A stretch of 64,000 nt of DNA. Origin: an uncultured Pseudomonadales bacterium (GTDB taxonomy: Bacteria > Patescibacteriota > Microgenomatia > UBA1400 > MFAQ01). Position 1 is the stretch's first letter. The number at the start of each line of letters is the position of its first letter. Under the pieces are notes generated by a model, which did no database searches, was not told the DNA's origin, and worked only from the letters and a program-made list of their open reading frames with translations. The position numbers were made by a program, and so were the translations under genes. Positions 1 through 64,000 of this stretch are shown here, in pieces. The stretch spans positions 47,007 to 111,006 of the forward strand of contig CAYHNG010000001.1 of assembly GCA_964357975.1 (NCBI GenBank), given 5' to 3'.

Positions 1-494
1 TAGTAGCAGTAAATATTTTTTATGTTGGGTTTTGAAATAGGCGGAAGCGGCATAAAAACTGAGGAAAACCGCAAAGGAAACCAGAGAAGTATTTAATAAG
101 TTGGTGCTGTTTACAATCTCAGCAAAGGAGAACGCGGTGACTAGTGAAAGCACCACACCAAAAGTTTTGCCTCTGGCATTAAGGCCGGTGAGATAAGCCA
201 GAAAGACGGAAAGCACCGACAGCAAAGTAAAGCCAATCCATGGAGCCAAGATGCCGGGAATAAAAGCCGTAAAGAAGATGATGAAGTAATAGTAAAGAGG
301 TCCAAAATTGAAACCCCAGCTAGATGAGGGCGGTCCTAATAGAGGGGCACGGAGGAGGTGAATGGACTCCAGACCAATGAGGGCGTCTCGGCCCTGATCG
401 ACACTGACGTTGAGACGGCTGGTATAACCGCCAAACCTCAGGATAACTGCCAGAAGTAGGATAAGAAGCGGCCATGATTGCTTTTTAATAGACA
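1..494 (-). CDS. ArnT/GT83-like GT-C membrane glycosyltransferase, N-terminal fragment (gene runs off the left edge)
   Basis: The minus-strand frame is open from the GTG at 494 down to position 1 (VSIKKQSWPLLILLLAVILRFGGYTSRLNVSVDQGRDALIGLESIHLLRAPLLGPPSSSWGFNFGPLYYYF...). It shares the N-terminal motif set (F/V-D-Q-x-R-D, GPP-S, G-x-HGPL-YY) with the ORFs at 53327-54877, 59954-61588 and 31301-32713. It is absent from the ORF track because it has no ATG; the start is inferred. Confidence 0.5.
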
Positions 495-501
495 CAAGGT
501 T

Positions 502-1437
502 TTATAAATCTTCGAAATCGTATTTATTCCCGATAGATTCAATTTCTTTGAGGTGTTTGTGTCTATAAGTAAAGCGAAAGTATTTGGCATTGATGAGGAA
601 GTAGTAAAAACCATAGATAACTGAAGCAATGAAGCCATGTAAACCCTCTTTGTATAACTGCCAAATAAAATATTTATAAAGGGATTCTTTCAAGGGAGAT
701 AGGATCATCCTCAGAAAGAAATACCAATCAGACTTGTTCTTATCCCTTTCAAAAAGCAACAAAGCCTCCCTGGTCGAGTAATGATCTATTTTTCGGATGA
801 AGTCCACAATGGTAGGGTGTGAAAGATGCACCAGGTGTCCCCGCAGAGTAACAACACCTTTTATTTTGTTGACATACCAAGTCCTAATTAGAGGAATCTT
901 TAAAAGATATTTACCGTACCACCGGCCGGAAGATAAACTGGCGGTTTGAATACCAAACCCCTCTGCCGTCGAGTCTGTTTGATATTCAAAGATACCCTTT
1001 CGGAATAAACGGATAAAGGGTTTTTTCTTTTGGTCACTCTTATCAAAAAGCTTCCCAAACTCGTAATTGATAAAGCTGGTCTGGTAGAGATCAGCTTTTG
1101 GTTGATATTTTCCCAGTACCACCGAGCGAACCTCTCTCTGCAAAATGTAGTCCATGCGTTCGTCCACATCGAGTATCAACACCCAATCGTTTTTGGCTTT
1201 TTTGGCACCCCAGTTCTTATTTTTAAAAACAATGCCCCCAGAACGACCGGTATCCAGTAACACCCGGCAACCGAACTTTTTGGCTATTGTGGCACTTTTG
1301 TCTTCTGTCCGATAATCGACAACGACAATAATCTCCTCCGCAAAGTCACGAACGTGCCCCAGAAAGGCCGGCAGCAGTTTTTCTTCATTCATCACGGCAG
1401 TTACTATGGTAAGAGGAAGTTTGGATGTGTTGGACAT
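502..1437 (-). CDS. Glycosyltransferase family 2 (GT-A fold)
   Basis: Rossmann-like N-terminus LPLTIVTAVMNEE..., followed by EIIVVVDYRTEDKS and the DXD-type motif LILDVDE. The track start at 1452 is a TTG; I prefer the ATG at 1437 (MSNTSKLP), which removes the overlap with the upstream gene. Confidence 0.8.
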   Translation of the reverse strand: MSNTSKLPLTIVTAVMNEEKLLPAFLGHVRDFAEEIIVVVDYRTEDKSATIAKKFGCRVLLDTGRSGGIVFKNKNWGAKKAKNDWVLILDVDERMDYILQREVRSVVLGKYQPKADLYQTSFINYEFGKLFDKSDQKKKPFIRLFRKGIFEYQTDSTAEGFGIQTASLSSGRWYGKYLLKIPLIRTWYVNKIKGVVTLRGHLVHLSHPTIVDFIRKIDHYSTREALLLFERDKNKSDWYFFLRMILSPLKESLYKYFIWQLYKEGLHGFIASVIYGFYYFLINAKYFRFTYRHKHLKEIESIGNKYDFEDL

Positions 1438-1441
1438 GTGT

Positions 1442-3184
1442 CTATTGTCCAAATAAATATTTAAATAAAACAGTGTTCGATGGTCCCCTGTCTAAGGGTG
1501 CCACTTTAACCTGGCCGGAACGTGTAAGATCGGGGCTGGTTCTGAAAACTATTTTTTCGTCGGACCAGTAAATCATATATTCACCCTGCTCAATGTCCCC
1601 AATATATAGTTTACCTACAAAAGGGATGTTCCGGAAATTTTTTCCATAGATCACCACATCGGTCCAGGCCTCGTTCGTCACATCGGGGGAAACGGAAAGG
1701 ATCTTGGGTCGCGTTTCGAATTCGATGGATTTAGAGACAATTTTCCCCGAGAGAAGATTAAAAGCAAGAACGGTCAACAAGAGTGCGTAAATTGTTTTCT
1801 GGGTAATCTTGTGGAACACCAGAAAAGTGAAAAGGAGGAAAACTAACTCAGGAATCAACAAGGTTAGAAAATACCTCTGTGAGTAAGTATCCGGATAGAA
1901 GGCCACGAATTTGGGAATTACTCGGTAGATGGCCAGAGCCGGTGACAGTACAAAGAGATAGAAGACTAGGGTGGAGAAGAATATTACCAATAATGAGACA
2001 ATACAAAACAATAGTATTTTGGTGGCCAAGCGAGGAGTGGTTCTTAGCCAAAAAATAAGACCTTTTTCTTGGCTGGGATGACTGCGAATAATGGAGTCTA
2101 AAGAAAGTTGGTCTATGGTAGTGAGGTAAAAATCACGAAGATTTTGTGCATATATAGGAAGATCTCTGACCCAGTAATCCTGTGAAACTTTGAACCGATG
2201 GAAGTTGTGGAAAAAGGACTTCAGGCTGAAGGTGGCAGACGGCTTGTATTTAGTCTCATAAACCTGCTGAGCTACGGTAATGCAGAGAAACAGATAAGCC
2301 CAGACAGCCGTTTTTTCGGCATAGGCTTGGTAGCCAAAAACGAGCATCACTGGGGTTAGAACAAGGAATCCAAGTGCAAAAACGGCGGCAACTCTAGATT
2401 CAAAACGGAATCGGTGAACAATTAAACCCCAGAAGAAAAGGAGCGCAATAAAGAGGAAGTCGTAGCTTCTGGTCAGCCAAAACAAATCATAAAAAGAAAA
2501 GAACAGGGCAAATAGAGTCAGATATTGGTAGCTTAGTCCTTCCGTAAGCAGGTAGACAAGGTAAAGAATAAGAGGGAGGAAAAAGAAGAATGTGTTTAGT
2601 CGTATCTCCGGGTCACCAAAAATGTTGGAAAGCTTATTAATGAAAAAGTATGTGAACAATCTTCGATCTGAGAGTAGTTCAGCTTTGGGATACGAAGATT
2701 TGGCGGTAAAAACCGGTGTCTGGTAATCTATCAAGATGCCACTACCGGTAGCGCCTCTGAGCGACTCCAATTGAAATTCGTAGTTCTTGCCATCGGAGTT
2801 GCTAATAACGGGGAAGCCGAAGGGGAAGTGTTTACTAGGGAGAAACTGATCGGTCTCGTACTTGGCTTCGTAGTACCACCGATCTTGACCTTGTTCTTTA
2901 AGGCGGAATACCAAGGTGTCCTTGCTATCGCGATTCTGATTGTGGAAGCGAAGAGAGATAATTCCCAGATTGGTATATTTTGAACGGAAAGTACCCCAGA
3001 CCTTATCCCCTTTCAAGAGTTCTCCGGACCGGCTGGCGACCATTTGGTCCAATGTACGGACATCCAGATTGGTGGCACCGAACTCTCCGGCTTTGAGATA
3101 GTTTAGTAAGCTATATGCGCCAATTACAAAAAGAATTAAGGGGAAGACATACCTAAAGAAGAATTGACTAATCTTTTGTTTCAC
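1442..3184 (-). CDS. Polytopic membrane protein with a C-terminal IPT/TIG-like beta-sandwich domain; function unknown
   Basis: More than 10 predicted TM helices. The C-terminus SVSPDVTNEAWTDVVIYGKNF...GQVKVAPLD resembles IPT/TIG domains. The ATG at 3313 (and the one at 3277) would overlap the upstream SNase gene by 110 nt (73 nt). The GTG at 3184, 20 nt after the SNase stop, gives a classic signal-anchor N-terminus (V/M-KQKISQFFFRYVFPLILFVIGAYSLL). Confidence 0.55.
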   Translation of the reverse strand: MKQKISQFFFRYVFPLILFVIGAYSLLNYLKAGEFGATNLDVRTLDQMVASRSGELLKGDKVWGTFRSKYTNLGIISLRFHNQNRDSKDTLVFRLKEQGQDRWYYEAKYETDQFLPSKHFPFGFPVISNSDGKNYEFQLESLRGATGSGILIDYQTPVFTAKSSYPKAELLSDRRLFTYFFINKLSNIFGDPEIRLNTFFFFLPLILYLVYLLTEGLSYQYLTLFALFFSFYDLFWLTRSYDFLFIALLFFWGLIVHRFRFESRVAAVFALGFLVLTPVMLVFGYQAYAEKTAVWAYLFLCITVAQQVYETKYKPSATFSLKSFFHNFHRFKVSQDYWVRDLPIYAQNLRDFYLTTIDQLSLDSIIRSHPSQEKGLIFWLRTTPRLATKILLFCIVSLLVIFFSTLVFYLFVLSPALAIYRVIPKFVAFYPDTYSQRYFLTLLIPELVFLLFTFLVFHKITQKTIYALLLTVLAFNLLSGKIVSKSIEFETRPKILSVSPDVTNEAWTDVVIYGKNFRNIPFVGKLYIGDIEQGEYMIYWSDEKIVFRTSPDLTRSGQVKVAPLDRGPSNTVLFKYLFGQ

Positions 3185-3203
3185 AAAGCCTATTATATAG
3201 ATT

Positions 3204-3740
3204 CTATCGGCATGCGGACCAGAGACCGAGTTTGGACTCTCTTGCGTATTTTTCACTGCTCTGAAACAGAGCAACATTTTTAACGTCCGGAGGAAAAGTG
3301 GAGATTTTGGCATATCCCTCTTTGACCAATCGGTCGTTGATCATTTGTTCTCCAATATACACATAACGAAGGAGCCGGCCATAGCGGTCCGTTTCAGAGA
3401 TGTCTTTGACCAATACCACTTCCTGGCCTGTCAGCAGTTCTTCTGCTTTCTTTTTGGCCTCAGTGGCAAAACAATCGATAGTTTTGTTTTTGTTCTTCAT
3501 CTCCGGAGTGTCGACACCAATGAGACGAACTTTGATACCGCCGTTAATCTCGAAAGTATCGCCATCAATCACGCGGGTCACTTTTTCGGTAGATTTGGTT
3601 GGAGTTACTTCTTGACCGGATGGGACTAAGGTAGACCTAACTGGCTGATGTAGAAGATAGAAAGATAATAAGAAAAGATACGTACCAACCAAAAAGAATT
3701 GGAGAAAAACTTTGGAAAACTTGAAAGTCTTTATTTTCAT
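3204..3740 (-). CDS. Membrane-anchored thermonuclease / staphylococcal-nuclease (SNase) family protein
   Basis: N-terminal TM helix, then SNase hallmarks VIDGDTFEI...VRLIGVDTPE...DRYGRLLRYVY...NDRLVKEGYA. ATGA overlap with the upstream GT2 gene. Confidence 0.85.
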   Translation of the reverse strand: MKIKTFKFSKVFLQFFLVGTYLFLLSFYLLHQPVRSTLVPSGQEVTPTKSTEKVTRVIDGDTFEINGGIKVRLIGVDTPEMKNKNKTIDCFATEAKKKAEELLTGQEVVLVKDISETDRYGRLLRYVYIGEQMINDRLVKEGYAKISTFPPDVKNVALFQSSEKYARESKLGLWSACR

Positions 3741-4498
3741 CCGATGATTAAACCAACAAAGAAGGAAAGGATCGACGACGGCGATTCTTTGATAATTCTG
3801 GCGACGATCACAGTCACAGAGACCAAACTAAAAGGAAAAGCCACATGTTTGGAGATCAGCCTACCATAAGACCGGTAATACTGAGTATCTCTGCCTTTCC
3901 TATCTAACCTGGTGCCCCCGGATATGGCACGGTGATGATAAACCAAAGCGTAAGGAGAGAAGGAGATGAGACCAAACTTCCCCGCCCGAAAACTGAGGTC
4001 AATTTCCTCAAAAGCAGATAGAGGAGTTGGCCACTTTTCATCGAAGCCCGTGACCGCTAATAAGACTTTTTTTCTAAAAGACATGTTGCAGCCATAGACG
4101 AACTCCACTGTCTGCTTCTTAGTACTCCAAAAACTCTTATTGAATTTGGTTAAATAATTATTGGTTTCTCCGGTCACAACATCGTTCGACGAGGGAACTG
4201 ATTCACCATCGTTGATCACTCTTCCGGAAACGCCAATGACATTAGGATCTTCATATTCTTTGATATGGGCAGGAATAGTATCTTTGGTAATTTCGACATC
4301 ATCGTCGAAAAAGATAATAATCTCCCCTGTAGATTTTCTTAACCCTTCATTTTTGGCTCGTGAAGTATTTGGCTCGCCAGAGCCGCTTTGATCGATAATG
4401 AACACTTCACAATTTGGGGAGTATTGCAAAATTTGTCGCTTAAGATTCTCTGCGAGGCCGGGACGGTTGTAGGTAGGTATGACGACAGTAACTTTCAT
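3737..4498 (-). CDS. Glycosyltransferase family 2
   Basis: MKVTVVIPTYNRP start, DQSGSGEP, DXD motif FFDDDVEI; typical GT-A. Confidence 0.85.
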   Translation of the reverse strand: MKVTVVIPTYNRPGLAENLKRQILQYSPNCEVFIIDQSGSGEPNTSRAKNEGLRKSTGEIIIFFDDDVEITKDTIPAHIKEYEDPNVIGVSGRVINDGESVPSSNDVVTGETNNYLTKFNKSFWSTKKQTVEFVYGCNMSFRKKVLLAVTGFDEKWPTPLSAFEEIDLSFRAGKFGLISFSPYALVYHHRAISGGTRLDRKGRDTQYYRSYGRLISKHVAFPFSLVSVTVIVARIIKESPSSILSFFVGLIIG

Positions 4499-4549
4499 CG
4501 ATTCCTAATTATCCCACAAGCGCCATTGATTTGGATTCAAAAATTCAAA

Positions 4550-5632
4550 CTATGCTCCCTTGACACCTGAAAATATTCCTCCGTAACGCAACACATATTT
4601 GAAGCCCACTAAAGGCTTTAACATCTGATTGATTTCCTTGTCAGAATAGAAGCCAATGATTGGTGGGGTTAGGTGATCGAACCAATTGTGGGTGAGTAGC
4701 ATAAAGTCTGGCTCTCTCTTTTGTGTCCTGTGGGTTGGATAACATTCCTCCATGTCTCGAATGTAACTTGAGTTTTTTAAAATACTATTTGGAATTTTGA
4801 AAAACAGATACGAGGGAAGAGCCAAGAGCTTGCTAATAAGCAGTACTACCGGTAAGGGGAGGCGTAGAGTAAAAAATCTCAGAAACAAGATAAAATTTAC
4901 CAATATTGACATTAATGGCGAGTTTGGCTTAGTGTAGACCGTGCCCGTATAAAACCCTCCTATTTTTATTTTTCTGTAGACGAGTTCAATCGCCTTTTTG
5001 GGATATGGCAAATGCTGAATTACACCAATTAAATAGGCAAAATCCAGCGATCGTTCTTTAAGAAATTCGGTATAGAGATCGGCCTGGATAATGATTACAT
5101 TCTTTTGTTTTTTGCACCTTTTGGCGGCTATATCAACAGCATTGGAAAGATCGCTGCCAATCATTAGTCCTTCTTTGCCGACTGACTTGGCGGCATTTAA
5201 CAGATCCCTTCCGTTTCCGACAGCGGGGTCCCAACCCTTTTTCCCGGAAAAAAATTCAGCCCTTTTATCAACAATTTCTAAAAAATGGTTCTCGGCAAAA
5301 TCAGGAAGTTTCTTCCAGATATGCCATTCGTAGCCAAACTGTTGCTGAGTTTTTGATTTTTGTCTCTCTATCTTGTTCTTTTCCTTTATGTCGGTGATGT
5401 TTAGAAAATACTTATTTAAAATGTCGATGCGTGAAATATAGTTATAATAATAGGAATAACAGTTTTTCAGTAAATCTCCCCTTAGTAGCCTAGGAATATC
5501 TTTGATAATCGGAAAAGTGGTTTTACACCCAACACACTCTATTAATCCGTAGTCGTCCTTGTAGTCATTAACTTTTAGGCTTCCACCGCAATTAATACAA
5601 AAAATATATTTTTCGACAGCCTTGACGTTCAT
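4550..5632 (-). CDS. Class I SAM-dependent methyltransferase with an N-terminal Trm112-like zinc ribbon
   Basis: CINCGG...CVGCK zinc-ribbon pairs at the N-terminus. Methyltransferase motif I is WDPAVGNGRD, with post-I IGSDLS and motif II/III IIIQADL / AYLIGVIQHL. Confidence 0.75.
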   Translation of the reverse strand: MNVKAVEKYIFCINCGGSLKVNDYKDDYGLIECVGCKTTFPIIKDIPRLLRGDLLKNCYSYYYNYISRIDILNKYFLNITDIKEKNKIERQKSKTQQQFGYEWHIWKKLPDFAENHFLEIVDKRAEFFSGKKGWDPAVGNGRDLLNAAKSVGKEGLMIGSDLSNAVDIAAKRCKKQKNVIIIQADLYTEFLKERSLDFAYLIGVIQHLPYPKKAIELVYRKIKIGGFYTGTVYTKPNSPLMSILVNFILFLRFFTLRLPLPVVLLISKLLALPSYLFFKIPNSILKNSSYIRDMEECYPTHRTQKREPDFMLLTHNWFDHLTPPIIGFYSDKEINQMLKPLVGFKYVLRYGGIFSGVKGA

Positions 5633-5673
5633 TGATTATAATAATATATCACTGAACTTGTTTGTTTTACTGT

Positions 5674-7140
5674 TTACTTGATATCGAAACCCCACGAGTA
5701 AAGCTCCAATGGCCACTTGTCATTTGTGGATATTTCCATAGCTTCCACCCTCAGCTCAAGCTTCATGTTCTTTTTGACAAACTCTTTAATGTCTTCCGGC
5801 ATAAGTGACTGCCAATCGTTAACAATTACCAATCCTTTATGGTATTTTGCCTTTTCTATCTTAAAATCTTTGAGTGTTCTGTATTGCCACGATTTGACAA
5901 AATCTAAAAACCGCGGTTCCTTTGCGTCGATGGTAAAAATGGCCGCCGGGTTTTTGTCGGTATACCAGCTAAGTGTATCGAACGGACCGACAAAAACAGG
6001 CAATTTATCAAAATTGGGAAAGAGTTGGTATGTTTTCTGGAAAAAGGTTTTGTAATCTGCGTTTTGGACATCAGAGCTAAAGTCGGCATTTGGCGTGTAA
6101 TATGCCGCAGGCTTCCGGACGACCTTATATCCCCCTGCGTAAACCAACATGAAAACAGCCATACAAACAAAAAGTGAATTCTTGAAAAGAGACTCCCCGA
6201 CTTTTGCCCAGAAGACACCAAAAAACACAATAATCAATCCAAACAAGGGCATTAGATATCTAATATTGTGGCTATATTGAATGAAATTCCAGCTATATAG
6301 TAGTGCCAGTAACGTAGCTCCCACACCCAACTTTAGCCTTCTATCTTCGATGGTAAAAAACCCGACAAAGGCCGGCAAAGTGAATAAACCGTACTGTCTC
6401 CAAAAAAGATCTCGAAGAAAAGTTGTCCAATTGTGGTTAGGGTTAATAATAATTGGTAAAAATAGGTAAATTCTCTGCCACCAAAATAATACAAGAAAGA
6501 TGGGGACCAAAGCTATCAGGTATTTCCCAAGCTGTTTTGGATTCTTGAAAAGCAAAGGAATTGTGATACACAAATAAGGTATAAAACAGATAGATCCTAT
6601 CAGGTTATAAAGAGCGGCGATACAACTCAGTAGAATTATGCCTATGTGGAGCGAGATTTTTCTAATATCATTCTGCAAAAATGTTGAGAGATATAAGGTT
6701 ATTAAGAAAATGGTCTCAATTGCGGCATAGGGCTTGGCTTGGGTTGAATAGGCTAGATTAAGCTGAAAAAGTGTGAAGATTGTAGCGGAGAGAACACCTC
6801 CCCATTTATTGGAAAGTTTCCGGGTTAGTAAATAGACAAAAATTATCCCAAAAGTGCCCCACAAAACGCTAGGAAGACGAGCAGACCACTCTGAGAAACC
6901 AAGTATACGAAAGGCAATCGCTGTAGTGACGACCTGCAACCTTTGGTAACCGACGATCTCAATTTTAGACAGAAATGGAGTTTTCCCCAAGACCACGTCT
7001 CTTGAAAAGGAGCTAACGGCTGACTCGTCTGCCCAAAACGAGTGGTTGGTGCTTATGCCTTGGAGCCTAATACACAATCCAACGATAAATAACCCCGTAA
7101 CAAATACAATTTCCCAGATATTTCTTTTGAACCAGGTCAC
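5674..7140 (-). CDS. PMT/GT39-like GT-C membrane glycosyltransferase (polyprenol-P-sugar dependent)
   Basis: Polytopic. Loop-1 motif FWADESAVSSFSRDVVLGK...GFSEWSARLPSVLWG parallels the DE-motif paralogs at 40377-51312. GTG start at 7140. Has a roughly 120-aa C-terminal soluble domain. Confidence 0.7.
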   Translation of the reverse strand: MTWFKRNIWEIVFVTGLFIVGLCIRLQGISTNHSFWADESAVSSFSRDVVLGKTPFLSKIEIVGYQRLQVVTTAIAFRILGFSEWSARLPSVLWGTFGIIFVYLLTRKLSNKWGGVLSATIFTLFQLNLAYSTQAKPYAAIETIFLITLYLSTFLQNDIRKISLHIGIILLSCIAALYNLIGSICFIPYLCITIPLLFKNPKQLGKYLIALVPIFLVLFWWQRIYLFLPIIINPNHNWTTFLRDLFWRQYGLFTLPAFVGFFTIEDRRLKLGVGATLLALLYSWNFIQYSHNIRYLMPLFGLIIVFFGVFWAKVGESLFKNSLFVCMAVFMLVYAGGYKVVRKPAAYYTPNADFSSDVQNADYKTFFQKTYQLFPNFDKLPVFVGPFDTLSWYTDKNPAAIFTIDAKEPRFLDFVKSWQYRTLKDFKIEKAKYHKGLVIVNDWQSLMPEDIKEFVKKNMKLELRVEAMEISTNDKWPLELYSWGFDIK

Positions 7141-7148
7141 AACATATT

Positions 7149-9590
7149 CTAACTCACTCGACGGGAATGTATATCCTCTATGAAGAACAAGGTTACCAAA
7201 CTAACCACTGCCAATCCCGATATTGCTAATCCAAAATAAAACAACCGTTGAGGCCAAAATTCCACAATCAGATAGATATCAAATGAACCGTCCGGGTTTT
7301 TGTAACAAGAACTTGTTTCTTTGACACACACGCTGTAGGGATCCAGATTCCATCCGTTGGCATAATCGTTTGCCTTGAAGTAGTTCGATTCTGTAATTAT
7401 AGGATCGGATAACCAGGTATTCCAAAAACTCACTCCAGGTAAGTTGTCATTTTGGATGGTGCCATGAATTTTTTTAGAGAAAAAGTCAACCGTGTACGGC
7501 TGACTATCAGTTACCGAGTATTGATATCCAATCCATGCACCATATTTTTTGACTTTCTTTGCACCGTCACCGAGAGTGGAAACAGCATTTTGATCAATAT
7601 ACTGGACAATTTCTTCTTTATTGGCCTGATCCGGATTGTTTCTAAAGGATGTATAAATAAAATCGGAATTTATGTTCTTTTTTTGCTCTCCTGCCGGGTA
7701 TATTTTCCACCCCACATCCATTGACTCATTGAATACGAGTTTACTGGAGTCTGAGATATTTTTGAGATTTACCCTATAGGTTACGTTAGATATTTTCTTA
7801 TACTCGACAGAGGCGGAATTACCTGCGGTGACCAACTTGGGATTCTCAAGATAAAAATGCGGCAGAAAATATCTATCCGGAACTCGAAATAAGTCGAGAA
7901 GCTTTGATTGATATGCAGGCTCCAAAATGTTCCCCAAAACGTAGTTGTTCTTCCAGTATCCACCTGGGTCATCGTAACTGAATAGGTCGTTATGCCTTAA
8001 TATATACCTACTGTTTACGGAAGCGAATTTATCAAGTTTCGATTCAATATCTGTCTGAAATAAATTAAGAATGTTACAGTTAGTAGAAAATCCGGAACAG
8101 ATAGAGATAAAACTCTTACTTGATAATAAATTTAGCAGATCAACTCCTTCATGCTTTTTGTATCCAAAATCGAAAAAGCCGAATAACGCAAAGGGGTATT
8201 CATAGATGTTAGAATCATAAAGATTTTGATTAATTATTTTTGAAACATTCAAGTAGTCTTCCGGAATATATGGCAGGTTCCTATGATCCCAAAATCCGAC
8301 TTTATCTCGATAAAATACGCCGCCAGTAACGAGAGGATAACTAATTGCCAAAATTGAAATCAGACAGATGATAAATATTGATTTGAAGATGTTCTTACGA
8401 AACACCAACTCTTGTAAACTCATGCCGGCAAGTATCCCGATAGATAAAAAGATGGGGCCACCAAATTTGGTTGGGGGTGCTCTAAAGAGGTTAAACAAAG
8501 GAATCTTTGAATAGAATAATTTCCATATTTCCCCGGTGGGTCCTTGAATTCCATTGGCCAGAAGTAGGTGTAATACCAGTAGGACTAAGGAGAATAAGTA
8601 GATATGCCTAACGGTAGAGGATTTGTGTTTAACAATCAGAGAATAAAACGCGAGTATAGGGAAAACTAACAAAGAAACTTTGAAAAACACATTTTCTCTA
8701 TACAATGAAGAAAAATAGTACCAAGAATCGCCTGCCCACCCTGTTTCCCATAACCAATGGCTCGTTCCTGATAATAACCCCAGAATACCTCCTCTTTGCC
8801 CCGCCACATCGGGCCAATTAAACCCAAACGATCCGCTTTCGCTAATTAGTGACCCAGTAAACCCTGAAAGATAAAAATATCCTGTGGGAATAATCCAATA
8901 GAGATTGGTAAGAATTGAGACTATGGTTAAGATGGTAATCTTCTTTAATGAAGTCGCTTTATTTTCTGAAAGCCAATATTTTATCAATAGAAATAAGACT
9001 GAAGGGATCAATAGAGTTCCCAATGACATAGGGATGTTGCTGAGCCCCCCCCCAAAGACTAATGAGAGGGTGGCGACACCGATTAAAGACGAATTCCAGT
9101 ATTTGTGAGAATCCCAGTATCTTGAAAGCAAATACAGACATAATGGTAATGAAAGATAGATCGAAATAAGGAAAATGTGACCGTCATAAATCCTGCAGAC
9201 TACGAAAAGATTAAATACGTAATAGGCAGAAACCAGAAGGGAAACTGCATATTTTTTGAATAAATATTGAAAAAATAGCAAAGCAGAACCCAGACCAAAA
9301 CAAAATATCAACACGTAAGTGATAATTTCACCTAGAAAAACATTATTAAAAACAAATGATGCCTTTAATAAAAGTGCCATCGGTATGGCAGAGACAATCA
9401 AGGGGTTGAACTCACCAAGGTTTGAGTTTTTGGCCCATACATAAATGGTTTGATCTACACTTCCGGTCTGGAATATGGGAGCATAATCGTGGAAAATAAA
9501 GAGTCCATGTTTGAAAAAATTATAAAATATTATGCCTAACGACAAAAAAAGGGCTATTATGATAAATCTTTGAAGGGGTGTTGTTTTCAC
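7149..9590 (-). CDS. Large (813 aa) polytopic membrane protein with a roughly 400-aa C-terminal extracytoplasmic domain; possible GT-C-type glycosyltransferase
   Basis: About 12 N-terminal TM helices, then a long soluble domain. GTG start. I recognise no catalytic motif with certainty; the assignment rests on context. Confidence 0.45.
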   Translation of the reverse strand: MKTTPLQRFIIIALFLSLGIIFYNFFKHGLFIFHDYAPIFQTGSVDQTIYVWAKNSNLGEFNPLIVSAIPMALLLKASFVFNNVFLGEIITYVLIFCFGLGSALLFFQYLFKKYAVSLLVSAYYVFNLFVVCRIYDGHIFLISIYLSLPLCLYLLSRYWDSHKYWNSSLIGVATLSLVFGGGLSNIPMSLGTLLIPSVLFLLIKYWLSENKATSLKKITILTIVSILTNLYWIIPTGYFYLSGFTGSLISESGSFGFNWPDVAGQRGGILGLLSGTSHWLWETGWAGDSWYYFSSLYRENVFFKVSLLVFPILAFYSLIVKHKSSTVRHIYLFSLVLLVLHLLLANGIQGPTGEIWKLFYSKIPLFNLFRAPPTKFGGPIFLSIGILAGMSLQELVFRKNIFKSIFIICLISILAISYPLVTGGVFYRDKVGFWDHRNLPYIPEDYLNVSKIINQNLYDSNIYEYPFALFGFFDFGYKKHEGVDLLNLLSSKSFISICSGFSTNCNILNLFQTDIESKLDKFASVNSRYILRHNDLFSYDDPGGYWKNNYVLGNILEPAYQSKLLDLFRVPDRYFLPHFYLENPKLVTAGNSASVEYKKISNVTYRVNLKNISDSSKLVFNESMDVGWKIYPAGEQKKNINSDFIYTSFRNNPDQANKEEIVQYIDQNAVSTLGDGAKKVKKYGAWIGYQYSVTDSQPYTVDFFSKKIHGTIQNDNLPGVSFWNTWLSDPIITESNYFKANDYANGWNLDPYSVCVKETSSCYKNPDGSFDIYLIVEFWPQRLFYFGLAISGLAVVSLVTLFFIEDIHSRRVS

Positions 9591-9629
9591 TTGTATTCTG
9601 GAATAATGGGTTCGCGGTGGATTCTATAT

Positions 9630-10904
9630 TTATTCAGCTACAAATGAGGAGTCGAGCTTTGAGGTTGTGACAAATTGTTCCATGTCGTGAATAAATTTCC
9701 GGGTGACGATTTCCCTATTAAATGAGTTTACAACAAGTTCTCTACCCTTATTGGCGATCTTTTTTAGTAAGGTTTGGTGAGTCTGATAATATCTAATTTT
9801 TTGTTGGAGTCCGGCTAAAGTACCGTCGTAGGCAATATAGCTTACCCCATCCACAAGACCCAAATCCGTATACATATGGCTGTCAAGGCCAATATAGGCA
9901 CAGCCACAAGCCATGCCTTCAATAAAGTTGACCGATGGCAAACCAATATTTTCTTCAGGGCAAACAAACATTTTATATTTGTTGTACTTCTCCACGATGT
10001 CGAAGCTGTGATATTTCTTATGATCGGAATTGGTGAGCATTGTCCATATTTTATATCCCACCCAATCTGAGTAAAATCGCTTATTCGTAGAATGCCTTTC
10101 GTTTGTTTGAGGAGAGATATAACTATCAATGTATTTTTTAAGTGAGCCACTCTGATCGTAGATTGCTTTTCTCATTGGATGTAAAGCATTGGTTTTGAAA
10201 AAGTTTACATAATCGGAGTGAGCCTCGCTCACAAACTCTTTAGAATCCGAAAGAAGCAGAAGGGTACCTATGGCAAAGCACCTTGCAGTCCTCTTCTCAA
10301 AAGGTACTATGGACCGATACCTTTCTCGAAGAATAAAAGGCAAAACATACACTTTGTCGATAAAATTAAAATACTTCATAAAGTAGGGATTCTTCTTGAG
10401 ATTGGCCTCGCTCAACAGATATTTAATTCCCATACTTCTTACGTTTTTGGAAACCTGTGCCGTTCTGCCAAAATAATGTGTGGCGTTGAAAAGCTTCTTC
10501 CCCTTGAAAGTCTTTATTATTGATCTCTTTGCAACCTTATCGTTAAGAAATGTATCTGTGAAAGAACAAAAACCAAATAAGAGGTCGGTCTTCTCATCCA
10601 AGCCACCTCTATTAAAAATGATCTTTGCCTTAAGTGGGTTTATTCCATTTAAGAAACACCAGATATATATCTCAAAAAAAGATATTATTCTTAACAAGAA
10701 GTAGTTGTCCGAAACAAACTTGATCAGGGAGGATCCTGAGGTTAGTGAAGTTGCTGTACCATCGACAACAAACGCCATATCAGCCCGTTTTTCTTTAATT
10801 AGTTCCAGAAGAAAATCATTCTTTTGAGCATGAGGTTTGCGGAATAAAGACGAAAATAACGTTTTTCCAACTGTAGTATGGGGGTTATAAAAACACAATC
10901 TCAT
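9630..10904 (-). CDS. Glycosyltransferase, GT-B fold (GT4-like)
   Basis: C-terminal motif GLPSVNFIEGMACGCAYIG (E-x7-E-like GT4 signature). The track start at 10940 is a TTG; the ATG at 10904 (MRLCFYNP) is preferred. Confidence 0.6.
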   Translation of the reverse strand: MRLCFYNPHTTVGKTLFSSLFRKPHAQKNDFLLELIKEKRADMAFVVDGTATSLTSGSSLIKFVSDNYFLLRIISFFEIYIWCFLNGINPLKAKIIFNRGGLDEKTDLLFGFCSFTDTFLNDKVAKRSIIKTFKGKKLFNATHYFGRTAQVSKNVRSMGIKYLLSEANLKKNPYFMKYFNFIDKVYVLPFILRERYRSIVPFEKRTARCFAIGTLLLLSDSKEFVSEAHSDYVNFFKTNALHPMRKAIYDQSGSLKKYIDSYISPQTNERHSTNKRFYSDWVGYKIWTMLTNSDHKKYHSFDIVEKYNKYKMFVCPEENIGLPSVNFIEGMACGCAYIGLDSHMYTDLGLVDGVSYIAYDGTLAGLQQKIRYYQTHQTLLKKIANKGRELVVNSFNREIVTRKFIHDMEQFVTTSKLDSSFVAE

Positions 10905-10997
10905 TTTGATTTTATTTAGTATACTGCCGTTACTGAACAAAAGGCCATTCCAAAATCCCCATATTCGGATATAATTCGATTATATTTTATCCGACAT

Positions 10998-11540
10998 ATG
11001 AAAAAAAAAGAAGTATTTATCCCCAAAAGTTTAGTATTAGACGTAGACGGAGTCATGACGGACGGGCAGTTTCATTATACCGTCGAGGGAAAGGTGTCAA
11101 AAATATTTGGCCCTGAAGACAACGATGCGCTTTGTCTCTTGCAGGATAAGCTTAAGATATTTTTTGTGACTGGGGATAAGAGAGGATTCGAAATTACCAA
11201 AAGAAGGATTGTGGATGACATGCACTTCCCACTTGAGCTAGTAAGTACTTTTGAAAGAATCGAGTGGATAAAAAGCAAGCTGGACCCGGAAAACACTATT
11301 TATATGGGTGACGGAATTTTTGATGCGATAGTTTTTAACCAAATTGGATATGGTATTGCTCCGGCAAATGCTTTTTTTAAAACAAAGGAGTATGCCGATT
11401 TTATTACAAATGCCAGAGGAGGAGAAGGAGCCGTGGCAGAAGCGTGTCTTCATATCATGGATAAATTTTTTGAACCGTTTGACCCGCTAAATATACAGGT
11501 TAATAAAATTGGTGTTTGGAGTAAAAAAAATGATAAGTAA
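10998..11540 (+). CDS. KdsC-family HAD phosphatase (3-deoxy-sugar 8/9-phosphate phosphatase family)
   Basis: LVLDVDGVMTDG (HAD motif I), FVTGDKRG, GDGIFDAIVF, GGEGAVAEACLHI all follow the KdsC pattern. First gene of a translationally coupled plus-strand operon. Confidence 0.8.
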   Translation: MKKKEVFIPKSLVLDVDGVMTDGQFHYTVEGKVSKIFGPEDNDALCLLQDKLKIFFVTGDKRGFEITKRRIVDDMHFPLELVSTFERIEWIKSKLDPENTIYMGDGIFDAIVFNQIGYGIAPANAFFKTKEYADFITNARGGEGAVAEACLHIMDKFFEPFDPLNIQVNKIGVWSKKNDK

Positions 11541-12348
11541 GGACACAATATTGTGCATTTCAATTGCTGAACGACCCGGTAGTTTGGGTGCAACAATTTT
11601 CAATAACGCTTTCGAAAAGTTATCTTTGGATTATATCTATAAGCCTTTGCTGGTAAAAGCAAAGGACCTGGAAATTGCTGTTTTGGCAATTAGAGCCTTG
11701 TGCATCCGAGGTTGCGGCGTATCGATGCCTCACAAAATTGAGGTTATCCAATATCTAGATAAAGTCGATATGACAGCCAAAAAAATTGGGGCGGTTAATA
11801 CGATCGTTAATAATGACGGAACCTTGACCGGTTACAATACGGACTTTGAGGGTGCCAAAATAATAACGAAGAAAGATATTAACGTAAGAGGTTCAGATGT
11901 GTTTATTGCGGGCGCTGGGGGTGCCGCCAGAGCCATCATACAGGCTCTAATAGAAAACAAGGCCTCTAGGATATATATAACAAATAGAGACGAGCAAAAG
12001 GCGACAACGGTGGCTAAGGAATTCAAGATCGAGTTCATTCCATGGAAGGAGAAGGATATTATGTCAGGTAAGCTGCTGGTTAATGCCACGCCATTAGGGA
12101 TGAAGCTTGATGACCCGTGTATTTTTGCCGATGAAACGATTAATAACTTCGATGCCGTGATGGACGTGGTCGTAAGTTTAAATGATACCTATCTAATTAA
12201 AAGGGCCAAAGAATTTAACAAAATTACCTTACCGGGAATACGAATGTCATCTCTACAGGGAATGGTTCAATTTAAGTTGTATACTGGGGCAAATATTCCG
12301 ATAAAAATTATCGAAGAAGGAATACAAAAATTTTTAAATAAACACTAA
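11530..12348 (+). CDS. Shikimate/quinate 5-dehydrogenase (AroE)-family NAD(P)-dependent oxidoreductase
   Basis: SMPHKIEV, GAVNTIV, GYNTDFEG and the Rossmann motif AGAGGAARAI. Start moved to the ATG at 11530 (MISKDT) with GGAG 9 nt upstream; it overlaps the end of the preceding KdsC-like gene by 11 nt. Confidence 0.75.
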   Translation: MISKDTILCISIAERPGSLGATIFNNAFEKLSLDYIYKPLLVKAKDLEIAVLAIRALCIRGCGVSMPHKIEVIQYLDKVDMTAKKIGAVNTIVNNDGTLTGYNTDFEGAKIITKKDINVRGSDVFIAGAGGAARAIIQALIENKASRIYITNRDEQKATTVAKEFKIEFIPWKEKDIMSGKLLVNATPLGMKLDDPCIFADETINNFDAVMDVVVSLNDTYLIKRAKEFNKITLPGIRMSSLQGMVQFKLYTGANIPIKIIEEGIQKFLNKH

Positions 12349-12351
12349 ATT

Positions 12352-13935
12352 ATGGATTACAAAGTATGTATTTTGGCTGCTGGTTCCGGTACGCGAATGG
12401 GCAAATTATCCGATAGCATCAATAAGGCTATTCTACCAGTAAATTCTAAAGCCGTAATCTCTCATATTATCGAAAAATTCCCACCAAATATTGAAATAGT
12501 AATTGCAGTAGGACACAAAAAGGAAACGGTAATTGATTACGTTAAGCTTGCGTATCCCGAACGAAATTTTTCATTTGTCGAAATAGACAAATACATCGGT
12601 CCGGGCACCGGACCGGGCTATTCCCTTTTACAGTGCCGGAGCCAGTTAAAATGCCCTTTTGTTTTTTTTGCCGCCGATACAATTGTTCTTGAAGATGTGC
12701 CCGCTCCGGATCATAACTGGTTCGGGATTGCCCCAGTCAAAGAGACAGAGCCCTATTGTACGGTTCAAATAAAGAACAATTTGGTTTTTCAGCTTGATGA
12801 TAAAACAAAGAATGACAATAAATTTGCTTTTATTGGACTTGCCGGAGTTAGAGACTCTGAAATATTCTTTAAATCGCTGGAGAATAACAATACGAGTAAC
12901 AGTGGAGAAATTCAAGTCTCGAATGGATTTAATAGTTTGATTGAGCAAGAACTTGTGCCCATAGGATTTACATGGTTCGATACAGGGACTGAGGAAAATT
13001 ATGCTGAAACAAATAAGAATTTTTCCGGGGCTAGTAAATTTGATTTTGGAAAAGAAAGCGAGTTTATCTACTTTGTTAACGGGACGGTAGTCAAGTTTTT
13101 CGCAGATGAGAAAATTGCCAAAAACAGGTATGAACGAGCAACAAATAGCCTGTTGGGTTTGTGTCCCAAAATTGATGGTTACCGGGGGAATTTTTACTCT
13201 TACAAAAAACTGACCGGTCAAACACTTTACGATGTTTTAAATAATCACACAGTAAAGACTTTTTTAAATTGGGCCAAAGTTAATTTGTGGAAGAGAATCG
13301 AAATAACTCCCAGTGAAAAAAAGCAATTTAAAAAAGCATGTAAGGATTTTTACTATAAAAAAACAATGAAGCGTCTTAAGAAGTTTTTTGAAAAAACCGG
13401 GATTGAAGACGGTGAGACCGTCATAAATGGTATATCTGTTCCACCCCTAAAAGACCTTCTAGACAAGATAGACTGGAAGTATATTACAAATGGTGTTCCC
13501 TCTAATTTCCACGGAGATCTTCAATTTGATAATATCTTGGTTACCCGTGACCCGGTTAGTAATCTGGAAAAATTTATTTTATTGGACTGGAGACAAGACT
13601 TTGGTGGGTTGACCGGTATGGGTGATCTGTATTACGATCTTGCCAAACTTTATGGCGGGACAACACTCTCATATCAACTAATTAAACAGGGGATGTTTTC
13701 CTTTGACACCAGTGGATCAAGTGTATATTATAATTTTTATCTTAAAAACGATTTACTCGAGGCAAAGGAAGAGTTCGAGGACTTTATTATCAAAAACAAT
13801 TTCGATCTTAATAAAATAAAGATCATTACCGCACTAATCTTTCTAAACATGTCCCCCTTACATAACGACCCGTTCGATTTGATGTTATACCATTTAGGCA
13901 AGAGTCAGCTTTATCGATTGCTAAACAATAAATAA
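12352..13935 (+). CDS. Bifunctional sugar-phosphate nucleotidyltransferase (N-terminal) / APH-ChoK-type sugar kinase (C-terminal)
   Basis: N-terminus ILAAGSGTRMG is the NTP-transferase G-loop. C-terminus FHGDLQFDNILV...LLDW is the Brenner / aminoglycoside-choline kinase catalytic loop. 527 aa. Confidence 0.7.
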   Translation: MDYKVCILAAGSGTRMGKLSDSINKAILPVNSKAVISHIIEKFPPNIEIVIAVGHKKETVIDYVKLAYPERNFSFVEIDKYIGPGTGPGYSLLQCRSQLKCPFVFFAADTIVLEDVPAPDHNWFGIAPVKETEPYCTVQIKNNLVFQLDDKTKNDNKFAFIGLAGVRDSEIFFKSLENNNTSNSGEIQVSNGFNSLIEQELVPIGFTWFDTGTEENYAETNKNFSGASKFDFGKESEFIYFVNGTVVKFFADEKIAKNRYERATNSLLGLCPKIDGYRGNFYSYKKLTGQTLYDVLNNHTVKTFLNWAKVNLWKRIEITPSEKKQFKKACKDFYYKKTMKRLKKFFEKTGIEDGETVINGISVPPLKDLLDKIDWKYITNGVPSNFHGDLQFDNILVTRDPVSNLEKFILLDWRQDFGGLTGMGDLYYDLAKLYGGTTLSYQLIKQGMFSFDTSGSSVYYNFYLKNDLLEAKEEFEDFIIKNNFDLNKIKIITALIFLNMSPLHNDPFDLMLYHLGKSQLYRLLNNK

Positions 13936-13942
13936 AAACATT

Positions 13943-14947
13943 ATGGCTAATAGAATTAGTGCAAAACTAGGTATCGGACCAATGAGCAGTGAAGTAATAG
14001 AGGCCGTTTTCCGGTATTCCCACTTCTACCGGAAGCAAATCATGTTAATTGCTTCAAAAAATCAAATAGATTATGCCGGCGGATACGTTAATGGCTGGAC
14101 GACCGAACAATATGCTTTGTATGTCAAAGAAATGAGGAAAATATACGGAAATAGCGATGTAAAAATTTGTCGCGACCATTGTGGGCCAGGTTTTAATGGA
14201 ATTGATAATCTTAAAGATACTTATGAAACTATAAAACATGACATCGAAAACGACTTCGATTTAATCCACTTTGATTTTTGTCATCTTTCCGGTAACCGAG
14301 AGGAAAAGTTGACTGAAACCAAGAAGGCAATCCAATACGCTGTCAAACTAAACCCCAATATCTTGATAGAAGTGGGTACCGATGAAAACCTAGGCGTAAA
14401 CTATAGCCTGCCAAACAAATCGGAGATCGAAAAAGAAATTGATTATATACAAAGTTTCTGCAGCCCGGAGTTTTATGTTGTACAAACGGGTAGTTTGGTA
14501 AAAGAAATTAATCAGGTGGGAAATTTTAATCGAGATTTTGTTTCTCAGGTTGCTGAAATTGCAAAATCAAAAGGAATCAAAATTAAGGAACACAATGCCG
14601 ACTACCTCGACAAAGAGTCGATACAGTCGAGAAAAGACGTAGTTGGCGCCATGAATATTGCCCCACAGTTTGGCGTGGTACAAACCCAGCTGGTAGTTAC
14701 CAAATGTCTGCAGTTTGGAGTCAATTTCGAGAAGTTTTTTGGAGATATTTATGACAGTGGAAAGTGGAAGAAATGGTTGATGAATAACACAGCAGAGAAC
14801 AAGATGCTATGTGCCATTATCGGTGGTCATTATGGATTCAACTTTGAAAGTTACAAAGAGATCACCAAGAAATTAAGTGATAGTGTTGATATCAAGGAGT
14901 ATATAATCACTTCATTAATAGATATAATAGTTCACTATGATATATAA
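13943..14947 (+). CDS. GatZ/KbaZ-family TIM-barrel protein (class II tagatose-bisphosphate aldolase accessory / sugar-phosphate 4-epimerase family)
   Basis: GIGPMSSEVIEA...LIASKNQIDYAGGYVNGWTTEQYALYV...KICRDHCGPGF aligns by eye to the GatZ N-terminal pattern (G-x-SVCS...E-x-S-x-SQ-x-x-x-GGYTGMTP...GGDHLGP). Confidence 0.6.
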   Translation: MANRISAKLGIGPMSSEVIEAVFRYSHFYRKQIMLIASKNQIDYAGGYVNGWTTEQYALYVKEMRKIYGNSDVKICRDHCGPGFNGIDNLKDTYETIKHDIENDFDLIHFDFCHLSGNREEKLTETKKAIQYAVKLNPNILIEVGTDENLGVNYSLPNKSEIEKEIDYIQSFCSPEFYVVQTGSLVKEINQVGNFNRDFVSQVAEIAKSKGIKIKEHNADYLDKESIQSRKDVVGAMNIAPQFGVVQTQLVVTKCLQFGVNFEKFFGDIYDSGKWKKWLMNNTAENKMLCAIIGGHYGFNFESYKEITKKLSDSVDIKEYIITSLIDIIVHYDI

Positions 14948-15368
14948 CGCATCTCCGAAAGTGGTAACCAAGCCTTGGGGTAAAGAGCTGTGGCTCGAGC
15001 TTAATGACCGCTACTGTTACAAAAGGATCTATCTCAAAGCAGGGACAAGAACCAGTTTCCAGTATCATGAAAATAAAGTTGAGACTAATTACATTATTGA
15101 AGGAGAGGCGGAAGTATGGCTGGAAAATGAGAATGGAGGAATTGAGAAAATAATGATGAAAGCCAACGATATTTTTAATGTTCGCCCTCCACAAAAACAC
15201 AGAGTAATTGCAAAAACGGACTTGATACTACAAGAAGTATCGACCCCGGAAGTTGATGATGTAATTAGAATAGAAGATGATACCTCTAGAGCCAGCGGAA
15301 AAATTGAATCTGAACATAACAAAGCATCAGTTGACGGGAAAAAGCCAAAAAAAATAAGCTCTAATTAA
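14937..15368 (+). CDS. Cupin-domain protein, type-II phosphomannose-isomerase-like
   Basis: KPWGKELW...YCYKRIYLKAGTRTSFQYHENKVETNYIIEGEAEV matches the PMI-II C-terminal cupin pattern. Acidic, low-complexity C-terminal tail. Confidence 0.7.
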   Translation: MIYNASPKVVTKPWGKELWLELNDRYCYKRIYLKAGTRTSFQYHENKVETNYIIEGEAEVWLENENGGIEKIMMKANDIFNVRPPQKHRVIAKTDLILQEVSTPEVDDVIRIEDDTSRASGKIESEHNKASVDGKKPKKISSN

Positions 15369-15395
15369 CCAGCAGATACAAGGATATCAGGATGG

Positions 15396-16181
15396 TTATT
15401 TTGTAATTAAAATATAGAGACTGCTTATACCTAAGATGGAAAGCAGTGGATCCGGAATATGGAAAGCGGACTTTTTCAGATAATCATAAAGTGGGTCAGC
15501 TCTGTATTCATAGAAAAAATTTATTATATTGGGATTAATTAATGGTCTAGAGCTTTTTGAGAAGCCAATTTCTTTGCTAAGGTTTAGAATAGAGGCGTAG
15601 GAGTATCTTCCAATGTGGTGATAGACTGATACTTTCGAAAAAAAATTGCTCGCTTTTTCATCCTTTTTGATTCTAATTGATGAGGGACACACAAACAGGT
15701 AGGCTCCTCCTTGTTTGAGTAGTGAATAGACCTGTTCAAGATGCCTTTTAATGTCGTCTGGATGGATGTGCTCGACTACATGGTGCGAGAAGGCAAAGTC
15801 TACCTTAAGGCCTTTTATTTTGTCTCCGGGTAGTTCAAAGTCTTTGTTGTAGTGAATCTGTTCTGAATTGGTCGGAAAAACACCTTGAAGTTTGGGGACG
15901 GCCGAGAAGTAGACCTTTTTAAATTTTGATGAAAATAGTTTTATTTCAGAAATCGAAGGACTAAACAGGTATACAGACTTGTTCTGTGTCTTACCCGGAA
16001 AAAATGTGGGCAGTAGAGGATTGGAGACACCAGATTCTTTACCCAGATCCAGTTGAGCTACATCCCTATACCATCCCTTGTAATATTTTTCGGCGAGACG
16101 CATTCTAGACGGATAGTCTTTCAAAAGGTTCATTTCCTTATAAAATCCCTTTGCCTCGTTCAACACTTTCTGTTTATCCAT
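15396..16181 (-). CDS. Class I SAM-dependent methyltransferase
   Basis: KVDFAFSHHVVEHIHPDD...LLKQGGAYLFVCP (Methyltransf_11/23-like). Confidence 0.7.
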   Translation of the reverse strand: MDKQKVLNEAKGFYKEMNLLKDYPSRMRLAEKYYKGWYRDVAQLDLGKESGVSNPLLPTFFPGKTQNKSVYLFSPSISEIKLFSSKFKKVYFSAVPKLQGVFPTNSEQIHYNKDFELPGDKIKGLKVDFAFSHHVVEHIHPDDIKRHLEQVYSLLKQGGAYLFVCPSSIRIKKDEKASNFFSKVSVYHHIGRYSYASILNLSKEIGFSKSSRPLINPNIINFFYEYRADPLYDYLKKSAFHIPDPLLSILGISSLYILITK

Positions 16182-16191
16182 GATCAGCTGA

Positions 16192-17772
16192 TTATGCCGG
16201 GGCTTTCTTGTTACTAACAGGCGTATAGAGAATGGATTTGGTAGTATTCTTGAGAAAGCTTCTCATGAACAATTTAATCCCTGTATAAACTAACCTTACG
16301 GTATATCTAAGATCTTCGAAGCTATTAATTTTATTCAAAATTCTAGTTGGATTTAGATACGACATGGCTCTATAAGCAATGAAGCTCCGGTAAGCATATA
16401 GATGAAGTCTTTTGATCCTCTCTTTGTCGAAATTCATGGTCGGGGCTGCCTCTTCGTTGAGCATTTTAAACATCTCTTGATATTTCTTTTGATCAAATTT
16501 CATGGTTTTGAAAATATCATCAAAATTAAGCAGCCCTTCTTTCTTAAAGTCTTCATACACGGGTGATGTTGGCTGAGGGCTGAGAGTGAAAAAGGCAGCA
16601 AAGTCGGTTCCGGAATGTTTGGCGAATTTTATGGTGTCGAGCATCTGCTCTTTTGTTTCATAAGGGAAACCTAATATATGGGTACAGATGGTCCACATGC
16701 CAATTTTATTGGCATATTGAATCAACTCCTTCGCCTGAGATAGACTGTGTGTTTTATGAATATATTCTCGAATATCTTTATTCCCGGACTCGATGCCGAA
16801 GGTAATTCGGTAACAGCCGGCCTTTTTCATCTTTTTGATCAGCCGCTTATCAAGTGTCCAATGAGCAATACCGTTAGGAGTCGTCCACCTAATATCTAGT
16901 TTTCTTTTAATTATCTCGTCGCATATTTCACCCCATCTTTTTTTATTAACAGCGGCCGAGTCGTCCAAAAAGCCGATTTCATTTATTCCATAGGTATTGT
17001 GAAGCAGCTCAAGTTCGTCAACTGTTTTTACTGCGCTTTTGCCTCTCCAGGTCTTACCCCAGACAGCCCTCACGGTACAATAAACACAATCTCCGGGACA
17101 ACCGCGACTGGACATAATACCCAAAACGGGAGTCCTCATGGTATAAACACTACCCTTGGAAAGAGCGGCATATTTTTTGACATCGACCAACGAATAATCC
17201 AATGGAGGAAGTTTGTTCAGGTCCCAAATAAGCCGTCGCCTTTCATTTTCGATGATTTTCCTCCCCTTTTTGTACACAAGTCCTTTAACGTCAGAAACAT
17301 CTAGATTTTTCTCCAAAAGGTGATGACTCAATTCTAATAAAGTTTCTTCTCCTTCGCCAACTACAACATAATCAAACATTCCCATCCCCACAATCCATCT
17401 GGCAAATGAAGAGGCGTGATTTCCTCCAGTGACGATTTTTATCTTCGGATTTATCTTTTTGATGTAGGTCGCCAAGTTTACGATATCTTGAAAATGTCTG
17501 GAATACATACAAGACAATCCAATCAAGATAGGTTTCTTTTCAAGAATAATTTTTTTTATTTCGGCGTTTGATTTTCCGCATCTTTTCCGATTTCCGTCTT
17601 TGATCCAATCGTTAAAATCAAACATCCCCAGTTCTTCGATGCTACACGACACACCGTTGGCTTGGAGATAGGTACCAAGATTGAGTAAATTTAAGGGTAG
17701 ACTAGCCAGAATCAACTCCTGAGAGTCTTTATCAACTGTGTAGTATTGATTAAAAAGTAGAACGTCGGACAT
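16192..17772 (-). CDS. B12-binding-domain radical SAM enzyme (class B)
   Basis: N-terminal cobalamin-binding Rossmann region (KPILIGLSCMYSRHF...IVTGGNHAS), then the canonical CxxxCxxC motif SSRGCPGDCVYCT. Confidence 0.85.
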   Translation of the reverse strand: MSDVLLFNQYYTVDKDSQELILASLPLNLLNLGTYLQANGVSCSIEELGMFDFNDWIKDGNRKRCGKSNAEIKKIILEKKPILIGLSCMYSRHFQDIVNLATYIKKINPKIKIVTGGNHASSFARWIVGMGMFDYVVVGEGEETLLELSHHLLEKNLDVSDVKGLVYKKGRKIIENERRRLIWDLNKLPPLDYSLVDVKKYAALSKGSVYTMRTPVLGIMSSRGCPGDCVYCTVRAVWGKTWRGKSAVKTVDELELLHNTYGINEIGFLDDSAAVNKKRWGEICDEIIKRKLDIRWTTPNGIAHWTLDKRLIKKMKKAGCYRITFGIESGNKDIREYIHKTHSLSQAKELIQYANKIGMWTICTHILGFPYETKEQMLDTIKFAKHSGTDFAAFFTLSPQPTSPVYEDFKKEGLLNFDDIFKTMKFDQKKYQEMFKMLNEEAAPTMNFDKERIKRLHLYAYRSFIAYRAMSYLNPTRILNKINSFEDLRYTVRLVYTGIKLFMRSFLKNTTKSILYTPVSNKKAPA

Positions 17773-17834
17773 GAGATTGTTATTAATTGGTGTCTATTGA
17801 TAATAAGAGATTGTAACCCTTGAAGATGAATTTT

Positions 17835-19670
17835 TCATCCATGTTTAGAGAGCCAATAATTGACAGCGAAGATTCTTAACAATTTGAACTGATTGTTACA
17901 AGTGTTATCCATGTGCTCCCGATATAGTTTATTAACGTATTTTTGGTTGAACATATCGTTTTTCTGGTGGAGATAATGAGAAAAAGTTTCTTTTAATTCT
18001 TTCTTTATCCATTTATCCAAAGGCACACCGAACCCTTTTTTCGGTCGGTAAATAAAATCTCTCGAATAGAAACGCTCCGCTAACTTTTTGGTCAGATATT
18101 TAGTTATTCCGCCTTTTATTTTCCAATTTCCTCCAAGACCAAAGACAAACTCTGCCAGTTTGGTATCCAAAAAAGGGTTTCTCATTTCCACGGAGGCGGC
18201 CATGCAAGTCCTGTCACCTTTTACCAGGTACCAATCCGGCAATTGAAGTCGGCAATCCAAATAGAGGGCTTTATTTAATAAATCGTCTTGTTTAAATTGA
18301 CTCTCTGCTAGGTGCGCATCAGAAAATATTTCCATCATCGACAATTCTTTACTTAACAACTGCTCGGCTTCCTCCCTCAAGAAACTTCCGCTTCCAAAAA
18401 GAAATTGTCTTTCGGAAAATTCATATTGATATCCTGCCAATAATTTTTTTATATTTGGACTGACCGATGTCTTGCTCAACAATGAGGCGAGAGGCTTAAG
18501 AAACTTGGTTTTTTCGATCAAGTACTGTGCTTTGTATTTTTCGTAACCTCCGAAAATTTCATCCCCCCCATCACCGCTCAAAACCACAGTCATGTCTTTC
18601 TTAGCCTGCTTAGCTACAAAGAATAATGGTACAACGGCGGCATCAGCCAGAGGTTCATCAAGATAATCCATGATTTCCAAGAAAGTTGACTGAACATCTT
18701 TTCCGCTGAATTCACACAAATGATAATCCAAGTCGTATTTGTTGACCACTTGCTTTACGTACTTTGATTCATCAGCGCTTGGGGTGTCTTTGTAACTTAC
18801 AGTGTAGGTACAGATGTTTGAGGTGTGTTTGGCCATATAGTGGGCGATCAGACTACTGTCGATACCACCACTCAAGAACAAACCCAAAGGGACATCGGAC
18901 ATTAACCTTTTCCTAACCGAGCTATCCAGTAGTCTATCAACCTTATCGATTATCTCAACTTCATTCAGATCATCTACGATCGCTATTTGACCTAGATCCC
19001 AATATCTTTTTTTATTAATAAGCTTCCAGTTATCGATATCGAATTGAAGTGTGGTGGCGGCTTCTAGCTTGTAGACATTCTTATAAATAGTTTCCGGAGA
19101 AGGAATGTAGCCATAGAACACGAATTTTTCAATCGCAGAATAATTTAAAATTAATTTTCTTTTTATATTTGGGTTTGAAACTATTGCTTTTAGCTCTGAT
19201 GCAAAACAAAAAGAATTCTCATCTAAATAATAGTAAATAGGTTTTTTTCCAAATCTGTCTCTCCCGAGTGTAATTATATTTTTGTATTGGTCATATATTC
19301 CAAAAGCAAACATCCCGTCCAAATGTTTGACAATGTTCTGTCCGTATTCTTCATAGCCATGAACTATTGATTCAGTATCCGAGACGCTATTCCAAACGTG
19401 TTTTCTTTTTAACCCTTTTTTTACTTTTTGGAAGTTGTAGATTTCGCCATTAAAAACGATTGCTATCGAGCCATCTTCATTAAACATGGGTTGCTTGCCG
19501 TTCTCAGAGAGGTCAACTATCGATAATCTTGTTTGGCCGAGAGCGACGTTACCTGCCAGATACTTGCCTTGCTGGTCCGGTCCACGTCGAGATAATGTCG
19601 AAACCATTGTCTCGAAGAGACCTTTTTCAACTTTTTTTTGTTTTTGGATGAGGCCTACTATTCCACACAT
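17835..19670 (-). CDS. asnB: Asparagine synthetase B-type glutamine amidotransferase
   Basis: MCGIVGL N-terminal nucleophile, GEIYNF, the PP-loop SGGIDSS, and a full-length (611 aa) AsnB architecture. Confidence 0.9.
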   Translation of the reverse strand: MCGIVGLIQKQKKVEKGLFETMVSTLSRRGPDQQGKYLAGNVALGQTRLSIVDLSENGKQPMFNEDGSIAIVFNGEIYNFQKVKKGLKRKHVWNSVSDTESIVHGYEEYGQNIVKHLDGMFAFGIYDQYKNIITLGRDRFGKKPIYYYLDENSFCFASELKAIVSNPNIKRKLILNYSAIEKFVFYGYIPSPETIYKNVYKLEAATTLQFDIDNWKLINKKRYWDLGQIAIVDDLNEVEIIDKVDRLLDSSVRKRLMSDVPLGLFLSGGIDSSLIAHYMAKHTSNICTYTVSYKDTPSADESKYVKQVVNKYDLDYHLCEFSGKDVQSTFLEIMDYLDEPLADAAVVPLFFVAKQAKKDMTVVLSGDGGDEIFGGYEKYKAQYLIEKTKFLKPLASLLSKTSVSPNIKKLLAGYQYEFSERQFLFGSGSFLREEAEQLLSKELSMMEIFSDAHLAESQFKQDDLLNKALYLDCRLQLPDWYLVKGDRTCMAASVEMRNPFLDTKLAEFVFGLGGNWKIKGGITKYLTKKLAERFYSRDFIYRPKKGFGVPLDKWIKKELKETFSHYLHQKNDMFNQKYVNKLYREHMDNTCNNQFKLLRIFAVNYWLSKHG

Positions 19671-19677
19671 GGTACTT

Positions 19678-20595
19678 TCATCTTTTAATATACGACCAGT
19701 TCAGCTTTCCTGTTAACAGATATTCGATGCCGTCCGCAAACCCTAGCCAATATAACTTTATTAAGTCGAATCTAAATTCCCTCAAGACCAATAGGGAATA
19801 AGTGAGCGGCCAGAACCAGGAGAAAATGAGAGCATAAATTATTTTTTGGATGAAACTCCCATAACGAGCCACTATCACGGTTCTATTTCTCATGAGACAG
19901 TAGGCTTTTTGCTCGAACATTCCACCCATGCCTCTCGGCTTGAGATCATCATTTTTGTTCGTTTGGTGATAGGTGACCGCGCCGGACACTATTCCGCACC
20001 CATACCCCGATCTCTTGGCATGGAGGGCAAAGTCAGGTTCCGTAAAGGTCTGGACCAAACCTTCATCAAAGTATCCACACTTGGCAAATACCTCTGCTCT
20101 AATCATAAATACATTTGGGACTCCATCCGAATTTGACACCTTATGATTAGTTTCATTGATATGACCGGTTGTTTTTCCGGTAAACATATTGATTGTTTGA
20201 AAATCTAAATATTTTTTTCCGTTAGCGTAACTCATGGATGGTCCAATAATGCCATAGTCGGGATATTTTTCTGCAAAATAAATTAGTTTGGAGACCATCT
20301 TCGGATCAACAAGATTGTCATCGTCCACAAATAAAATATATTTGCCCCTTGCTTTCTTTGCACCAATATTTCGACTCTTAACCATCATCATTTGCTTTCT
20401 TTGATGTAGGACTGTAACGTGTGCTATATATGCCTTCAGGTCACCCGTGGTGATATCTTTGGTCTCATCAGTGGAACTGTCATCAACCACAATAAGCTCA
20501 GTATGTTTGGGAAGACTTGACATTTGCAAAGATTTTAGGCAGCCAATTAAATCCTGATAACGATTTCTGGTAGTGATAACAATACTCAAGATCAT
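19678..20595 (-). CDS. Glycosyltransferase family 2
   Basis: ILSIVITTRNR...LIVVDDSSTD...ILFVDDDN. The track start at 20625 is a TTG; the ATG at 20595 forms an ATGA overlap with the upstream gene. Confidence 0.85.
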   Translation of the reverse strand: MILSIVITTRNRYQDLIGCLKSLQMSSLPKHTELIVVDDSSTDETKDITTGDLKAYIAHVTVLHQRKQMMMVKSRNIGAKKARGKYILFVDDDNLVDPKMVSKLIYFAEKYPDYGIIGPSMSYANGKKYLDFQTINMFTGKTTGHINETNHKVSNSDGVPNVFMIRAEVFAKCGYFDEGLVQTFTEPDFALHAKRSGYGCGIVSGAVTYHQTNKNDDLKPRGMGGMFEQKAYCLMRNRTVIVARYGSFIQKIIYALIFSWFWPLTYSLLVLREFRFDLIKLYWLGFADGIEYLLTGKLNWSYIKR

Positions 20596-21566
20596 TTGAT
20601 AGCCGTTACCTTGATCATGGGCCAAAATAATCTACTATTAACCGCTAACCAATTAAATATTGGTCTGATCGGCTTTGGTAAGAACGCGAACTGTAAAGAG
20701 ATCTTAAAACGATCTACCCCGACTTCTTTGAAACCCGATTTCTTATGAATCCGGGTCAGTGTTGTGCCAAGAAATGACATCTCGTAACCAAATATCATGT
20801 GTCGGCCACGCAACAGTTTAATGTGAATAAATTCAGCCAACTGTCTTAATATCGGCATGTTCGGAATGTTTCCCCACAGTTGACGGTATGACAGAGAAGC
20901 AAGATTCAGATAAGGAACGGTGTTAATAGCGTATCCGCCGACCTTGAGGACTCTATACATTTCATCAACTGCCATTTTCGTATTCTTAAAATGTTCAATC
21001 ACTCCACCTCCATAGATTGCATCGATAGTATTGTCCTTTAGGGGAAGGTGAAGAATATTCCCTTGAATCAAGATAAAATTTTTGATTTTATTTTCTAATA
21101 ATAGCTGTTGGGCCACTAATAAGGCTGACATGCTTAAGTCTATGCCAATTATTAATCCAAATGACGAGGCAACTTCTTGTCCTAAAAAGAAATTTCCACA
21201 CCCGATCTCTAAATAAGTATTGGTTTTTTGTTTCTTTAAATCGAACGGGAACACACCCAGCACATCTTTCAGATAATTTTTTTTGTAGTAACTTAACTCT
21301 GCCTTATATTTCTTTTCATCCTTTTGTTCCTCATAGAAATCGTCCCACTTTTGGGAGGACAAGGTTAAATCATCACTGAGTGTTTCGGCAAAGGAAAGTA
21401 TGTTGCCAATCCTTTTCCCCAGTACAGATCTGCATGAACGGCACCGGATGATATTCTTGACTGTGATTTCAATATCTCCTTCACATCGCGGACAAAATAG
21501 GATACTTAATTTTTTATCTTGCATCTCTGAAAATTGAGTTGAGACCATTGTTGACAACAAGTTCAT
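20592..21566 (-). CDS. Class I SAM-dependent methyltransferase with an N-terminal Trm112-like zinc ribbon
   Basis: CPRCEG...CRSCRS ribbon at the N-terminus; LEIGCGNFFLG (motif I); IDAIYGGGVIEHF; VLKVGGY. The start may be an internal Met (21548 or 21524), which would reduce the 53-nt overlap with the FkbM gene. Confidence 0.75.
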   Translation of the reverse strand: MNLLSTMVSTQFSEMQDKKLSILFCPRCEGDIEITVKNIIRCRSCRSVLGKRIGNILSFAETLSDDLTLSSQKWDDFYEEQKDEKKYKAELSYYKKNYLKDVLGVFPFDLKKQKTNTYLEIGCGNFFLGQEVASSFGLIIGIDLSMSALLVAQQLLLENKIKNFILIQGNILHLPLKDNTIDAIYGGGVIEHFKNTKMAVDEMYRVLKVGGYAINTVPYLNLASLSYRQLWGNIPNMPILRQLAEFIHIKLLRGRHMIFGYEMSFLGTTLTRIHKKSGFKEVGVDRFKISLQFAFLPKPIRPIFNWLAVNSRLFWPMIKVTAIK

Positions 21567-22224
21567 ATTGATTGTTAATAAGCAGTCTCAAAATTTGTGA
21601 TTCACCACCGGTATTGTTCTGGGTGACATTTTCAATACAGATTACTTTTGGTCTGAATTTTTTCCAGTCGTTACTTTGGAGAATAATAAGGTCGTAACCT
21701 TCTGTATCGACCGATAGGAAGTCGATTTTGTTTGCTTTATATTTCCTAAACAAATCTTTCATGGGTATTGTGTCAATATTCTTGATACTTTCAATGTCGA
21801 AGCCCTGTTTGACATAGTTGTCGGCTTCTTTTTTGGAGAAAGTGGAAAGCGTGTCGGTGTAGAAATTATAAAACGAAAGCTTGCCTTGTGAGCCACTAAT
21901 ACCACAGTATATATTTGTGTCTCTAGGACGAACCCTGTTAAGCTTCATATATTTGCGCATGTTTGGCTCAACATTTATCCCCCTCCATCCCTTTTGGTAG
22001 AACCTGAAGGTATTATTAAACCGAACAGGGTCGTTTGCTCCAATATCTACATAGAAACCCTTTTTTTTACCCCCTATAACCTTATCTATCAAGAGGTCTT
22101 CCTGTCTTTGACTGTATGACCTAAGAAATAATCTGTAATAGATGACGTATTTTACTTCACTATACAAATACTGAAGTGATTTCCACAGACCATAGTGATA
22201 TATTTTTTTAATTGTGTTTTTCAT
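21514..22224 (-). CDS. FkbM-family methyltransferase
   Basis: GFYVDIGANDP...FLSVDTEGYDLIIL matches the FkbM domain signature. Confidence 0.8.
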   Translation of the reverse strand: MKNTIKKIYHYGLWKSLQYLYSEVKYVIYYRLFLRSYSQRQEDLLIDKVIGGKKKGFYVDIGANDPVRFNNTFRFYQKGWRGINVEPNMRKYMKLNRVRPRDTNIYCGISGSQGKLSFYNFYTDTLSTFSKKEADNYVKQGFDIESIKNIDTIPMKDLFRKYKANKIDFLSVDTEGYDLIILQSNDWKKFRPKVICIENVTQNNTGGESQILRLLINNQYELVVNNGLNSIFRDAR

Positions 22225-23362
22225 TTAGAGCTTGCGAGAATATCTGTTTCCAGGAAAGAGATTTGGCGTAAGTAGTTGTGTTTTTGCTTAAAATTTCCAG
22301 TTTTGTTTTGTCTTTTAAAATATCAACTATATCTTTACTTAGGTCGTTTCTTATTATAGCCCCACAACCGTTGTGGACTATCTCATTTGCATTGTATGGA
22401 ACATCCGATACGAGCACCGGTAAACCGCAGGCGAGATAGAGCTTTAGCTTGGCTGGATCGGCGAAATATGTAAAGGAGAGGTGGCCTTTATCGTCGTACT
22501 TTTCGTATGGCGCGATTGCTAGAGAGTATTGTGGTAGTTGTTTCTCGATATCCCGGTGATCCTTAATATACCCTTTGAACTCTATGAATTTGGATACATT
22601 TAGATTGGCGGCTAGTTCTTTCAAGGTATCTAAGTAATCTCCCCCGCCAAAAACTACGAACTTAAAGTTAGGGATATTTTTGGTTATGCTTGGGATTTCT
22701 TTTATGACATCTTGAATTCCCTGCTTTTTGGTAATATGTCCCATGAAGACGAGTGAGTTAGGAATTTTTTTAACACTCGGATTGAGGCGTTCTGTCCAAA
22801 CACCGACTGGCACTACTTTCTGATGACCACCGGTGAAGCCAAAATATTTTTTTCTGCCCCACTCCATGCGAGGTGAAAGGTTCCAGGTTTCATCGGCGTG
22901 TCTGACACAGAACTGATCTATTTTATGGTAGATGTAGTTTAGAACTTTGTTCTCGAAACGGTAGGGGTTGTAATCAATGACATAATAGATTACTTTCTTG
23001 ACGTGTCCCAGCTTTTTGAGAATAATTCCAGCTAAAGCATTGAGGTTGTCACTACCCACAAACAAATCCCATTGCTCGCCACTCTGCAAAACCCATTTAA
23101 CCGTGAGCCAGACGTCTTTGAAATAGGAAATTATTGCCGCTGTTTTCTTAATTTGGGAATAATCTTCAACTATCAGTTTGCCTTTAATGTATTTTTCAAA
23201 ACCTGACCCCTTGAGTTTCTTGTCAAAAAACAATGGGTGACCGATAAACAAAAGATTCTCTATAGTTTCTCCGTTTAGATAGTCCTTCAAGTCCTGAGCC
23301 GGGCCTGTTGTGTAAACATGCGTGGCTATAACTGCGGAAGATAAGGGAAGTTTTCTGTTCAC
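22208..23362 (-). CDS. Glycosyltransferase, GT-B fold (GT4-like)
   Basis: C-terminal LVFMGHITKKQG...FKFVVFGGG...GLPVLVSD. GTG start. Confidence 0.7.
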   Translation of the reverse strand: MNRKLPLSSAVIATHVYTTGPAQDLKDYLNGETIENLLFIGHPLFFDKKLKGSGFEKYIKGKLIVEDYSQIKKTAAIISYFKDVWLTVKWVLQSGEQWDLFVGSDNLNALAGIILKKLGHVKKVIYYVIDYNPYRFENKVLNYIYHKIDQFCVRHADETWNLSPRMEWGRKKYFGFTGGHQKVVPVGVWTERLNPSVKKIPNSLVFMGHITKKQGIQDVIKEIPSITKNIPNFKFVVFGGGDYLDTLKELAANLNVSKFIEFKGYIKDHRDIEKQLPQYSLAIAPYEKYDDKGHLSFTYFADPAKLKLYLACGLPVLVSDVPYNANEIVHNGCGAIIRNDLSKDIVDILKDKTKLEILSKNTTTYAKSLSWKQIFSQALNEKHN

Positions 23363-23374
23363 AGTTGTTGGGTA

Positions 23375-24310
23375 TTAGTTCTTGAGGTTGTGAAGAAACC
23401 AGTCGTATTCTATACCGATTCCCTTTTCTAGTTCCATTTGAGGTTTCCAACCAAGCGAGAGAAGTTTAGAAACATCTAACAATTTTTTGGGGGTACCGTC
23501 CGGTTTGGTTGAGTCCCAAACTATTTTCCCTTTGAAACCGACGATTTTTTTGATAATTTGGGCAAGCTCTTTAATTTTGAGATCCACTCCAGTGCCAATG
23601 TTGATGATTTCTGAGTTATCATAATGCTCCATAAGATAGACACAAGCGTCTGCCATATCATCGACGTAAAGAAATTCTCGATAGACGTTTCCCGTTCCCC
23701 ACAATACAACCTCTTTTTTATGCCCAATTTTGGCATCATGGAATTTACGGATTAAGGCAGGAAGGACGTGAGAACTATTTAAGTCAAAGTTGTCATGTGG
23801 TCCGTAAAGATTCGTAGGCATGACAGAAATGAAATTAGTTCCATATTGCTCGTTGTAGCTTTGGCACATCTTGATACCGGCAATCTTGGAAATAGCATAA
23901 GCGTCATTAGTCTCTTCTAATGGCCCGGTAAGAAGATAAGATTCTTTGATTGGCTGTTTGGCTAGCTTAGGATAAATGCAAGAGCTCCCCAGAAACATTA
24001 GTTTCTTCACTTTATTCTTCCATGAAGCATGGATAACATTGTTTTGGATCTGAAGATTATCATAGATAAAATCAGCTTTCCTTGTTTTGTTGGCCATAAT
24101 TCCACCAACTAAAGCCGCAGCCAAAAAAACATATTCCGGTTTTTCTTTTTCAAAAAAATTTTCGACTTGTACCGAACTTTCTAAATCCAGTTCAGATCTT
24201 TTCCTAGTGATGATATTGGTATAACCATTTTTTATCAAAGACCGAACGATAGCGGTCCCAACTAAACCACTTTGACCTCCGGCAACAAAAATCTTGGCGT
24301 CTTTCTTCAT
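23375..24310 (-). CDS. fcl: GDP-L-fucose synthase (GDP-4-keto-6-deoxymannose 3,5-epimerase/4-reductase)
   Basis: [28 protein letters not shown], and an overall SDR-extended layout typical of Fcl/WcaG. Start taken at the ATG at 24310 ([14 protein letters not shown] overlap) rather than the track start at 24322. Confidence 0.9.
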
Positions 24311-25335
24311 TATTGTTTCCATTTTTCACGGCTGGATTCCGCTGGAGCAATCTTACCTCTAATCCAACCATAAATATATATAAATAGGGTAGCATAGCAG
24401 GCAATGGGGTGGAAGAGCCATGCCGAATCTGGTTTTCTGATATATCCTATGACCGTCTGGTAAAGTATGGGGAAAATTAGAATACATGAAAAGACGAACT
24501 TGAGGATACCCGTCATAAATGATCCTTCCCAATCCACATCTCTATTCTTCTTGGCTTTGTGAAAGGACATATCGTTAATGCGGCGGAACTGTTTACGGAA
24601 GAACTTGGCGGCGTCGTTTTCGACGAAAGTGTGAATAATGCCGGTATCTACTTTGGCAACTTTGATTTCACCTTCTGAGCGGATTAGTTTAAGAAGAATA
24701 TCGATGTCAAATAAATAATCTGACTGTTTGGTGGCTTTTTGGAGATATTCTTTTCGAAAAATGGTGCCATTAGCACCGATGGTGGGTATGGGCTGGTGAT
24801 TGAGGGTTATTTCCAGATAGCCATTTTTCTGTACTTCAGGAAATTTGAGATCTGTCCAACGATTTGTAATATACGAAAAACGATCGTAGTTACCAATGAA
24901 GAGACAAATGGGATCGTTCATACCCAATAAGGCGAAATAGCGCGTAAGTAATGGATCTTGCCGGCGGTAGGTATAGCGAATTGGTTCGGAAACAATAATG
25001 CTCTTGTTGGTAAAAGGTTTCACCATATCGGAGAGCCAATGACTATTGGGGAGAATGTTGTCTGAATCGATAAGAGCAATAAGGTCACCTTTAGCAGCTT
25101 TCACAGCTACGGCTTTGCCGGACTCGCCGGTTCTTAATTTGTTTGGGATAACGGTCGCTCCGTACTTTTTAGCTAAACTAACAGTATTGTCCGTCGACCC
25201 TCCGTCCCCAATTAGAATTTCAATTTTTGTTTTCGGATATTTTTGAATAGAGATGGACTTTAGGCATTTTTCCAGGACTAAACCTGAGTTCAAGGTGGGG
25301 ATGACAATGGAGATGGAGGGATGTGATGGTTTCAA
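24310..25335 (-). CDS. Glycosyltransferase family 2
   Basis: [11 protein letters not shown]...GDGGSTD...IDSDN, with a C-terminal TM anchor. TTG start at 25335. Confidence 0.85.
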
Positions 25336-25364
25336 AGTTATTGGTTGTTGGTTTTTCCCAGATA

Positions 25365-25389
25365 GATCCCCGCCTTCGCGAGGATGACA
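25365..25389. repeat. Hairpin repeat copy R1 (GATCCCCGCCTTCGCGAGGATGACA), intergenic between the radical SAM and GT2 genes
   Basis: Identical 25-mer to 44896-44920. Forms a UUCG/CUUC-loop hairpin that is more stable on the minus-strand RNA (G-U in place of C-A). Confidence 0.8.
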
Positions 25390-25403
25390 TAGTAGATTAC
25401 TTG

Positions 25404-27035
25404 TTAGTCGCTCAATACATCTCCGTGTTGGCCGAGTTGTTTGGGCGAAAAGTCCATCATGTGTCCGAGAAAGCGCCAGCCGGCCATGAAGAGGAATTTG
25501 ATATCATCCAGATGTCTGATCTCGGTGATTTTTCTTAACATGAATTTGGGACTAAGAAAAGATTTGTAGAGGTCTTGGGTTAGTTCCAACACCTGTTTCT
25601 CGGTAAGTGAAGATTTCATTACCGGCTTTCTCATGTCGTAATCATCGTAGTCTTCTGACAAAAGCCAACCCTTTTCTTTACACTCTTTCCATAGCGGGGT
25701 GCCGGGATAGGGAATCACCACAGTGGCTTGCAAGGTGTCGACATAACCTTTTTCAAAACATTTCTTGGCCAGATCGACCGTGTTCCTGGCATCCTCGTAA
25801 GTTTCCCATGGGTAGCCCATCATAATAGTGAGGTGCGGGTCTAGTCCGCCCTTCTTGGCCATGCGGACACCTTCTTCGATTTGCTCTACCTTAAGCCCTT
25901 TATCGAGATGATCTAAGGTATATTGATTGGCGGACTCCATACCATAAAGGATGAAACGGAAGTTGGCTTTGCCCATTAAATCGTAATGCTCTTGCTTGAG
26001 AGCGTTGAGACGCATATTGCACCCATAGACGACTTTCTTACTGTAGCCGGACTCGATCATCATGTTACAAAAGTCAGTCAGGGGTTTGCCGATCATAAAA
26101 GTACCGGCGTCATCAAAAATTTCCTTAACATGATACTTGTCCACGACATATTTGACTTCATCAAAAAGACGCTGTGGAGTAAACCTGCGGTATGACCCAA
26201 CCGGGTTGATGGTGTGATCCCAAACACAGAAAGTGCAACGATTCCACCAACAGTCACGACCGGAGTACATATAGGTAGCGGGGGTGTACTTGTAGTTGCC
26301 GTTGTAGACCGAATAAAGTTCCCACTTAGTTAAATCACGGTCGACAAAAGGCAACTCGTTTAGATCGTGGGCGATGCTGGGTTTGCCGGAGTTGGCATAA
26401 ACCGCCTTACCCTTTCGCTTGATTGTTTCCACCGGTTTTTGTTTGATCCGCTTGTCACCCATGCGCCACCAAACACCCGCCTCTAAAGGCGTGGGTGGGG
26501 TGAGATCCCTCGACTGCGCTCGGGATGACGAAGTAAGGTGGTCGAGCAAGCTCACAATGACGAAGTCATAATCTCCACCGGTGATCAGGTAGTCGGCTTT
26601 GCTGTGATCCATCATTTCTTCCGGAGTAAAGGTAATGTGATCCCCTACCCAAACCAAAAGGAGTTTAGGAAGTTCTTTTTTGAGAAGCTTGGTGATTTCC
26701 CAATGCTTCTTGATGATCGGAGACTTGGTCTCCACCATCAAAACATCGGGTTTAAATTGTTTTAATTCTTTCAACCACTGCTCAAAAGTCTGCTCCTCCG
26801 CTATACCATCCATCCATTTGACCTTGTAGCCATGAGCAGCTGCATTGGAGGCGGCATAAGCCGGAACCATAGGATAAATGTAGGTCTTGGCGTTGAAGTA
26901 CTGGAACTGACGGTTTTGAGACAGCAGCATGACACCTTTGTCGGAAGGCATGGGAGGGTAGCCTACAACAAGCCTTAAGGGCTTGTTGGTGTTTAGTGCT
27001 AAGGGCTTGGTAACTTTTTTGGTTTTTTTTAACAT
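25404..27035 (-). CDS. B12-binding-domain radical SAM enzyme with a non-canonical Cx4CxxC cluster motif
   Basis: N-terminal Rossmann-like B12 domain. The cluster motif YSGRDCWWNRCTFCV has C-x4-C-x2-C spacing. Carries an in-frame copy of the hairpin repeat, encoding SSSRAQSRDLT in the interdomain linker. Confidence 0.75.
   Translation of the reverse strand: MLKKTKKVTKPLALNTNKPLRLVVGYPPMPSDKGVMLLSQNRQFQYFNAKTYIYPMVPAYAASNAAAHGYKVKWMDGIAEEQTFEQWLKELKQFKPDVLMVETKSPIIKKHWEITKLLKKELPKLLLVWVGDHITFTPEEMMDHSKADYLITGGDYDFVIVSLLDHLTSSSRAQSRDLTPPTPLEAGVWWRMGDKRIKQKPVETIKRKGKAVYANSGKPSIAHDLNELPFVDRDLTKWELYSVYNGNYKYTPATYMYSGRDCWWNRCTFCVWDHTINPVGSYRRFTPQRLFDEVKYVVDKYHVKEIFDDAGTFMIGKPLTDFCNMMIESGYSKKVVYGCNMRLNALKQEHYDLMGKANFRFILYGMESANQYTLDHLDKGLKVEQIEEGVRMAKKGGLDPHLTIMMGYPWETYEDARNTVDLAKKCFEKGYVDTLQATVVIPYPGTPLWKECKEKGWLLSEDYDDYDMRKPVMKSSLTEKQVLELTQDLYKSFLSPKFMLRKITEIRHLDDIKFLFMAGWRFLGHMMDFSPKQLGQHGDVLSD
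26500..26533. repeat. Hairpin repeat copy R2 (GTGAGATccctcgactgcgctcgggATGACGAAG), in-frame inside the radical SAM CDS
   Basis: GTGAGAT and ATGACGA termini shared with R3, R4 and R6. The minus strand encodes SSSRAQSRDLT. Confidence 0.7.
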
Positions 27036-27054
27036 TTATTTTTATGTTAGTAGT

Positions 27055-27088
27055 GTGAGATTCCTCCACTTCGGTCGGAATGACAAGG
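27055..27088. repeat. Hairpin repeat copy R3 (GTGAGATtcctccacttcggtcggaATGACAAGG), intergenic between the ferredoxin and radical SAM genes
   Basis: C(UUCG)G tetraloop hairpin flanked by GTGAGAT and ATGACA; 22 of 27 internal positions match R6. Confidence 0.75.
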
Positions 27089-27089
27089 T

Positions 27090-27356
27090 TTATGGAAAAA
27101 TTTGTTTACCGGAAGAGTCTCTAATAAATATAGCAAGAATGGGACAAGATCTGGCGGCTTCTTTCACTTTCTCCAATGAGTCCCCGTCCGGATCGAGAAT
27201 AATCGCTTTGCCGTCTGTATCTCGCAGAAAAAAGGTTAAGGGTGCAACAATGGAACAAGGACCGGCAGAGATGCACTTGTTTAGATCAACTGTAATAATA
27301 TACCCATCTTTTCGGACTGCTTCGCTTTTATCTTCAGTAGTGTTAACTTGGACCAT
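27090..27356 (-). CDS. Small ferredoxin-like protein (3-Cys Fer4_13/15 type)
   Basis: 88 aa; C-x-x-A-x-x-C ... C-P pattern (KCISAGPCSIVAP ... SCPILAI). TAATG-coupled to the upstream GT2 gene. Confidence 0.55.
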   Translation of the reverse strand: MVQVNTTEDKSEAVRKDGYIITVDLNKCISAGPCSIVAPLTFFLRDTDGKAIILDPDGDSLEKVKEAARSCPILAIFIRDSSGKQIFP

Positions 27357-28399
27357 TATTGTATTAGTTTATCAGTAAACAAGAATCCTTGAAGGAAACG
27401 GACCCCGTACCAAAGATGAGTGATGAAGATAATGGGGATGGAAAGAAGAGTCTGAACGAGGATAGATATCAGATCTCGGTTCTCAGATCTCAGTTTCTTG
27501 TGTTGAACAATAGTGTTGAGGATCCAGAGGGAGTTGAGGGAGAGAATAAGAAAATAGAGAGCAAAAGAGTAGATACCAACACTACGGAGGAGAGTTATTG
27601 GTTGGAGAAATGACAATGGGAGGGAGAGTATCAAAAATAAAAAACCGAAAAGGAGGAGTGTGGGGAGGAAGTAGATGGGCCTGAGGGAAGTTTCCGGGAG
27701 AATGCGAGCAAAAAAACCTCGATGAAGACCGAAGTTACCGTTTTGTCGAAGGTGAGGAAGTAGGATGGGACGACGGTGATGATAGACGATCGACTTCGGT
27801 TCGTAAATAATTTTTTTATTTAGTTTGTGAGTAAGGTCTAAACAAAGTTTGGTATCCTCGCCCGGCCAAAAGTTGGAGTCATAGCCACCAACCTTCATGA
27901 AATCTGTTTTGCGAACAGCCAGATTCATGGAAGGATAATCGTCAACGTACTGTTTTTTACCAGGAAGAAAGCGGTAGGTATATGGACCGGCACCGATGGG
28001 AGACGCCGACGCCCACCCGGAAGCCTCCTCTCGCCAGCTAACTACCTGAGGAGTCACGCCCGGTCCGCCAACCCCAGCAATCTCGGCTTTTTGAAAATGA
28101 GGGACGAGACTGGCTAGCCAACTCTTGCTAGGAAATGCATCGTCATCGATGAAAGCCAAAATCTCTCCTTTGGCCATCTTAGCTCCGGCATCTCGTTTCT
28201 CCGCCGGCCCGACATAATGGCCATATGATTTTTGGCGAAGTTTAGGATAATCCAGATCTACATGGTAGTCGCAGACCAAAATAATTTCGAAGTTTTTGTA
28301 GGTTTGTTTCTCGATGGAGTCAAGACACTCGATCAGATACGGGTTCTTTTTTTTGTAATCGATGACGATGACGGAGACTAGGGGAGGTTTACGGTTCAT
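27356..28399 (-). CDS. Glycosyltransferase family 2 with a C-terminal membrane anchor
   Basis: LVSVIVIDYKKKN...ILAFIDDDAFP, then about four TM helices. Confidence 0.8.
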   Translation of the reverse strand: MNRKPPLVSVIVIDYKKKNPYLIECLDSIEKQTYKNFEIILVCDYHVDLDYPKLRQKSYGHYVGPAEKRDAGAKMAKGEILAFIDDDAFPSKSWLASLVPHFQKAEIAGVGGPGVTPQVVSWREEASGWASASPIGAGPYTYRFLPGKKQYVDDYPSMNLAVRKTDFMKVGGYDSNFWPGEDTKLCLDLTHKLNKKIIYEPKSIVYHHRRPILLPHLRQNGNFGLHRGFFARILPETSLRPIYFLPTLLLFGFLFLILSLPLSFLQPITLLRSVGIYSFALYFLILSLNSLWILNTIVQHKKLRSENRDLISILVQTLLSIPIIFITHLWYGVRFLQGFLFTDKLIQ

Positions 28400-28462
28400 G
28401 GTTATTTGACAAATGTTGATTGTAACTGTATTATCTATTTAGTTAATCTCGCGGATGGGTGT

Positions 28463-29104
28463 TTACACCGGTTCAGCGAGATTTTCGCGTTTTAGCTTCA
28501 CCCAACTGGTTTTATATACCTTGACTTTCTTGGAAATAATACGAAAGAAGTTAGACCTTTTTGTAATTCTCGCTAAATAGCTTCCTGAGACCATGTCAGC
28601 ACAATTTACCGCCCTTTCTCTCTGGCTGTCAACGTGTCTTATCTTTGCGATTCTCGGATATTTACGGAAGATGTATTCATTAAACTCGTTTTGAGATCTC
28701 TCATTGTGGAAATGTCGGTCAAATGTAATCTCCATTTCGGACTTGTTGAATGATTTCATTACTTTGTTGATTAGTTTACTAGCCGCCATCGAATAGTTTA
28801 GAGGGCTATCCTGAACTTTCTTGTTACTCTTGTTTATTTCCAAGACGTAAACTTTAATCTCAAGATTACTAAGCTCCGTCAAATATTTGGTTTTGATATT
28901 ATCACTAGCTTTGTAATACTTTATTTCAGACATTATTTTATGTTTTCTACTTGATGACTTTCTAAGTTTGTTGGCTATTCCCACGAGGTCTCCTTGCTCT
29001 CTTGTTGCTACAGCACCGAGTATAAAATATTTATCTCTAGTGTCCGGTAATGTCCCCGACTCATCAATAAAGATATATATTTTCTTCTTGTGAGCAGGTG
29101 TCAT
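28463..29104 (-). CDS. DUF3800-family protein
   Basis: N-terminal IYIFIDESG motif characteristic of DUF3800. ATGA overlap with the upstream GT2 gene. Confidence 0.5.
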   Translation of the reverse strand: MTPAHKKKIYIFIDESGTLPDTRDKYFILGAVATREQGDLVGIANKLRKSSSRKHKIMSEIKYYKASDNIKTKYLTELSNLEIKVYVLEINKSNKKVQDSPLNYSMAASKLINKVMKSFNKSEMEITFDRHFHNERSQNEFNEYIFRKYPRIAKIRHVDSQRERAVNCADMVSGSYLARITKRSNFFRIISKKVKVYKTSWVKLKRENLAEPV

Positions 29105-29961
29105 TCTGTTTTTGAATGGTAGCGGAGTTTAAGATTGGGATCTGATTCCCAGTGGTCTGAGCCACCATCGTCGTAATAACGAAGAATGTAAGTTCGATAA
29201 ATAATGGCGAAATAGTCGATGAAATAATTCCTCACTGATGACAGATCGACGTTACTGGCAAAGTTGTGAGTGATCTCCACCGGAGATTCATAAATTTTCT
29301 TGAAGCCAAGGTGGTTGGCGACAGTAAGAATTTCCAGATCAAAAGCCCAGCGCTTGACGATGAGGCGAGGAAGAACTTCGACCAGAACATCTCGACTAAA
29401 GACTTTAAGGCCTGTTTGGGTATCGGAGACATTCAGGCCAAAAACAAACTTGGTGGCCTTTTGGACGAGATAGGAGAGGAGTTTTCTTCGCCACGGATAG
29501 AACACCTTACTGGCGTGATGGCGTTTACTGCCAATAATGATATCCGCCTCGTACCACTTCATGTGTTCCAGTGCCAAGCCGATTCCTTTTGCATTTAAAT
29601 CGTTGCCCGCGTCGATAAAAGCGATTGTTCCGCCTTTGGCGCGGGCCATGCCATAACGCACCGCATAACCCTTGCCCTTGTTTACCTCATAGGTATAGAT
29701 TCGGCAGTTCTTGGCTTTGAACGACTTGGCCAGCTCTGCCGTTTTGTCCTTACTGTTTTTTTGTCCGTCAACAACGCAAATTAACTCATATGGACGATTC
29801 AGAAGATCTAGATAAAGCTTAATGGTAGAAAGATCGTTGTAAATAGTTTTGCAGTTATATGCCGGGACAATTACCGAGAGGAGAGAAGGATCAACTAAGC
29901 CGTGTGATTTAATTTTCTTTTTGGCCTTTTTGGGCATGAGGAGATTATAATCGATATACAC
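29101..29961 (-). CDS. GT2 polyprenol-phosphate glycosyltransferase (Dpm1/GtrB-like)
   Basis: SVIVPAYN, VVDGQKNSKDKT, GKGYAVRYGMARAKGGTIAFIDAGNDL, SDTQTGLKVFSRDVL fit the Dpm1/GtrB family. Start is the GTG at 29961, or alternatively the ATG at 29937. Confidence 0.7.
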   Translation of the reverse strand: MYIDYNLLMPKKAKKKIKSHGLVDPSLLSVIVPAYNCKTIYNDLSTIKLYLDLLNRPYELICVVDGQKNSKDKTAELAKSFKAKNCRIYTYEVNKGKGYAVRYGMARAKGGTIAFIDAGNDLNAKGIGLALEHMKWYEADIIIGSKRHHASKVFYPWRRKLLSYLVQKATKFVFGLNVSDTQTGLKVFSRDVLVEVLPRLIVKRWAFDLEILTVANHLGFKKIYESPVEITHNFASNVDLSSVRNYFIDYFAIIYRTYILRYYDDGGSDHWESDPNLKLRYHSKTE

Positions 29962-29970
29962 GTTGATGGA

Positions 29971-30018
29971 GTGAGATTGCCACGGTTCGGAGTACCGAAA
30001 CTCGCAATGACGAAAAGG
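29971..30018. repeat. Hairpin repeat copy R4 (GTGAGATtgccacGGTTCGGagtaCCGAAACtcgcaATGACGAAAAGG), intergenic between the flippase and Dpm1-like genes
   Basis: Same GTGAGAT and ATGACGA termini around a longer GGUUCGG/CCGAAAC hairpin. Lies immediately upstream of the GTG start at 29961. Confidence 0.7.
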
Positions 30019-30019
30019 G

Positions 30020-31270
30020 TTATTGGTTTTTGGTGTGGGAGAAGAGGAAAAATAAAAGAGAGGAGACTAGGCAAAGTTGGATAGCGAAGTTGGACCAGAT
30101 GACGAGCGAGAAGGAATCACGAAAAACATAAAAAAGTAATGGCTGGACTACTGTGGCGGCCAGAAGAAAGAGATTGGCACGAGGACGGCCGGTGGCCATA
30201 AGGTAAGCAACCAGAAACTGACCAAGAGCCAGGAAAACCATAGTGAAAGCAAAAATAGAGAGAAAGGGAGCGGCCTCCAGATAAGCGGCACCGGAAAGTA
30301 TCCGAATAATCAGAGTCGGGAACAAACCAAAAATGCTCGCGCCGATAAAACCAAAAAGGACGATCACAGCCCCTAGCTTGACAAAAATTGTTTTGGCCGA
30401 ACCAAAAGCCGCATGGCGATGAGAAGCCATCGGAAGAACCAAAGAGATAATGGGGGTTAATCCAAAAAGAATCATCCGTCCCAAAATGGACAAGGAAGAA
30501 TAGATACCGGAGAGATGAGGGTTGAACAAGGCTCGGACCATGAGGACATCGGTAGAAATCAGCGACATGGTACCGAGCGCATAAATAAAGCTATAGCCCA
30601 TAAAGCCGCCCAAAGAAAAGTGAGGAGAATTCTTTATGACGATCTTCGGATAAACTGAAGGACGAATGTTGAAGAAAATTATTATGGAAGTGACGACGCT
30701 ACCCAAAAGCTGACCAATGACGGCGCCGGTGGCTCCAAAGCCAAATTTGATGAGTAGAATGGAAAAAACAATGGTCAGAAAAATACTGACTAAACCCAAG
30801 AAGGTTTGGAAAACAAACCTTTGGTAAGCCACCAAATAAGAACCGATGATAGTTTGGTAGAGGGAAATAAAGACACTAATTCCTAAAACAATAAAGGCAA
30901 GTGAGTGGGCCTTGAAGATAAAGGATAAAGGCCCGGACAAAAGAATCAGAGCAAGTCCCAAAAAAACAGCGATGGGGGTAACGGTGCGAAGGAGGTAATG
31001 AAAAAAGAGATTGATGGAAGTTCTGTCGTCTTTTCCTTTGAACTCAGCAACGTATTTAGTGATCACGGTAGCGATAGTGCCGGTAGGAATGCCTAAGAGA
31101 TACGTCAGGGAAAGATAAGACAAGAATTCACCGTACTCTGCCGGAGCCAGGAAGCGAAGAAGAATGAGGTGGAAAAAATAGCGAAAAACACTTAAGGCAA
31201 AACTACCAAAATAAAAGATGGCGGTGGACCGAGCTGTAGGTGTAGAAATCGCACGAAAAATTCGCTTCAT
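30020..31270 (-). CDS. Oligosaccharide/polysaccharide flippase (Wzx-like, MOP superfamily)
   Basis: 416 aa, about 12 TM helices; PST-family layout. Confidence 0.65.
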   Translation of the reverse strand: MKRIFRAISTPTARSTAIFYFGSFALSVFRYFFHLILLRFLAPAEYGEFLSYLSLTYLLGIPTGTIATVITKYVAEFKGKDDRTSINLFFHYLLRTVTPIAVFLGLALILLSGPLSFIFKAHSLAFIVLGISVFISLYQTIIGSYLVAYQRFVFQTFLGLVSIFLTIVFSILLIKFGFGATGAVIGQLLGSVVTSIIIFFNIRPSVYPKIVIKNSPHFSLGGFMGYSFIYALGTMSLISTDVLMVRALFNPHLSGIYSSLSILGRMILFGLTPIISLVLPMASHRHAAFGSAKTIFVKLGAVIVLFGFIGASIFGLFPTLIIRILSGAAYLEAAPFLSIFAFTMVFLALGQFLVAYLMATGRPRANLFLLAATVVQPLLFYVFRDSFSLVIWSNFAIQLCLVSSLLFFLFSHTKNQ

Positions 31271-31300
31271 GGCTAATATAGTTTACGCTATTATTAATGC

Positions 31301-32713
31301 ATGAAGGCATGGAAAAAATATTGGGTGTGGCCGGTCGCGATACTTCTGATGGGAATGTTTTGGTGGATGAGGTTTAGCGATATCAGAACATCTTTTTTCT
31401 TTTTCAATGATATGGGAAGGGACTCTCTAGTGTTATGGGATTGGAAAGCCACAGGTAAACCTCCCCTCTTGGGACCTCAGGCCAGTGCAATGCCAATGAA
31501 CCAAAGTGCTGTTTATTATTACATGCTGTATCCATTGTTTCTGATGTTCGGAGGGGCGACAGTGAGCGCTTTATACACAAATGCATTACTGTACATCGTG
31601 TGTTTTGTGGCGGGATTAGTACTGCTCAAGAATCACAACAAGCTTCGGGTGGCGCTACTGGTGTCATTTTTTCTGGCCACTATTCACCCACAGTACATAA
31701 TTCAAAACAGATTTGTCTGGAATCCTTCATTTATACCTCCGCTCCTATCAGTATCGTTTATTAGTTTGTATTTGCTGACAGAAAAATTTAACTTGCGGAG
31801 ATTGATGGTTTTTTCGATCTCGATGGCTTTGGCGGTAGCGATCCATTTTCCGGCCGGTCCGTTCATGTTGGCGGCTATGACATACATGGCCTTATTTTGG
31901 AAAAAGAACAGAGTCTACTCAATTCTGGTTTTAATTGGTTTTTTGATATTCTTTAATCTGCCTTCTTTGGTGTTTGAAGCCAGACACGACCTTCTCATCA
32001 CCAAAAGTTTATTCAGTCACCAGTGGATTGGCACACAACAATTCACCATAGTTCAAAACATAGATAGATTGGCTAACTTTACCTTTTCGTTGGAGAACAA
32101 GACTATTGATTTGTTTTTATTGGTAACCGTACTAATCTATGGAATTTTTGTATTTATAAAAAAACCAAAAGAATTTGAGGGAATGTTGGGATTTTTATTT
32201 GTGTTTTCCTTTTTAGTCACCATTGCCAGCAAAATGGCTTTCCATTCTCATTATATTTTCGGATTCACTACCTTGATATTTTTACTGATTTCCGGACTTC
32301 CAAAAAACTTTAAATGGATGGTTATTGTGGTTTTTGTCTTGGTTTATTTGAATCCAAATGTGACCAAACAGTATTTTGTGACCGCCCCCAGAACAGTAGA
32401 ACAAATGGAGCAATGTTTCGCCAAAGTATGTGGAGAAATTAAGGATCCTATCTTTGTCTCGACTCAAGCCGGGTTTCACTCATTTCACAATGGTCCGGAA
32501 CACAGATTCCTGATGAAGAAAGCCGGATGCAATGTGAAATATGTGGAAGACCCTTCTCAAATAGCTAATTTGATGGCGGTAGTGCTGGATGACTCCAATT
32601 ATGTACAAGGGGCAACCAACTATAACGAATTGACACTCTTTGGAAAAAGCAAGGAAATCAAAAGGTTTACCTGTCAAGATAATTTTGGAGTGGTGATATT
32701 GGAGAGAGATTAA
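31301..32713 (+). CDS. ArnT/GT83-like GT-C membrane glycosyltransferase
   Basis: FFFNDMGRDSLVLWDW...GPQASAMPMNQSAVYYY N-terminal motif set; polytopic. Confidence 0.6.
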   Translation: MKAWKKYWVWPVAILLMGMFWWMRFSDIRTSFFFFNDMGRDSLVLWDWKATGKPPLLGPQASAMPMNQSAVYYYMLYPLFLMFGGATVSALYTNALLYIVCFVAGLVLLKNHNKLRVALLVSFFLATIHPQYIIQNRFVWNPSFIPPLLSVSFISLYLLTEKFNLRRLMVFSISMALAVAIHFPAGPFMLAAMTYMALFWKKNRVYSILVLIGFLIFFNLPSLVFEARHDLLITKSLFSHQWIGTQQFTIVQNIDRLANFTFSLENKTIDLFLLVTVLIYGIFVFIKKPKEFEGMLGFLFVFSFLVTIASKMAFHSHYIFGFTTLIFLLISGLPKNFKWMVIVVFVLVYLNPNVTKQYFVTAPRTVEQMEQCFAKVCGEIKDPIFVSTQAGFHSFHNGPEHRFLMKKAGCNVKYVEDPSQIANLMAVVLDDSNYVQGATNYNELTLFGKSKEIKRFTCQDNFGVVILERD

Positions 32714-34117
32714 CTAAATTTCCAGGTCACGGAGCAGATTTATTTTTATTGAGCTTTTCTCGTTTGATTTTTGGGCGCCGTAAATCCACCCGAAAGCTTC
32801 GTCTGCAGGACACGATACCGGTTTACCGGCATATGACCGGAAGAGATAGCACCAGCCACCGTATGCTGAGTAGCCAACTTCATCTTTTGTTCCTAAAATG
32901 ATGGAATATGGTTGGTTTTGAATATCTTTGGTAACTTTGATAATTCTTTCCTTTCGGGACACCAAACCATACTTTGATTGTTCACAAGTGAAAATGGTAA
33001 CTGCAGAGGAGAGAACAAAAATAAGAATTAGGAACCAGGAAATTTTCGGGTTTAATGAAGAAAGAAGTATCCCCGAAAAAACGGAAAATAGGGTGAAGAA
33101 GCTGAGGAGGTAGTATTCGATCACGTTACCGGGATAAAGAAGATACGAGATAATTGAAATAATAAGCATCGCAAAAAGAAGCAAGAATTTTTTGTCTCTC
33201 TTGGCTCTAAAAAAAGAAAAAACTAAGATTCCTAAAGAAAAGGATGACAGAAGAAAGACGGAACCGGTGGGTACCCCCGCGCCTCCAAAGCCCATTTCTG
33301 CCTGAACTGACGTCCGAGGACGTAGATACCAGAAACGACTAAGCGAGTTCCAGGTGGTGGATAAACGGCTTGGCAATCTATCTATTATCGAGATATCGCC
33401 TTGTGCTGTGAGCATGCGAAGTGGGGTACGCAGATTGTCGAAATTATGGACCTTGTCGAAGACAAGAAGTGGAGAAATCAAAATTAGATATACGACGATG
33501 GAAGATATCCACGTACTAAAATTGATTCTCTTGAAGGATTTAAAAACGAGAAAGAAAATTACCGGCCAGAACATGAGCAGTGAAAGGTGAATATGGAGCG
33601 CCGTAGCCATAATGGCTGAAACGAGAACAAACCAACGAGTATTTTTCTGAGATTTGTATAAAGAAAATAACAACCAAACCGTAAGTAGCGGAATGGGAGA
33701 TGGATTCCAGAAACGACGATCAAAGAAATTCAAGAGAGGAGATCCTGCGTAAAAAAATGAAGAAAAAATGGCTACCGATGGTGAAAATAGTCGAGATGAA
33801 ACAAAGTATATGGAAATAACCGTAGCCAGACCGAGTAGGGGGGCGAAATAGGCAAGAATAAGAGGATCTCCTCCGGAGAAGAAGAATAAGAGAGCGTTTA
33901 AATAGGTGAACGCAGGCCCGAGATAAAAGCCGGTATTTCCGGCGCTTACTCCAATCCAGATGGGGTGAAAATCCTGAACCTGTGACCAAGCAAGAAAGGC
34001 TTGATATTCTTCATCAAAATTGAAACTAAACCACTCACCTGCTTTCCAAAAACGGAGAAAGAGAAGAAAGACAAATAATAAAACCGGAAGAATGTGAACC
34101 GGTTTTATTTTTGTCAT
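32714..34117 (-). CDS. ArnT/GT83-like GT-C membrane glycosyltransferase
   Basis: FSFNFDEEYQAFLAW...GNTGFYLGPAFTYL resembles the ArnT DE-x-RYAE motif; polytopic. Confidence 0.6.
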   Translation of the reverse strand: MTKIKPVHILPVLLFVFLLFLRFWKAGEWFSFNFDEEYQAFLAWSQVQDFHPIWIGVSAGNTGFYLGPAFTYLNALLFFFSGGDPLILAYFAPLLGLATVISIYFVSSRLFSPSVAIFSSFFYAGSPLLNFFDRRFWNPSPIPLLTVWLLFSLYKSQKNTRWFVLVSAIMATALHIHLSLLMFWPVIFFLVFKSFKRINFSTWISSIVVYLILISPLLVFDKVHNFDNLRTPLRMLTAQGDISIIDRLPSRLSTTWNSLSRFWYLRPRTSVQAEMGFGGAGVPTGSVFLLSSFSLGILVFSFFRAKRDKKFLLLFAMLIISIISYLLYPGNVIEYYLLSFFTLFSVFSGILLSSLNPKISWFLILIFVLSSAVTIFTCEQSKYGLVSRKERIIKVTKDIQNQPYSIILGTKDEVGYSAYGGWCYLFRSYAGKPVSCPADEAFGWIYGAQKSNEKSSIKINLLRDLEI

Positions 34118-34138
34118 TAGAATTAGTTTAGCATTCAG

Positions 34139-35242
34139 CTATATTAATCTTTCCCAGGGATACTCCGAATGGCCGAAGTGGCCGTACCTGGCAGTTTTTT
34201 GATAAATGGGCTGTAGCAAAGCGAGACCGGAAATGATGCCGGCGACGGAAAGATCCAACAGCTTCCAGGCAAAATCTTCGATGATTTTTTGATCTTTTTT
34301 GTTGGTGCCATAAGTTTCTATGGCCTTTCCCACCGGATCTTTGACACCGATGGCATAGGCCAGCTGGACTTCGCAACGATCGGCCAATTTGGCGGCCACG
34401 ATATTCTTGGCAATAAATCTGGCGGCATAGGCCCCTGACCGATCGACCTTCGTAAGATCCTTGCCCGAAAAACAACCTCCGCCGATTCTGCCCATACCAC
34501 CATAGGTATCGACGACAATTTTCCGGCCGGTAACTCCCGTATCCGAAGCAGGACCGCCAATTTCCCAAGCACCTGTGCCGTTGAAGATCACATTTTTGAG
34601 GGAGATTTGGGGCAGGTGATATTTTTCGAGAAGCGGGACAATTGAAAGTTTGTAGAGATACTCTTTGATTTCCTCGCGGGCCATCTTCGGATCTTGGGGT
34701 TTGGCTAAGACAATTTTCTCGACCGAAATCGGGCGACCATTTGCGTATTTAACGGTGACTTGAGATTTTCCGTCCGGGCGGAGAAAAGGTAACTCTTTCA
34801 CAAACAACAAATCCATGGACTCTGCGAGCTCGTGGGCCAGAGTAATGGGGAGCGGCATGAGCTGTGCGGTCTCATTGGTGGCGTAACCAAACATCATACC
34901 CTGATCCCCTGCTCCCCCATCGTCAACGCCAACGGCAATATCTTTGGACTGTTCATGGATGTAAACCTCGATATCGGTTTGAGGACCAAAGCGGTATTCG
35001 TCTCGGGTATAGCCTAAGTCCCGAATAACTTTTTTGGCTAGGCTTTGGTAATCGAGTGAACGGGGACAGGTAATCTCCCCGGCCATAATCAGCTTGTTGG
35101 TAGTCACAAGCGATTCACAAGCCACACGAGAATGTGGATCGGCCTGGAGAGCGGCATCTAATACGGCATCCGAGATCTGATCACAGATCTTATCCGGGTG
35201 GCCGGCGCAAACGGACTCAGACGAAAAGAGGGAATAGTTCAT
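34139..35242 (-). CDS. metK: S-adenosylmethionine synthetase
   Basis: SESVCAGHPDKICDQISDA, GAGDQGMMFGYA and GGGCFSGKD hallmark motifs. Confidence 0.95.
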   Translation of the reverse strand: MNYSLFSSESVCAGHPDKICDQISDAVLDAALQADPHSRVACESLVTTNKLIMAGEITCPRSLDYQSLAKKVIRDLGYTRDEYRFGPQTDIEVYIHEQSKDIAVGVDDGGAGDQGMMFGYATNETAQLMPLPITLAHELAESMDLLFVKELPFLRPDGKSQVTVKYANGRPISVEKIVLAKPQDPKMAREEIKEYLYKLSIVPLLEKYHLPQISLKNVIFNGTGAWEIGGPASDTGVTGRKIVVDTYGGMGRIGGGCFSGKDLTKVDRSGAYAARFIAKNIVAAKLADRCEVQLAYAIGVKDPVGKAIETYGTNKKDQKIIEDFAWKLLDLSVAGIISGLALLQPIYQKTARYGHFGHSEYPWERLI

Positions 35243-35345
35243 TTTATTTTTCCTCTAATTGATAACAGAGGCTTGTCATTTTGGCACCGCGACCTGAATT
35301 GGCTCGGTTGTCGTCCGCCTATGGCGGAACTCTTGACAGCTAGGA
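35243..35345 (-). ncRNA. Candidate SAM riboswitch (SAM-I/SAM-IV clan) in the metK 5' leader
   Basis: The minus-strand RNA reads GCUGUCAAGAGUUCCGCCAUAGGCGGACGACAACCGAGCCAAUUCAGGUCGCGGUGCCAAAAUGACAAGCCUCUGUUAUCAAUUAGAGGAAAAAUAAAAAUG. It contains UCAAGAG (P1/J1-2), CAACC...GGUGCC (the P3 strands of SAM-I/IV) and AUGACAAGC, which can close P1 against GCUGUCA. A downstream CCUCU...AGAGG hairpin can sequester the probable Shine-Dalgarno sequence. Confidence 0.45.
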
Positions 35346-35364
35346 TAATATTAACACGAAATGA

Positions 35365-36495
35365 TTAGGCTACGAAGTAGCCGCGTGTGAAGAAAATGAT
35401 GGAGAGAATGGATAAAACGATGCAAGTGGCATAGAGACTGTACTTAATGAAGGGATGTTGTTTCTCGATCCAAAACGCCATGACCATGAACACCGGGAAA
35501 AGCACTAATGTAAATCGGGGCATGCTCATAAAGGTACCTGAAAATGTGGGCAGCAAGAAAGACAGCAAAACAAATAGCCAGTAAGAGAAACGAATTCTTC
35601 TAAAGAAAATAATTAAAGCGGTGACAATCAACACGGCCGAAAACAACTCCAAGACGACGGTAAAGTAGAGAGGGTCCCAGTCGGTAAAAATTAACATTTT
35701 GAAATAGCGGAAGAAGACCTGGTGGAGAAGAATTAGTTTGTCTACTGTCCGGCCACCAAAGACAGATTGAATGTGGAAAAAGAATAATGGATCTCCGGTT
35801 TTGAGATATTGAAAACGCATAAAAGAAAAAAGCCCTAGTGGAGGAAGAAGTAACCACAGAGCAGAAAAATTAACAGACTTTTTTATATCTTTGCCGTACA
35901 TGAGCCAGAACTCGTAAATAATGGAAGGCCAGAGAAAGATACCGGTGATCCGGGTGGCCGAAGCGATCGCGGCCACAACACAGGCCAGAAAAAAGTGTTG
36001 GCGGCGAATAAGGTAAAAAGTGAGAACCGTCAGTAGAAGAAACAAAGACTCGGTGTAGACCGAGCCAAAAAAGAAGGCCGTGGGAAATAAGAGTATCAAC
36101 ATAATAGTAAGGCGAGAGACCTTCTTAGTGAAGTCCAGCGCGGTTAGACGATAGAGGAAATAAAGAGCCAGGATGAGATAGACATGAGAGAGAAAGAGCC
36201 CCGAAGCCAGGTAATTGCCGAATAGATTGAAAGTTCTTACTGTCCAAGGATAAACCGGGAAGAAAGCATAGTCCATGTCGGTCTTGTGCTGATAGCCATA
36301 ACCAAACTGAGCAAGGTCAAGATAATGAAGGCCATCAAAGTTGGACCACATGGAAAAAATGTTTCCGACAGAGGGCTTTTCGGTGAGACTCGTGAAACGG
36401 GTACGGGGAGGCAGAAGAAACATGGCCGGGAGAGCGATGAGAATAATCAGAACTCGCCAACCTAAAACGAGTTTGAAGATTTCTTTGATGGACAT
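35365..36495 (-). CDS. Polytopic membrane protein, putative GT-C mannosyltransferase-like (PIG-V/DUF2029-like)
   Basis: 376 aa, about 10 TM helices, conserved HYLDLAQFGYGY loop; assignment tentative. Confidence 0.4.
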   Translation of the reverse strand: MSIKEIFKLVLGWRVLIILIALPAMFLLPPRTRFTSLTEKPSVGNIFSMWSNFDGLHYLDLAQFGYGYQHKTDMDYAFFPVYPWTVRTFNLFGNYLASGLFLSHVYLILALYFLYRLTALDFTKKVSRLTIMLILLFPTAFFFGSVYTESLFLLLTVLTFYLIRRQHFFLACVVAAIASATRITGIFLWPSIIYEFWLMYGKDIKKSVNFSALWLLLPPLGLFSFMRFQYLKTGDPLFFFHIQSVFGGRTVDKLILLHQVFFRYFKMLIFTDWDPLYFTVVLELFSAVLIVTALIIFFRRIRFSYWLFVLLSFLLPTFSGTFMSMPRFTLVLFPVFMVMAFWIEKQHPFIKYSLYATCIVLSILSIIFFTRGYFVA

Positions 36496-38177
36496 TACGG
36501 TTTTGTCACTCCATTTCTAAGTCGAGAAATTACACGCTCTTCCCCCATTACTTGCATCATTTCGTATAGATCTGGTGTCATGGTCTTTCCAGATAGCGCA
36601 ATGCGAAGGACCATCGCTACGTCGCCAAGATGACCTCTGTATCCTTGTGTATTACTCTTGTATTCTTTCATAGATGACGCATACCCAAGTGATAAGCACA
36701 CCACTTTTAGTTTCTCAAACCAGATCTCTTTTGTGTCTGAATAGTGATAGCTGGTCAGAAATTTCTTGATAATTTCTTTGACTTTCAATGGGTCGGTAAT
36801 GTTTTCGGTGGTAATTGGAAAAACTGCTTGATCAAAAATTTCATCGTAGAAGAATCCGAACAAGTCAGGTATCTGAGACCATTGTGAGATATCTTTTCTA
36901 TTTTTATCTCCTTCGCGCTCAATGTTGAGAATGCTAATTGAATACTCTTTATCCATTGTAAATATGCGATGAAATTCAGAGTTGAACTTTTGAGACCAAT
37001 CACATACCAATGAATATATCTCATCGACCTTCATGGTAGAAATTTCTTGCTTGCAGATATCCAAGAACTTAACCATATCAAACAGGGCCCCAGATGATCC
37101 CATGTGGACAAGGGTGAGGGGGAAATCCAAAAGCGAGGTGTGTGGATTCTCCTTCCTCCATTTTTCAAATCCGGAATCGGCGATGTTCAACACATAAGCT
37201 CTGACTGCTTTTGCGGGAATACCAAGTTTAAGATAATAAGAAGTATCAGCCTCCGGATCTTTTCTCTTGCTAAGCTTTCTTTTGGTGGTCTCTCCGTCCA
37301 TTTTCATGACTGGGGATAAATGTCCGAATTTCGGTCGATCCCAACCAAAAGCATCAATGATCTGCAGATGAAGTGGTAACGAAGGTAGCCATTCATCGCC
37401 ACGAATTACTTGGTTAACCCCCTGCAGATGATCGTCAACCATAGCGGCCAAATGATAGACAGGTAATCCTAGTCCTGTTGAAGCAGACTTCATTAAGACA
37501 TAGTCGGTATCATTTCCCGGAAGTGTAACTCGACCCTTTATAGAGTCGGTAAAAGTGGAGACAGTGAAATTCAGTGGTGAGCGGAAGCGGATGGCAAAGG
37601 TTTCTCCAGCGGCTAACTTGTCTTTTATGTTGTCGAGAGAAAGGTTTCGGCATGCGGCGTACTTACCGTAATACCCCGTTCTTTCTTTGTTGGAAACTTG
37701 AGTCTGTCGAGCTAATTCAAGTTTCTCGGCATTACAGAAACAAGGATAGGCCATACCCCTTTTTAGTAGGGTTTTGATGGCCGATAAGTAGACTTCCTGT
37801 CGATGACTTTGGATGTATGGTCCATATTGACCGACCTCCTCGTCTCCTAATATGGGTCCTTCGGAATATTGGACACCAAATTCCCTTAAAGCAGTGATTA
37901 TTGTTTTTATTCCGCCAACAACTTCCCTATTTTTATCTGTATCTTCGATCCTTAAAAAAAAGACACCGCTACTCAAGTGAGCAATTTGCTCATTCACCAT
38001 CGAGGTGAAGATCAGTCCAAAGTGAGCAAAACCGGTAGGGCTGGGAGCGACACGAACCACCAGAGCACCTTCTGGTAGCTTCCTTTTTGGATAACGGAGC
38101 TCGATCTCTGAGAGTTCGAGGGTGGATTCCGGAACAAGCAGCTTCGCTAATTCAGTGTTGGTTAATTTGTCTACCAT
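36495..38177 (-). CDS. gltX: Glutamate--tRNA ligase
   Basis: VVRVAPSPTGFAHFG (HIGH-type) and KLSKRK (KMSKS) motifs; 560 aa. Confidence 0.9.
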   Translation of the reverse strand: MVDKLTNTELAKLLVPESTLELSEIELRYPKRKLPEGALVVRVAPSPTGFAHFGLIFTSMVNEQIAHLSSGVFFLRIEDTDKNREVVGGIKTIITALREFGVQYSEGPILGDEEVGQYGPYIQSHRQEVYLSAIKTLLKRGMAYPCFCNAEKLELARQTQVSNKERTGYYGKYAACRNLSLDNIKDKLAAGETFAIRFRSPLNFTVSTFTDSIKGRVTLPGNDTDYVLMKSASTGLGLPVYHLAAMVDDHLQGVNQVIRGDEWLPSLPLHLQIIDAFGWDRPKFGHLSPVMKMDGETTKRKLSKRKDPEADTSYYLKLGIPAKAVRAYVLNIADSGFEKWRKENPHTSLLDFPLTLVHMGSSGALFDMVKFLDICKQEISTMKVDEIYSLVCDWSQKFNSEFHRIFTMDKEYSISILNIEREGDKNRKDISQWSQIPDLFGFFYDEIFDQAVFPITTENITDPLKVKEIIKKFLTSYHYSDTKEIWFEKLKVVCLSLGYASSMKEYKSNTQGYRGHLGDVAMVLRIALSGKTMTPDLYEMMQVMGEERVISRLRNGVTKP

Positions 38178-38276
38178 TTTTTGTCAGAGTCGATTGTTAC
38201 GGCTAATTCCCGACAATTCTGCATTCAAATTATATCGCATTTGGATAACTCCTATCCACGCGCCACCATTTTGGAT

Positions 38277-38303
38277 TGATAGGGAGAAAAGCTATGATAT
38301 AAT
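38277..38303 (+). promoter_or_regulatory. Sigma-70-like promoter with an extended -10 (TGaTATAAT) driving the small ORF
   Basis: TTGATA at 38277-38282 and TGATATAAT at 38295-38303. A divergent TATAAT for gltX lies on the other strand at about 38231-38236. Confidence 0.4.
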
Positions 38304-38337
38304 AGAGGTGTTACAAATTTAAGAAAAGGAGTATGTT

Positions 38338-38418
38338 ATGAATAACTTCGTTTATAACGCTGGTCCTGAGGACGAAGGTGACGATACTGAAGATGGTGGT
38401 GGGGGCTGGGAACACTAG
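38338..38418 (+). CDS. 26-aa acidic small ORF (MNNFVYNAGPEDEGDDTEDGGGGWEH) forming a mini transcription unit
   Basis: AAGGAG at 38326-38331, 6 nt upstream of the ATG; open for 26 codons to a TAG at 38416-38418; the terminator follows immediately. Confidence 0.4.
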   Translation: MNNFVYNAGPEDEGDDTEDGGGGWEH

Positions 38419-38438
38419 TATTGAGTGAGCATCCGAAC

Positions 38439-38462
38439 AACCGCCCAAACTGGGCGGTTTTA
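38439..38462. terminator. Rho-independent terminator hairpin (CCGCCCA-aac-TGGGCGG + TTTT), probably bidirectional
   Basis: 7-bp GC-rich stem followed by a T-run on the plus strand. It sits between the converging small ORF and the GT4 gene, overlapping the GT4 stop. Confidence 0.55.
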
Positions 38463-39500
38463 AATTGCGAGGTTTGATTGTTTCAGGACATTTTGATACA
38501 CGTCGAGGGTGAGGCGGGCGGTTTTGGACCAGGAAAATTCTTTGGCTTTATCTTTGGCCAATGAGATTTGCCTAGCTTTAGCACTGGAGGAAAGATGAAG
38601 CGCTTTATTTATGGATCTTTCCATTGATTTAAGTCTTTTAGGATTAAAGGTAATGGCTTCGTCGTGATAAATCTCCGGTAGGCTGGAGGTCTTCGAGCTG
38701 GCTATTAGGCAACCGGAAGTCATGGCCTCCAGAAGCGGCAAACCAAAGCCTTCGTAATATGATGGCTGAACATAGAGAGAGGCCAGATGGAACATGGTGT
38801 TGAAATCTTCGTTGCTGACATACCCGGGATAAATGACGTGGTTGTAAACTTGAAGGCGAACCAGGTCAATGAGCTCCGGGTGAACCGGCTTGACCACTTC
38901 TTTGAGCATTCCCTTTCCGACAATCACCAGAGGGATTCCCAGTCGGTCGGTAACTTCCGCAAGAGAGGGTAAATTTTTGTTGGGATTGGGTCCGGCCGCT
39001 AAAGTTAGGACAAATTTGTCAGGTAGATTGAACTTCTTCTTGACCTCGGCGAGCTTGGCCGGTGACGGAAGAACTTTGTAGTCATCATCAACCGCGAGCG
39101 GAGTAACAAAGATTTTTTCCGGAGAAACTCGAAAATACTTTTCGATATCCCGCTTGGAACTTTCGGAGTCGGTAATAATGGCTGAGACAGAGCGAAGCGA
39201 ATACCATTGTCGAAGTAGATTGATAGTGCCCTTGATCCCTTTGGGATAGCGAGCCGCCATAACCAGAGGAGTGAGATCGTGAATGGTGACAATGGTTGGT
39301 TTGTCTTTTTTTAGAGGCAGGGTGGGATAAAAAAGATCAAAGAAGGGATAGTGGATAATGTCGGGATCTTTGTCTGTTAATTTGACGTCGGAGAGTTTTC
39401 CCAAAGATTGGATTAGGTGGTCGGCATAAATGCCCACTCCCCTACCGGAAGAATGATCACCACCAGCAATAAAGACTTTAACGGGGGGCATATTCTTCAT
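38460..39500 (-). CDS. Glycosyltransferase family 4 (GT-B)
   Basis: EGFGLPLLEAMTSGCLIASS signature. Confidence 0.8.
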   Translation of the reverse strand: MKNMPPVKVFIAGGDHSSGRGVGIYADHLIQSLGKLSDVKLTDKDPDIIHYPFFDLFYPTLPLKKDKPTIVTIHDLTPLVMAARYPKGIKGTINLLRQWYSLRSVSAIITDSESSKRDIEKYFRVSPEKIFVTPLAVDDDYKVLPSPAKLAEVKKKFNLPDKFVLTLAAGPNPNKNLPSLAEVTDRLGIPLVIVGKGMLKEVVKPVHPELIDLVRLQVYNHVIYPGYVSNEDFNTMFHLASLYVQPSYYEGFGLPLLEAMTSGCLIASSKTSSLPEIYHDEAITFNPKRLKSMERSINKALHLSSSAKARQISLAKDKAKEFSWSKTARLTLDVYQNVLKQSNLAI

Positions 39501-40380
39501 CTTTATATAATTCCCAAAGCTTCATATAAGAAAAGGCATGGTGCAGACCGGAGTAAAGCGAAAATACAAAACCGGGAAAACCATCGAGGAAACCGCGGTA
39601 ACGGAAGTAGAGACCTAAGAAAGTAGCCAGTGGTTTGAAGAATAAATAGTTGAGAGTATTGAAGAAAGTAATTTTGACACCTGCGGTTTTCATTTGGGTA
39701 GCTTTGAGACTGGAATAGCGATTCTCTCGAAGAAGATAGCGCGAGAAAGTGGGTGTACCAAAATGGTTCATGTCGGACTTTAGCCAGCCGACAGTCCCAC
39801 GAACAACCATCTGTTCGTGAACGTCTTTTCCGGGAAGCTCGGCTTTACCTCTTTGGAAGAGCCTGATGACCGGATCCGGGTACTGTCCTGCATGCATAAG
39901 AACACCCTTTAAAAAGTAGTTCTTTCGGGGAAGCCAGTAGGCGGCGGCTGGCTCCCTCAGTATCTTTGGTTCAGGAAAAAACATGCCGACCGGCAGGCAG
40001 GCTTTTACAAATTTATTGACTGATTTTTTGAGAGGAGAGATCCAGGAATCATAGCCAGAATAGCTGCCATCGAGAATGCCAACAACTTCTCTCTTCATCT
40101 CGGGCGTGATCACCTCATCGGTGTCTAACTGTAAAATCCAATCTGATTTTGCGTGATCATTGGCAATTTTCTTTTGAATATGAAAAATGGGGCTGTTCTC
40201 GCGGATCAAGACTTTGGCGCCCAGCTTTTTGGCAATTTCGGCGGTTTTGTCTGTGGAAGTGCCGTCTACAACGATAATCTCGTCGACCCAATCCTTGACG
40301 GAATTCAGGCAATCGGCAATACAATCCTCGTTATTGTATGAGGCCATAGTGACCGAGATGGTTTGACGTTTGGATTTCAT
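39478..40380 (-). CDS. Glycosyltransferase family 2
   Basis: ISVTMASYNNED...DEIIVVDGTSTD...LQLDTDE; paralogous to 502-1437. Confidence 0.8.
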   Translation of the reverse strand: MKSKRQTISVTMASYNNEDCIADCLNSVKDWVDEIIVVDGTSTDKTAEIAKKLGAKVLIRENSPIFHIQKKIANDHAKSDWILQLDTDEVITPEMKREVVGILDGSYSGYDSWISPLKKSVNKFVKACLPVGMFFPEPKILREPAAAYWLPRKNYFLKGVLMHAGQYPDPVIRLFQRGKAELPGKDVHEQMVVRGTVGWLKSDMNHFGTPTFSRYLLRENRYSSLKATQMKTAGVKITFFNTLNYLFFKPLATFLGLYFRYRGFLDGFPGFVFSLYSGLHHAFSYMKLWELYKDEEYAPR

Positions 40381-42053
40381 TTGGTGGAGAGGAATTTGTA
40401 CATGGGATGGCCGGCGGGGTCGTTTATCGTATAAATAACGGCCTTGTCGTCGACCGACTCATCAGCTGAGATTATAAGGGTATTGGGCAGTTTTTTGTCC
40501 TCTCCGTAGTTAATGGAGCGAAATTCGAACTTGCCGAAGCTCCGGACGGTCGAAAAACCGAACTTGTCTCTGGGAGTCATGACTAGCTCTGACTGAAGTA
40601 CTCTTGGATCATACTTCAGGAAAAAGGCCATTAAAATATATGGCTGGTCGTAGCGGTCGGAGATGAGGATGCGATCGTAGTTGTAATACTGTTGACCTAC
40701 ATACTCTGCGATTTGGTCAAAGCCATACTGCCAGGCGTAAGGGAGTACTTTGGGATAATGGACATAGTAGAGGTGTAAGTACCTGGCTACCGAGTAGCCT
40801 CCAAAAAGAAACACAATGAAGCAAACACCGGATACCAACCATTTTTTCTGTGTCCTGAGCAAGAGGTTTACAAAGACCGCAAGACCGAGAGCCGAGATCA
40901 CTGAAAGAGGAATAACCATATTCTGAGAGCGCAACGCGTGGGGGGACTGAAAGGTGAGAGCGGCCGCCAGCGGAGAAATAAGGAACCAGATAAAAATAAA
41001 CTTTTTCCCTTTGGAATCTAATTTTAGTAGAGAGAAAAGTCCGAGAAAATAGAAGGGAACCAGGAATAGATAAGATTGTCCTGTTTCGGGAACCTTACTC
41101 CGGGCAATCTCGTCTCCGGTAACAAAAAGGAATCGGGGAGAAAAATGAGCTAAATAATTTTTGACAAATCTGAGACCATATGAAAGATATTGGTTGTGTA
41201 GCGCCTTGATGGCGATTGTTTCTTGTGGGTGTGCCCGGCGCATCTCCAATGCTTGCCAGAGAGGACCAGTATCGGAAAAGACCGAGACACCGGAAAAGCG
41301 GGACTGCCCTTCTTTGGAAAGAAGTTGACTGGCGATGGGCAAAGAAAGAAGAAGTCCGAGAAACACAGAAATCATTAGGGCGCGAATATTAGTGGAGACT
41401 AGTTGGCGCCAGTAGAGAATGACTAGCGTAAGAGCCAGAAGCGGAGAGATGATTCTGGCCGAGTGGTAGGTATATAGACTGACAGCAAAGGCCGTAACAA
41501 AAAGGTAAAAATATTTTGTCTGCTTGCCGGTAGGAACTGTTTTTTCGATAGCCTTAAAGAAGGACCATAGTCCGAGTAGGATGAAAAAAAGTGCAGCATT
41601 AACCTCCCAACCACCTCTTGAGAACTGAAGATGCCAGGGTGAAACCGCCAGGACAAGGGCTGATAATAATGCAAACCTCTTGGTTTTAACGTGACACTCT
41701 TCATCTTGAGTATCTTTCCGGAATAACAAATTAACGAGCAAAAATAATAAATAAACGGAGGCGGTGCCCAATAGCGCGGAAGGAAGGCGAACGGACCAGA
41801 CAGTGGGACCAAGTAGTTTAACAAAAGGCAGGACCAGATAAAAATAGACCGGTGGCTTGTAATCATCAAAGGATCTAAACACCAGGGGCCAAGAAACTGA
41901 GTGTTCGTCTTTGCCCGTTTCCAGAAGCGACCAGGCGTTGTAACCGATAGCGGCTTCATCGGCGTTTAGACCGGCCGGAAACCGGTCTAAAGCGAATAGT
42001 CTGAGGACTGATGCCAAAATGAGTATGAGGATGATGGGAAGATGTTTTTTCAT
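40377..42053 (-). CDS. PMT/GT39-family GT-C glycosyltransferase, tandem paralog 1 of 6
   Basis: MKKHLPIILILILASVLRLF...GLNADEAAIGYNAWSLLETGKDEH...FRSFDDYKPPVYFYL...SVRLPSALLG, about 11 TM helices and a roughly 130-aa C-terminal soluble domain. ATGA-coupled to the upstream gene. Confidence 0.75.
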   Translation of the reverse strand: MKKHLPIILILILASVLRLFALDRFPAGLNADEAAIGYNAWSLLETGKDEHSVSWPLVFRSFDDYKPPVYFYLVLPFVKLLGPTVWSVRLPSALLGTASVYLLFLLVNLLFRKDTQDEECHVKTKRFALLSALVLAVSPWHLQFSRGGWEVNAALFFILLGLWSFFKAIEKTVPTGKQTKYFYLFVTAFAVSLYTYHSARIISPLLALTLVILYWRQLVSTNIRALMISVFLGLLLSLPIASQLLSKEGQSRFSGVSVFSDTGPLWQALEMRRAHPQETIAIKALHNQYLSYGLRFVKNYLAHFSPRFLFVTGDEIARSKVPETGQSYLFLVPFYFLGLFSLLKLDSKGKKFIFIWFLISPLAAALTFQSPHALRSQNMVIPLSVISALGLAVFVNLLLRTQKKWLVSGVCFIVFLFGGYSVARYLHLYYVHYPKVLPYAWQYGFDQIAEYVGQQYYNYDRILISDRYDQPYILMAFFLKYDPRVLQSELVMTPRDKFGFSTVRSFGKFEFRSINYGEDKKLPNTLIISADESVDDKAVIYTINDPAGHPMYKFLSTK

Positions 42054-43708
42054 TAAGGTTTGGTTTTGATGACCCGAAAGAGAATGTGATGATCTGGAGT
42101 TTCGATTTGTCTAAACAGATCCACGTTAGGTCCGGTAATATCGAACTGATTGTTGATATTTCCCTCAGATCCGATAAAGAGAGTGTCTTTTTGAGTCATC
42201 ATGTCGGAAGAGCCAAACTGGTGGAACTCAACACTACCGACTTTGTCCACTTTTCCGACGTCCAAACCGCCGCTAATAAAATCGTTATTTTTTTGATAAG
42301 TAGCCGGGTCATATGCGGTGTAAAAAACGTAATAGATATATGGCTGACCGTAGACATCGGTAAAGACAACTTTCTTGGCCGGATGGTCTTTAATAATTTG
42401 AACTACCTGCTTGTAGCCGTAGTTGAACTCTTTGGAAAAGACAGTCTGGGAATGAAAAAAGTACACATCAAAGACGTATATTGCGCATAGGGTGTAGATA
42501 CCGGCAATGAGTGCGAAGAATATTTTTGAATTTGTATAAAGATAATAGATACCCAGACCAGCAATTATAGAGAGTGGAACAACCATAAAGAGAGCTCTGA
42601 CGGTGGAGAACTCAGCCAAAGTCAGTGAGGCGGGAATGGGCGAGATAAGAAGCAGTCCGAGAATTAATGCCGTTGTTCTGTCCGGGGTGTCATGACTACC
42701 TGGAGAAAGGTTTTTGACTAGCCAGATAAAACCTAGAACTAACCAGATGAACTCTAAAGGATTGAGCGCTCCCAATCCGGGAAGGTGTCCCCTTTCGGAA
42801 ACAATGGGGCCTTCGTAGAAGAGGACTTCGGGTGAAAAGTGATACAGATAACGGGAGAGAACAAGCCTAGTTGAAAGTTCTTTTTGGTTATGGAAAAGAT
42901 TTAAGGAGGTAGAATTTTGATTGTCTATCTCCCTTGTTATTTGGGGTATCCCCGGTTTGTAGTTGAAGATGCTCAGAGTTGTAAGCCGATTACCGGCGCT
43001 GCCAAATACAGAACCGAAGAAAATCCAGAGACCAAACAGAATAAATGGAAAAAGCGACAACAGCTTTTTGGGCTTTAGATATGGAGTAAAACTAGACCAA
43101 AATTCTTTCCAGTAAATAACAAGAAAAAGTAGAAAGACCAGAGGAGTTAAAAGTTTGGCCGCTTGGTACATGGCCAACGAGAGACAAGCCAATAGCAAAG
43201 AGGGGTAGAGAGCTGATTTTCCCTTTAGAAACCGGAGAAAATAGTAAAGAGCAAAAATGGTCAGCGTGGTGAAAACGTTTACTTCCCAAGCCCCGTGACC
43301 AAAGTGCACCGCCCACGGAGAAATAGCGAGGGCCAGAGCCGCAAAAGAACCTGGTTTGTGGGTGGATTTGGTGGAGAAAATTTCGTTAGTGAGAAGATAG
43401 ATGCCGAAGATGGCGAGAATGCCGGCAAGAGCGCTAGGGAAACGAACTGCAAATTCATTGAGACCAAAGATGGCCACCGAGGGGACCGCAAGATAAATAT
43501 AAGCACCTGGTTTGTAATCTCCAAAACTCTTGAAGACTAAGGGCAAGAAAGCGCCGTGTTCATCCCGCCCGGTCTTCAGCAGGGAGTAGGCGTTGTAACC
43601 GATGGCCGCCTCGTCCCAAGTGAGCCCGTTTGGGACGGACGACAATTGCCACAAACGAAGAAACGTTCCTAGTAGTAGGGCAATGATCAAAAGAATATAT
43701 TTCTTCAT
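42053..43708 (-). CDS. PMT/GT39-family GT-C glycosyltransferase, tandem paralog 2
   Basis: GLTWDEAAIGYNAYSLLKTGRDEHG...FKSFGDYKPGAYIYL; divergent C-terminal domain; TAATG coupling. Confidence 0.75.
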   Translation of the reverse strand: MKKYILLIIALLLGTFLRLWQLSSVPNGLTWDEAAIGYNAYSLLKTGRDEHGAFLPLVFKSFGDYKPGAYIYLAVPSVAIFGLNEFAVRFPSALAGILAIFGIYLLTNEIFSTKSTHKPGSFAALALAISPWAVHFGHGAWEVNVFTTLTIFALYYFLRFLKGKSALYPSLLLACLSLAMYQAAKLLTPLVFLLFLVIYWKEFWSSFTPYLKPKKLLSLFPFILFGLWIFFGSVFGSAGNRLTTLSIFNYKPGIPQITREIDNQNSTSLNLFHNQKELSTRLVLSRYLYHFSPEVLFYEGPIVSERGHLPGLGALNPLEFIWLVLGFIWLVKNLSPGSHDTPDRTTALILGLLLISPIPASLTLAEFSTVRALFMVVPLSIIAGLGIYYLYTNSKIFFALIAGIYTLCAIYVFDVYFFHSQTVFSKEFNYGYKQVVQIIKDHPAKKVVFTDVYGQPYIYYVFYTAYDPATYQKNNDFISGGLDVGKVDKVGSVEFHQFGSSDMMTQKDTLFIGSEGNINNQFDITGPNVDLFRQIETPDHHILFRVIKTKP

Positions 43709-45432
43709 GGAATAGAAGTAATTATAAACGCCGGAGACCCGTCTAAGTAATTCACCGTCTTAATGACATGGGCGTTGACCGGGACGTGACCCGCAGAAGT
43801 AATCAAGAGGCTTCTCTGTGTGGAGATCTCTCCTCCACTCTCCAGAGGAAGAGTCTTGATGGAAGTGACCGGAATCTGCCAATCGTTGACAAAATAAACA
43901 TTGTCTATCTTATCCGTCCAGTACCAATCCGATTTTTGGAAACGAATATTGTCTTTGTTTGGCTGAACAATTTTCGGCTCTATCCGATCAAAGAAGGCGT
44001 AAAAAATATGCGGCTCTCCGAAACGTTTGGTGATAAAAAAGCGATCGTATTCGTGCCGATGATCTTGGACATAGGTCATTACTTCCGCGTAGCCAAATTG
44101 CCAGGACGCAGAATAGGTAGTAGCATAATTCCCAAAATACTGTCTAAGGTAAAACCCGAAGGAGACACCAATCCACAGAGCCAACAAAATCAGAGAGAGT
44201 CTAGTAAATTTGTGAGGAATAAACCTCAACAGCCGGGATAAACCCAGACCGGCAAAAATAATGATGGCCGGGATCATAGGATTTGGACGGAGTGCTTGCG
44301 GAGGATCGATGGTCAGACTGGCCGCGACTGGGGAAAGGAGTAACCAAGCATAGAGGAATTTTAGAGATTCGGAACCTCGCAATAACGACAGGTGTGATAA
44401 AAAACCAAGAAGAGCCAGTAAGAAGACGGGGAGAGTTAAAAGGTTTTGGCCGGGAATGGCAAACTGGAACTGGGCCCCCCATTGTTGGGAGAAAAACTGA
44501 GGTGAGAAATAGCCGATATAGTTCTTGGTAAAAGTAGTGAAAAAATAAACAGGACGGTTATAAACCAATTTAGAGACGAGTGGACCCAGAGAACTTTGAG
44601 ACCTTTGCTCCCCAATTTGAAAAACAGTGGCCGGTGAAAGAATCTTGAGCTTTTCATAACGAGCCGTACCTGCCCCAAGAAAGACCTGATATATGACTAG
44701 CCCAGAGAAAAGGAGTGCGAGAACAAGAGAGGTGATTAGTGCAAAGTGGTTGGTGCGAGGTGCACGAAGATTGGGACGAAAAATAAGAAAAGAGACCACC
44801 ACGAGCAAAGGCACAAAGACGCGGGCAGTGTTGTAGGTATGCAGAGAGAGGCCTAACAGTATAACGGAGGGGAGTAAAGAGGTTTTTGTTTGGTGGATCC
44901 CCGCCTTCGCGAGGATGACACTATCGGAACTGTGGAAGAATTTTAGTAAGAAGTAGAAGCCGAAGATTATTAAAGTAAGAGATAGATTGGCTTCTAAGGC
45001 CGGGCGAGAGATGAAGAAATGCCAGGGAGAAATGGTGAGGAGAAGCGCAGTAATTAGTGCGAAGTGTTTGGTTTTTTGAGAAAAAAGCTCGCGGGTTAGA
45101 AAATAAATTCCCGGAATGGCAAGAGTGCCGGCGAGAGCAGAGATAAATCGAACCGAAAAAGTACTAAGACCAAAAAGCCAGACAGGAATGGTGGTGAGAT
45201 AAATATATAAAGGTAGCTTGTAATCCCCGAAGGCTCGAAAGATTAGAGGAAACCTAACTCCCCACTCGTCTCTCCCGGTGAGCAAAATGGAATAAGCATT
45301 GTACCCATGACTCGCTTCATCCCAATTCAAGGCGACGGGAAAAGCGTCTAATTTCCAAAAGCGGAGTAGACCACCAAGCAAGGTGAACAAAAACAGCAGT
45401 AATAGTGGCCGATTATTAATAATGGACTTCAT
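43705..45432 (-). CDS. PMT/GT39-family GT-C glycosyltransferase, tandem paralog 3
   Basis: ALNWDEASHGYNAYSILLTGRDEWG...FRAFGDYKLPLYIYL. Carries an in-frame copy of the 25-nt repeat, encoding SVILAKAGIH in a loop. Confidence 0.75.
   Translation of the reverse strand: MKSIINNRPLLLLFLFTLLGGLLRFWKLDAFPVALNWDEASHGYNAYSILLTGRDEWGVRFPLIFRAFGDYKLPLYIYLTTIPVWLFGLSTFSVRFISALAGTLAIPGIYFLTRELFSQKTKHFALITALLLTISPWHFFISRPALEANLSLTLIIFGFYFLLKFFHSSDSVILAKAGIHQTKTSLLPSVILLGLSLHTYNTARVFVPLLVVVSFLIFRPNLRAPRTNHFALITSLVLALLFSGLVIYQVFLGAGTARYEKLKILSPATVFQIGEQRSQSSLGPLVSKLVYNRPVYFFTTFTKNYIGYFSPQFFSQQWGAQFQFAIPGQNLLTLPVFLLALLGFLSHLSLLRGSESLKFLYAWLLLSPVAASLTIDPPQALRPNPMIPAIIIFAGLGLSRLLRFIPHKFTRLSLILLALWIGVSFGFYLRQYFGNYATTYSASWQFGYAEVMTYVQDHRHEYDRFFITKRFGEPHIFYAFFDRIEPKIVQPNKDNIRFQKSDWYWTDKIDNVYFVNDWQIPVTSIKTLPLESGGEISTQRSLLITSAGHVPVNAHVIKTVNYLDGSPAFIITSIP
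44896..44920. repeat. Hairpin repeat copy R5 (identical 25-mer to R1), in-frame inside PMT paralog 3
   Basis: Exact 25/25 match to 25365-25389. Encodes SVILAKAGIH in an inter-helix loop of the 43705-45432 protein. Confidence 0.8.
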
Positions 45433-47119
45433 AATAAAGAGGTTCGCCGGAAGGCAAGCTAATTATGTCACCAATCGCAGCCACAGAACGAATATCACTG
45501 GTGTCTACCTCCGGGCGGGTCAGATAATAGTGGGCATTGGGAAGAGGGTTGATGGGCTTGTTTTGGTAATCAATCATGGTGGCAATATAAAGATCGGAGT
45601 CCCCTATCCTGTTTCCGTCCAAATTGAAGTTTCCCGAAGTAGAGTTGTAGACAGTGTGCTGTAGTTCAAACTCTTGAAATTTGCGTGGGTTAAAACCGGT
45701 GTAATAAAGATAAAAAATCAAAGGGTATTCGTACTTGGGAGAAATGATCACCGGTTCACCAGGATGCCGACTGACGGATTGCATAAGTTCTTGCATTCCG
45801 GCGCTCCATGATCTTTCTGAGGTATAGCGATAATGAGACCAATAGTCATGTAGATATAAAGAGGAATCGGCAAAAAGTAAAAGAAGTACTAAAGCCGTTA
45901 GCCACTTTGAGTAAGAGAACAACTGATCAAAACCAAAAGAGACAACCAAGACCAAAGGCAGTATGAGCATAAAAATCCGAGAGGAATGGGTGGCTCCATC
46001 TCTCGTCAGAGCAGAAGGAAGAATGGCGGCAACGGAAAGGACTACGACAAAAAGGAGGAACTTGGCGTGTTTCCCTGCGGCTAATCGGTAAAGACCATAA
46101 AGCAGGGGAATAAGAAGGGCTTTCTCCAGCATGCCCCAACCCTGCACCGCGTGTCGAGGATTCGTATCCCCTTGAAGGAAGAGATAGTCGAAAGAGATGG
46201 GACTGACGACATTTTTGATAAACACCTGAAGAACGGACAAAACTTTGTTATGGGTGGCTTTACTAATTAGGTCGGTAGTTGAGCCAACCGGTGCTGATGG
46301 ACCAAGATCTTCTTTCCTCAAAAAATTAATTTCGGTAGGTATCGTGGGGTCGGTAAAAATAGAGATCTCGTTGAAACGCCTAGCAGCTCCACCGTTGATA
46401 ACTACCACCCCTAGAGGAATAAAGAGAATAATTAGCCATAGAGAAAGTTTCTTTCCCCACAAATGTTCTTTGGTACCAGGAAGGAGGAGGAGAACTAGGG
46501 GGATAAAAAGTAGAGCCAATTTGGCCGTGCTGTAGATCATAGGAGTAAGAGAAAACAATATCAAAGAGACGATAATAGCCCAGACTCTTTTGTGGATTAA
46601 GAAATGAGTGTAGAAAAATAAACCGGCCAGATAAACCGTAAATAACATAGAGAGCTCAAAGCCTATACGAGAGTAAGTAAAGTGCCAGGGAATAATTGAC
46701 AAAACCAAAGCAGACCAAAAACCGAAAGAGGATCCGGTTTTTGGGGATGAAAATCCAAATAATTTAGAGAGATTATTAGCCAGGAAAAATATCGCCACGA
46801 TTCCTAGTATGGAGAAAATGGCCGGAGTAAGGCGAATAGCCAAATCCATAGTAACACCAGGTATCAGTGAGACTAGGGCGGTAGCGTATATGGGTAAGGC
46901 TGTGCGAACATCAGAAAAAGAGTGAAACTGCAGAGGAAGGAAATTTCCTTGATAATCTTTTCCCGTCGACAAAAAGGAACGGGCTTGATAACCGATGTCC
47001 ACCTCATCGGAAAAAAGACTGATCGGATTTTGTTGTAAGCCGGATAGCCTAAGACTAGCTCCTACCAGAAGAACCAAGAATAATGGCCAGTACCGGCTAA
47101 AGAGGTCTTTTATTTTCAT
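45416..47119 (-). CDS. PMT/GT39-family GT-C glycosyltransferase, tandem paralog 4
   Basis: SLFSDEVDIGYQARSFLSTGKDYQG...FHSFSDVRTALPIY. Confidence 0.7.
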   Translation of the reverse strand: MKIKDLFSRYWPLFLVLLVGASLRLSGLQQNPISLFSDEVDIGYQARSFLSTGKDYQGNFLPLQFHSFSDVRTALPIYATALVSLIPGVTMDLAIRLTPAIFSILGIVAIFFLANNLSKLFGFSSPKTGSSFGFWSALVLSIIPWHFTYSRIGFELSMLFTVYLAGLFFYTHFLIHKRVWAIIVSLILFSLTPMIYSTAKLALLFIPLVLLLLPGTKEHLWGKKLSLWLIILFIPLGVVVINGGAARRFNEISIFTDPTIPTEINFLRKEDLGPSAPVGSTTDLISKATHNKVLSVLQVFIKNVVSPISFDYLFLQGDTNPRHAVQGWGMLEKALLIPLLYGLYRLAAGKHAKFLLFVVVLSVAAILPSALTRDGATHSSRIFMLILPLVLVVSFGFDQLFSYSKWLTALVLLLLFADSSLYLHDYWSHYRYTSERSWSAGMQELMQSVSRHPGEPVIISPKYEYPLIFYLYYTGFNPRKFQEFELQHTVYNSTSGNFNLDGNRIGDSDLYIATMIDYQNKPINPLPNAHYYLTRPEVDTSDIRSVAAIGDIISLPSGEPLYYEVHY

Positions 47120-48789
47120 TTGTACTTCGGATTCGTTTTTAATATTCTCAAGGCCACCTTTCCGTCGGGAAAGGGTATTTCTTTGATTATAGACAAATTG
47201 TGATCTTTTATTTGAACTTCCGACATGGCTAGATAGTCTGCTACCAAATACTGCTCTACAGCGTCCGTGTCGGGTCCCCAGACAATACTTTTAACGGTAA
47301 TATTTCCCAGTTTTTTGGTGTCGCTTCTGTTGAGACTGGTATAGTAATCTGCGGCTGAGACCTCAAAGTTTTCGCGTTGGTAGAGAGCGGGGTCGTATTT
47401 GAGGAAAAACATCATCAGGATATAACTATCTCCTCGCGAACTGTCCACCACGATGGGAAGTTGTGGATTAAGACCGGGAATCTCTTTGACTACCAACTCC
47501 CAACCATAGTTCCAGAACTTGGAATTGAAATAATCGTTAAAGTAAAAAATGGAGATAAACATCCTCACCGACGAAAAAATCACGAGAAGAGTAATGAGCG
47601 ATAATTTCAACTTTGAAGATATGGATGGAAGAATCTCCCAGAGTTTAATAAGACCAAAAGAAATAATCAGAATCTGGGGAATAACCAAAGGAAGCGATCG
47701 AAGAGTTGAGTAAGGATCTCTTGTGAGGGCGGCGGGAATGGGAGACGCTAGGAGAAGTGTAAAAACATAGAAAGTAAGATCTTTCAGGTGTCTTTCTTTG
47801 AAGAGAAAATACAACCCAATCAGATATAGAGGGAATTGCCAAACAAAAAAAGTTCCCAGACCGGGATAGGGCAATCGAGGTCCCGAGTCCCCCAGAGAAA
47901 ACATATAGCGGGGGGAAAGATAAGAACCATAGAGGGAAAGGAACTCCTTAAATGCCAAAATCTGAGGATTGTTTGTGAGATCGTGAACGAGACCTTTTCC
48001 CTCCTGATAACCCCAAACATTTTTCCCTGAAGCGGCAAAAATATTTAAGGCGGCTGAGCGCGCCTGGAAACCGGGAGTTCCGATAATTTGAAGAGTTGGA
48101 AGAAAAATAACGAAGGCTAAGACCAAACTAACAAGAATTGGGGTTAGATGATGTTTTAGTTCAGAAAATATGACCGGGGAATAGCGTAGTACGAACACAA
48201 CGAGGAGTACGGGGACGATAATTATTTCTGCCCGATAGGCCATCATGGAAATCACAAAAGATAAAGCGGCCGGAAGAAATAACCAAGATTTTTTAAGAGC
48301 ACTCATGATAAAAGGAGATCCCAGCAATAAGAAAAACAAAGCGACGTTGGCTTCATAAGCCGTACGACTATAGTTAATATGCCATGGAGAAATGGCCAGG
48401 AGAAAAGTAGTTACTAGTGCAAGGTGGTTGGTGCGAGGTGCAAGCTGACGGACCAGCAGATAGAGCAAGGGTAGGCTAAGAAAACCGAAAAGGGCTGATG
48501 GAAGTCTGACCGAGAAAACAGAGAGATCTAAAAAATGAATGATAGGAATCAGAAGGTAGGAATAAACCGGGCTCTGAAAAGTGGAAAAGGAGCGAAACAT
48601 GACGGGCAACCACTTGCCATACTCGTCCATGTCGGTTTTGAAGACTGAATAAGCGTTGTAGCCAAGTGAAGCCTCGTCCACGTACAGTCCGAGCGGAGTT
48701 TGCCCTAGTTTGTAAAAGCGGAAGAAGGCTCCAAGCAACAAAGCCAAAAATAAGAGAATCGCCGGTAGATATTTATTTGCTTGTTTCAT
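47116..48789 (-). CDS. PMT/GT39-family GT-C glycosyltransferase, tandem paralog 5
   Basis: GLYVDEASLGYNAYSVFKTDMDEYG...FRSFSTFQSPVYSYL. Confidence 0.75.
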   Translation of the reverse strand: MKQANKYLPAILLFLALLLGAFFRFYKLGQTPLGLYVDEASLGYNAYSVFKTDMDEYGKWLPVMFRSFSTFQSPVYSYLLIPIIHFLDLSVFSVRLPSALFGFLSLPLLYLLVRQLAPRTNHLALVTTFLLAISPWHINYSRTAYEANVALFFLLLGSPFIMSALKKSWLFLPAALSFVISMMAYRAEIIIVPVLLVVFVLRYSPVIFSELKHHLTPILVSLVLAFVIFLPTLQIIGTPGFQARSAALNIFAASGKNVWGYQEGKGLVHDLTNNPQILAFKEFLSLYGSYLSPRYMFSLGDSGPRLPYPGLGTFFVWQFPLYLIGLYFLFKERHLKDLTFYVFTLLLASPIPAALTRDPYSTLRSLPLVIPQILIISFGLIKLWEILPSISSKLKLSLITLLVIFSSVRMFISIFYFNDYFNSKFWNYGWELVVKEIPGLNPQLPIVVDSSRGDSYILMMFFLKYDPALYQRENFEVSAADYYTSLNRSDTKKLGNITVKSIVWGPDTDAVEQYLVADYLAMSEVQIKDHNLSIIKEIPFPDGKVALRILKTNPKYK

Positions 48790-49605
48790 TTATTTAAGAA
48801 TAATTCGGGCCAATTCCATGAGGGATAGAGGCAGGAATAAAAAAGAGAAAAAGAGATAATACACTGAAGGAAGCGTAAAGATTTTTCTGAGGCCTAGCAA
48901 ACAGATGAGAGAGATGGGCAGATACAAAACCAGATCAAACTTGTCTGGGTTATTGATTAGAGCAATGGAAAATATTCCGGCTAGGAGTGTAGACAATATC
49001 CACGTCCGACTCCTACTCTTGACCAAGAAATAGAGCCCCACCAGGAAGGGAATTATGGCAGAGAATGAGAACTTTTGGAGGTTTTGGTTTTCGAAAATTT
49101 CTCGAGGATGGAGAGAAAAGAAATAATTATTTTGATCCAGGGAAGTAAAAATATTAGCCTTGAATTTATCCTGAAAAATATCGGTTTTGTTGTGATAAAG
49201 TCTGGCAAGGTTTCTACTGGGGATGAGGGAAATCTTTTTGTTTAAAGTATCGAAGGCTAGAGGGTCAGGGGTAAAAATAGAGTAAGCATAAAAGGTCTTC
49301 CAAGAAAATAGAGAAATAAATATTAGGATAACGGCGTAAATAACCAGAGACGTCTTTTTGAAATCAGACCAGTAAAAAATGGTGATGATAACCGGAAATA
49401 ATAAATAGGCCGGGTGAATTAGTGGCAAAACCAAATAAGCAAAATAATGATATTTGAATTTCTTAGTGTAAAGAAGCCAGTCAATCGACAAAACTAAGGC
49501 GGCGACGATAAAAATGGCCGAGTCGGTACGACTCGCTAAAATCAAAGAAAGCGGCCAGAAGATAAAGATGAGGATGGCGGATGTCCAAAAAATTAGATTC
49601 TTCAT
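48790..49605 (-). CDS. Small polytopic membrane protein (HNKTD-motif family), unknown function
   Basis: About 8 TM helices. The loop LARLYHNKTDIF is shared with 51309-52013. The track start at 49614 is a TTG; the ATG at 49605 (MKNLIFW) is preferred. Confidence 0.5.
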   Translation of the reverse strand: MKNLIFWTSAILIFIFWPLSLILASRTDSAIFIVAALVLSIDWLLYTKKFKYHYFAYLVLPLIHPAYLLFPVIITIFYWSDFKKTSLVIYAVILIFISLFSWKTFYAYSIFTPDPLAFDTLNKKISLIPSRNLARLYHNKTDIFQDKFKANIFTSLDQNNYFFSLHPREIFENQNLQKFSFSAIIPFLVGLYFLVKSRSRTWILSTLLAGIFSIALINNPDKFDLVLYLPISLICLLGLRKIFTLPSVYYLFFSFLFLPLSLMELARIILK

Positions 49606-49629
49606 GATAGTCAATTAGAATTATATGCG

Positions 49630-51312
49630 TTATCGATCGGAAACGGCATATAAGCCTGAAGACCGGTTGAGAAAGGGTACGAATAAACGCTGTTTGGAGG
49701 AACCAAGAATCTCTTTGGGTAGGCTCCACGGACCGGCAATATAGAGATTATCTTGACCGTGATCGATGTCCGGCCAGTTGATGGGTGTAAAAAGATAATT
49801 ATCGAAGTCGCTTCCACCAAGCTTTCTGCGAGGATCGGAATTGTAAATATTTGGGTCATACTGTGAATAAAAGAGGAAGTAGAGAAACGGAACGCCGTAG
49901 GTATAGGGACCTTGCGTACCGAATTGAGGGTCGACGTAAACTCGGTCGTACTCCCCGTGATGCTCACCGGCAAAAATGGCCACCTGTTTCCAGCCGAAAG
50001 ACCTGGTTTCCGAAAGCTCCACCGGATAGTGAAGGGTATAGAAGTCCATGAATCGGACTATGCCAAAAAGATAGCCGGCGATAACCAGGACAAGCAAGAG
50101 ATGTTTCATTGTGTTGGTGCGTACTGCACCCAAGCATTGCGTAAGCCCGAGAGCAATAAGGATAGAAATTACAGGGACTACATTTAGGGTCCGCAGTGAG
50201 TGCTGGCTGTTGTTGGTGATAGAGGCCGGCAAGAAAGAGAGAAGAAACCAAACGAGAAGGATCCGAGTAACAAAGCTTTCGGTGATAGAGGCATTGAAAA
50301 ATTTCTTGGACGAGAGTAAAAGCCAGAAACCAATGAGGAGAAAGGGGTACTCGATGGCCAAGATCACTCCCTGACCGGGCCAGCCCGGTGTAGACAGACC
50401 AAGCCCGTTTCCGAGATAAAAATTGGCGGAAAAATATTCCATAAATCTTTTGAACCATAAACCAGCGAGTCCAATGATGGAGGTAAATGAAGCGAGGGGG
50501 TGGTAAGAAAACTTCGGTAAAAGACCATTGGTATAGTCGTAATCTTTTGACAAAAAGGTCATGCCGGCTCTGGATGCTCCCGGACCGATGATAAAGTTTT
50601 GAACAAAGAAGAAAGTGACGCCAAAGAAAAGAACACCGGTGATCAAGAGAGAGACCTTATCCTTCCGGTACCATCCGGTAAGACAGTGAAGAAAGTATCG
50701 ATAATCAGCCAGAATAAAGAAAATGTTGAGGAGAGGCACAACGATTTTGGTAGAGTGATAGGTAATGGCCGAGAGATAGGCAAAGACGAACATAAAAAAG
50801 AAATGAAGCAAACGGCCCGACTTTCGAAACTCAAAGAGAAAGAGCAGATTGGCCAGCAAAAAAGTAAGGGCAAGAACGGCCTCGAAACCGGAACGAGAAA
50901 AAACAATCAACCAGGGAGATAAAGAGAAAAGAAGAGCGGTTAAATAAGACAAGAGTGAATATTTTTGGTTAAAAATATGCCGCCTAGTTAGATACCAAAG
51001 TAGAAAAATGTTGAAGGCGGAGAAAATGGCCACCGGAAGCCGCACACTCCATTCATTTAGACCCAGAAGCCAAACAAAGGGAACTGTCAGATAAACAAGC
51101 ACCGGTGCCTTATAGTCCCCGACCGAACGGAAAGAAATCGGAAACGGGATTCCCCACTCATCCTTACCGGTTTTCAAGATAGAAAAAGCGTTATAACCGA
51201 TGGAGACTTCGTCGATGGTTAAATGTGGCGGGTACTCGGTTAGTCGATAAAGGCGGGTAAAGTAGGTGATAACGAGGATGATGACCCAAAATAATATTTT
51301 CTGTTTGGTCAT
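49630..51312 (-). CDS. PMT/GT39-family GT-C glycosyltransferase, tandem paralog 6
   Basis: HLTIDEVSIGYNAFSILKTGKDEWG...FRSVGDYKAPVLVYL. Confidence 0.75.
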   Translation of the reverse strand: MTKQKILFWVIILVITYFTRLYRLTEYPPHLTIDEVSIGYNAFSILKTGKDEWGIPFPISFRSVGDYKAPVLVYLTVPFVWLLGLNEWSVRLPVAIFSAFNIFLLWYLTRRHIFNQKYSLLSYLTALLFSLSPWLIVFSRSGFEAVLALTFLLANLLFLFEFRKSGRLLHFFFMFVFAYLSAITYHSTKIVVPLLNIFFILADYRYFLHCLTGWYRKDKVSLLITGVLFFGVTFFFVQNFIIGPGASRAGMTFLSKDYDYTNGLLPKFSYHPLASFTSIIGLAGLWFKRFMEYFSANFYLGNGLGLSTPGWPGQGVILAIEYPFLLIGFWLLLSSKKFFNASITESFVTRILLVWFLLSFLPASITNNSQHSLRTLNVVPVISILIALGLTQCLGAVRTNTMKHLLLVLVIAGYLFGIVRFMDFYTLHYPVELSETRSFGWKQVAIFAGEHHGEYDRVYVDPQFGTQGPYTYGVPFLYFLFYSQYDPNIYNSDPRRKLGGSDFDNYLFTPINWPDIDHGQDNLYIAGPWSLPKEILGSSKQRLFVPFLNRSSGLYAVSDR

Positions 51313-52013
51313 AGCTTAAAGTAGGCGGTGATATTCAGCTGGTACAGAAGGTAGACGATATTGGCTATCAGAAAACCAAGCTGAGTCTTTTTTGAAGTTG
51401 TAGAAAAGCCGACAACAGAGAGGAGGGCGAGAAAAAAGAGCACGGCGAAACTAAAGACAAGTGCTTGGTCTACGTAGATAAGACCGGTGAGTAAAAGGAG
51501 AAGGCTCAGAGCCGGAACAAAAAAGTATAAATTGTGAACAGGTTTTTCCCGATGAGCAAAACGAAAATAACGATAAAGAAAATAAATATCCCACGGAAAA
51601 AGATAGCCTAACGGATAGTACTGGTCTAGCCGGTGCCAAAACCCTGAGGCAAAAAGCGCCATTGGGGACAAGAGTTTGTCGAAGTTGTTGATGAAGGTGA
51701 GAGACAGGTCCGTTTTGTTATGAATTAACCTGGAAAGGAGACTGCTTTGGAACTGAGGATGTTCCCCCCTTTGAGCATTGATAGCATTCAGTAAACCCAG
51801 ATCAAGGCCGAGTCGTGGCTTTAGGATAGTCAAGGCAAAGACGATGAGCGCCAGAAAAATAAGAAATTGACCAAGAGATGGTTTTTGGAAAAGATTAAAA
51901 AGTAGATATCCAAGCGATAAGGAGAGAAAAAGAAATAAGGGAGGTTGTCCGGAGAAGACGATAAAAGGTATTAACAAAAGATAGAGAAAGCCAAAGAGGC
52001 CAATTTTTGGCAT
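51309..52013 (-). CDS. Small polytopic membrane protein (HNKTD-motif family), unknown function
   Basis: LSRLIHNKTDLSLTFINNFDKL loop; paralog of 48790-49605. Confidence 0.5.
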   Translation of the reverse strand: MPKIGLFGFLYLLLIPFIVFSGQPPLFLFLSLSLGYLLFNLFQKPSLGQFLIFLALIVFALTILKPRLGLDLGLLNAINAQRGEHPQFQSSLLSRLIHNKTDLSLTFINNFDKLLSPMALFASGFWHRLDQYYPLGYLFPWDIYFLYRYFRFAHREKPVHNLYFFVPALSLLLLLTGLIYVDQALVFSFAVLFFLALLSVVGFSTTSKKTQLGFLIANIVYLLYQLNITAYFKL

Positions 52014-52015
52014 AT

Positions 52016-53266
52016 CTACTTAAGGTGTCCCCTCCTCCTTGTTTGAAGAAGGTCGAAAATAAGAAAGAGACTGACGCCGGCAAACAGACTTCTCACTGAG
52101 CTTTTCAAGAAAACCAAGTCTGTTTTGGCCGCTAAAAGTTTATCAATACCGGGAAAATTATTTAAGCTTTGGTTGATCACGGCGAAAAGCCCTACAGAAA
52201 GAGAGTTATCGAACGTAAGGACAATAAAGATGTAACAGGCAAGTAGCGTCAAATGGAGCCAGAGGTTGCGCCACCGATTGGCGACCAACTCAATAACGAT
52301 GAAAGGAGAAACCCAAAGAAACCACTGGGGGTGGTAATGAGTGACCGAAAAGAGAAGAAGAAAATAACCCAGATAATATTTCCATAATTTCTGAATTGGG
52401 TGGGAAGCCCGGAAGGCGTGTAAGTAGATGAGAACCACTCCGAGAAGATAAGGATAGACACCTTCGGCGGCAGTCACCATCCATTCCATATAGAACATCT
52501 TTTGTGATTTGGCGCCAAATACCATGTACTTGAACGCTGATGAGGACAGAAAGGGAGCAATGGTGAGGAAATATGGAACTAAGCCACAAAGGGCAATCTT
52601 CAGACGATCCCAAAAATCTTTACCGGCAAAGATAATAAAGGGGAGAAGAAAGATGGGATATTGTTTGTAGGCGGCACCTAAAGAAATCATTACAGCCGCC
52701 AGATAAAGATTTTTCCTTTTGGCGAAATAGAGAGAAAGGACGGTGAATAGTGCCGGGATTATATCGAAAACACCCATGGAAAAAGTGGCGTAGAAAGTGA
52801 CCGGATTAAATAACCAGAGCAGGAATGCCCACTTCTTTTGTTTCTCTTCATCGAAAAGGGAGGCCAAAGCAAAAGCCATGCCGATATCGATCAGAAGATA
52901 GGGGAGTTTTAAAAGGATTAGGTTAAAAGATAAATTGGGAAGGGTATATACCGACACTCCACTCATCAAGTCCAAAAAGAACTTTTCCGGGATTATCCAA
53001 GAAAACATTTTGAGAAAACTGCCCAGTGTGAAGTATGTCAGAGGCGGATAGATAAATATGTCCCCTACTCCGAAATTTTGTACTAACGGATGAGTAGTCG
53101 GGAGACTAACGAGATGGTCGTAAATATTGGAAACGTTTTTGTAAGCAAAAAAGTAACTGGTCAGTACCTGTCCGGAGAGATCGGGGTGAAAAGTGATACC
53201 CATGACGACGAGCCGTAGAATAATGGCGACGATTAGAGCTACCCAAAGCGCTTTGGTGAGTTTCAT
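52016..53266 (-). CDS. Polytopic membrane protein, putative GT-C glycosyltransferase (DUF2029/GT87-like)
   Basis: 416 aa, about 11 TM helices, conserved HPD...Y loop near the N-terminus; tentative. Confidence 0.4.
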   Translation of the reverse strand: MKLTKALWVALIVAIILRLVVMGITFHPDLSGQVLTSYFFAYKNVSNIYDHLVSLPTTHPLVQNFGVGDIFIYPPLTYFTLGSFLKMFSWIIPEKFFLDLMSGVSVYTLPNLSFNLILLKLPYLLIDIGMAFALASLFDEEKQKKWAFLLWLFNPVTFYATFSMGVFDIIPALFTVLSLYFAKRKNLYLAAVMISLGAAYKQYPIFLLPFIIFAGKDFWDRLKIALCGLVPYFLTIAPFLSSSAFKYMVFGAKSQKMFYMEWMVTAAEGVYPYLLGVVLIYLHAFRASHPIQKLWKYYLGYFLLLFSVTHYHPQWFLWVSPFIVIELVANRWRNLWLHLTLLACYIFIVLTFDNSLSVGLFAVINQSLNNFPGIDKLLAAKTDLVFLKSSVRSLFAGVSLFLIFDLLQTRRRGHLK

Positions 53267-53326
53267 TTTGATGATTTAGTATACCAAGTCCTGAAGTAAG
53301 GATGAAATATTTGTTAGAATTGGAGG

Positions 53327-54877
53327 GTGAGACAAAATAAATGGCTAATTTTAGGTGGTATCTTTATCTTGGCACTATTGGTCCGATTTTATGCTTTTCG
53401 GGAAAGTGTTTATTTTGGCTTTGACCAAGCCAGAGATGCTTACATTTCGCAAGATATTTTTCTAAAACATGATTTGAGATTTATTGGTCCTCCGGTGTCC
53501 GGGGATACCGGACTATTTCACGGACCACTCTTTTGGTACATCTTAGGACCAATTTATCTGCTGTTAAACGGTGACCCGGCTTTGGTATCCGGAGTTTTCA
53601 GAATACTGAACGCGCTAGGAGTGTTTCTGGTTTTTGGCATCAGCGGATCACTTTTTGGTCCGTTTGTAGGCTACATCTCTGCTTTGTTCTACGCGTTCTC
53701 CTATGAACAGAGTCAGTATTCTCTCTATGTCGGCAATCCCGCACTGGGCGTCCTTTCTGTAATGTTGATATTTTTGGGGGCCGTTTTAATTTATAAAAAC
53801 AGTAAATACGCCAAATGGAGTCCTCTACTAATGCTGGGAGGGGCGGCTTTTTCGATGCAGATGAACCTGATGTTTGTCTACACCTTCGCTATCGTGGCCA
53901 CTTTACTATTTTTACTAAGGAACAAAATAGGCAAAATTGCCGGAAAGTTTTGGTTGTGGGGAATGGTGTTAACAGGTTTGCTACTCTCTACCTTTTTATT
54001 GGTGGAAATTAAATACAATTTCCGAAGTTTCCGGCTGGCCTCCACTATGCTAAAAGCCGGTTATGGGGTGATGGACGCGACGGCTTCCAAATATGTACTT
54101 TTCTTAAACAAAGAGATGGCCATGTATCGTGATAACGTTTTGGCGACAAATAATCAAACTGCGCTAATGGTTTTGGCTATGTTTGTTTCGGTTTGGGTCT
54201 TGTATCAGGCAATTAAAAACAAGAACTTCCAGATTTTAGCGGTGTGGTTGTTTGGTTGGCTTTTCCTAATGATGCTAGGTGGACATACCGCCTATTACAC
54301 TAACGCCGGTCTGGGAACGGCCGTGATTATTGCCGTCGCCGTACTGATAGAAAAAATAAAAAACATCAATAAGTATTTAGCCATCATTTACTGTGGACTA
54401 ATTATCTGGGGAAACTTAAATATGATAAAGACACAAGCTCCGAAAAGTCTGATCCAAGAAATGATTACCCAACAGTCGATGAAGCTTGCCGACGAACACA
54501 AAATGATTGACGAAATGTATACCATTGCCGAAGGTAAGGGCTTTACGGTGCGAATGACCGGAGTGCCCTACAATATTCAAACAGTTTGGGCTTATCTTTT
54601 TCATCAATATGGCTTACCAAAGTATGGCTACCTGCCTTTCTGGGAAGTGGGCAATGTCACGGCTTTCCCCGGCGAGATGCCCGTACCCAAGAGTGGTTCA
54701 ACCTGTCTAAGATTTTTGGGAAGAGAGCCCATGCATGGGCTACCACAAGTATTAGTGGACAATGATGAGGGATTGGAAAAAAAGTTTTCTATAATGGTGA
54801 ACAAGAAGAGTATTGGCAGCTTTACTCTGGAAACTCGAATGTCTATTGACGCTGATTGCCACGACCGCAGACCTTAA
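53327..54877 (+). CDS. ArnT/GT83-like GT-C membrane glycosyltransferase
   Basis: YFGFDQARDAYISQDIFLKHDLRFIGPPVSGDTGLFHGPLFWYILGP. GTG start at 53327; the nearby ATG at 53341 is out of frame. Confidence 0.6.
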   Translation: MRQNKWLILGGIFILALLVRFYAFRESVYFGFDQARDAYISQDIFLKHDLRFIGPPVSGDTGLFHGPLFWYILGPIYLLLNGDPALVSGVFRILNALGVFLVFGISGSLFGPFVGYISALFYAFSYEQSQYSLYVGNPALGVLSVMLIFLGAVLIYKNSKYAKWSPLLMLGGAAFSMQMNLMFVYTFAIVATLLFLLRNKIGKIAGKFWLWGMVLTGLLLSTFLLVEIKYNFRSFRLASTMLKAGYGVMDATASKYVLFLNKEMAMYRDNVLATNNQTALMVLAMFVSVWVLYQAIKNKNFQILAVWLFGWLFLMMLGGHTAYYTNAGLGTAVIIAVAVLIEKIKNINKYLAIIYCGLIIWGNLNMIKTQAPKSLIQEMITQQSMKLADEHKMIDEMYTIAEGKGFTVRMTGVPYNIQTVWAYLFHQYGLPKYGYLPFWEVGNVTAFPGEMPVPKSGSTCLRFLGREPMHGLPQVLVDNDEGLEKKFSIMVNKKSIGSFTLETRMSIDADCHDRRP

Positions 54878-55689
54878 TTCCGTAGTTTCTTGTACTTGAC
54901 GATTTTCTGCCATCTTTGGCCCACGCGCAGAACAAAGTTTAATAAAGCCGAGCCGATGACACCATGGTAGATCTGAGCCGATCTGGCCAGAGGGCTTTTG
55001 AGGTGGTTAGTAAAATTGCCACTAACCCCATGAGCATGTTGAACTTTGGCCTTTGGGAGATAATAAATCGGAAGTCCATATTGGTGAAGACGGCGGCAAA
55101 ATTCGACATCCTCATAATAAAGAAAGAACCTTTCGTCTAATCCTCCGACGTAGTTGAGAACCGACTTTGGAACCAAGAAGGCGGCCATGACCGCAACGTC
55201 CACAGTGGTAACTTCATCTCCCGGATTGTATTTGTTAAAGCAATCCTTACAGCCAAAAAAGTAAAACTTGATGGCATTGACTATTGTAGGGAACTTGAAA
55301 CAGGAAGGCTGAATATTGCCATCATTATTAAGGAGACGTGGCGCAACCGCACCCAACTTGGAAGTTTTCTTGGCAAAATCCAAGAGGTACTTGAGGGCAG
55401 AGCCGACAATGCGAGTGTCCGGATTGATGATCAAAACATACTCACCGTGACAAATTTTTATCCCTTGATTGATCGCTTTCGAAAAACCGATGTTTTCGGT
55501 GTTTCTGATAACTGTTGGCTTTAAAGGATGTTTTTGAGCTCTGTCGGCTCCTTTATCTCCGGGATAGTTATCAACTACGATAATTTCTTTGGAGATACTG
55601 TCACGATTCTTCTGAATTGAGTCCAAAAAAGGGACGATGGTGTCTTCCGATTTGTAACCGACAGTGATGATGGACAGATCAATTTGCAT
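54874..55689 (-). CDS. Glycosyltransferase family 2
   Basis: LSIITVGYKSED...EIIVVDN...LIINPDTR. Confidence 0.85.
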   Translation of the reverse strand: MQIDLSIITVGYKSEDTIVPFLDSIQKNRDSISKEIIVVDNYPGDKGADRAQKHPLKPTVIRNTENIGFSKAINQGIKICHGEYVLIINPDTRIVGSALKYLLDFAKKTSKLGAVAPRLLNNDGNIQPSCFKFPTIVNAIKFYFFGCKDCFNKYNPGDEVTTVDVAVMAAFLVPKSVLNYVGGLDERFFLYYEDVEFCRRLHQYGLPIYYLPKAKVQHAHGVSGNFTNHLKSPLARSAQIYHGVIGSALLNFVLRVGQRWQKIVKYKKLRN

Positions 55690-56557
55690 AGGGAGTGTTC
55701 ACTAATTGAAAAACTTGTTGGTCGGAAAGAAGGAAGTTTCGCCTACGGCCTTTGGTTATATAGTCTTTGAGGGCGGTAAAAACTACTTTCAAATATCTGG
55801 GGTGTTTGAAGGAGTTGCTTACAAGAAAACCGACATGGGAAAGCAACATTTTAAAATCGGAGAAATTTTGCCAAGTAAAGAGAAGCTCGTTCCTCTGTTT
55901 GACCAGATCCATATATTGCTTATTTTTAAGACCAAAAGTTGATTCGTGATGATGGACGACTTTGGGTTCCGGCGCCCAGATAATTTTGTAGCCGGACCGC
56001 CAGGCGCGCCAACCAATGTCGATATCCTCCCAGTAGGCCGGGCTATAAATCTCATTAAAACCGCCTAGTTTATCCCAAATAGAACGACGGAGTATACAGC
56101 TTCCTCCGGAAGGCCAAGCCGAAAAATGAGGATGTTTTTTGTCCTCGCCTCGGACAAACTGGAACTTCCCCGAATGCCAAGATACTTGGGGCCAGGAAGA
56201 GTTTTCTTCATTAAAGTTGACCGCGAAAACTTTGGGGTCTTGGAAATACTTGAGAGCCGACTGGATATAACCGGACTGAGGATAGACGTCATTATTGATA
56301 AAAACCAGAAAGTCGGCTTTGGAGTGTGAGACACCTTCGTTGACCGATTTGGAGAAGCCGATATTTTCCTCGTGGCGAATGCAGATAACTTGGGGTGCCC
56401 ACTTCTTCATATATTTCGGGGCATTATCAGTACCTCCATCGTCAACCACAATAATTTTATCGACCTCAGGAGAAGTCTTGATAACTACCGGAAGATTTTT
56501 TTCCAAAAGCCACTCGGCGTTGTAGGAAGGAATGACGATATCTATGGTTGGTTTCAT
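55679..56557 (-). CDS. Glycosyltransferase family 2
   Basis: IDIVIPSYNAE...IIVVDDGGTD...LVFINNDV. Confidence 0.85.
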   Translation of the reverse strand: MKPTIDIVIPSYNAEWLLEKNLPVVIKTSPEVDKIIVVDDGGTDNAPKYMKKWAPQVICIRHEENIGFSKSVNEGVSHSKADFLVFINNDVYPQSGYIQSALKYFQDPKVFAVNFNEENSSWPQVSWHSGKFQFVRGEDKKHPHFSAWPSGGSCILRRSIWDKLGGFNEIYSPAYWEDIDIGWRAWRSGYKIIWAPEPKVVHHHESTFGLKNKQYMDLVKQRNELLFTWQNFSDFKMLLSHVGFLVSNSFKHPRYLKVVFTALKDYITKGRRRNFLLSDQQVFQLVNTPYAN

Positions 56558-56614
56558 CCTGCCTAAAGTATATCAGGAGGTGGAATGGTTTAGGCCACTT
56601 AACTAATGAAGGTT

Positions 56615-57523
56615 TTAGATTGACAAGAAATCAAGCACCCTACTCAGCAGGCTTTGCTTGGACGCCAATGTAAATCCGGATACCCCAGACACCTTAACTT
56701 CTGTAGGAATTGTGACAGTAAATAATCCGAGTAATTTTTGAACCATAACACCGTCAATTAGATACAAAACCTGTCCGTTTTCAACAACAAGTTCTAATCG
56801 TTCCAGCGAACCGGATGGCGTGACACGAAAGTTTAGATCATCTGAAACCAACTTGACAGCTTCCTCAGGGAGAATCTTGACCTCAAACTCCTTTCCCTCT
56901 GACTCGACAAAAATCTGTTGAGTTTTCGGGTCTATGTTTAGTGATAACTCTGTATGAACAGTGGTACTGCCTTGAGTGATCTCTATCGAGCTATCATCCG
57001 GGCTATTTTTGAAACTGACCACACCGTGTTCAATTTCCATCTCTATCTCTTTATCCTCTATTTCTTCGGTTTCACCAGACTCACTAGCGACCAATATTTT
57101 CATACTACTTTCGCTTTGAATCTTGATTTGTTCAATACTTTCTTGCTTCTGCTCCTTGTCTTCCTCTTCGATCTTTTTGACTATTTCACTATTAGTTTCT
57201 CTGATTTTTTGTTCTTCCTCGTCATTCTTTTTGAGTTGCTCCCTAACTCTTTCGATCTCTTTTTTGCCCGCTTCTTTTTGCTTTTCTTCTTCAATTTGCT
57301 CCTGCTCTTCTACCACTTCATTTTGTTCTTCAGCCTCCTTCGGCTCTTGATTTTCATCCCGTTCCACATCTCCTGCCTTATCGTCTTCATCCCCTAACAC
57401 AGAAGGTGAAGATTGGGTAATGTTTCCATTTAAGTCGATTCTGATTAAAGCGTAAACTGGTTTGGATACAAAGACGACGAATAAAGCGGTTAATATTAAT
57501 GGGATAAGAGATTTGTTTGTCAT
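56615..57523 (-). CDS. Secreted or membrane-anchored protein with a Glu/Lys/Gln-rich low-complexity (coiled-coil-like) region
   Basis: Signal-anchor MTNKSLIPLILTALFVVFVSKPVYA, then a roughly 120-aa EEQ/EK-rich repeat region and a C-terminal beta-rich domain. Confidence 0.6.
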   Translation of the reverse strand: MTNKSLIPLILTALFVVFVSKPVYALIRIDLNGNITQSSPSVLGDEDDKAGDVERDENQEPKEAEEQNEVVEEQEQIEEEKQKEAGKKEIERVREQLKKNDEEEQKIRETNSEIVKKIEEEDKEQKQESIEQIKIQSESSMKILVASESGETEEIEDKEIEMEIEHGVVSFKNSPDDSSIEITQGSTTVHTELSLNIDPKTQQIFVESEGKEFEVKILPEEAVKLVSDDLNFRVTPSGSLERLELVVENGQVLYLIDGVMVQKLLGLFTVTIPTEVKVSGVSGFTLASKQSLLSRVLDFLSI

Positions 57524-57730
57524 GTAGTCATGTTAGCACGATAACCAAAAAGGCGACGATATTGACTATACAACCACGCTCTCCTTTTGAATCCTCTCAA
57601 TTAAGTCACCTCTGAGAAATCTCACACGTCATCGCCCAAAGATATCATAAGTTGATGGACTGGCTCCCCTCCTCCTAATAACTACACATGGACTATAATT
57701 GAGAGGTGATTGTAATTACCCCATATTGAG

Positions 57731-59986
57731 ATGAAAAGAATACTCAGGTTTTGGCCCTTCTTGGTTTTTGTGATTGCTTGTTTTGTTTATTATTGGCGAG
57801 TATTTTTGAAGGGGGATGTCCCCTTTCCGGGAGACCTAATGGTTGGAGCCTACCTGCCCTGGCTGGAGAACAAGTGGGGCTTCCCTACCGGTGTGCCGGT
57901 AAAAAACCCCTTAATATCGGATATTTTTTCGCAGTTCTATATGTGGAAGAGTTTGGTGGCCGAATCGTGGCGACACCTCCAAATTCCTCTGTGGAATCCC
58001 TTCTCGTATTCCGGGTACCCTTTGATGGCTAATTTCCATTCCGGCGCATTTTATCCGCTGGGTTTTCTCTATCTACTACTGGGAGATATTAAGGGTTGGG
58101 ATTTTCTGGTGGTACTACCTTCGCTGGCTACCGCTATCACGATGTATTTATATCTCCGACAAATTAAAGTCAAGAAGGTTGGAGCGGTGGCCGGTGGCAT
58201 TATTTATGCCTACTCCGGCTTTGCTATTAGCTGGGCCCAGTTTGTGACCGCTGCCCATGCCATGATCTGGATGCCCTTGATCTTTATTGTGTTGGAAAAA
58301 TTTTTCGACTCCAAAAAAACCCACTATCTGTACTATCTACCCCTGATCTTCTTTCTACTGATTACCTCAGGACACTTCCAGATAATGGTCTATATCACAG
58401 TGTTGACTGTAATCTATTTTGCCTGGAAATGGATGGAGGCCAAAGACTATAAATTGTTTCTGGCGACCATCGTCCCCGGACTGCTGACACTAGGGCTAGC
58501 AGCTTTTCAGATGTTACCCACATTGGAACTAACCAAATACGGGCTGAGGTCGGTAGAAAACTATATTGCCGGATATAACTACGGTTTACTGCCTATAAAG
58601 TATTTGACTACTTTGATTGCGCCTGATTATTTTGGTAACCCCGCAACAGGAAACTTCTTTGGAGTCTTCAACTATCATGAAGCCATTTTTTACACGGGAG
58701 TTTTAACGGTTTTCTGTTTTGTTCTGTCTCTTTTTCTCTATAAATCCAATAAATATGTCAGATTCTTCCTCTTCGCTACAATAATCGCCTTTCTATTCGG
58801 CTTTGACACGCCGCTCGGAAAAGCAGTTTACACCTTTAACGTCCCGGGTTTGTCGACCAGTGCGGCAGGTAGAATAGCCGTGATCTTTTCTATGAGTCTG
58901 GCGGTATTGTCGGGCATCGTTTTGTCTAACTTAGAAAAGATTAGTTTTAATAAAATATTGTTTACTATCGGAATTATTGGTTTGGCCTACTCAACAATTT
59001 ATTACTTGGCTCGTTTTACCGACGGAATATTGCTGTCTCCCAATAATCCCGGTATGCTTCTGGCTCAGAGAAGAGCTGTAACTTTAAGAAATTTGATTTT
59101 ACCCGGTGCTTTTGTCGGCCTGTATTCGCTGATTTTTCTCTTGGCTAAAAAGTGGAAAGTTCTGACCGGTCTGCTGATAGTGGTAATTTGTCTGGAAATG
59201 TTTAGATTTGGTTGGAAGTATATTCCGTTTGTGCCGGAAAGAATTGTTTACCCCGATACGCCAGTGATTTCCTTTTTAAAAGAAAAGGCAGAAGCGGAAG
59301 TCTTTAGAATCGATCGGGAAAGAGCAGAGATCATGCCACCGGCTACTTGGATGCAGTACCGCTTTATGAGCCCTTCCGGATACGATCCGATGGCTATAAA
59401 AGACTATGCAAGCGCTTATCAGGAGAAAATAAACGGAAACTTTAGTGGTCAAGTAGGAAGATACTCGGAGCTGGAAAGATACGATTCGAAGGCGTTGGGT
59501 GATTTTAACGTTAAGTATTTGTTGGTGATTAAGAGAGATAAGGTTGGTAAACTTGGGGGGGATAACATTAACTATTCGATAAATCAAAAGGAGTGGAAAA
59601 AGGTTTTTGAAAGTAGTGCCACAGCAATTCTGGAAAATATATACTATCAACCCAGAGCTAGGTACTTGGGTGAAGCAGGTGGTGGTATAACGATCACCTC
59701 CTATACTCCAAACACCATTAAACTTTCCTACCTTGATGGGGCAAATAAAACCTTATTGCTAGCCGATACCTGGTATCCAGGTTGGAAGGCGTTCGTAAAT
59801 AACAAAGAAGTAGAAATTGAAAAATGCGAAGGTATTTTCCGATGTATTAAACTTACCGACAAAGTAGGTGAAGTGGTGTTTGATTATCAACCGGCCAGCT
59901 TTTGGCTGGGACTCAAGATTAGCATAGTCAGCGCGCTACTCACTCTGGTCGCACTATTTAGAACAAGGAGCCATCAGGCGGACTGA
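57731..59986 (+). CDS. YfhO-like large polytopic membrane protein (GT-C-type glycosyltransferase family)
   Basis: 751 aa: about 13 N-terminal TM helices, a roughly 240-aa extracytoplasmic domain and a final C-terminal TM helix, which is YfhO-type topology. Its 3' end overlaps the converging gene by 33 nt. Confidence 0.45.
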   Translation: MKRILRFWPFLVFVIACFVYYWRVFLKGDVPFPGDLMVGAYLPWLENKWGFPTGVPVKNPLISDIFSQFYMWKSLVAESWRHLQIPLWNPFSYSGYPLMANFHSGAFYPLGFLYLLLGDIKGWDFLVVLPSLATAITMYLYLRQIKVKKVGAVAGGIIYAYSGFAISWAQFVTAAHAMIWMPLIFIVLEKFFDSKKTHYLYYLPLIFFLLITSGHFQIMVYITVLTVIYFAWKWMEAKDYKLFLATIVPGLLTLGLAAFQMLPTLELTKYGLRSVENYIAGYNYGLLPIKYLTTLIAPDYFGNPATGNFFGVFNYHEAIFYTGVLTVFCFVLSLFLYKSNKYVRFFLFATIIAFLFGFDTPLGKAVYTFNVPGLSTSAAGRIAVIFSMSLAVLSGIVLSNLEKISFNKILFTIGIIGLAYSTIYYLARFTDGILLSPNNPGMLLAQRRAVTLRNLILPGAFVGLYSLIFLLAKKWKVLTGLLIVVICLEMFRFGWKYIPFVPERIVYPDTPVISFLKEKAEAEVFRIDRERAEIMPPATWMQYRFMSPSGYDPMAIKDYASAYQEKINGNFSGQVGRYSELERYDSKALGDFNVKYLLVIKRDKVGKLGGDNINYSINQKEWKKVFESSATAILENIYYQPRARYLGEAGGGITITSYTPNTIKLSYLDGANKTLLLADTWYPGWKAFVNNKEVEIEKCEGIFRCIKLTDKVGEVVFDYQPASFWLGLKISIVSALLTLVALFRTRSHQAD

Positions 59987-61588
59987 GGCATGCCAGGGGA
60001 AGACTTTTTCTTTGACGAGACAGAGTTTCGAGAAATTACCTAACCAAGCTTGTGTTCTAATAGGCATATCCATATCCTCTTCGATGATTAGAAAGGTGAA
60101 AGCTTGTGAACCAGCATCCCTCTTGTTGGTCCAGATTTTATCGACATCTCGGATATATTCCGGTTGACCGGGTAAATAAGCTGTTTCGATGGGCTCGTAA
60201 CCATATTTCCAATTGCCATACCACCAGAAAAGATGATTGTATGGAAAATCGTAAACGGAAGGAAGATAGCTGTAAACTTTAAAGCCCTGACCATTCGCGT
60301 TTTGATAAACCCAATCAAGGGCCGCAATTTCGTTCCTCATATTACTTCGATCATCCGAGGGTTTCCCGGCTACGTCTCGTGTGTAATCCCATTGAGACTT
60401 AAGGGAGTAATAAATCAGTATTCCAACAAGAAGGCCGATGAAAACCTTAAAAACAATGGCCTTCCTTTCCCAGAGGTAATCCAAAAAGCATCCAAAAAAT
60501 ATCACCAGAGGAACCGAGAGACCCAATGTATACCATTCCTTAAGCTTTTGAGGGAAGAGAAGATAAAAGATGGCGGAAAATACCATGAACCAGAAAGAAA
60601 GCGACCAGGTTTTCATCCCGGTGTACATTGATTTTTTAACAGAGAATGATAAGAAAATAAAGATAACCAAACTGAGAAGATAGAGGTAGGGCACGTAATT
60701 CGGAGGTAAATGGGTAGAACGGATAACTAATAGCTGAAAATGATCCCAGCGCTGAGCTAACTTTTCGGCAAAATTAATTTTCTCTCCGAGCATGGTGCCT
60801 TGTCCGGAGAATTCTCCCAGTAGAAGTTTCGTCATTATAAAGCCGTGTTTGAATTCAAATAGAACTTGAGGCAGAAGGGTGATGCCAAAACCAACAACTA
60901 GAGGAGTGGTACTTTTAAGTGGAGTGAGATCTCTCCACTTCGGTCGAGATGACGAGAATAATAAATACAGGAGGGCGAAAGGAAAAAACAAAATTCCGAA
61001 AGCGGCCTCGATTTGCATGGCCAGTCCGGAGACTAGACCGAGCACAAGAAGAGTTATTGGTGCGGGGTTATTAGATTTAGGTGCGAGGTGATTGGTGCGA
61101 AGGGCAAAAGCGAAAACGGCAAAATAGAGAGTGGTGAAAAAAACCATCGAATTGGCGTTCCAAAAATATCTGGCGGTATTAAAGCCTGTGGGCATGAGAA
61201 ACAAAAGGATGGAAACGATGGTGGCCAACGTAGGACGTTCTTTTCTGAGGACTAACCAGAGAGCGATGACCAAGAGTTGATACCAAAGGATTTGCCAGTA
61301 AACCACAAAGGCCGGGTTTCCACCGCCGAGAACGAAGGGAGTGAGGTTAAAGTAATACCAAAAAGGACCGAGAAGAACTCCATTGATACTGGTGGTGGGG
61401 CCGACTAGCCGCGGTGTATGAGTAACCACCATGTGGCGCATATCGACCATGTCTCTTCCTTGATCTGTAGTAAAAGGAAAATTGTAATTGGCGACCTCCA
61501 TGATTTTTAATACTGAGCTTGCCAACAGAATCACGAGGAAAAGAATCAGGAGGATATTTTTTTTCAAAACATCGTACACCCGTTTCAT
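59954..61588 (-). CDS. ArnT/GT83-like GT-C membrane glycosyltransferase
   Basis: FPFTTDQGRDMVDMRHMVVTHTPRLVGPTTSINGVLLGPFWYYF. Carries an in-frame copy of the hairpin repeat, encoding SSSRPKWRDLT in a loop. Confidence 0.6.
   Translation of the reverse strand: MKRVYDVLKKNILLILFLVILLASSVLKIMEVANYNFPFTTDQGRDMVDMRHMVVTHTPRLVGPTTSINGVLLGPFWYYFNLTPFVLGGGNPAFVVYWQILWYQLLVIALWLVLRKERPTLATIVSILLFLMPTGFNTARYFWNANSMVFFTTLYFAVFAFALRTNHLAPKSNNPAPITLLVLGLVSGLAMQIEAAFGILFFPFALLYLLFSSSRPKWRDLTPLKSTTPLVVGFGITLLPQVLFEFKHGFIMTKLLLGEFSGQGTMLGEKINFAEKLAQRWDHFQLLVIRSTHLPPNYVPYLYLLSLVIFIFLSFSVKKSMYTGMKTWSLSFWFMVFSAIFYLLFPQKLKEWYTLGLSVPLVIFFGCFLDYLWERKAIVFKVFIGLLVGILIYYSLKSQWDYTRDVAGKPSDDRSNMRNEIAALDWVYQNANGQGFKVYSYLPSVYDFPYNHLFWWYGNWKYGYEPIETAYLPGQPEYIRDVDKIWTNKRDAGSQAFTFLIIEEDMDMPIRTQAWLGNFSKLCLVKEKVFPWHASVRLMAPCSK
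60924..60956. repeat. Hairpin repeat copy R6 (GTGAGATctctccacttcggtcgagATGACGAG), in-frame inside the ArnT-like CDS
   Basis: About 27 of 33 positions identical to R2; the minus strand encodes SSSRPKWRDLT. Confidence 0.75.
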
Positions 61589-62658
61589 AACAAGAGTTTA
61601 ATTTTTTCGAAAAAGTTGCCGATCGAGAAAAATCTGGATCGATCGAAGGCTTTTTTGGCCATCTCAGTAAGGACACTAGGATCTTGAATTAGCTCATTGG
61701 TTTTCGTAATGATTTCGGAACTGTCTTCACACAAATACCCCGATCCGGTAGTGATGATTTCTTTTTGACCACCTTTATTAATGACAATAGGAACACAACC
61801 GGAAGCCATAGCCTCGACTGTGACCATGCCAAAGTGTTCGACCTTTTCCGGATCAGTTTGCTCGTTGACCCCTAGCCCTGCGGCGTGCCAAAAGAACTTG
61901 GCCTGAGCGTAAAGTTTCTTTAGTTCATTAAAATCCGGATTGATGACGAACTCGACATCTAAACCTTTGGCAGCGGTTTTTAACTTTTGAAGCACTATCT
62001 CATCGCCCTTGAGCCCCCCGGCCAAGATGAGCCGATAGCCCTTAACCTTCTCGGAAAGCCCTCTAAATGCTTCTATCAAAATATCCTGTCTTTTGCTATG
62101 CGAGGGAGAATCAAAACGGGCGACGGAGAGGATGACGTTGTCTTTTTTCCCCGGAGTGAAACCATCGATGTCGATTGGTGGATAAAGAACAAAGCTTTTA
62201 TCTTTCGGAAGATTTTTCTCCAGAACGTTTCTGGTGAAGTTGGAGTTGTAAACAAACTTTTTGATAAAAACCGATTTAAGGTTATTGATAGTGGTATTGC
62301 CACCCATTTTTTTGAAAGGTACCTGGAGATGAACAAGATTGTTCTTGGAGAATAAAAAGGGCAGACTACCATCACTGACCCAAAAAATCAGATCGTAGTC
62401 TTTGGTAAACTTGAGTCTTTCGGCGTAAGCCGACTTTTGACTACAAAGCCCATAGGCTTCCGGGTCGACAGATATTCGGGAAAGATCTAAACCAAAACGA
62501 GATTGCGCCAAATCCAGGTGTTTTCTGTCCGACCAGGCCAAAACCACATCATAATTATTTTTGATGAGCCCCAGAGCAAAGGTGAGGACGTAGCGCTCCC
62601 CTCCTCCGAGAGTGTCCAAATACGGATCAAAAATTAAGGCCTTTTTCATTACCGGCAT
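61585..62658 (-). CDS. Glycosyltransferase family 4 (GT-B)
   Basis: EHFGMVTVEAMASGCVPIV signature; ATGA coupling. Confidence 0.8.
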   Translation of the reverse strand: MPVMKKALIFDPYLDTLGGGERYVLTFALGLIKNNYDVVLAWSDRKHLDLAQSRFGLDLSRISVDPEAYGLCSQKSAYAERLKFTKDYDLIFWVSDGSLPFLFSKNNLVHLQVPFKKMGGNTTINNLKSVFIKKFVYNSNFTRNVLEKNLPKDKSFVLYPPIDIDGFTPGKKDNVILSVARFDSPSHSKRQDILIEAFRGLSEKVKGYRLILAGGLKGDEIVLQKLKTAAKGLDVEFVINPDFNELKKLYAQAKFFWHAAGLGVNEQTDPEKVEHFGMVTVEAMASGCVPIVINKGGQKEIITTGSGYLCEDSSEIITKTNELIQDPSVLTEMAKKAFDRSRFFSIGNFFEKIKLLL

Positions 62659-62667
62659 GTGTCTATT

Positions 62668-64000
62668 CTATTCTAAAAGTGAAGTTTCTGTTTTGTAGAT
62701 AGAAACGTTAGAGTTTGAATAGACTAAAGGATAACCGACTTGGTTAAAATCGGTGGATAGAGAGGTGTAAATGTAATTGATGCCATATTGGTTTACGATA
62801 TCCTTGATATATCCACTATCGGAGGCAGAGGCAAAAAACAAGCTTTGGACATTCTTTCGGTAACTATCATCTATACCCAGTAGCCAAGCGATATTGCCAC
62901 CGGTATAAAAAGTTCTTCTTTCGGCTAGGGCGGAAACTTTCATCTTTTTGTTGTCAAAAACGGGATCAACCATGATGATAGAGTACTTATCGGAATTGTT
63001 TTTTAGATACTGTAAAGCCGAATACTCATCTTTGTTGACAATGTATTCATGAAATTTCCGGACATTAAAAAAGTCTTTCCCGATGATAAAAAGAAAAATT
63101 GGTATCATTAACGCCAGAAGAAGTTTGCCCCGTTTTATGGAAGATAAGAATAGGCCAAAAGTAAAACCCATGAAGATGATGGCCACCTGACCGAACTGAA
63201 CTGCGTTAAAGGGGTCCGGTTGAGGAGTGACAACCAATGGTAGTGCAAGAGAAATAAGAATACAAAGAAGCAGAAAAAGATTTTGTTGGCGTTGTTTTTG
63301 GTACGATTTAATCAAATAGATAATTCCCAATAATTTAATCCAAAAATTTCCCAGTAAATAAAGACAGATTTTTTCGATTTCCATTTGGGTGAGTCTGAGC
63401 CAATTACCCTTTGATTGATAGTGAAGATATTTCAGATAAAAACCCTCCACACTAAACCTCTCCGGGTCCTCTACCATCTTGGTAAGTAGCCAGCCAGGCC
63501 TGAAAGTTAAGGGGAAGTTATGACCGGATCCGGTTCTGTCACTGACTATCAGAAAGATTGATCCGGACAAGACCAACAAAAGTAAGGCGGGAAATAGGCT
63601 CCGGAATCCATCCTCTTTGATCCGGAACAAACAGATGATTCCAAAGGCCAAAGAGATAGGGATAGCAAAAAATATTTTAACTCCAAAGAGAAGAGAGATA
63701 GCCACAGCGGCCAGATAGCCAAATTTGACCGATTTTGAAGAGAACCAACGGAAGACAAATAGGGTCCCTAATATGATTAGAATGTAGCCAATGCCCGTGT
63801 GCAAATTGATGAGCTGATCATACGGCTGATCCAGCATAAAGGCATTGCCACTCCAGGTGGAGTTCTTGATGACCAACGGTTTAATAAATGCGGCCGACCC
63901 CACAAATAAAGTGGTGATTACACAGATAATGGACCAGAAGTCGTCCAAGTTGAAAGTCTTGGCCAGTTTGAAGATAACAAACGATAAGAGGAAACAAACC
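62668..64000 (-). CDS. Polytopic membrane protein, 5'-partial (frame remains open to the right edge)
   Basis: The track start at 63948 is a TTG, and the frame stays open upstream to position 64000 (…VLFLLSFVIFKLAKTFNLDDFW…), so the true start lies outside the window. About 9 TM helices plus a C-terminal soluble domain. Confidence 0.5.
   Translation of the reverse strand, partial: VCFLLSFVIFKLAKTFNLDDFWSIICVITTLFVGSAAFIKPLVIKNSTWSGNAFMLDQPYDQLINLHTGIGYILIILGTLFVFRWFSSKSVKFGYLAAVAISLLFGVKIFFAIPISLAFGIICLFRIKEDGFRSLFPALLLLVLSGSIFLIVSDRTGSGHNFPLTFRPGWLLTKMVEDPERFSVEGFYLKYLHYQSKGNWLRLTQMEIEKICLYLLGNFWIKLLGIIYLIKSYQKQRQQNLFLLLCILISLALPLVVTPQPDPFNAVQFGQVAIIFMGFTFGLFLSSIKRGKLLLALMIPIFLFIIGKDFFNVRKFHEYIVNKDEYSALQYLKNNSDKYSIIMVDPVFDNKKMKVSALAERRTFYTGGNIAWLLGIDDSYRKNVQSLFFASASDSGYIKDIVNQYGINYIYTSLSTDFNQVGYPLVYSNSNVSIYKTETSLLE

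Follow-up and report, generated by a model that had tools for sequence, protein, structure and literature searches.

A conserved operon of six old GT-C glycosyltransferase paralogs in Candidatus Collierbacteria, with a possible division of labour on one surface glycoconjugate

In a 64,000-nucleotide stretch of DNA (hereafter the window) from a genome of Candidatus Collierbacteria (CPR/Patescibacteria, Microgenomates), six glycosyltransferase genes and two half-size copies were found to form one tightly packed, conserved operon. The six are ancient paralogs of a single uncharacterised GT-C family. We give an even chance to the proposal, made by analogy with known pathways, that they are specialised lipid-linked-sugar transferases which would build or decorate one surface glycoconjugate in a division of labour.

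Results

Organization of the gene run

The six genes, all on the minus strand within 40377-51312, encode proteins of 551-575 aa. They belong to a run of 11 genes (~14.8 kb) in the order GT87-like, half-size paralog, g6, half-size paralog, g5 to g1, GT2 and GT4 (Table 1). The junctions of the array are overlaps of 1, 4 or 17 nt (ATGA overlaps, one TAATG and one of 17 nt), and the genes of the run are translationally coupled. The ORF coordinates and overlapping junctions bear out the back-to-back array described in a first-pass annotation of this DNA. Two small HNKTD proteins had been said to interrupt it; s indeed lies inside the interval, but y1 lies outside, just upstream of g6, which it overlaps by 4 nt.

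Table 1. Coordinates of the genes of the run and of other features in the window
Feature	Position	Strand	Description
y2	52016..53266	-	416 aa, polytopic membrane protein, GT87-like GT-C; heads the run
y1	51309..52013	-	234-aa standalone half-size paralog, motif LIHNKTD
g6	49630..51312	-	560-aa GT-C paralog
s	48790..49605	-	271-aa standalone half-size paralog, motif LYHNKTD, ATG start at 49605
g5	47116..48789	-	557-aa GT-C paralog
g4	45416..47119	-	567-aa GT-C paralog, most divergent of the six
g3	43705..45432	-	575-aa GT-C paralog; third-from-last in the Microgenomates-wide core
g2	42053..43708	-	551-aa GT-C paralog; protein chosen for AF2 modelling
g1	40377..42053	-	558-aa GT-C paralog; always last GT-C of the array
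x2	39478..40380	-	300-aa GT2 (GT-A fold) glycosyltransferase
x1	38460..39500	-	346-aa GT4 (GT-B fold) glycosyltransferase; closes the run
48-nt patch in g3	44717..44764		aa about 223-238, APRTNHFALITS...; contains the 17-mer of the first-pass annotation
Patch counterpart in g5	48395..48442		aa 116-131, start of conserved 'AL..LLAISPWH' helix
Other GT-C-type gene	32714-34117		PMT_2
Other GT-C-type gene	53327-54877		PMT_2
Other GT-C-type gene	35365-36495		weak
Other GT-C-type gene	57731-59986		YfhO
Wzx-like flippase	30020-31270		
Membrane-anchored GT2	27356-28399		

The product of y2, presumably a GT-C of the MptA/MptB/PimE kind, scored 28.7 bits against Pfam GT87 (cut-off 25 bits). A counterpart occupies the same position in the related locus L001, that in L002 also matches MptA_B_family, and y2-like genes are found upstream in 16 related loci. 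At the other end of the run, x2 scored 65.9 bits against Pfam Glycos_transf_2 and has no predicted transmembrane helix, and x1 matches Pfam Glycos_transf_1 and Glyco_transf_4. Neither a GtrA-type flippase nor a membrane-anchored polyprenyl-phosphate-sugar synthase was found within the operon.

Elsewhere in the window, a seventh PMT-like gene reported at 5674-7140 proved to encode a PMT_2 protein. Five further genes had been called ArnT-like; the ORFs at 12352, 16192, 17835 and 25404 turned out to encode an NTP-transferase, two B12-radical-SAM enzymes and AsnB. The window is also rich in sugar-modifying genes.

Family membership and predicted structure

When compared with Pfam models, five of the six paralogs passed the PMT_2 cut-off of 26.1 bits with 28-45 bits (g1 37.3, g2 45.3, g3 35.9, g5 28.5 and g6 29.4). 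No Pfam match was obtained for g4 at E<=0.01; it scored 686 bits against a six-paralog profile, which gave 660-770 bits on each of the six and 30 bits on the next ORF of the window (5674-7140). PF02366 and PF16192 were not matched by any of the six at E<=0.01, and a precomputed PF02366 match exists for some orthologs. The earlier assignment to PMT/GT39, once checked by HMM, held for the PMT_2 superfamily, with no match to these two families.

Pairwise identity among the paralogs is 26-32%. A conserved N-terminal motif noted previously was confirmed by the residues R18, D32, E33, G37, Y38, D49, R89, E150, R252 and R375 (g1 numbering), invariant in all six; D32/E33, D49, E150, R252 and R375 are invariant also in 43 homologs. 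All family-invariant residues are kept in g6 and in g4, including the D-E pair of the latter.

The AF2 model of g2 (pLDDT 85, pTM 0.87) displayed a GT-C fold with 11 transmembrane helices and a C-terminal alpha/beta domain. Together with the PMT_2 scores, this predicted fold supports the identification of the six genes as GT-C glycosyltransferases of the PMT_2 superfamily. ArnT (5ezm/5f15) was the only solved structure matched by sequence (E 0.08); upon structural comparison, Pmt4 was as close as ArnT, and STT3 equally close. According to the model, each paralog would be an 11-helix membrane enzyme whose first outward-facing loop carries a putative catalytic Asp-Glu pair. An outer loop, long and flexible, would precede helix 8, and a small alpha/beta domain of ~130 aa would sit on the outer face.

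Conservation across candidate phyla

The order of the six genes is identical in the related Collierbacteria loci L001 and L003-L006, and gene order has been kept through several candidate phyla. The core g3-g2-g1-GT2-GT4 recurs in Woese-, Shapiro-, Ames- and Daviesbacteria; the order g3-g2-g1 is kept from Collierbacteria through all of these. Only this triplet is widely conserved; g4-g6 are lineage-restricted, and the number of paralogs per genome ranges from 3 to 7. In 49 distant genomes, position-matched identity was 42-48% versus 30-35% otherwise (for g3, 42% versus 30-31% to other positions), and g3 gave a position-matched best match in nearly all of 80 loci. Orthologs of g1 were present in 80/80 loci (39-81% identity), full-length orthologs of g2 reached 50-90% identity, and those of g4 measure 567 aa in L001, L003 and L004. 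In Collierbacteria, g5 orthologs share 55-81% identity, and clear orthologs of g6 (62-85%) were restricted to closely related members. The g1 ortholog has the GT2 gene as its immediate downstream neighbour in 53 of 68 loci, and the GT4 gene comes after the GT2 gene in 45 of 68.

While g3-g2-g1 is fixed, g4-g6 and the upstream members differ between lineages. This variability favours a reading in which the paralogs would act in parallel, not in series, each with a different side-chain sugar or lipid-linked donor for the same polymer, as in Gtr, Csd and YfhO-type systems; the lineage-specific g4-g6 would then give surface diversity between species. A precedent is found in L. lactis and Listeria, where different polymers are served by several GT-C enzymes of the PMT_2 type (PMC8035078). 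The core triplet, however, is conserved as a unit. Moreover, in Gtr, Csd and YfhO-type systems every GT-C normally comes with a dedicated GT2 donor synthase, whereas the array has a single soluble GT2 for all its members. We consider such parallel decoration distinctly unlikely.

The C-terminal domains

The C-terminal domains are homologous small alpha/beta domains. Those of all six paralogs align as one domain (17-26% identity to g2), with 15-26% identity (about 20%) between paralogs; the earlier statement that each paralog carries a different domain stands for the sequences, not for the domain type. Between close orthologs, C-domain identity is 0.78-0.96. With 5 exceptions among 34 paralog-by-genome comparisons, the domain equals or exceeds the membrane core in conservation (g1, 0.91 versus 0.75; g2, 0.96 versus 0.88), contrary to the hypervariability first proposed. 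In distant orthologs, their conservation matches that of mid-membrane regions. As for the supposed shared hinge (E/Q)PYI.Y.F..YDP, only g1 and g2 have it in its strict form, the other four having degenerate versions, and in the model it is a helix within the C-terminal domain, not a hinge.

It had also been suggested that the locus is a recombination-prone surface-variation locus, where gene conversion between paralogs would vary the exposed C-terminal domains. In support, g3 and g5 have in common a 48-nt patch, 81% identical with 17-19 nt exact. The 17-mer cited earlier is real; it lies at 44748, not 44745, within this patch, which is the sole long shared segment; no other repeat of at least 25 nt was found. 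The two patch sites are non-homologous and lie in the membrane part, outside the C-domain, and an exact stretch of 17-19 nt is too short. At the patch site, the g3 ortholog of L001 has a related sequence and that of L004 has none. Furthermore, core and C-domain assignments were concordant in 212 of 217 cases. Identity between paralogs within genomes (31-35%) equals that between genomes at non-matched positions (30-34%), and therefore there is no concerted evolution, homogenisation within genomes being absent. In view of these data, of the high C-domain conservation among close orthologs and of the gene order kept across candidate phyla, the locus is not a hypervariable or recombining surface-variation locus; that explanation is largely refuted and retains practically no credence.

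The half-size paralogs

By sequence comparison, both HNKTD proteins proved to be half-size paralogs that stand alone and lack the presumed catalytic DE loop, which is a new point. No Pfam or NCBIfam match was obtained for y1. When compared with a g1-ortholog profile (hhalign), it gave a probability of 96.4% (E 1e-9), and with full-length family members (phmmer), its residues 68-230 aligned to about 237-405 of the GT-C; it lacks both the N-terminal DE loop and the C-terminal domain. The s protein is a member of a separate family, about 160 clusters in size, whose proteins measure 190-280 aa. This family matched the same profile with a probability of 96.9% (E 1.7e-10; s 101-267 to g1 249-424), and L001 and L003-L006 have orthologs of s in the corresponding place.

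Without the catalytic loop, y1 and s probably act as non-catalytic partners. Their lack of this loop also speaks for a hetero-oligomeric GT-C machine, in which the paralogs and half-size proteins would be subunits of one complex, like Pmt1-Pmt2 or EmbA-EmbB, and the translational coupling favours stoichiometric co-production. Every catalytic-site residue is nevertheless kept in all six, and the paralog number varies from 3 to 7 between genomes, so that we regard a single machine as very unlikely.

Discussion

The closest analogies to the array are the mycobacterial PimE/MptA/MptB/Emb/Aft enzymes, ALG3/9/12 of the ER and the Gram-positive multi-component transmembrane glycosylation systems. With the last, it has in common the PMT_2 domain and a monoderm-type envelope; the GT-C proteins are likewise polytopic, with an acidic motif in an outer loop, and a GT-A-fold glycosyltransferase is encoded alongside. 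A Wzx-like flippase and a YfhO gene are also found in its island. Those systems comprise one GT-C, one membrane-linked GT2 and a GtrA flippase, whereas the array has 3-7 ordered GT-C paralogs, one soluble GT2, a GT4, a GT87-like member and no GtrA; the likeness found is one of domain and context rather than of sequence-level orthology. In the embCAB/Aft/PimE-MptA-MptB and ER pathways, cytoplasmic GT4 steps are followed by GT-C steps on a lipid-linked or wall glycan, each of them carried out by one of several paralogs, of which some are encoded in tandem (embCAB); a GT87-like member is present. However, Emb and AftD have twice the size and bear carbohydrate-binding modules, sequence identity to these mycobacterial and ER enzymes is 9-14%, and the phylum differs. 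ArnT (GT83), the undecaprenyl-phosphate-L-Ara4N:lipid A transferase, resembles the paralogs in size and in its C-terminal extracytoplasmic domain, but identity is 13%, 13 helices stand against 11 predicted, and the NCBIfam ArnT model gave 15.7 bits (cut-off 567). With a CPR envelope, this organism would not be expected to offer lipid A as an acceptor.

The GT39 protein O-mannosyltransferases (Pmt1/2/4, bacterial Pmt) share with the paralogs the DE motif in loop 1, 11 transmembrane helices and an outside C-terminus, and also form paralog families with defined pairs. They are the model for a battery of acceptor-specific protein O-glycosyltransferases, in which each paralog would serve different secreted or surface proteins (pilins, an S-layer protein or sortase substrates, for example) and the C-domain would set the acceptor. 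Besides the DE motif, the precomputed PF02366 match of some orthologs and the paralog-specific yet conserved C-domains, the part of this earlier suggestion that held, are in line with it, and a Caldicellulosiruptor GT39 is reported to glycosylate secreted proteins (PMC6151902). Against it, the six paralogs lack PF02366/PF16192 matches and a MIR domain, the model aligns to Pmts over only 326-335 residues, ArnT and STT3 are equally close, and no S/T-rich substrate gene lies within the operon. Known protein O-mannosylation needs one PMT and no fixed operon with GT2, GT4 and GT87, unlike the context found here. In addition, the known targets of Gram-positive PMT_2-type GT-C enzymes are not proteins but the teichoic acids LTA and WTA and wall polysaccharides (PMC8035078); therefore, the Pfam name does not imply protein O-glycosylation. 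We judge protein acceptors, including those named, to be rather unlikely. The structural closeness of Pmt4, equal to that of ArnT, was counted against a glycan-only acceptor.

Since the paralogs and their own C-domains have long been kept separately, in fixed order and beside GT2, GT4 and GT87-like genes, a division of labour on one glycoconjugate appears likeliest. The Wzx-like flippase, membrane-anchored GT2, YfhO and sugar-modifying genes of the window were counted as pathway context in its favour. Counted on the other side were the operon's lack of GtrA and of a membrane-anchored synthase, the adjacent GT2 without a transmembrane helix and, as regards stepwise action, the lineage restriction of g4-g6, which also fits accessory decorations or alternative acceptors.

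In such a division of labour, the cytoplasmic enzymes would make a lipid-linked primer. By analogy with all characterised GT-C enzymes, each paralog would work at the outer face of the cytoplasmic membrane, where it would transfer a sugar from a polyprenyl-phosphate-linked donor to an acceptor; that each has its own version of the extracytoplasmic C-domain fits paralog-specific substrate recognition. Acting possibly in sequence, the GT-C paralogs would then all work on one cell-surface glycoconjugate while it grows or is decorated, each contributing a different sugar or linkage; this glycoconjugate may be a wall polysaccharide, a lipoglycan or a teichoic-acid-like polymer.

A coupled run of eleven genes containing six GT-C paralogs

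Between 53266 and 38460, eleven ORFs of the minus strand formed a single coupled run, in which neighbours were separated by at most 24 nt (see the feature table). The junctions consisted of ATGA overlaps, one TAATG, a single overlap of 17 nt, one pair of genes that abut directly, and spacers of 2 and 24 nt. When scored with a profile built from the GT-C paralogs g1-g6 (g6 lying furthest upstream), each of them reached 660-770 bits, against 30 bits for the next best ORF of the window. As these scores mark the six large proteins as clear paralogs, the array is real, and its description in the first-pass annotation was largely right.

A promoter and terminator scan of 37900-53600 gave counts no different from those of shuffled sequences, so that the operon is deduced from the overlaps between genes only. 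The adjacent GT2 (x2) has zero transmembrane helices, which ruled it out as a GtrB/ArnC-type lipid-sugar synthase.

Features of the coupled run and of the surrounding glycan genes
Feature	Position	Strand	Length	Description
y2	52016-53266	minus	416 aa	GT87-like
y1	51309-52013	minus	234 aa	small "HNKTD" membrane protein
g6	49630-51312	minus	560 aa	GT-C paralog
s	48790-49605	minus	271 aa	small "HNKTD" membrane protein
g5	47116-48789	minus	557 aa	GT-C paralog
g4	45416-47119	minus	567 aa	GT-C paralog
g3	43705-45432	minus	575 aa	GT-C paralog
g2	42053-43708	minus	551 aa	GT-C paralog
g1	40377-42053	minus	558 aa	GT-C paralog
x2	39478-40380	minus	300 aa	GT2
x1	38460-39500	minus	346 aa	GT4
Polytopic protein	1442-3313			large, no family match
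Nuclease-like	3204-3740			staphylococcal-nuclease-like protein, within glycan island
PMT_2 gene	5674-7140			outside the array
Polytopic protein	7149-9590			large, no family match
Radical-SAM	16192-17772			B12-binding radical-SAM enzyme
AsnB	17835-19670			asparagine synthase
Epimerase	23375-24322			NAD-epimerase/dehydratase
Radical-SAM	25404-27035			B12-binding radical-SAM enzyme
GT2	27356-28399			C-terminal membrane helices, candidate lipid-sugar synthase
DUF3800	28463-29104			DUF3800 protein, within glycan island
Flippase gene	30020-31270			Wzx-like
PMT_2 gene	32714-34117
SAM synthetase	34139-35242			S-adenosylmethionine synthetase, downstream of operon
Weak PMT_2 gene	35365-36495		376 aa	between the two housekeeping genes
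tRNA synthetase	36495-38177			glutamyl/glutaminyl-tRNA synthetase-type enzyme, directly downstream of operon
PMT_2 gene	53327-54877
YfhO gene	57731-59986
Distant relative	59954-61588			probable distant relative

The paralogs form a distinct family with a GT-C_A fold

The PMT_2 family (PF13231; gathering cut-off 26.1 bits) was matched by g1 (37.3 bits), g2 (45.3), g3 (35.9), g5 (28.5) and g6 (29.4); g4 had no match, yet it is a clear paralog by the six-paralog profile. PMT (PF02366) and PMT_4TMC (PF16192) gave no match at E<=0.01 in any of g1-g6; among distant orthologs, some have a precomputed match to PF02366. In NCBIfam, the six paralogs had matches far under cut-off only (Agl23, ArnT, STT3, LA_3751) and no functional equivalog, the ArnT equivalog model NF009784 matching g3 only, at 15.7 bits (cut-off 567). 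A sequence search of the PDB with a 43-homolog profile returned ArnT as the sole match (E 0.08). Membership of the core in PMT/ArnT-type families, as first annotated, therefore stood for PMT_2 in five of the six proteins and did not extend to PF02366, PF16192 or the ArnT models.

The AlphaFold2 (AF2) model of g2 (pLDDT 85, pTM 0.87) contains 11 transmembrane helices and a C-terminal alpha/beta domain. Its first outer loop has a juxtamembrane helix and a hairpin, and a further outer loop (~236-318) is long and partly flexible. It has the GT-C_A polytopic fold common to STT3, ArnT and PMT (Foldseek E about 1e-5). Sequence identity of g2 was 13-14% to STT3B, ArnT and Pmt4 and 9-16% across the nine structures compared, and Foldseek was concordant. 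The structural and identity figures thus indicate enzymes with a GT-C_A fold, whose family is no closer to any one of the three best-known GT-C families, GT66, GT83 and GT39, than to the other two.

Comparison of the g2 model with nine structures (the two values of each comparison in order)
Structure	Value 1	Value 2
STT3B	20.2	382
ArnT	19.8	393
Pmt4	19.5	326
ALG12	18.3	400
AglB	17.4	388
PglB	15.6	376
AftD	13.3	333
AftA	12.8	366
EmbA	8.4	389

Neither the six paralogs nor a wider alignment of 43 homologs showed any variation at D32-E33, D49, E150, R252 and R375 (numbered as in g1). The D32-E33 site lies between helix 1 and the juxtamembrane helix, in the first extracytoplasmic loop, and supplies the acidic residues expected of GT-C_A. 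A catalytic role of D32-E33 is probable and, judged from their sequences, all six paralogs appear catalytically competent. R252 and R375 would be compatible with phosphate binding of a putative polyprenyl-phosphate-linked donor.

The array differs in several respects from known GT-C systems. Enzymes of GT66 (STT3-PglB-AglB) carry a WWDYG motif in their C-terminal domain, whereas WWD and W[WA]D[YWF]G are absent from all six paralogs; moreover, the oligosaccharyltransferase C-domain exceeds 200 aa, against 130 aa here. Eukaryotic PMTs (GT39) have a luminal/outer MIR domain. This beta-trefoil is absent from the g2 model, whose sole soluble domain is the C-terminal one; together with the unmatched PMT profiles, this did not bear out the proposed GT39 identity. 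The GtrA/GtrB/GT-C three-component system comprises an adjacent membrane-anchored GT2 synthase and a GtrA flippase, an arrangement not found here: no GtrA match was obtained among the operon genes. Elsewhere in the window, the GT2 with transmembrane helices and the Wzx-like gene are candidates of this type. A tandem GT-C arrangement is shared with embCAB (GT53), but those paralogs are about 1,100 aa long with C-terminal carbohydrate-binding modules, whereas the array proteins have 551-575 aa and another C-domain fold. We conclude that g1-g6 belong to a distinct GT-C family in Microgenomates without any characterised member.

A rival reading is acceptor-specific protein O-glycosylation by the paralogs, which we consider rather unlikely. 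Gram-positive PMT_2-type GT-C enzymes use C55-P-sugar to modify teichoic acids and wall polysaccharides (PMC8035078), and protein mannosylation does not follow from the Pfam name.

The array is ancient and its order is conserved

Proteins from Candidatus Collierbacteria MAGs match g2 at 90% and 84% identity, and one on a 150-kb NCBI/ENA contig matches it at 100%. The 11-gene order of the window recurs exactly in L001, a related locus on a JGI contig, and a similar array is present in Collierbacteria UBA2277 (53% identity). A scan of species-representative genomes yielded >584 relatives, of which the best 80 loci, from Collier-, Woese-, Shapiro-, Ames- and Daviesbacteria and other Patescibacteria, were compared. 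In almost all loci of sufficient length, local profile searches detected a tandem of 3-7 members on one strand. By best-hit assignment, g3-g2-g1 occupied the last three positions nearly everywhere, and only close Collierbacteria had clear orthologs of g4, g5 and g6. The g1 ortholog was followed by a GT2 in 53 of 68 loci, and then by a GT4 in 45 of 68.

For 49 distant genomes, position-matched proteins were 42-48% identical, against 30-35% for different positions, within or between genomes alike. The duplications are therefore older than these lineages, and there has been no concerted evolution. As a rival reading of the array, we regard a hetero-oligomeric machine as very unlikely.

In the ENA, a large number of third-party MAG records (L006, L009, L013-L019, L022-L024 and many more) bear the title 'uncultured Gammaproteobacteria' or 'uncultured Pseudomonadales' and contain arrays of the Microgenomates type, with 42-74% identity to the window; these titles look taxonomically wrong. 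An apparent g3 pseudogene (seemingly truncated to 190 aa) in L003, from Collierbacteria UBA12020, is an assembly artefact, because an NN scaffold gap lies at L003 7001-7002. Literature searches found neither this array nor this family described for CPR; one Microgenomates genome paper gives '29 glycosyl transferases' only.

The C-terminal domains are constrained, and the locus is not prone to recombination

The C-terminal domains, initially described as hypervariable, can be aligned in all six paralogs as one domain. Identity among the paralogs was 42% over the first 150 aa, ~24% over the remaining membrane part, 26% over 426-485 and 16% over the last 73 aa. The isolated g2 domain gave a confident model (pLDDT 92) of a small alpha/beta domain, in which the (E/Q)PYI.Y.F..YDP motif, taken previously for a hinge, is a helix within the domain. 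Among distant orthologs, the tail (0.35-0.60) was as conserved as the mid-membrane regions (0.34-0.61). In close relatives, the C-domain was usually better conserved than the membrane core (g1, 0.91 vs 0.75; g2, 0.96 vs 0.88; g5, 0.92 vs 0.80). Furthermore, paralog assignments by the core alone and by the C-domain alone were concordant in 212 of 217 confident cases. The C-domains are thus paralog-specific and under constraint, neither hypervariable nor shuffled. Parallel alternative decorations, another rival reading of the array, seem quite unlikely.

A 17-mer is indeed present at 44748 and 48426, where it forms the core of a 48-nt patch (44717-44764 vs 48395-48442, 81% identical). The patch falls at non-homologous positions (g3 aa about 223-238, g5 aa 116-131), and its identity to the homologous helix of g3 itself is 67%. 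It encodes APRTNH(F/L)AL(I/V)T, a family motif opening a membrane helix, which in g3 lies within a variable, indel-rich loop. At the g3 site, the L001 ortholog has a related sequence, which is lacking in that of L004, another related locus. The patch may be an old ectopic micro-conversion. The shared segment therefore exists, but its supposed role in gene conversion did not hold: as a lone patch, too short and misplaced, it was ruled out as a recombination substrate. In view of the position of this patch, of the concordant assignments and of the lack of concerted evolution, a recombination-prone surface-variation locus is essentially refuted, and the array is no example of programmed variation.

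The small proteins y1 and s resemble half of a GT-C paralog

Neither y1 nor s had a Pfam match, and their NCBIfam matches were far below cut-off. With y1 as query, phmmer matched full-length family members (y1 68-230 vs GT-C about 237-405). In profile-profile comparisons, the s family (probability 96.9%, E 1.7e-10) and the y1 family (96.4%, E 1e-9) both mapped to g1 residues about 250-425, a region that comprises the long outer loop, where the HN motif lies, and the last four helices; both proteins are devoid of the DE loop and of the C-domain. These profile alignments identify y1 and s as standalone half-size GT-C paralogs, which is a new point. Since s falls into a separate family, with about 160 clusters of proteins 190-280 aa long in a library of 1.84 billion proteins, and retains its position in related genomes, it is not a decaying fragment. 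The ORF at 62668-63948 was rejected as a further half-paralog, with an hhalign probability of 91% against the g1-ortholog profile and only 16% against the six-paralog profile.

The operon lies in a chromosomal glycan island

GT-C-type proteins are encoded by about 35% of the 64-kb window, and the PMT-like gene annotated outside the array, at 5674-7140, was confirmed as PMT_2. The window is also rich in other glycan genes (GT2, GT4, methyltransferases), and 15396-28399 is a sugar-modification cluster with four methyltransferases and several GT2 and GT4 genes. Because housekeeping genes lie directly downstream of the operon, the island is chromosomal and not obviously mobile. A scan of the 64-kb window found no tRNA gene.

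Discussion

The operon is real, well conserved and functionally uncharacterised. The best-fitting reading, to which we give an even chance, is a division of labour in which each paralog adds a sugar or linkage to one cell-surface glycoconjugate. It is favoured because the order is fixed, ancient and translationally coupled, because the outer domain of each paralog is conserved separately, and because GT2, GT4 and GT87-like genes accompany the array. Protein O-glycosylation, parallel decorations and a hetero-oligomer are not fully exclusive of this division of labour.

A more ambitious and, taken as a whole, doubtful proposal would unite the array with its GT87-like leader and the two half-size paralogs, taken to be catalytically dead, in a Microgenomates-specific extracytoplasmic glycan-assembly machine for the main surface polymer of these ultrasmall cells. 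The g3-g2-g1 triplet would then be an obligatory relay or complex. The 'loop plus TM8-11' modules, encoded on their own, would represent a novel type of GT-C subunit that is not catalytic and might, for instance, handle the lipid carrier or the acceptor. If this were true, the family would deserve its own CAZy-level GT-C family.

CPR/Patescibacteria have tiny genomes. Despite this, a single family keeps its array of 3-7 genes in the same order throughout several candidate phyla. The fixed order and the GT-C share of the window point to a conserved surface glycoconjugate, a polymer likely to be important to the envelope of organisms whose life is spent attached to other cells. The paralog-specific, conserved outer domains and the half-size paralogs offer concrete starting points for work on acceptor choice by GT-C enzymes.
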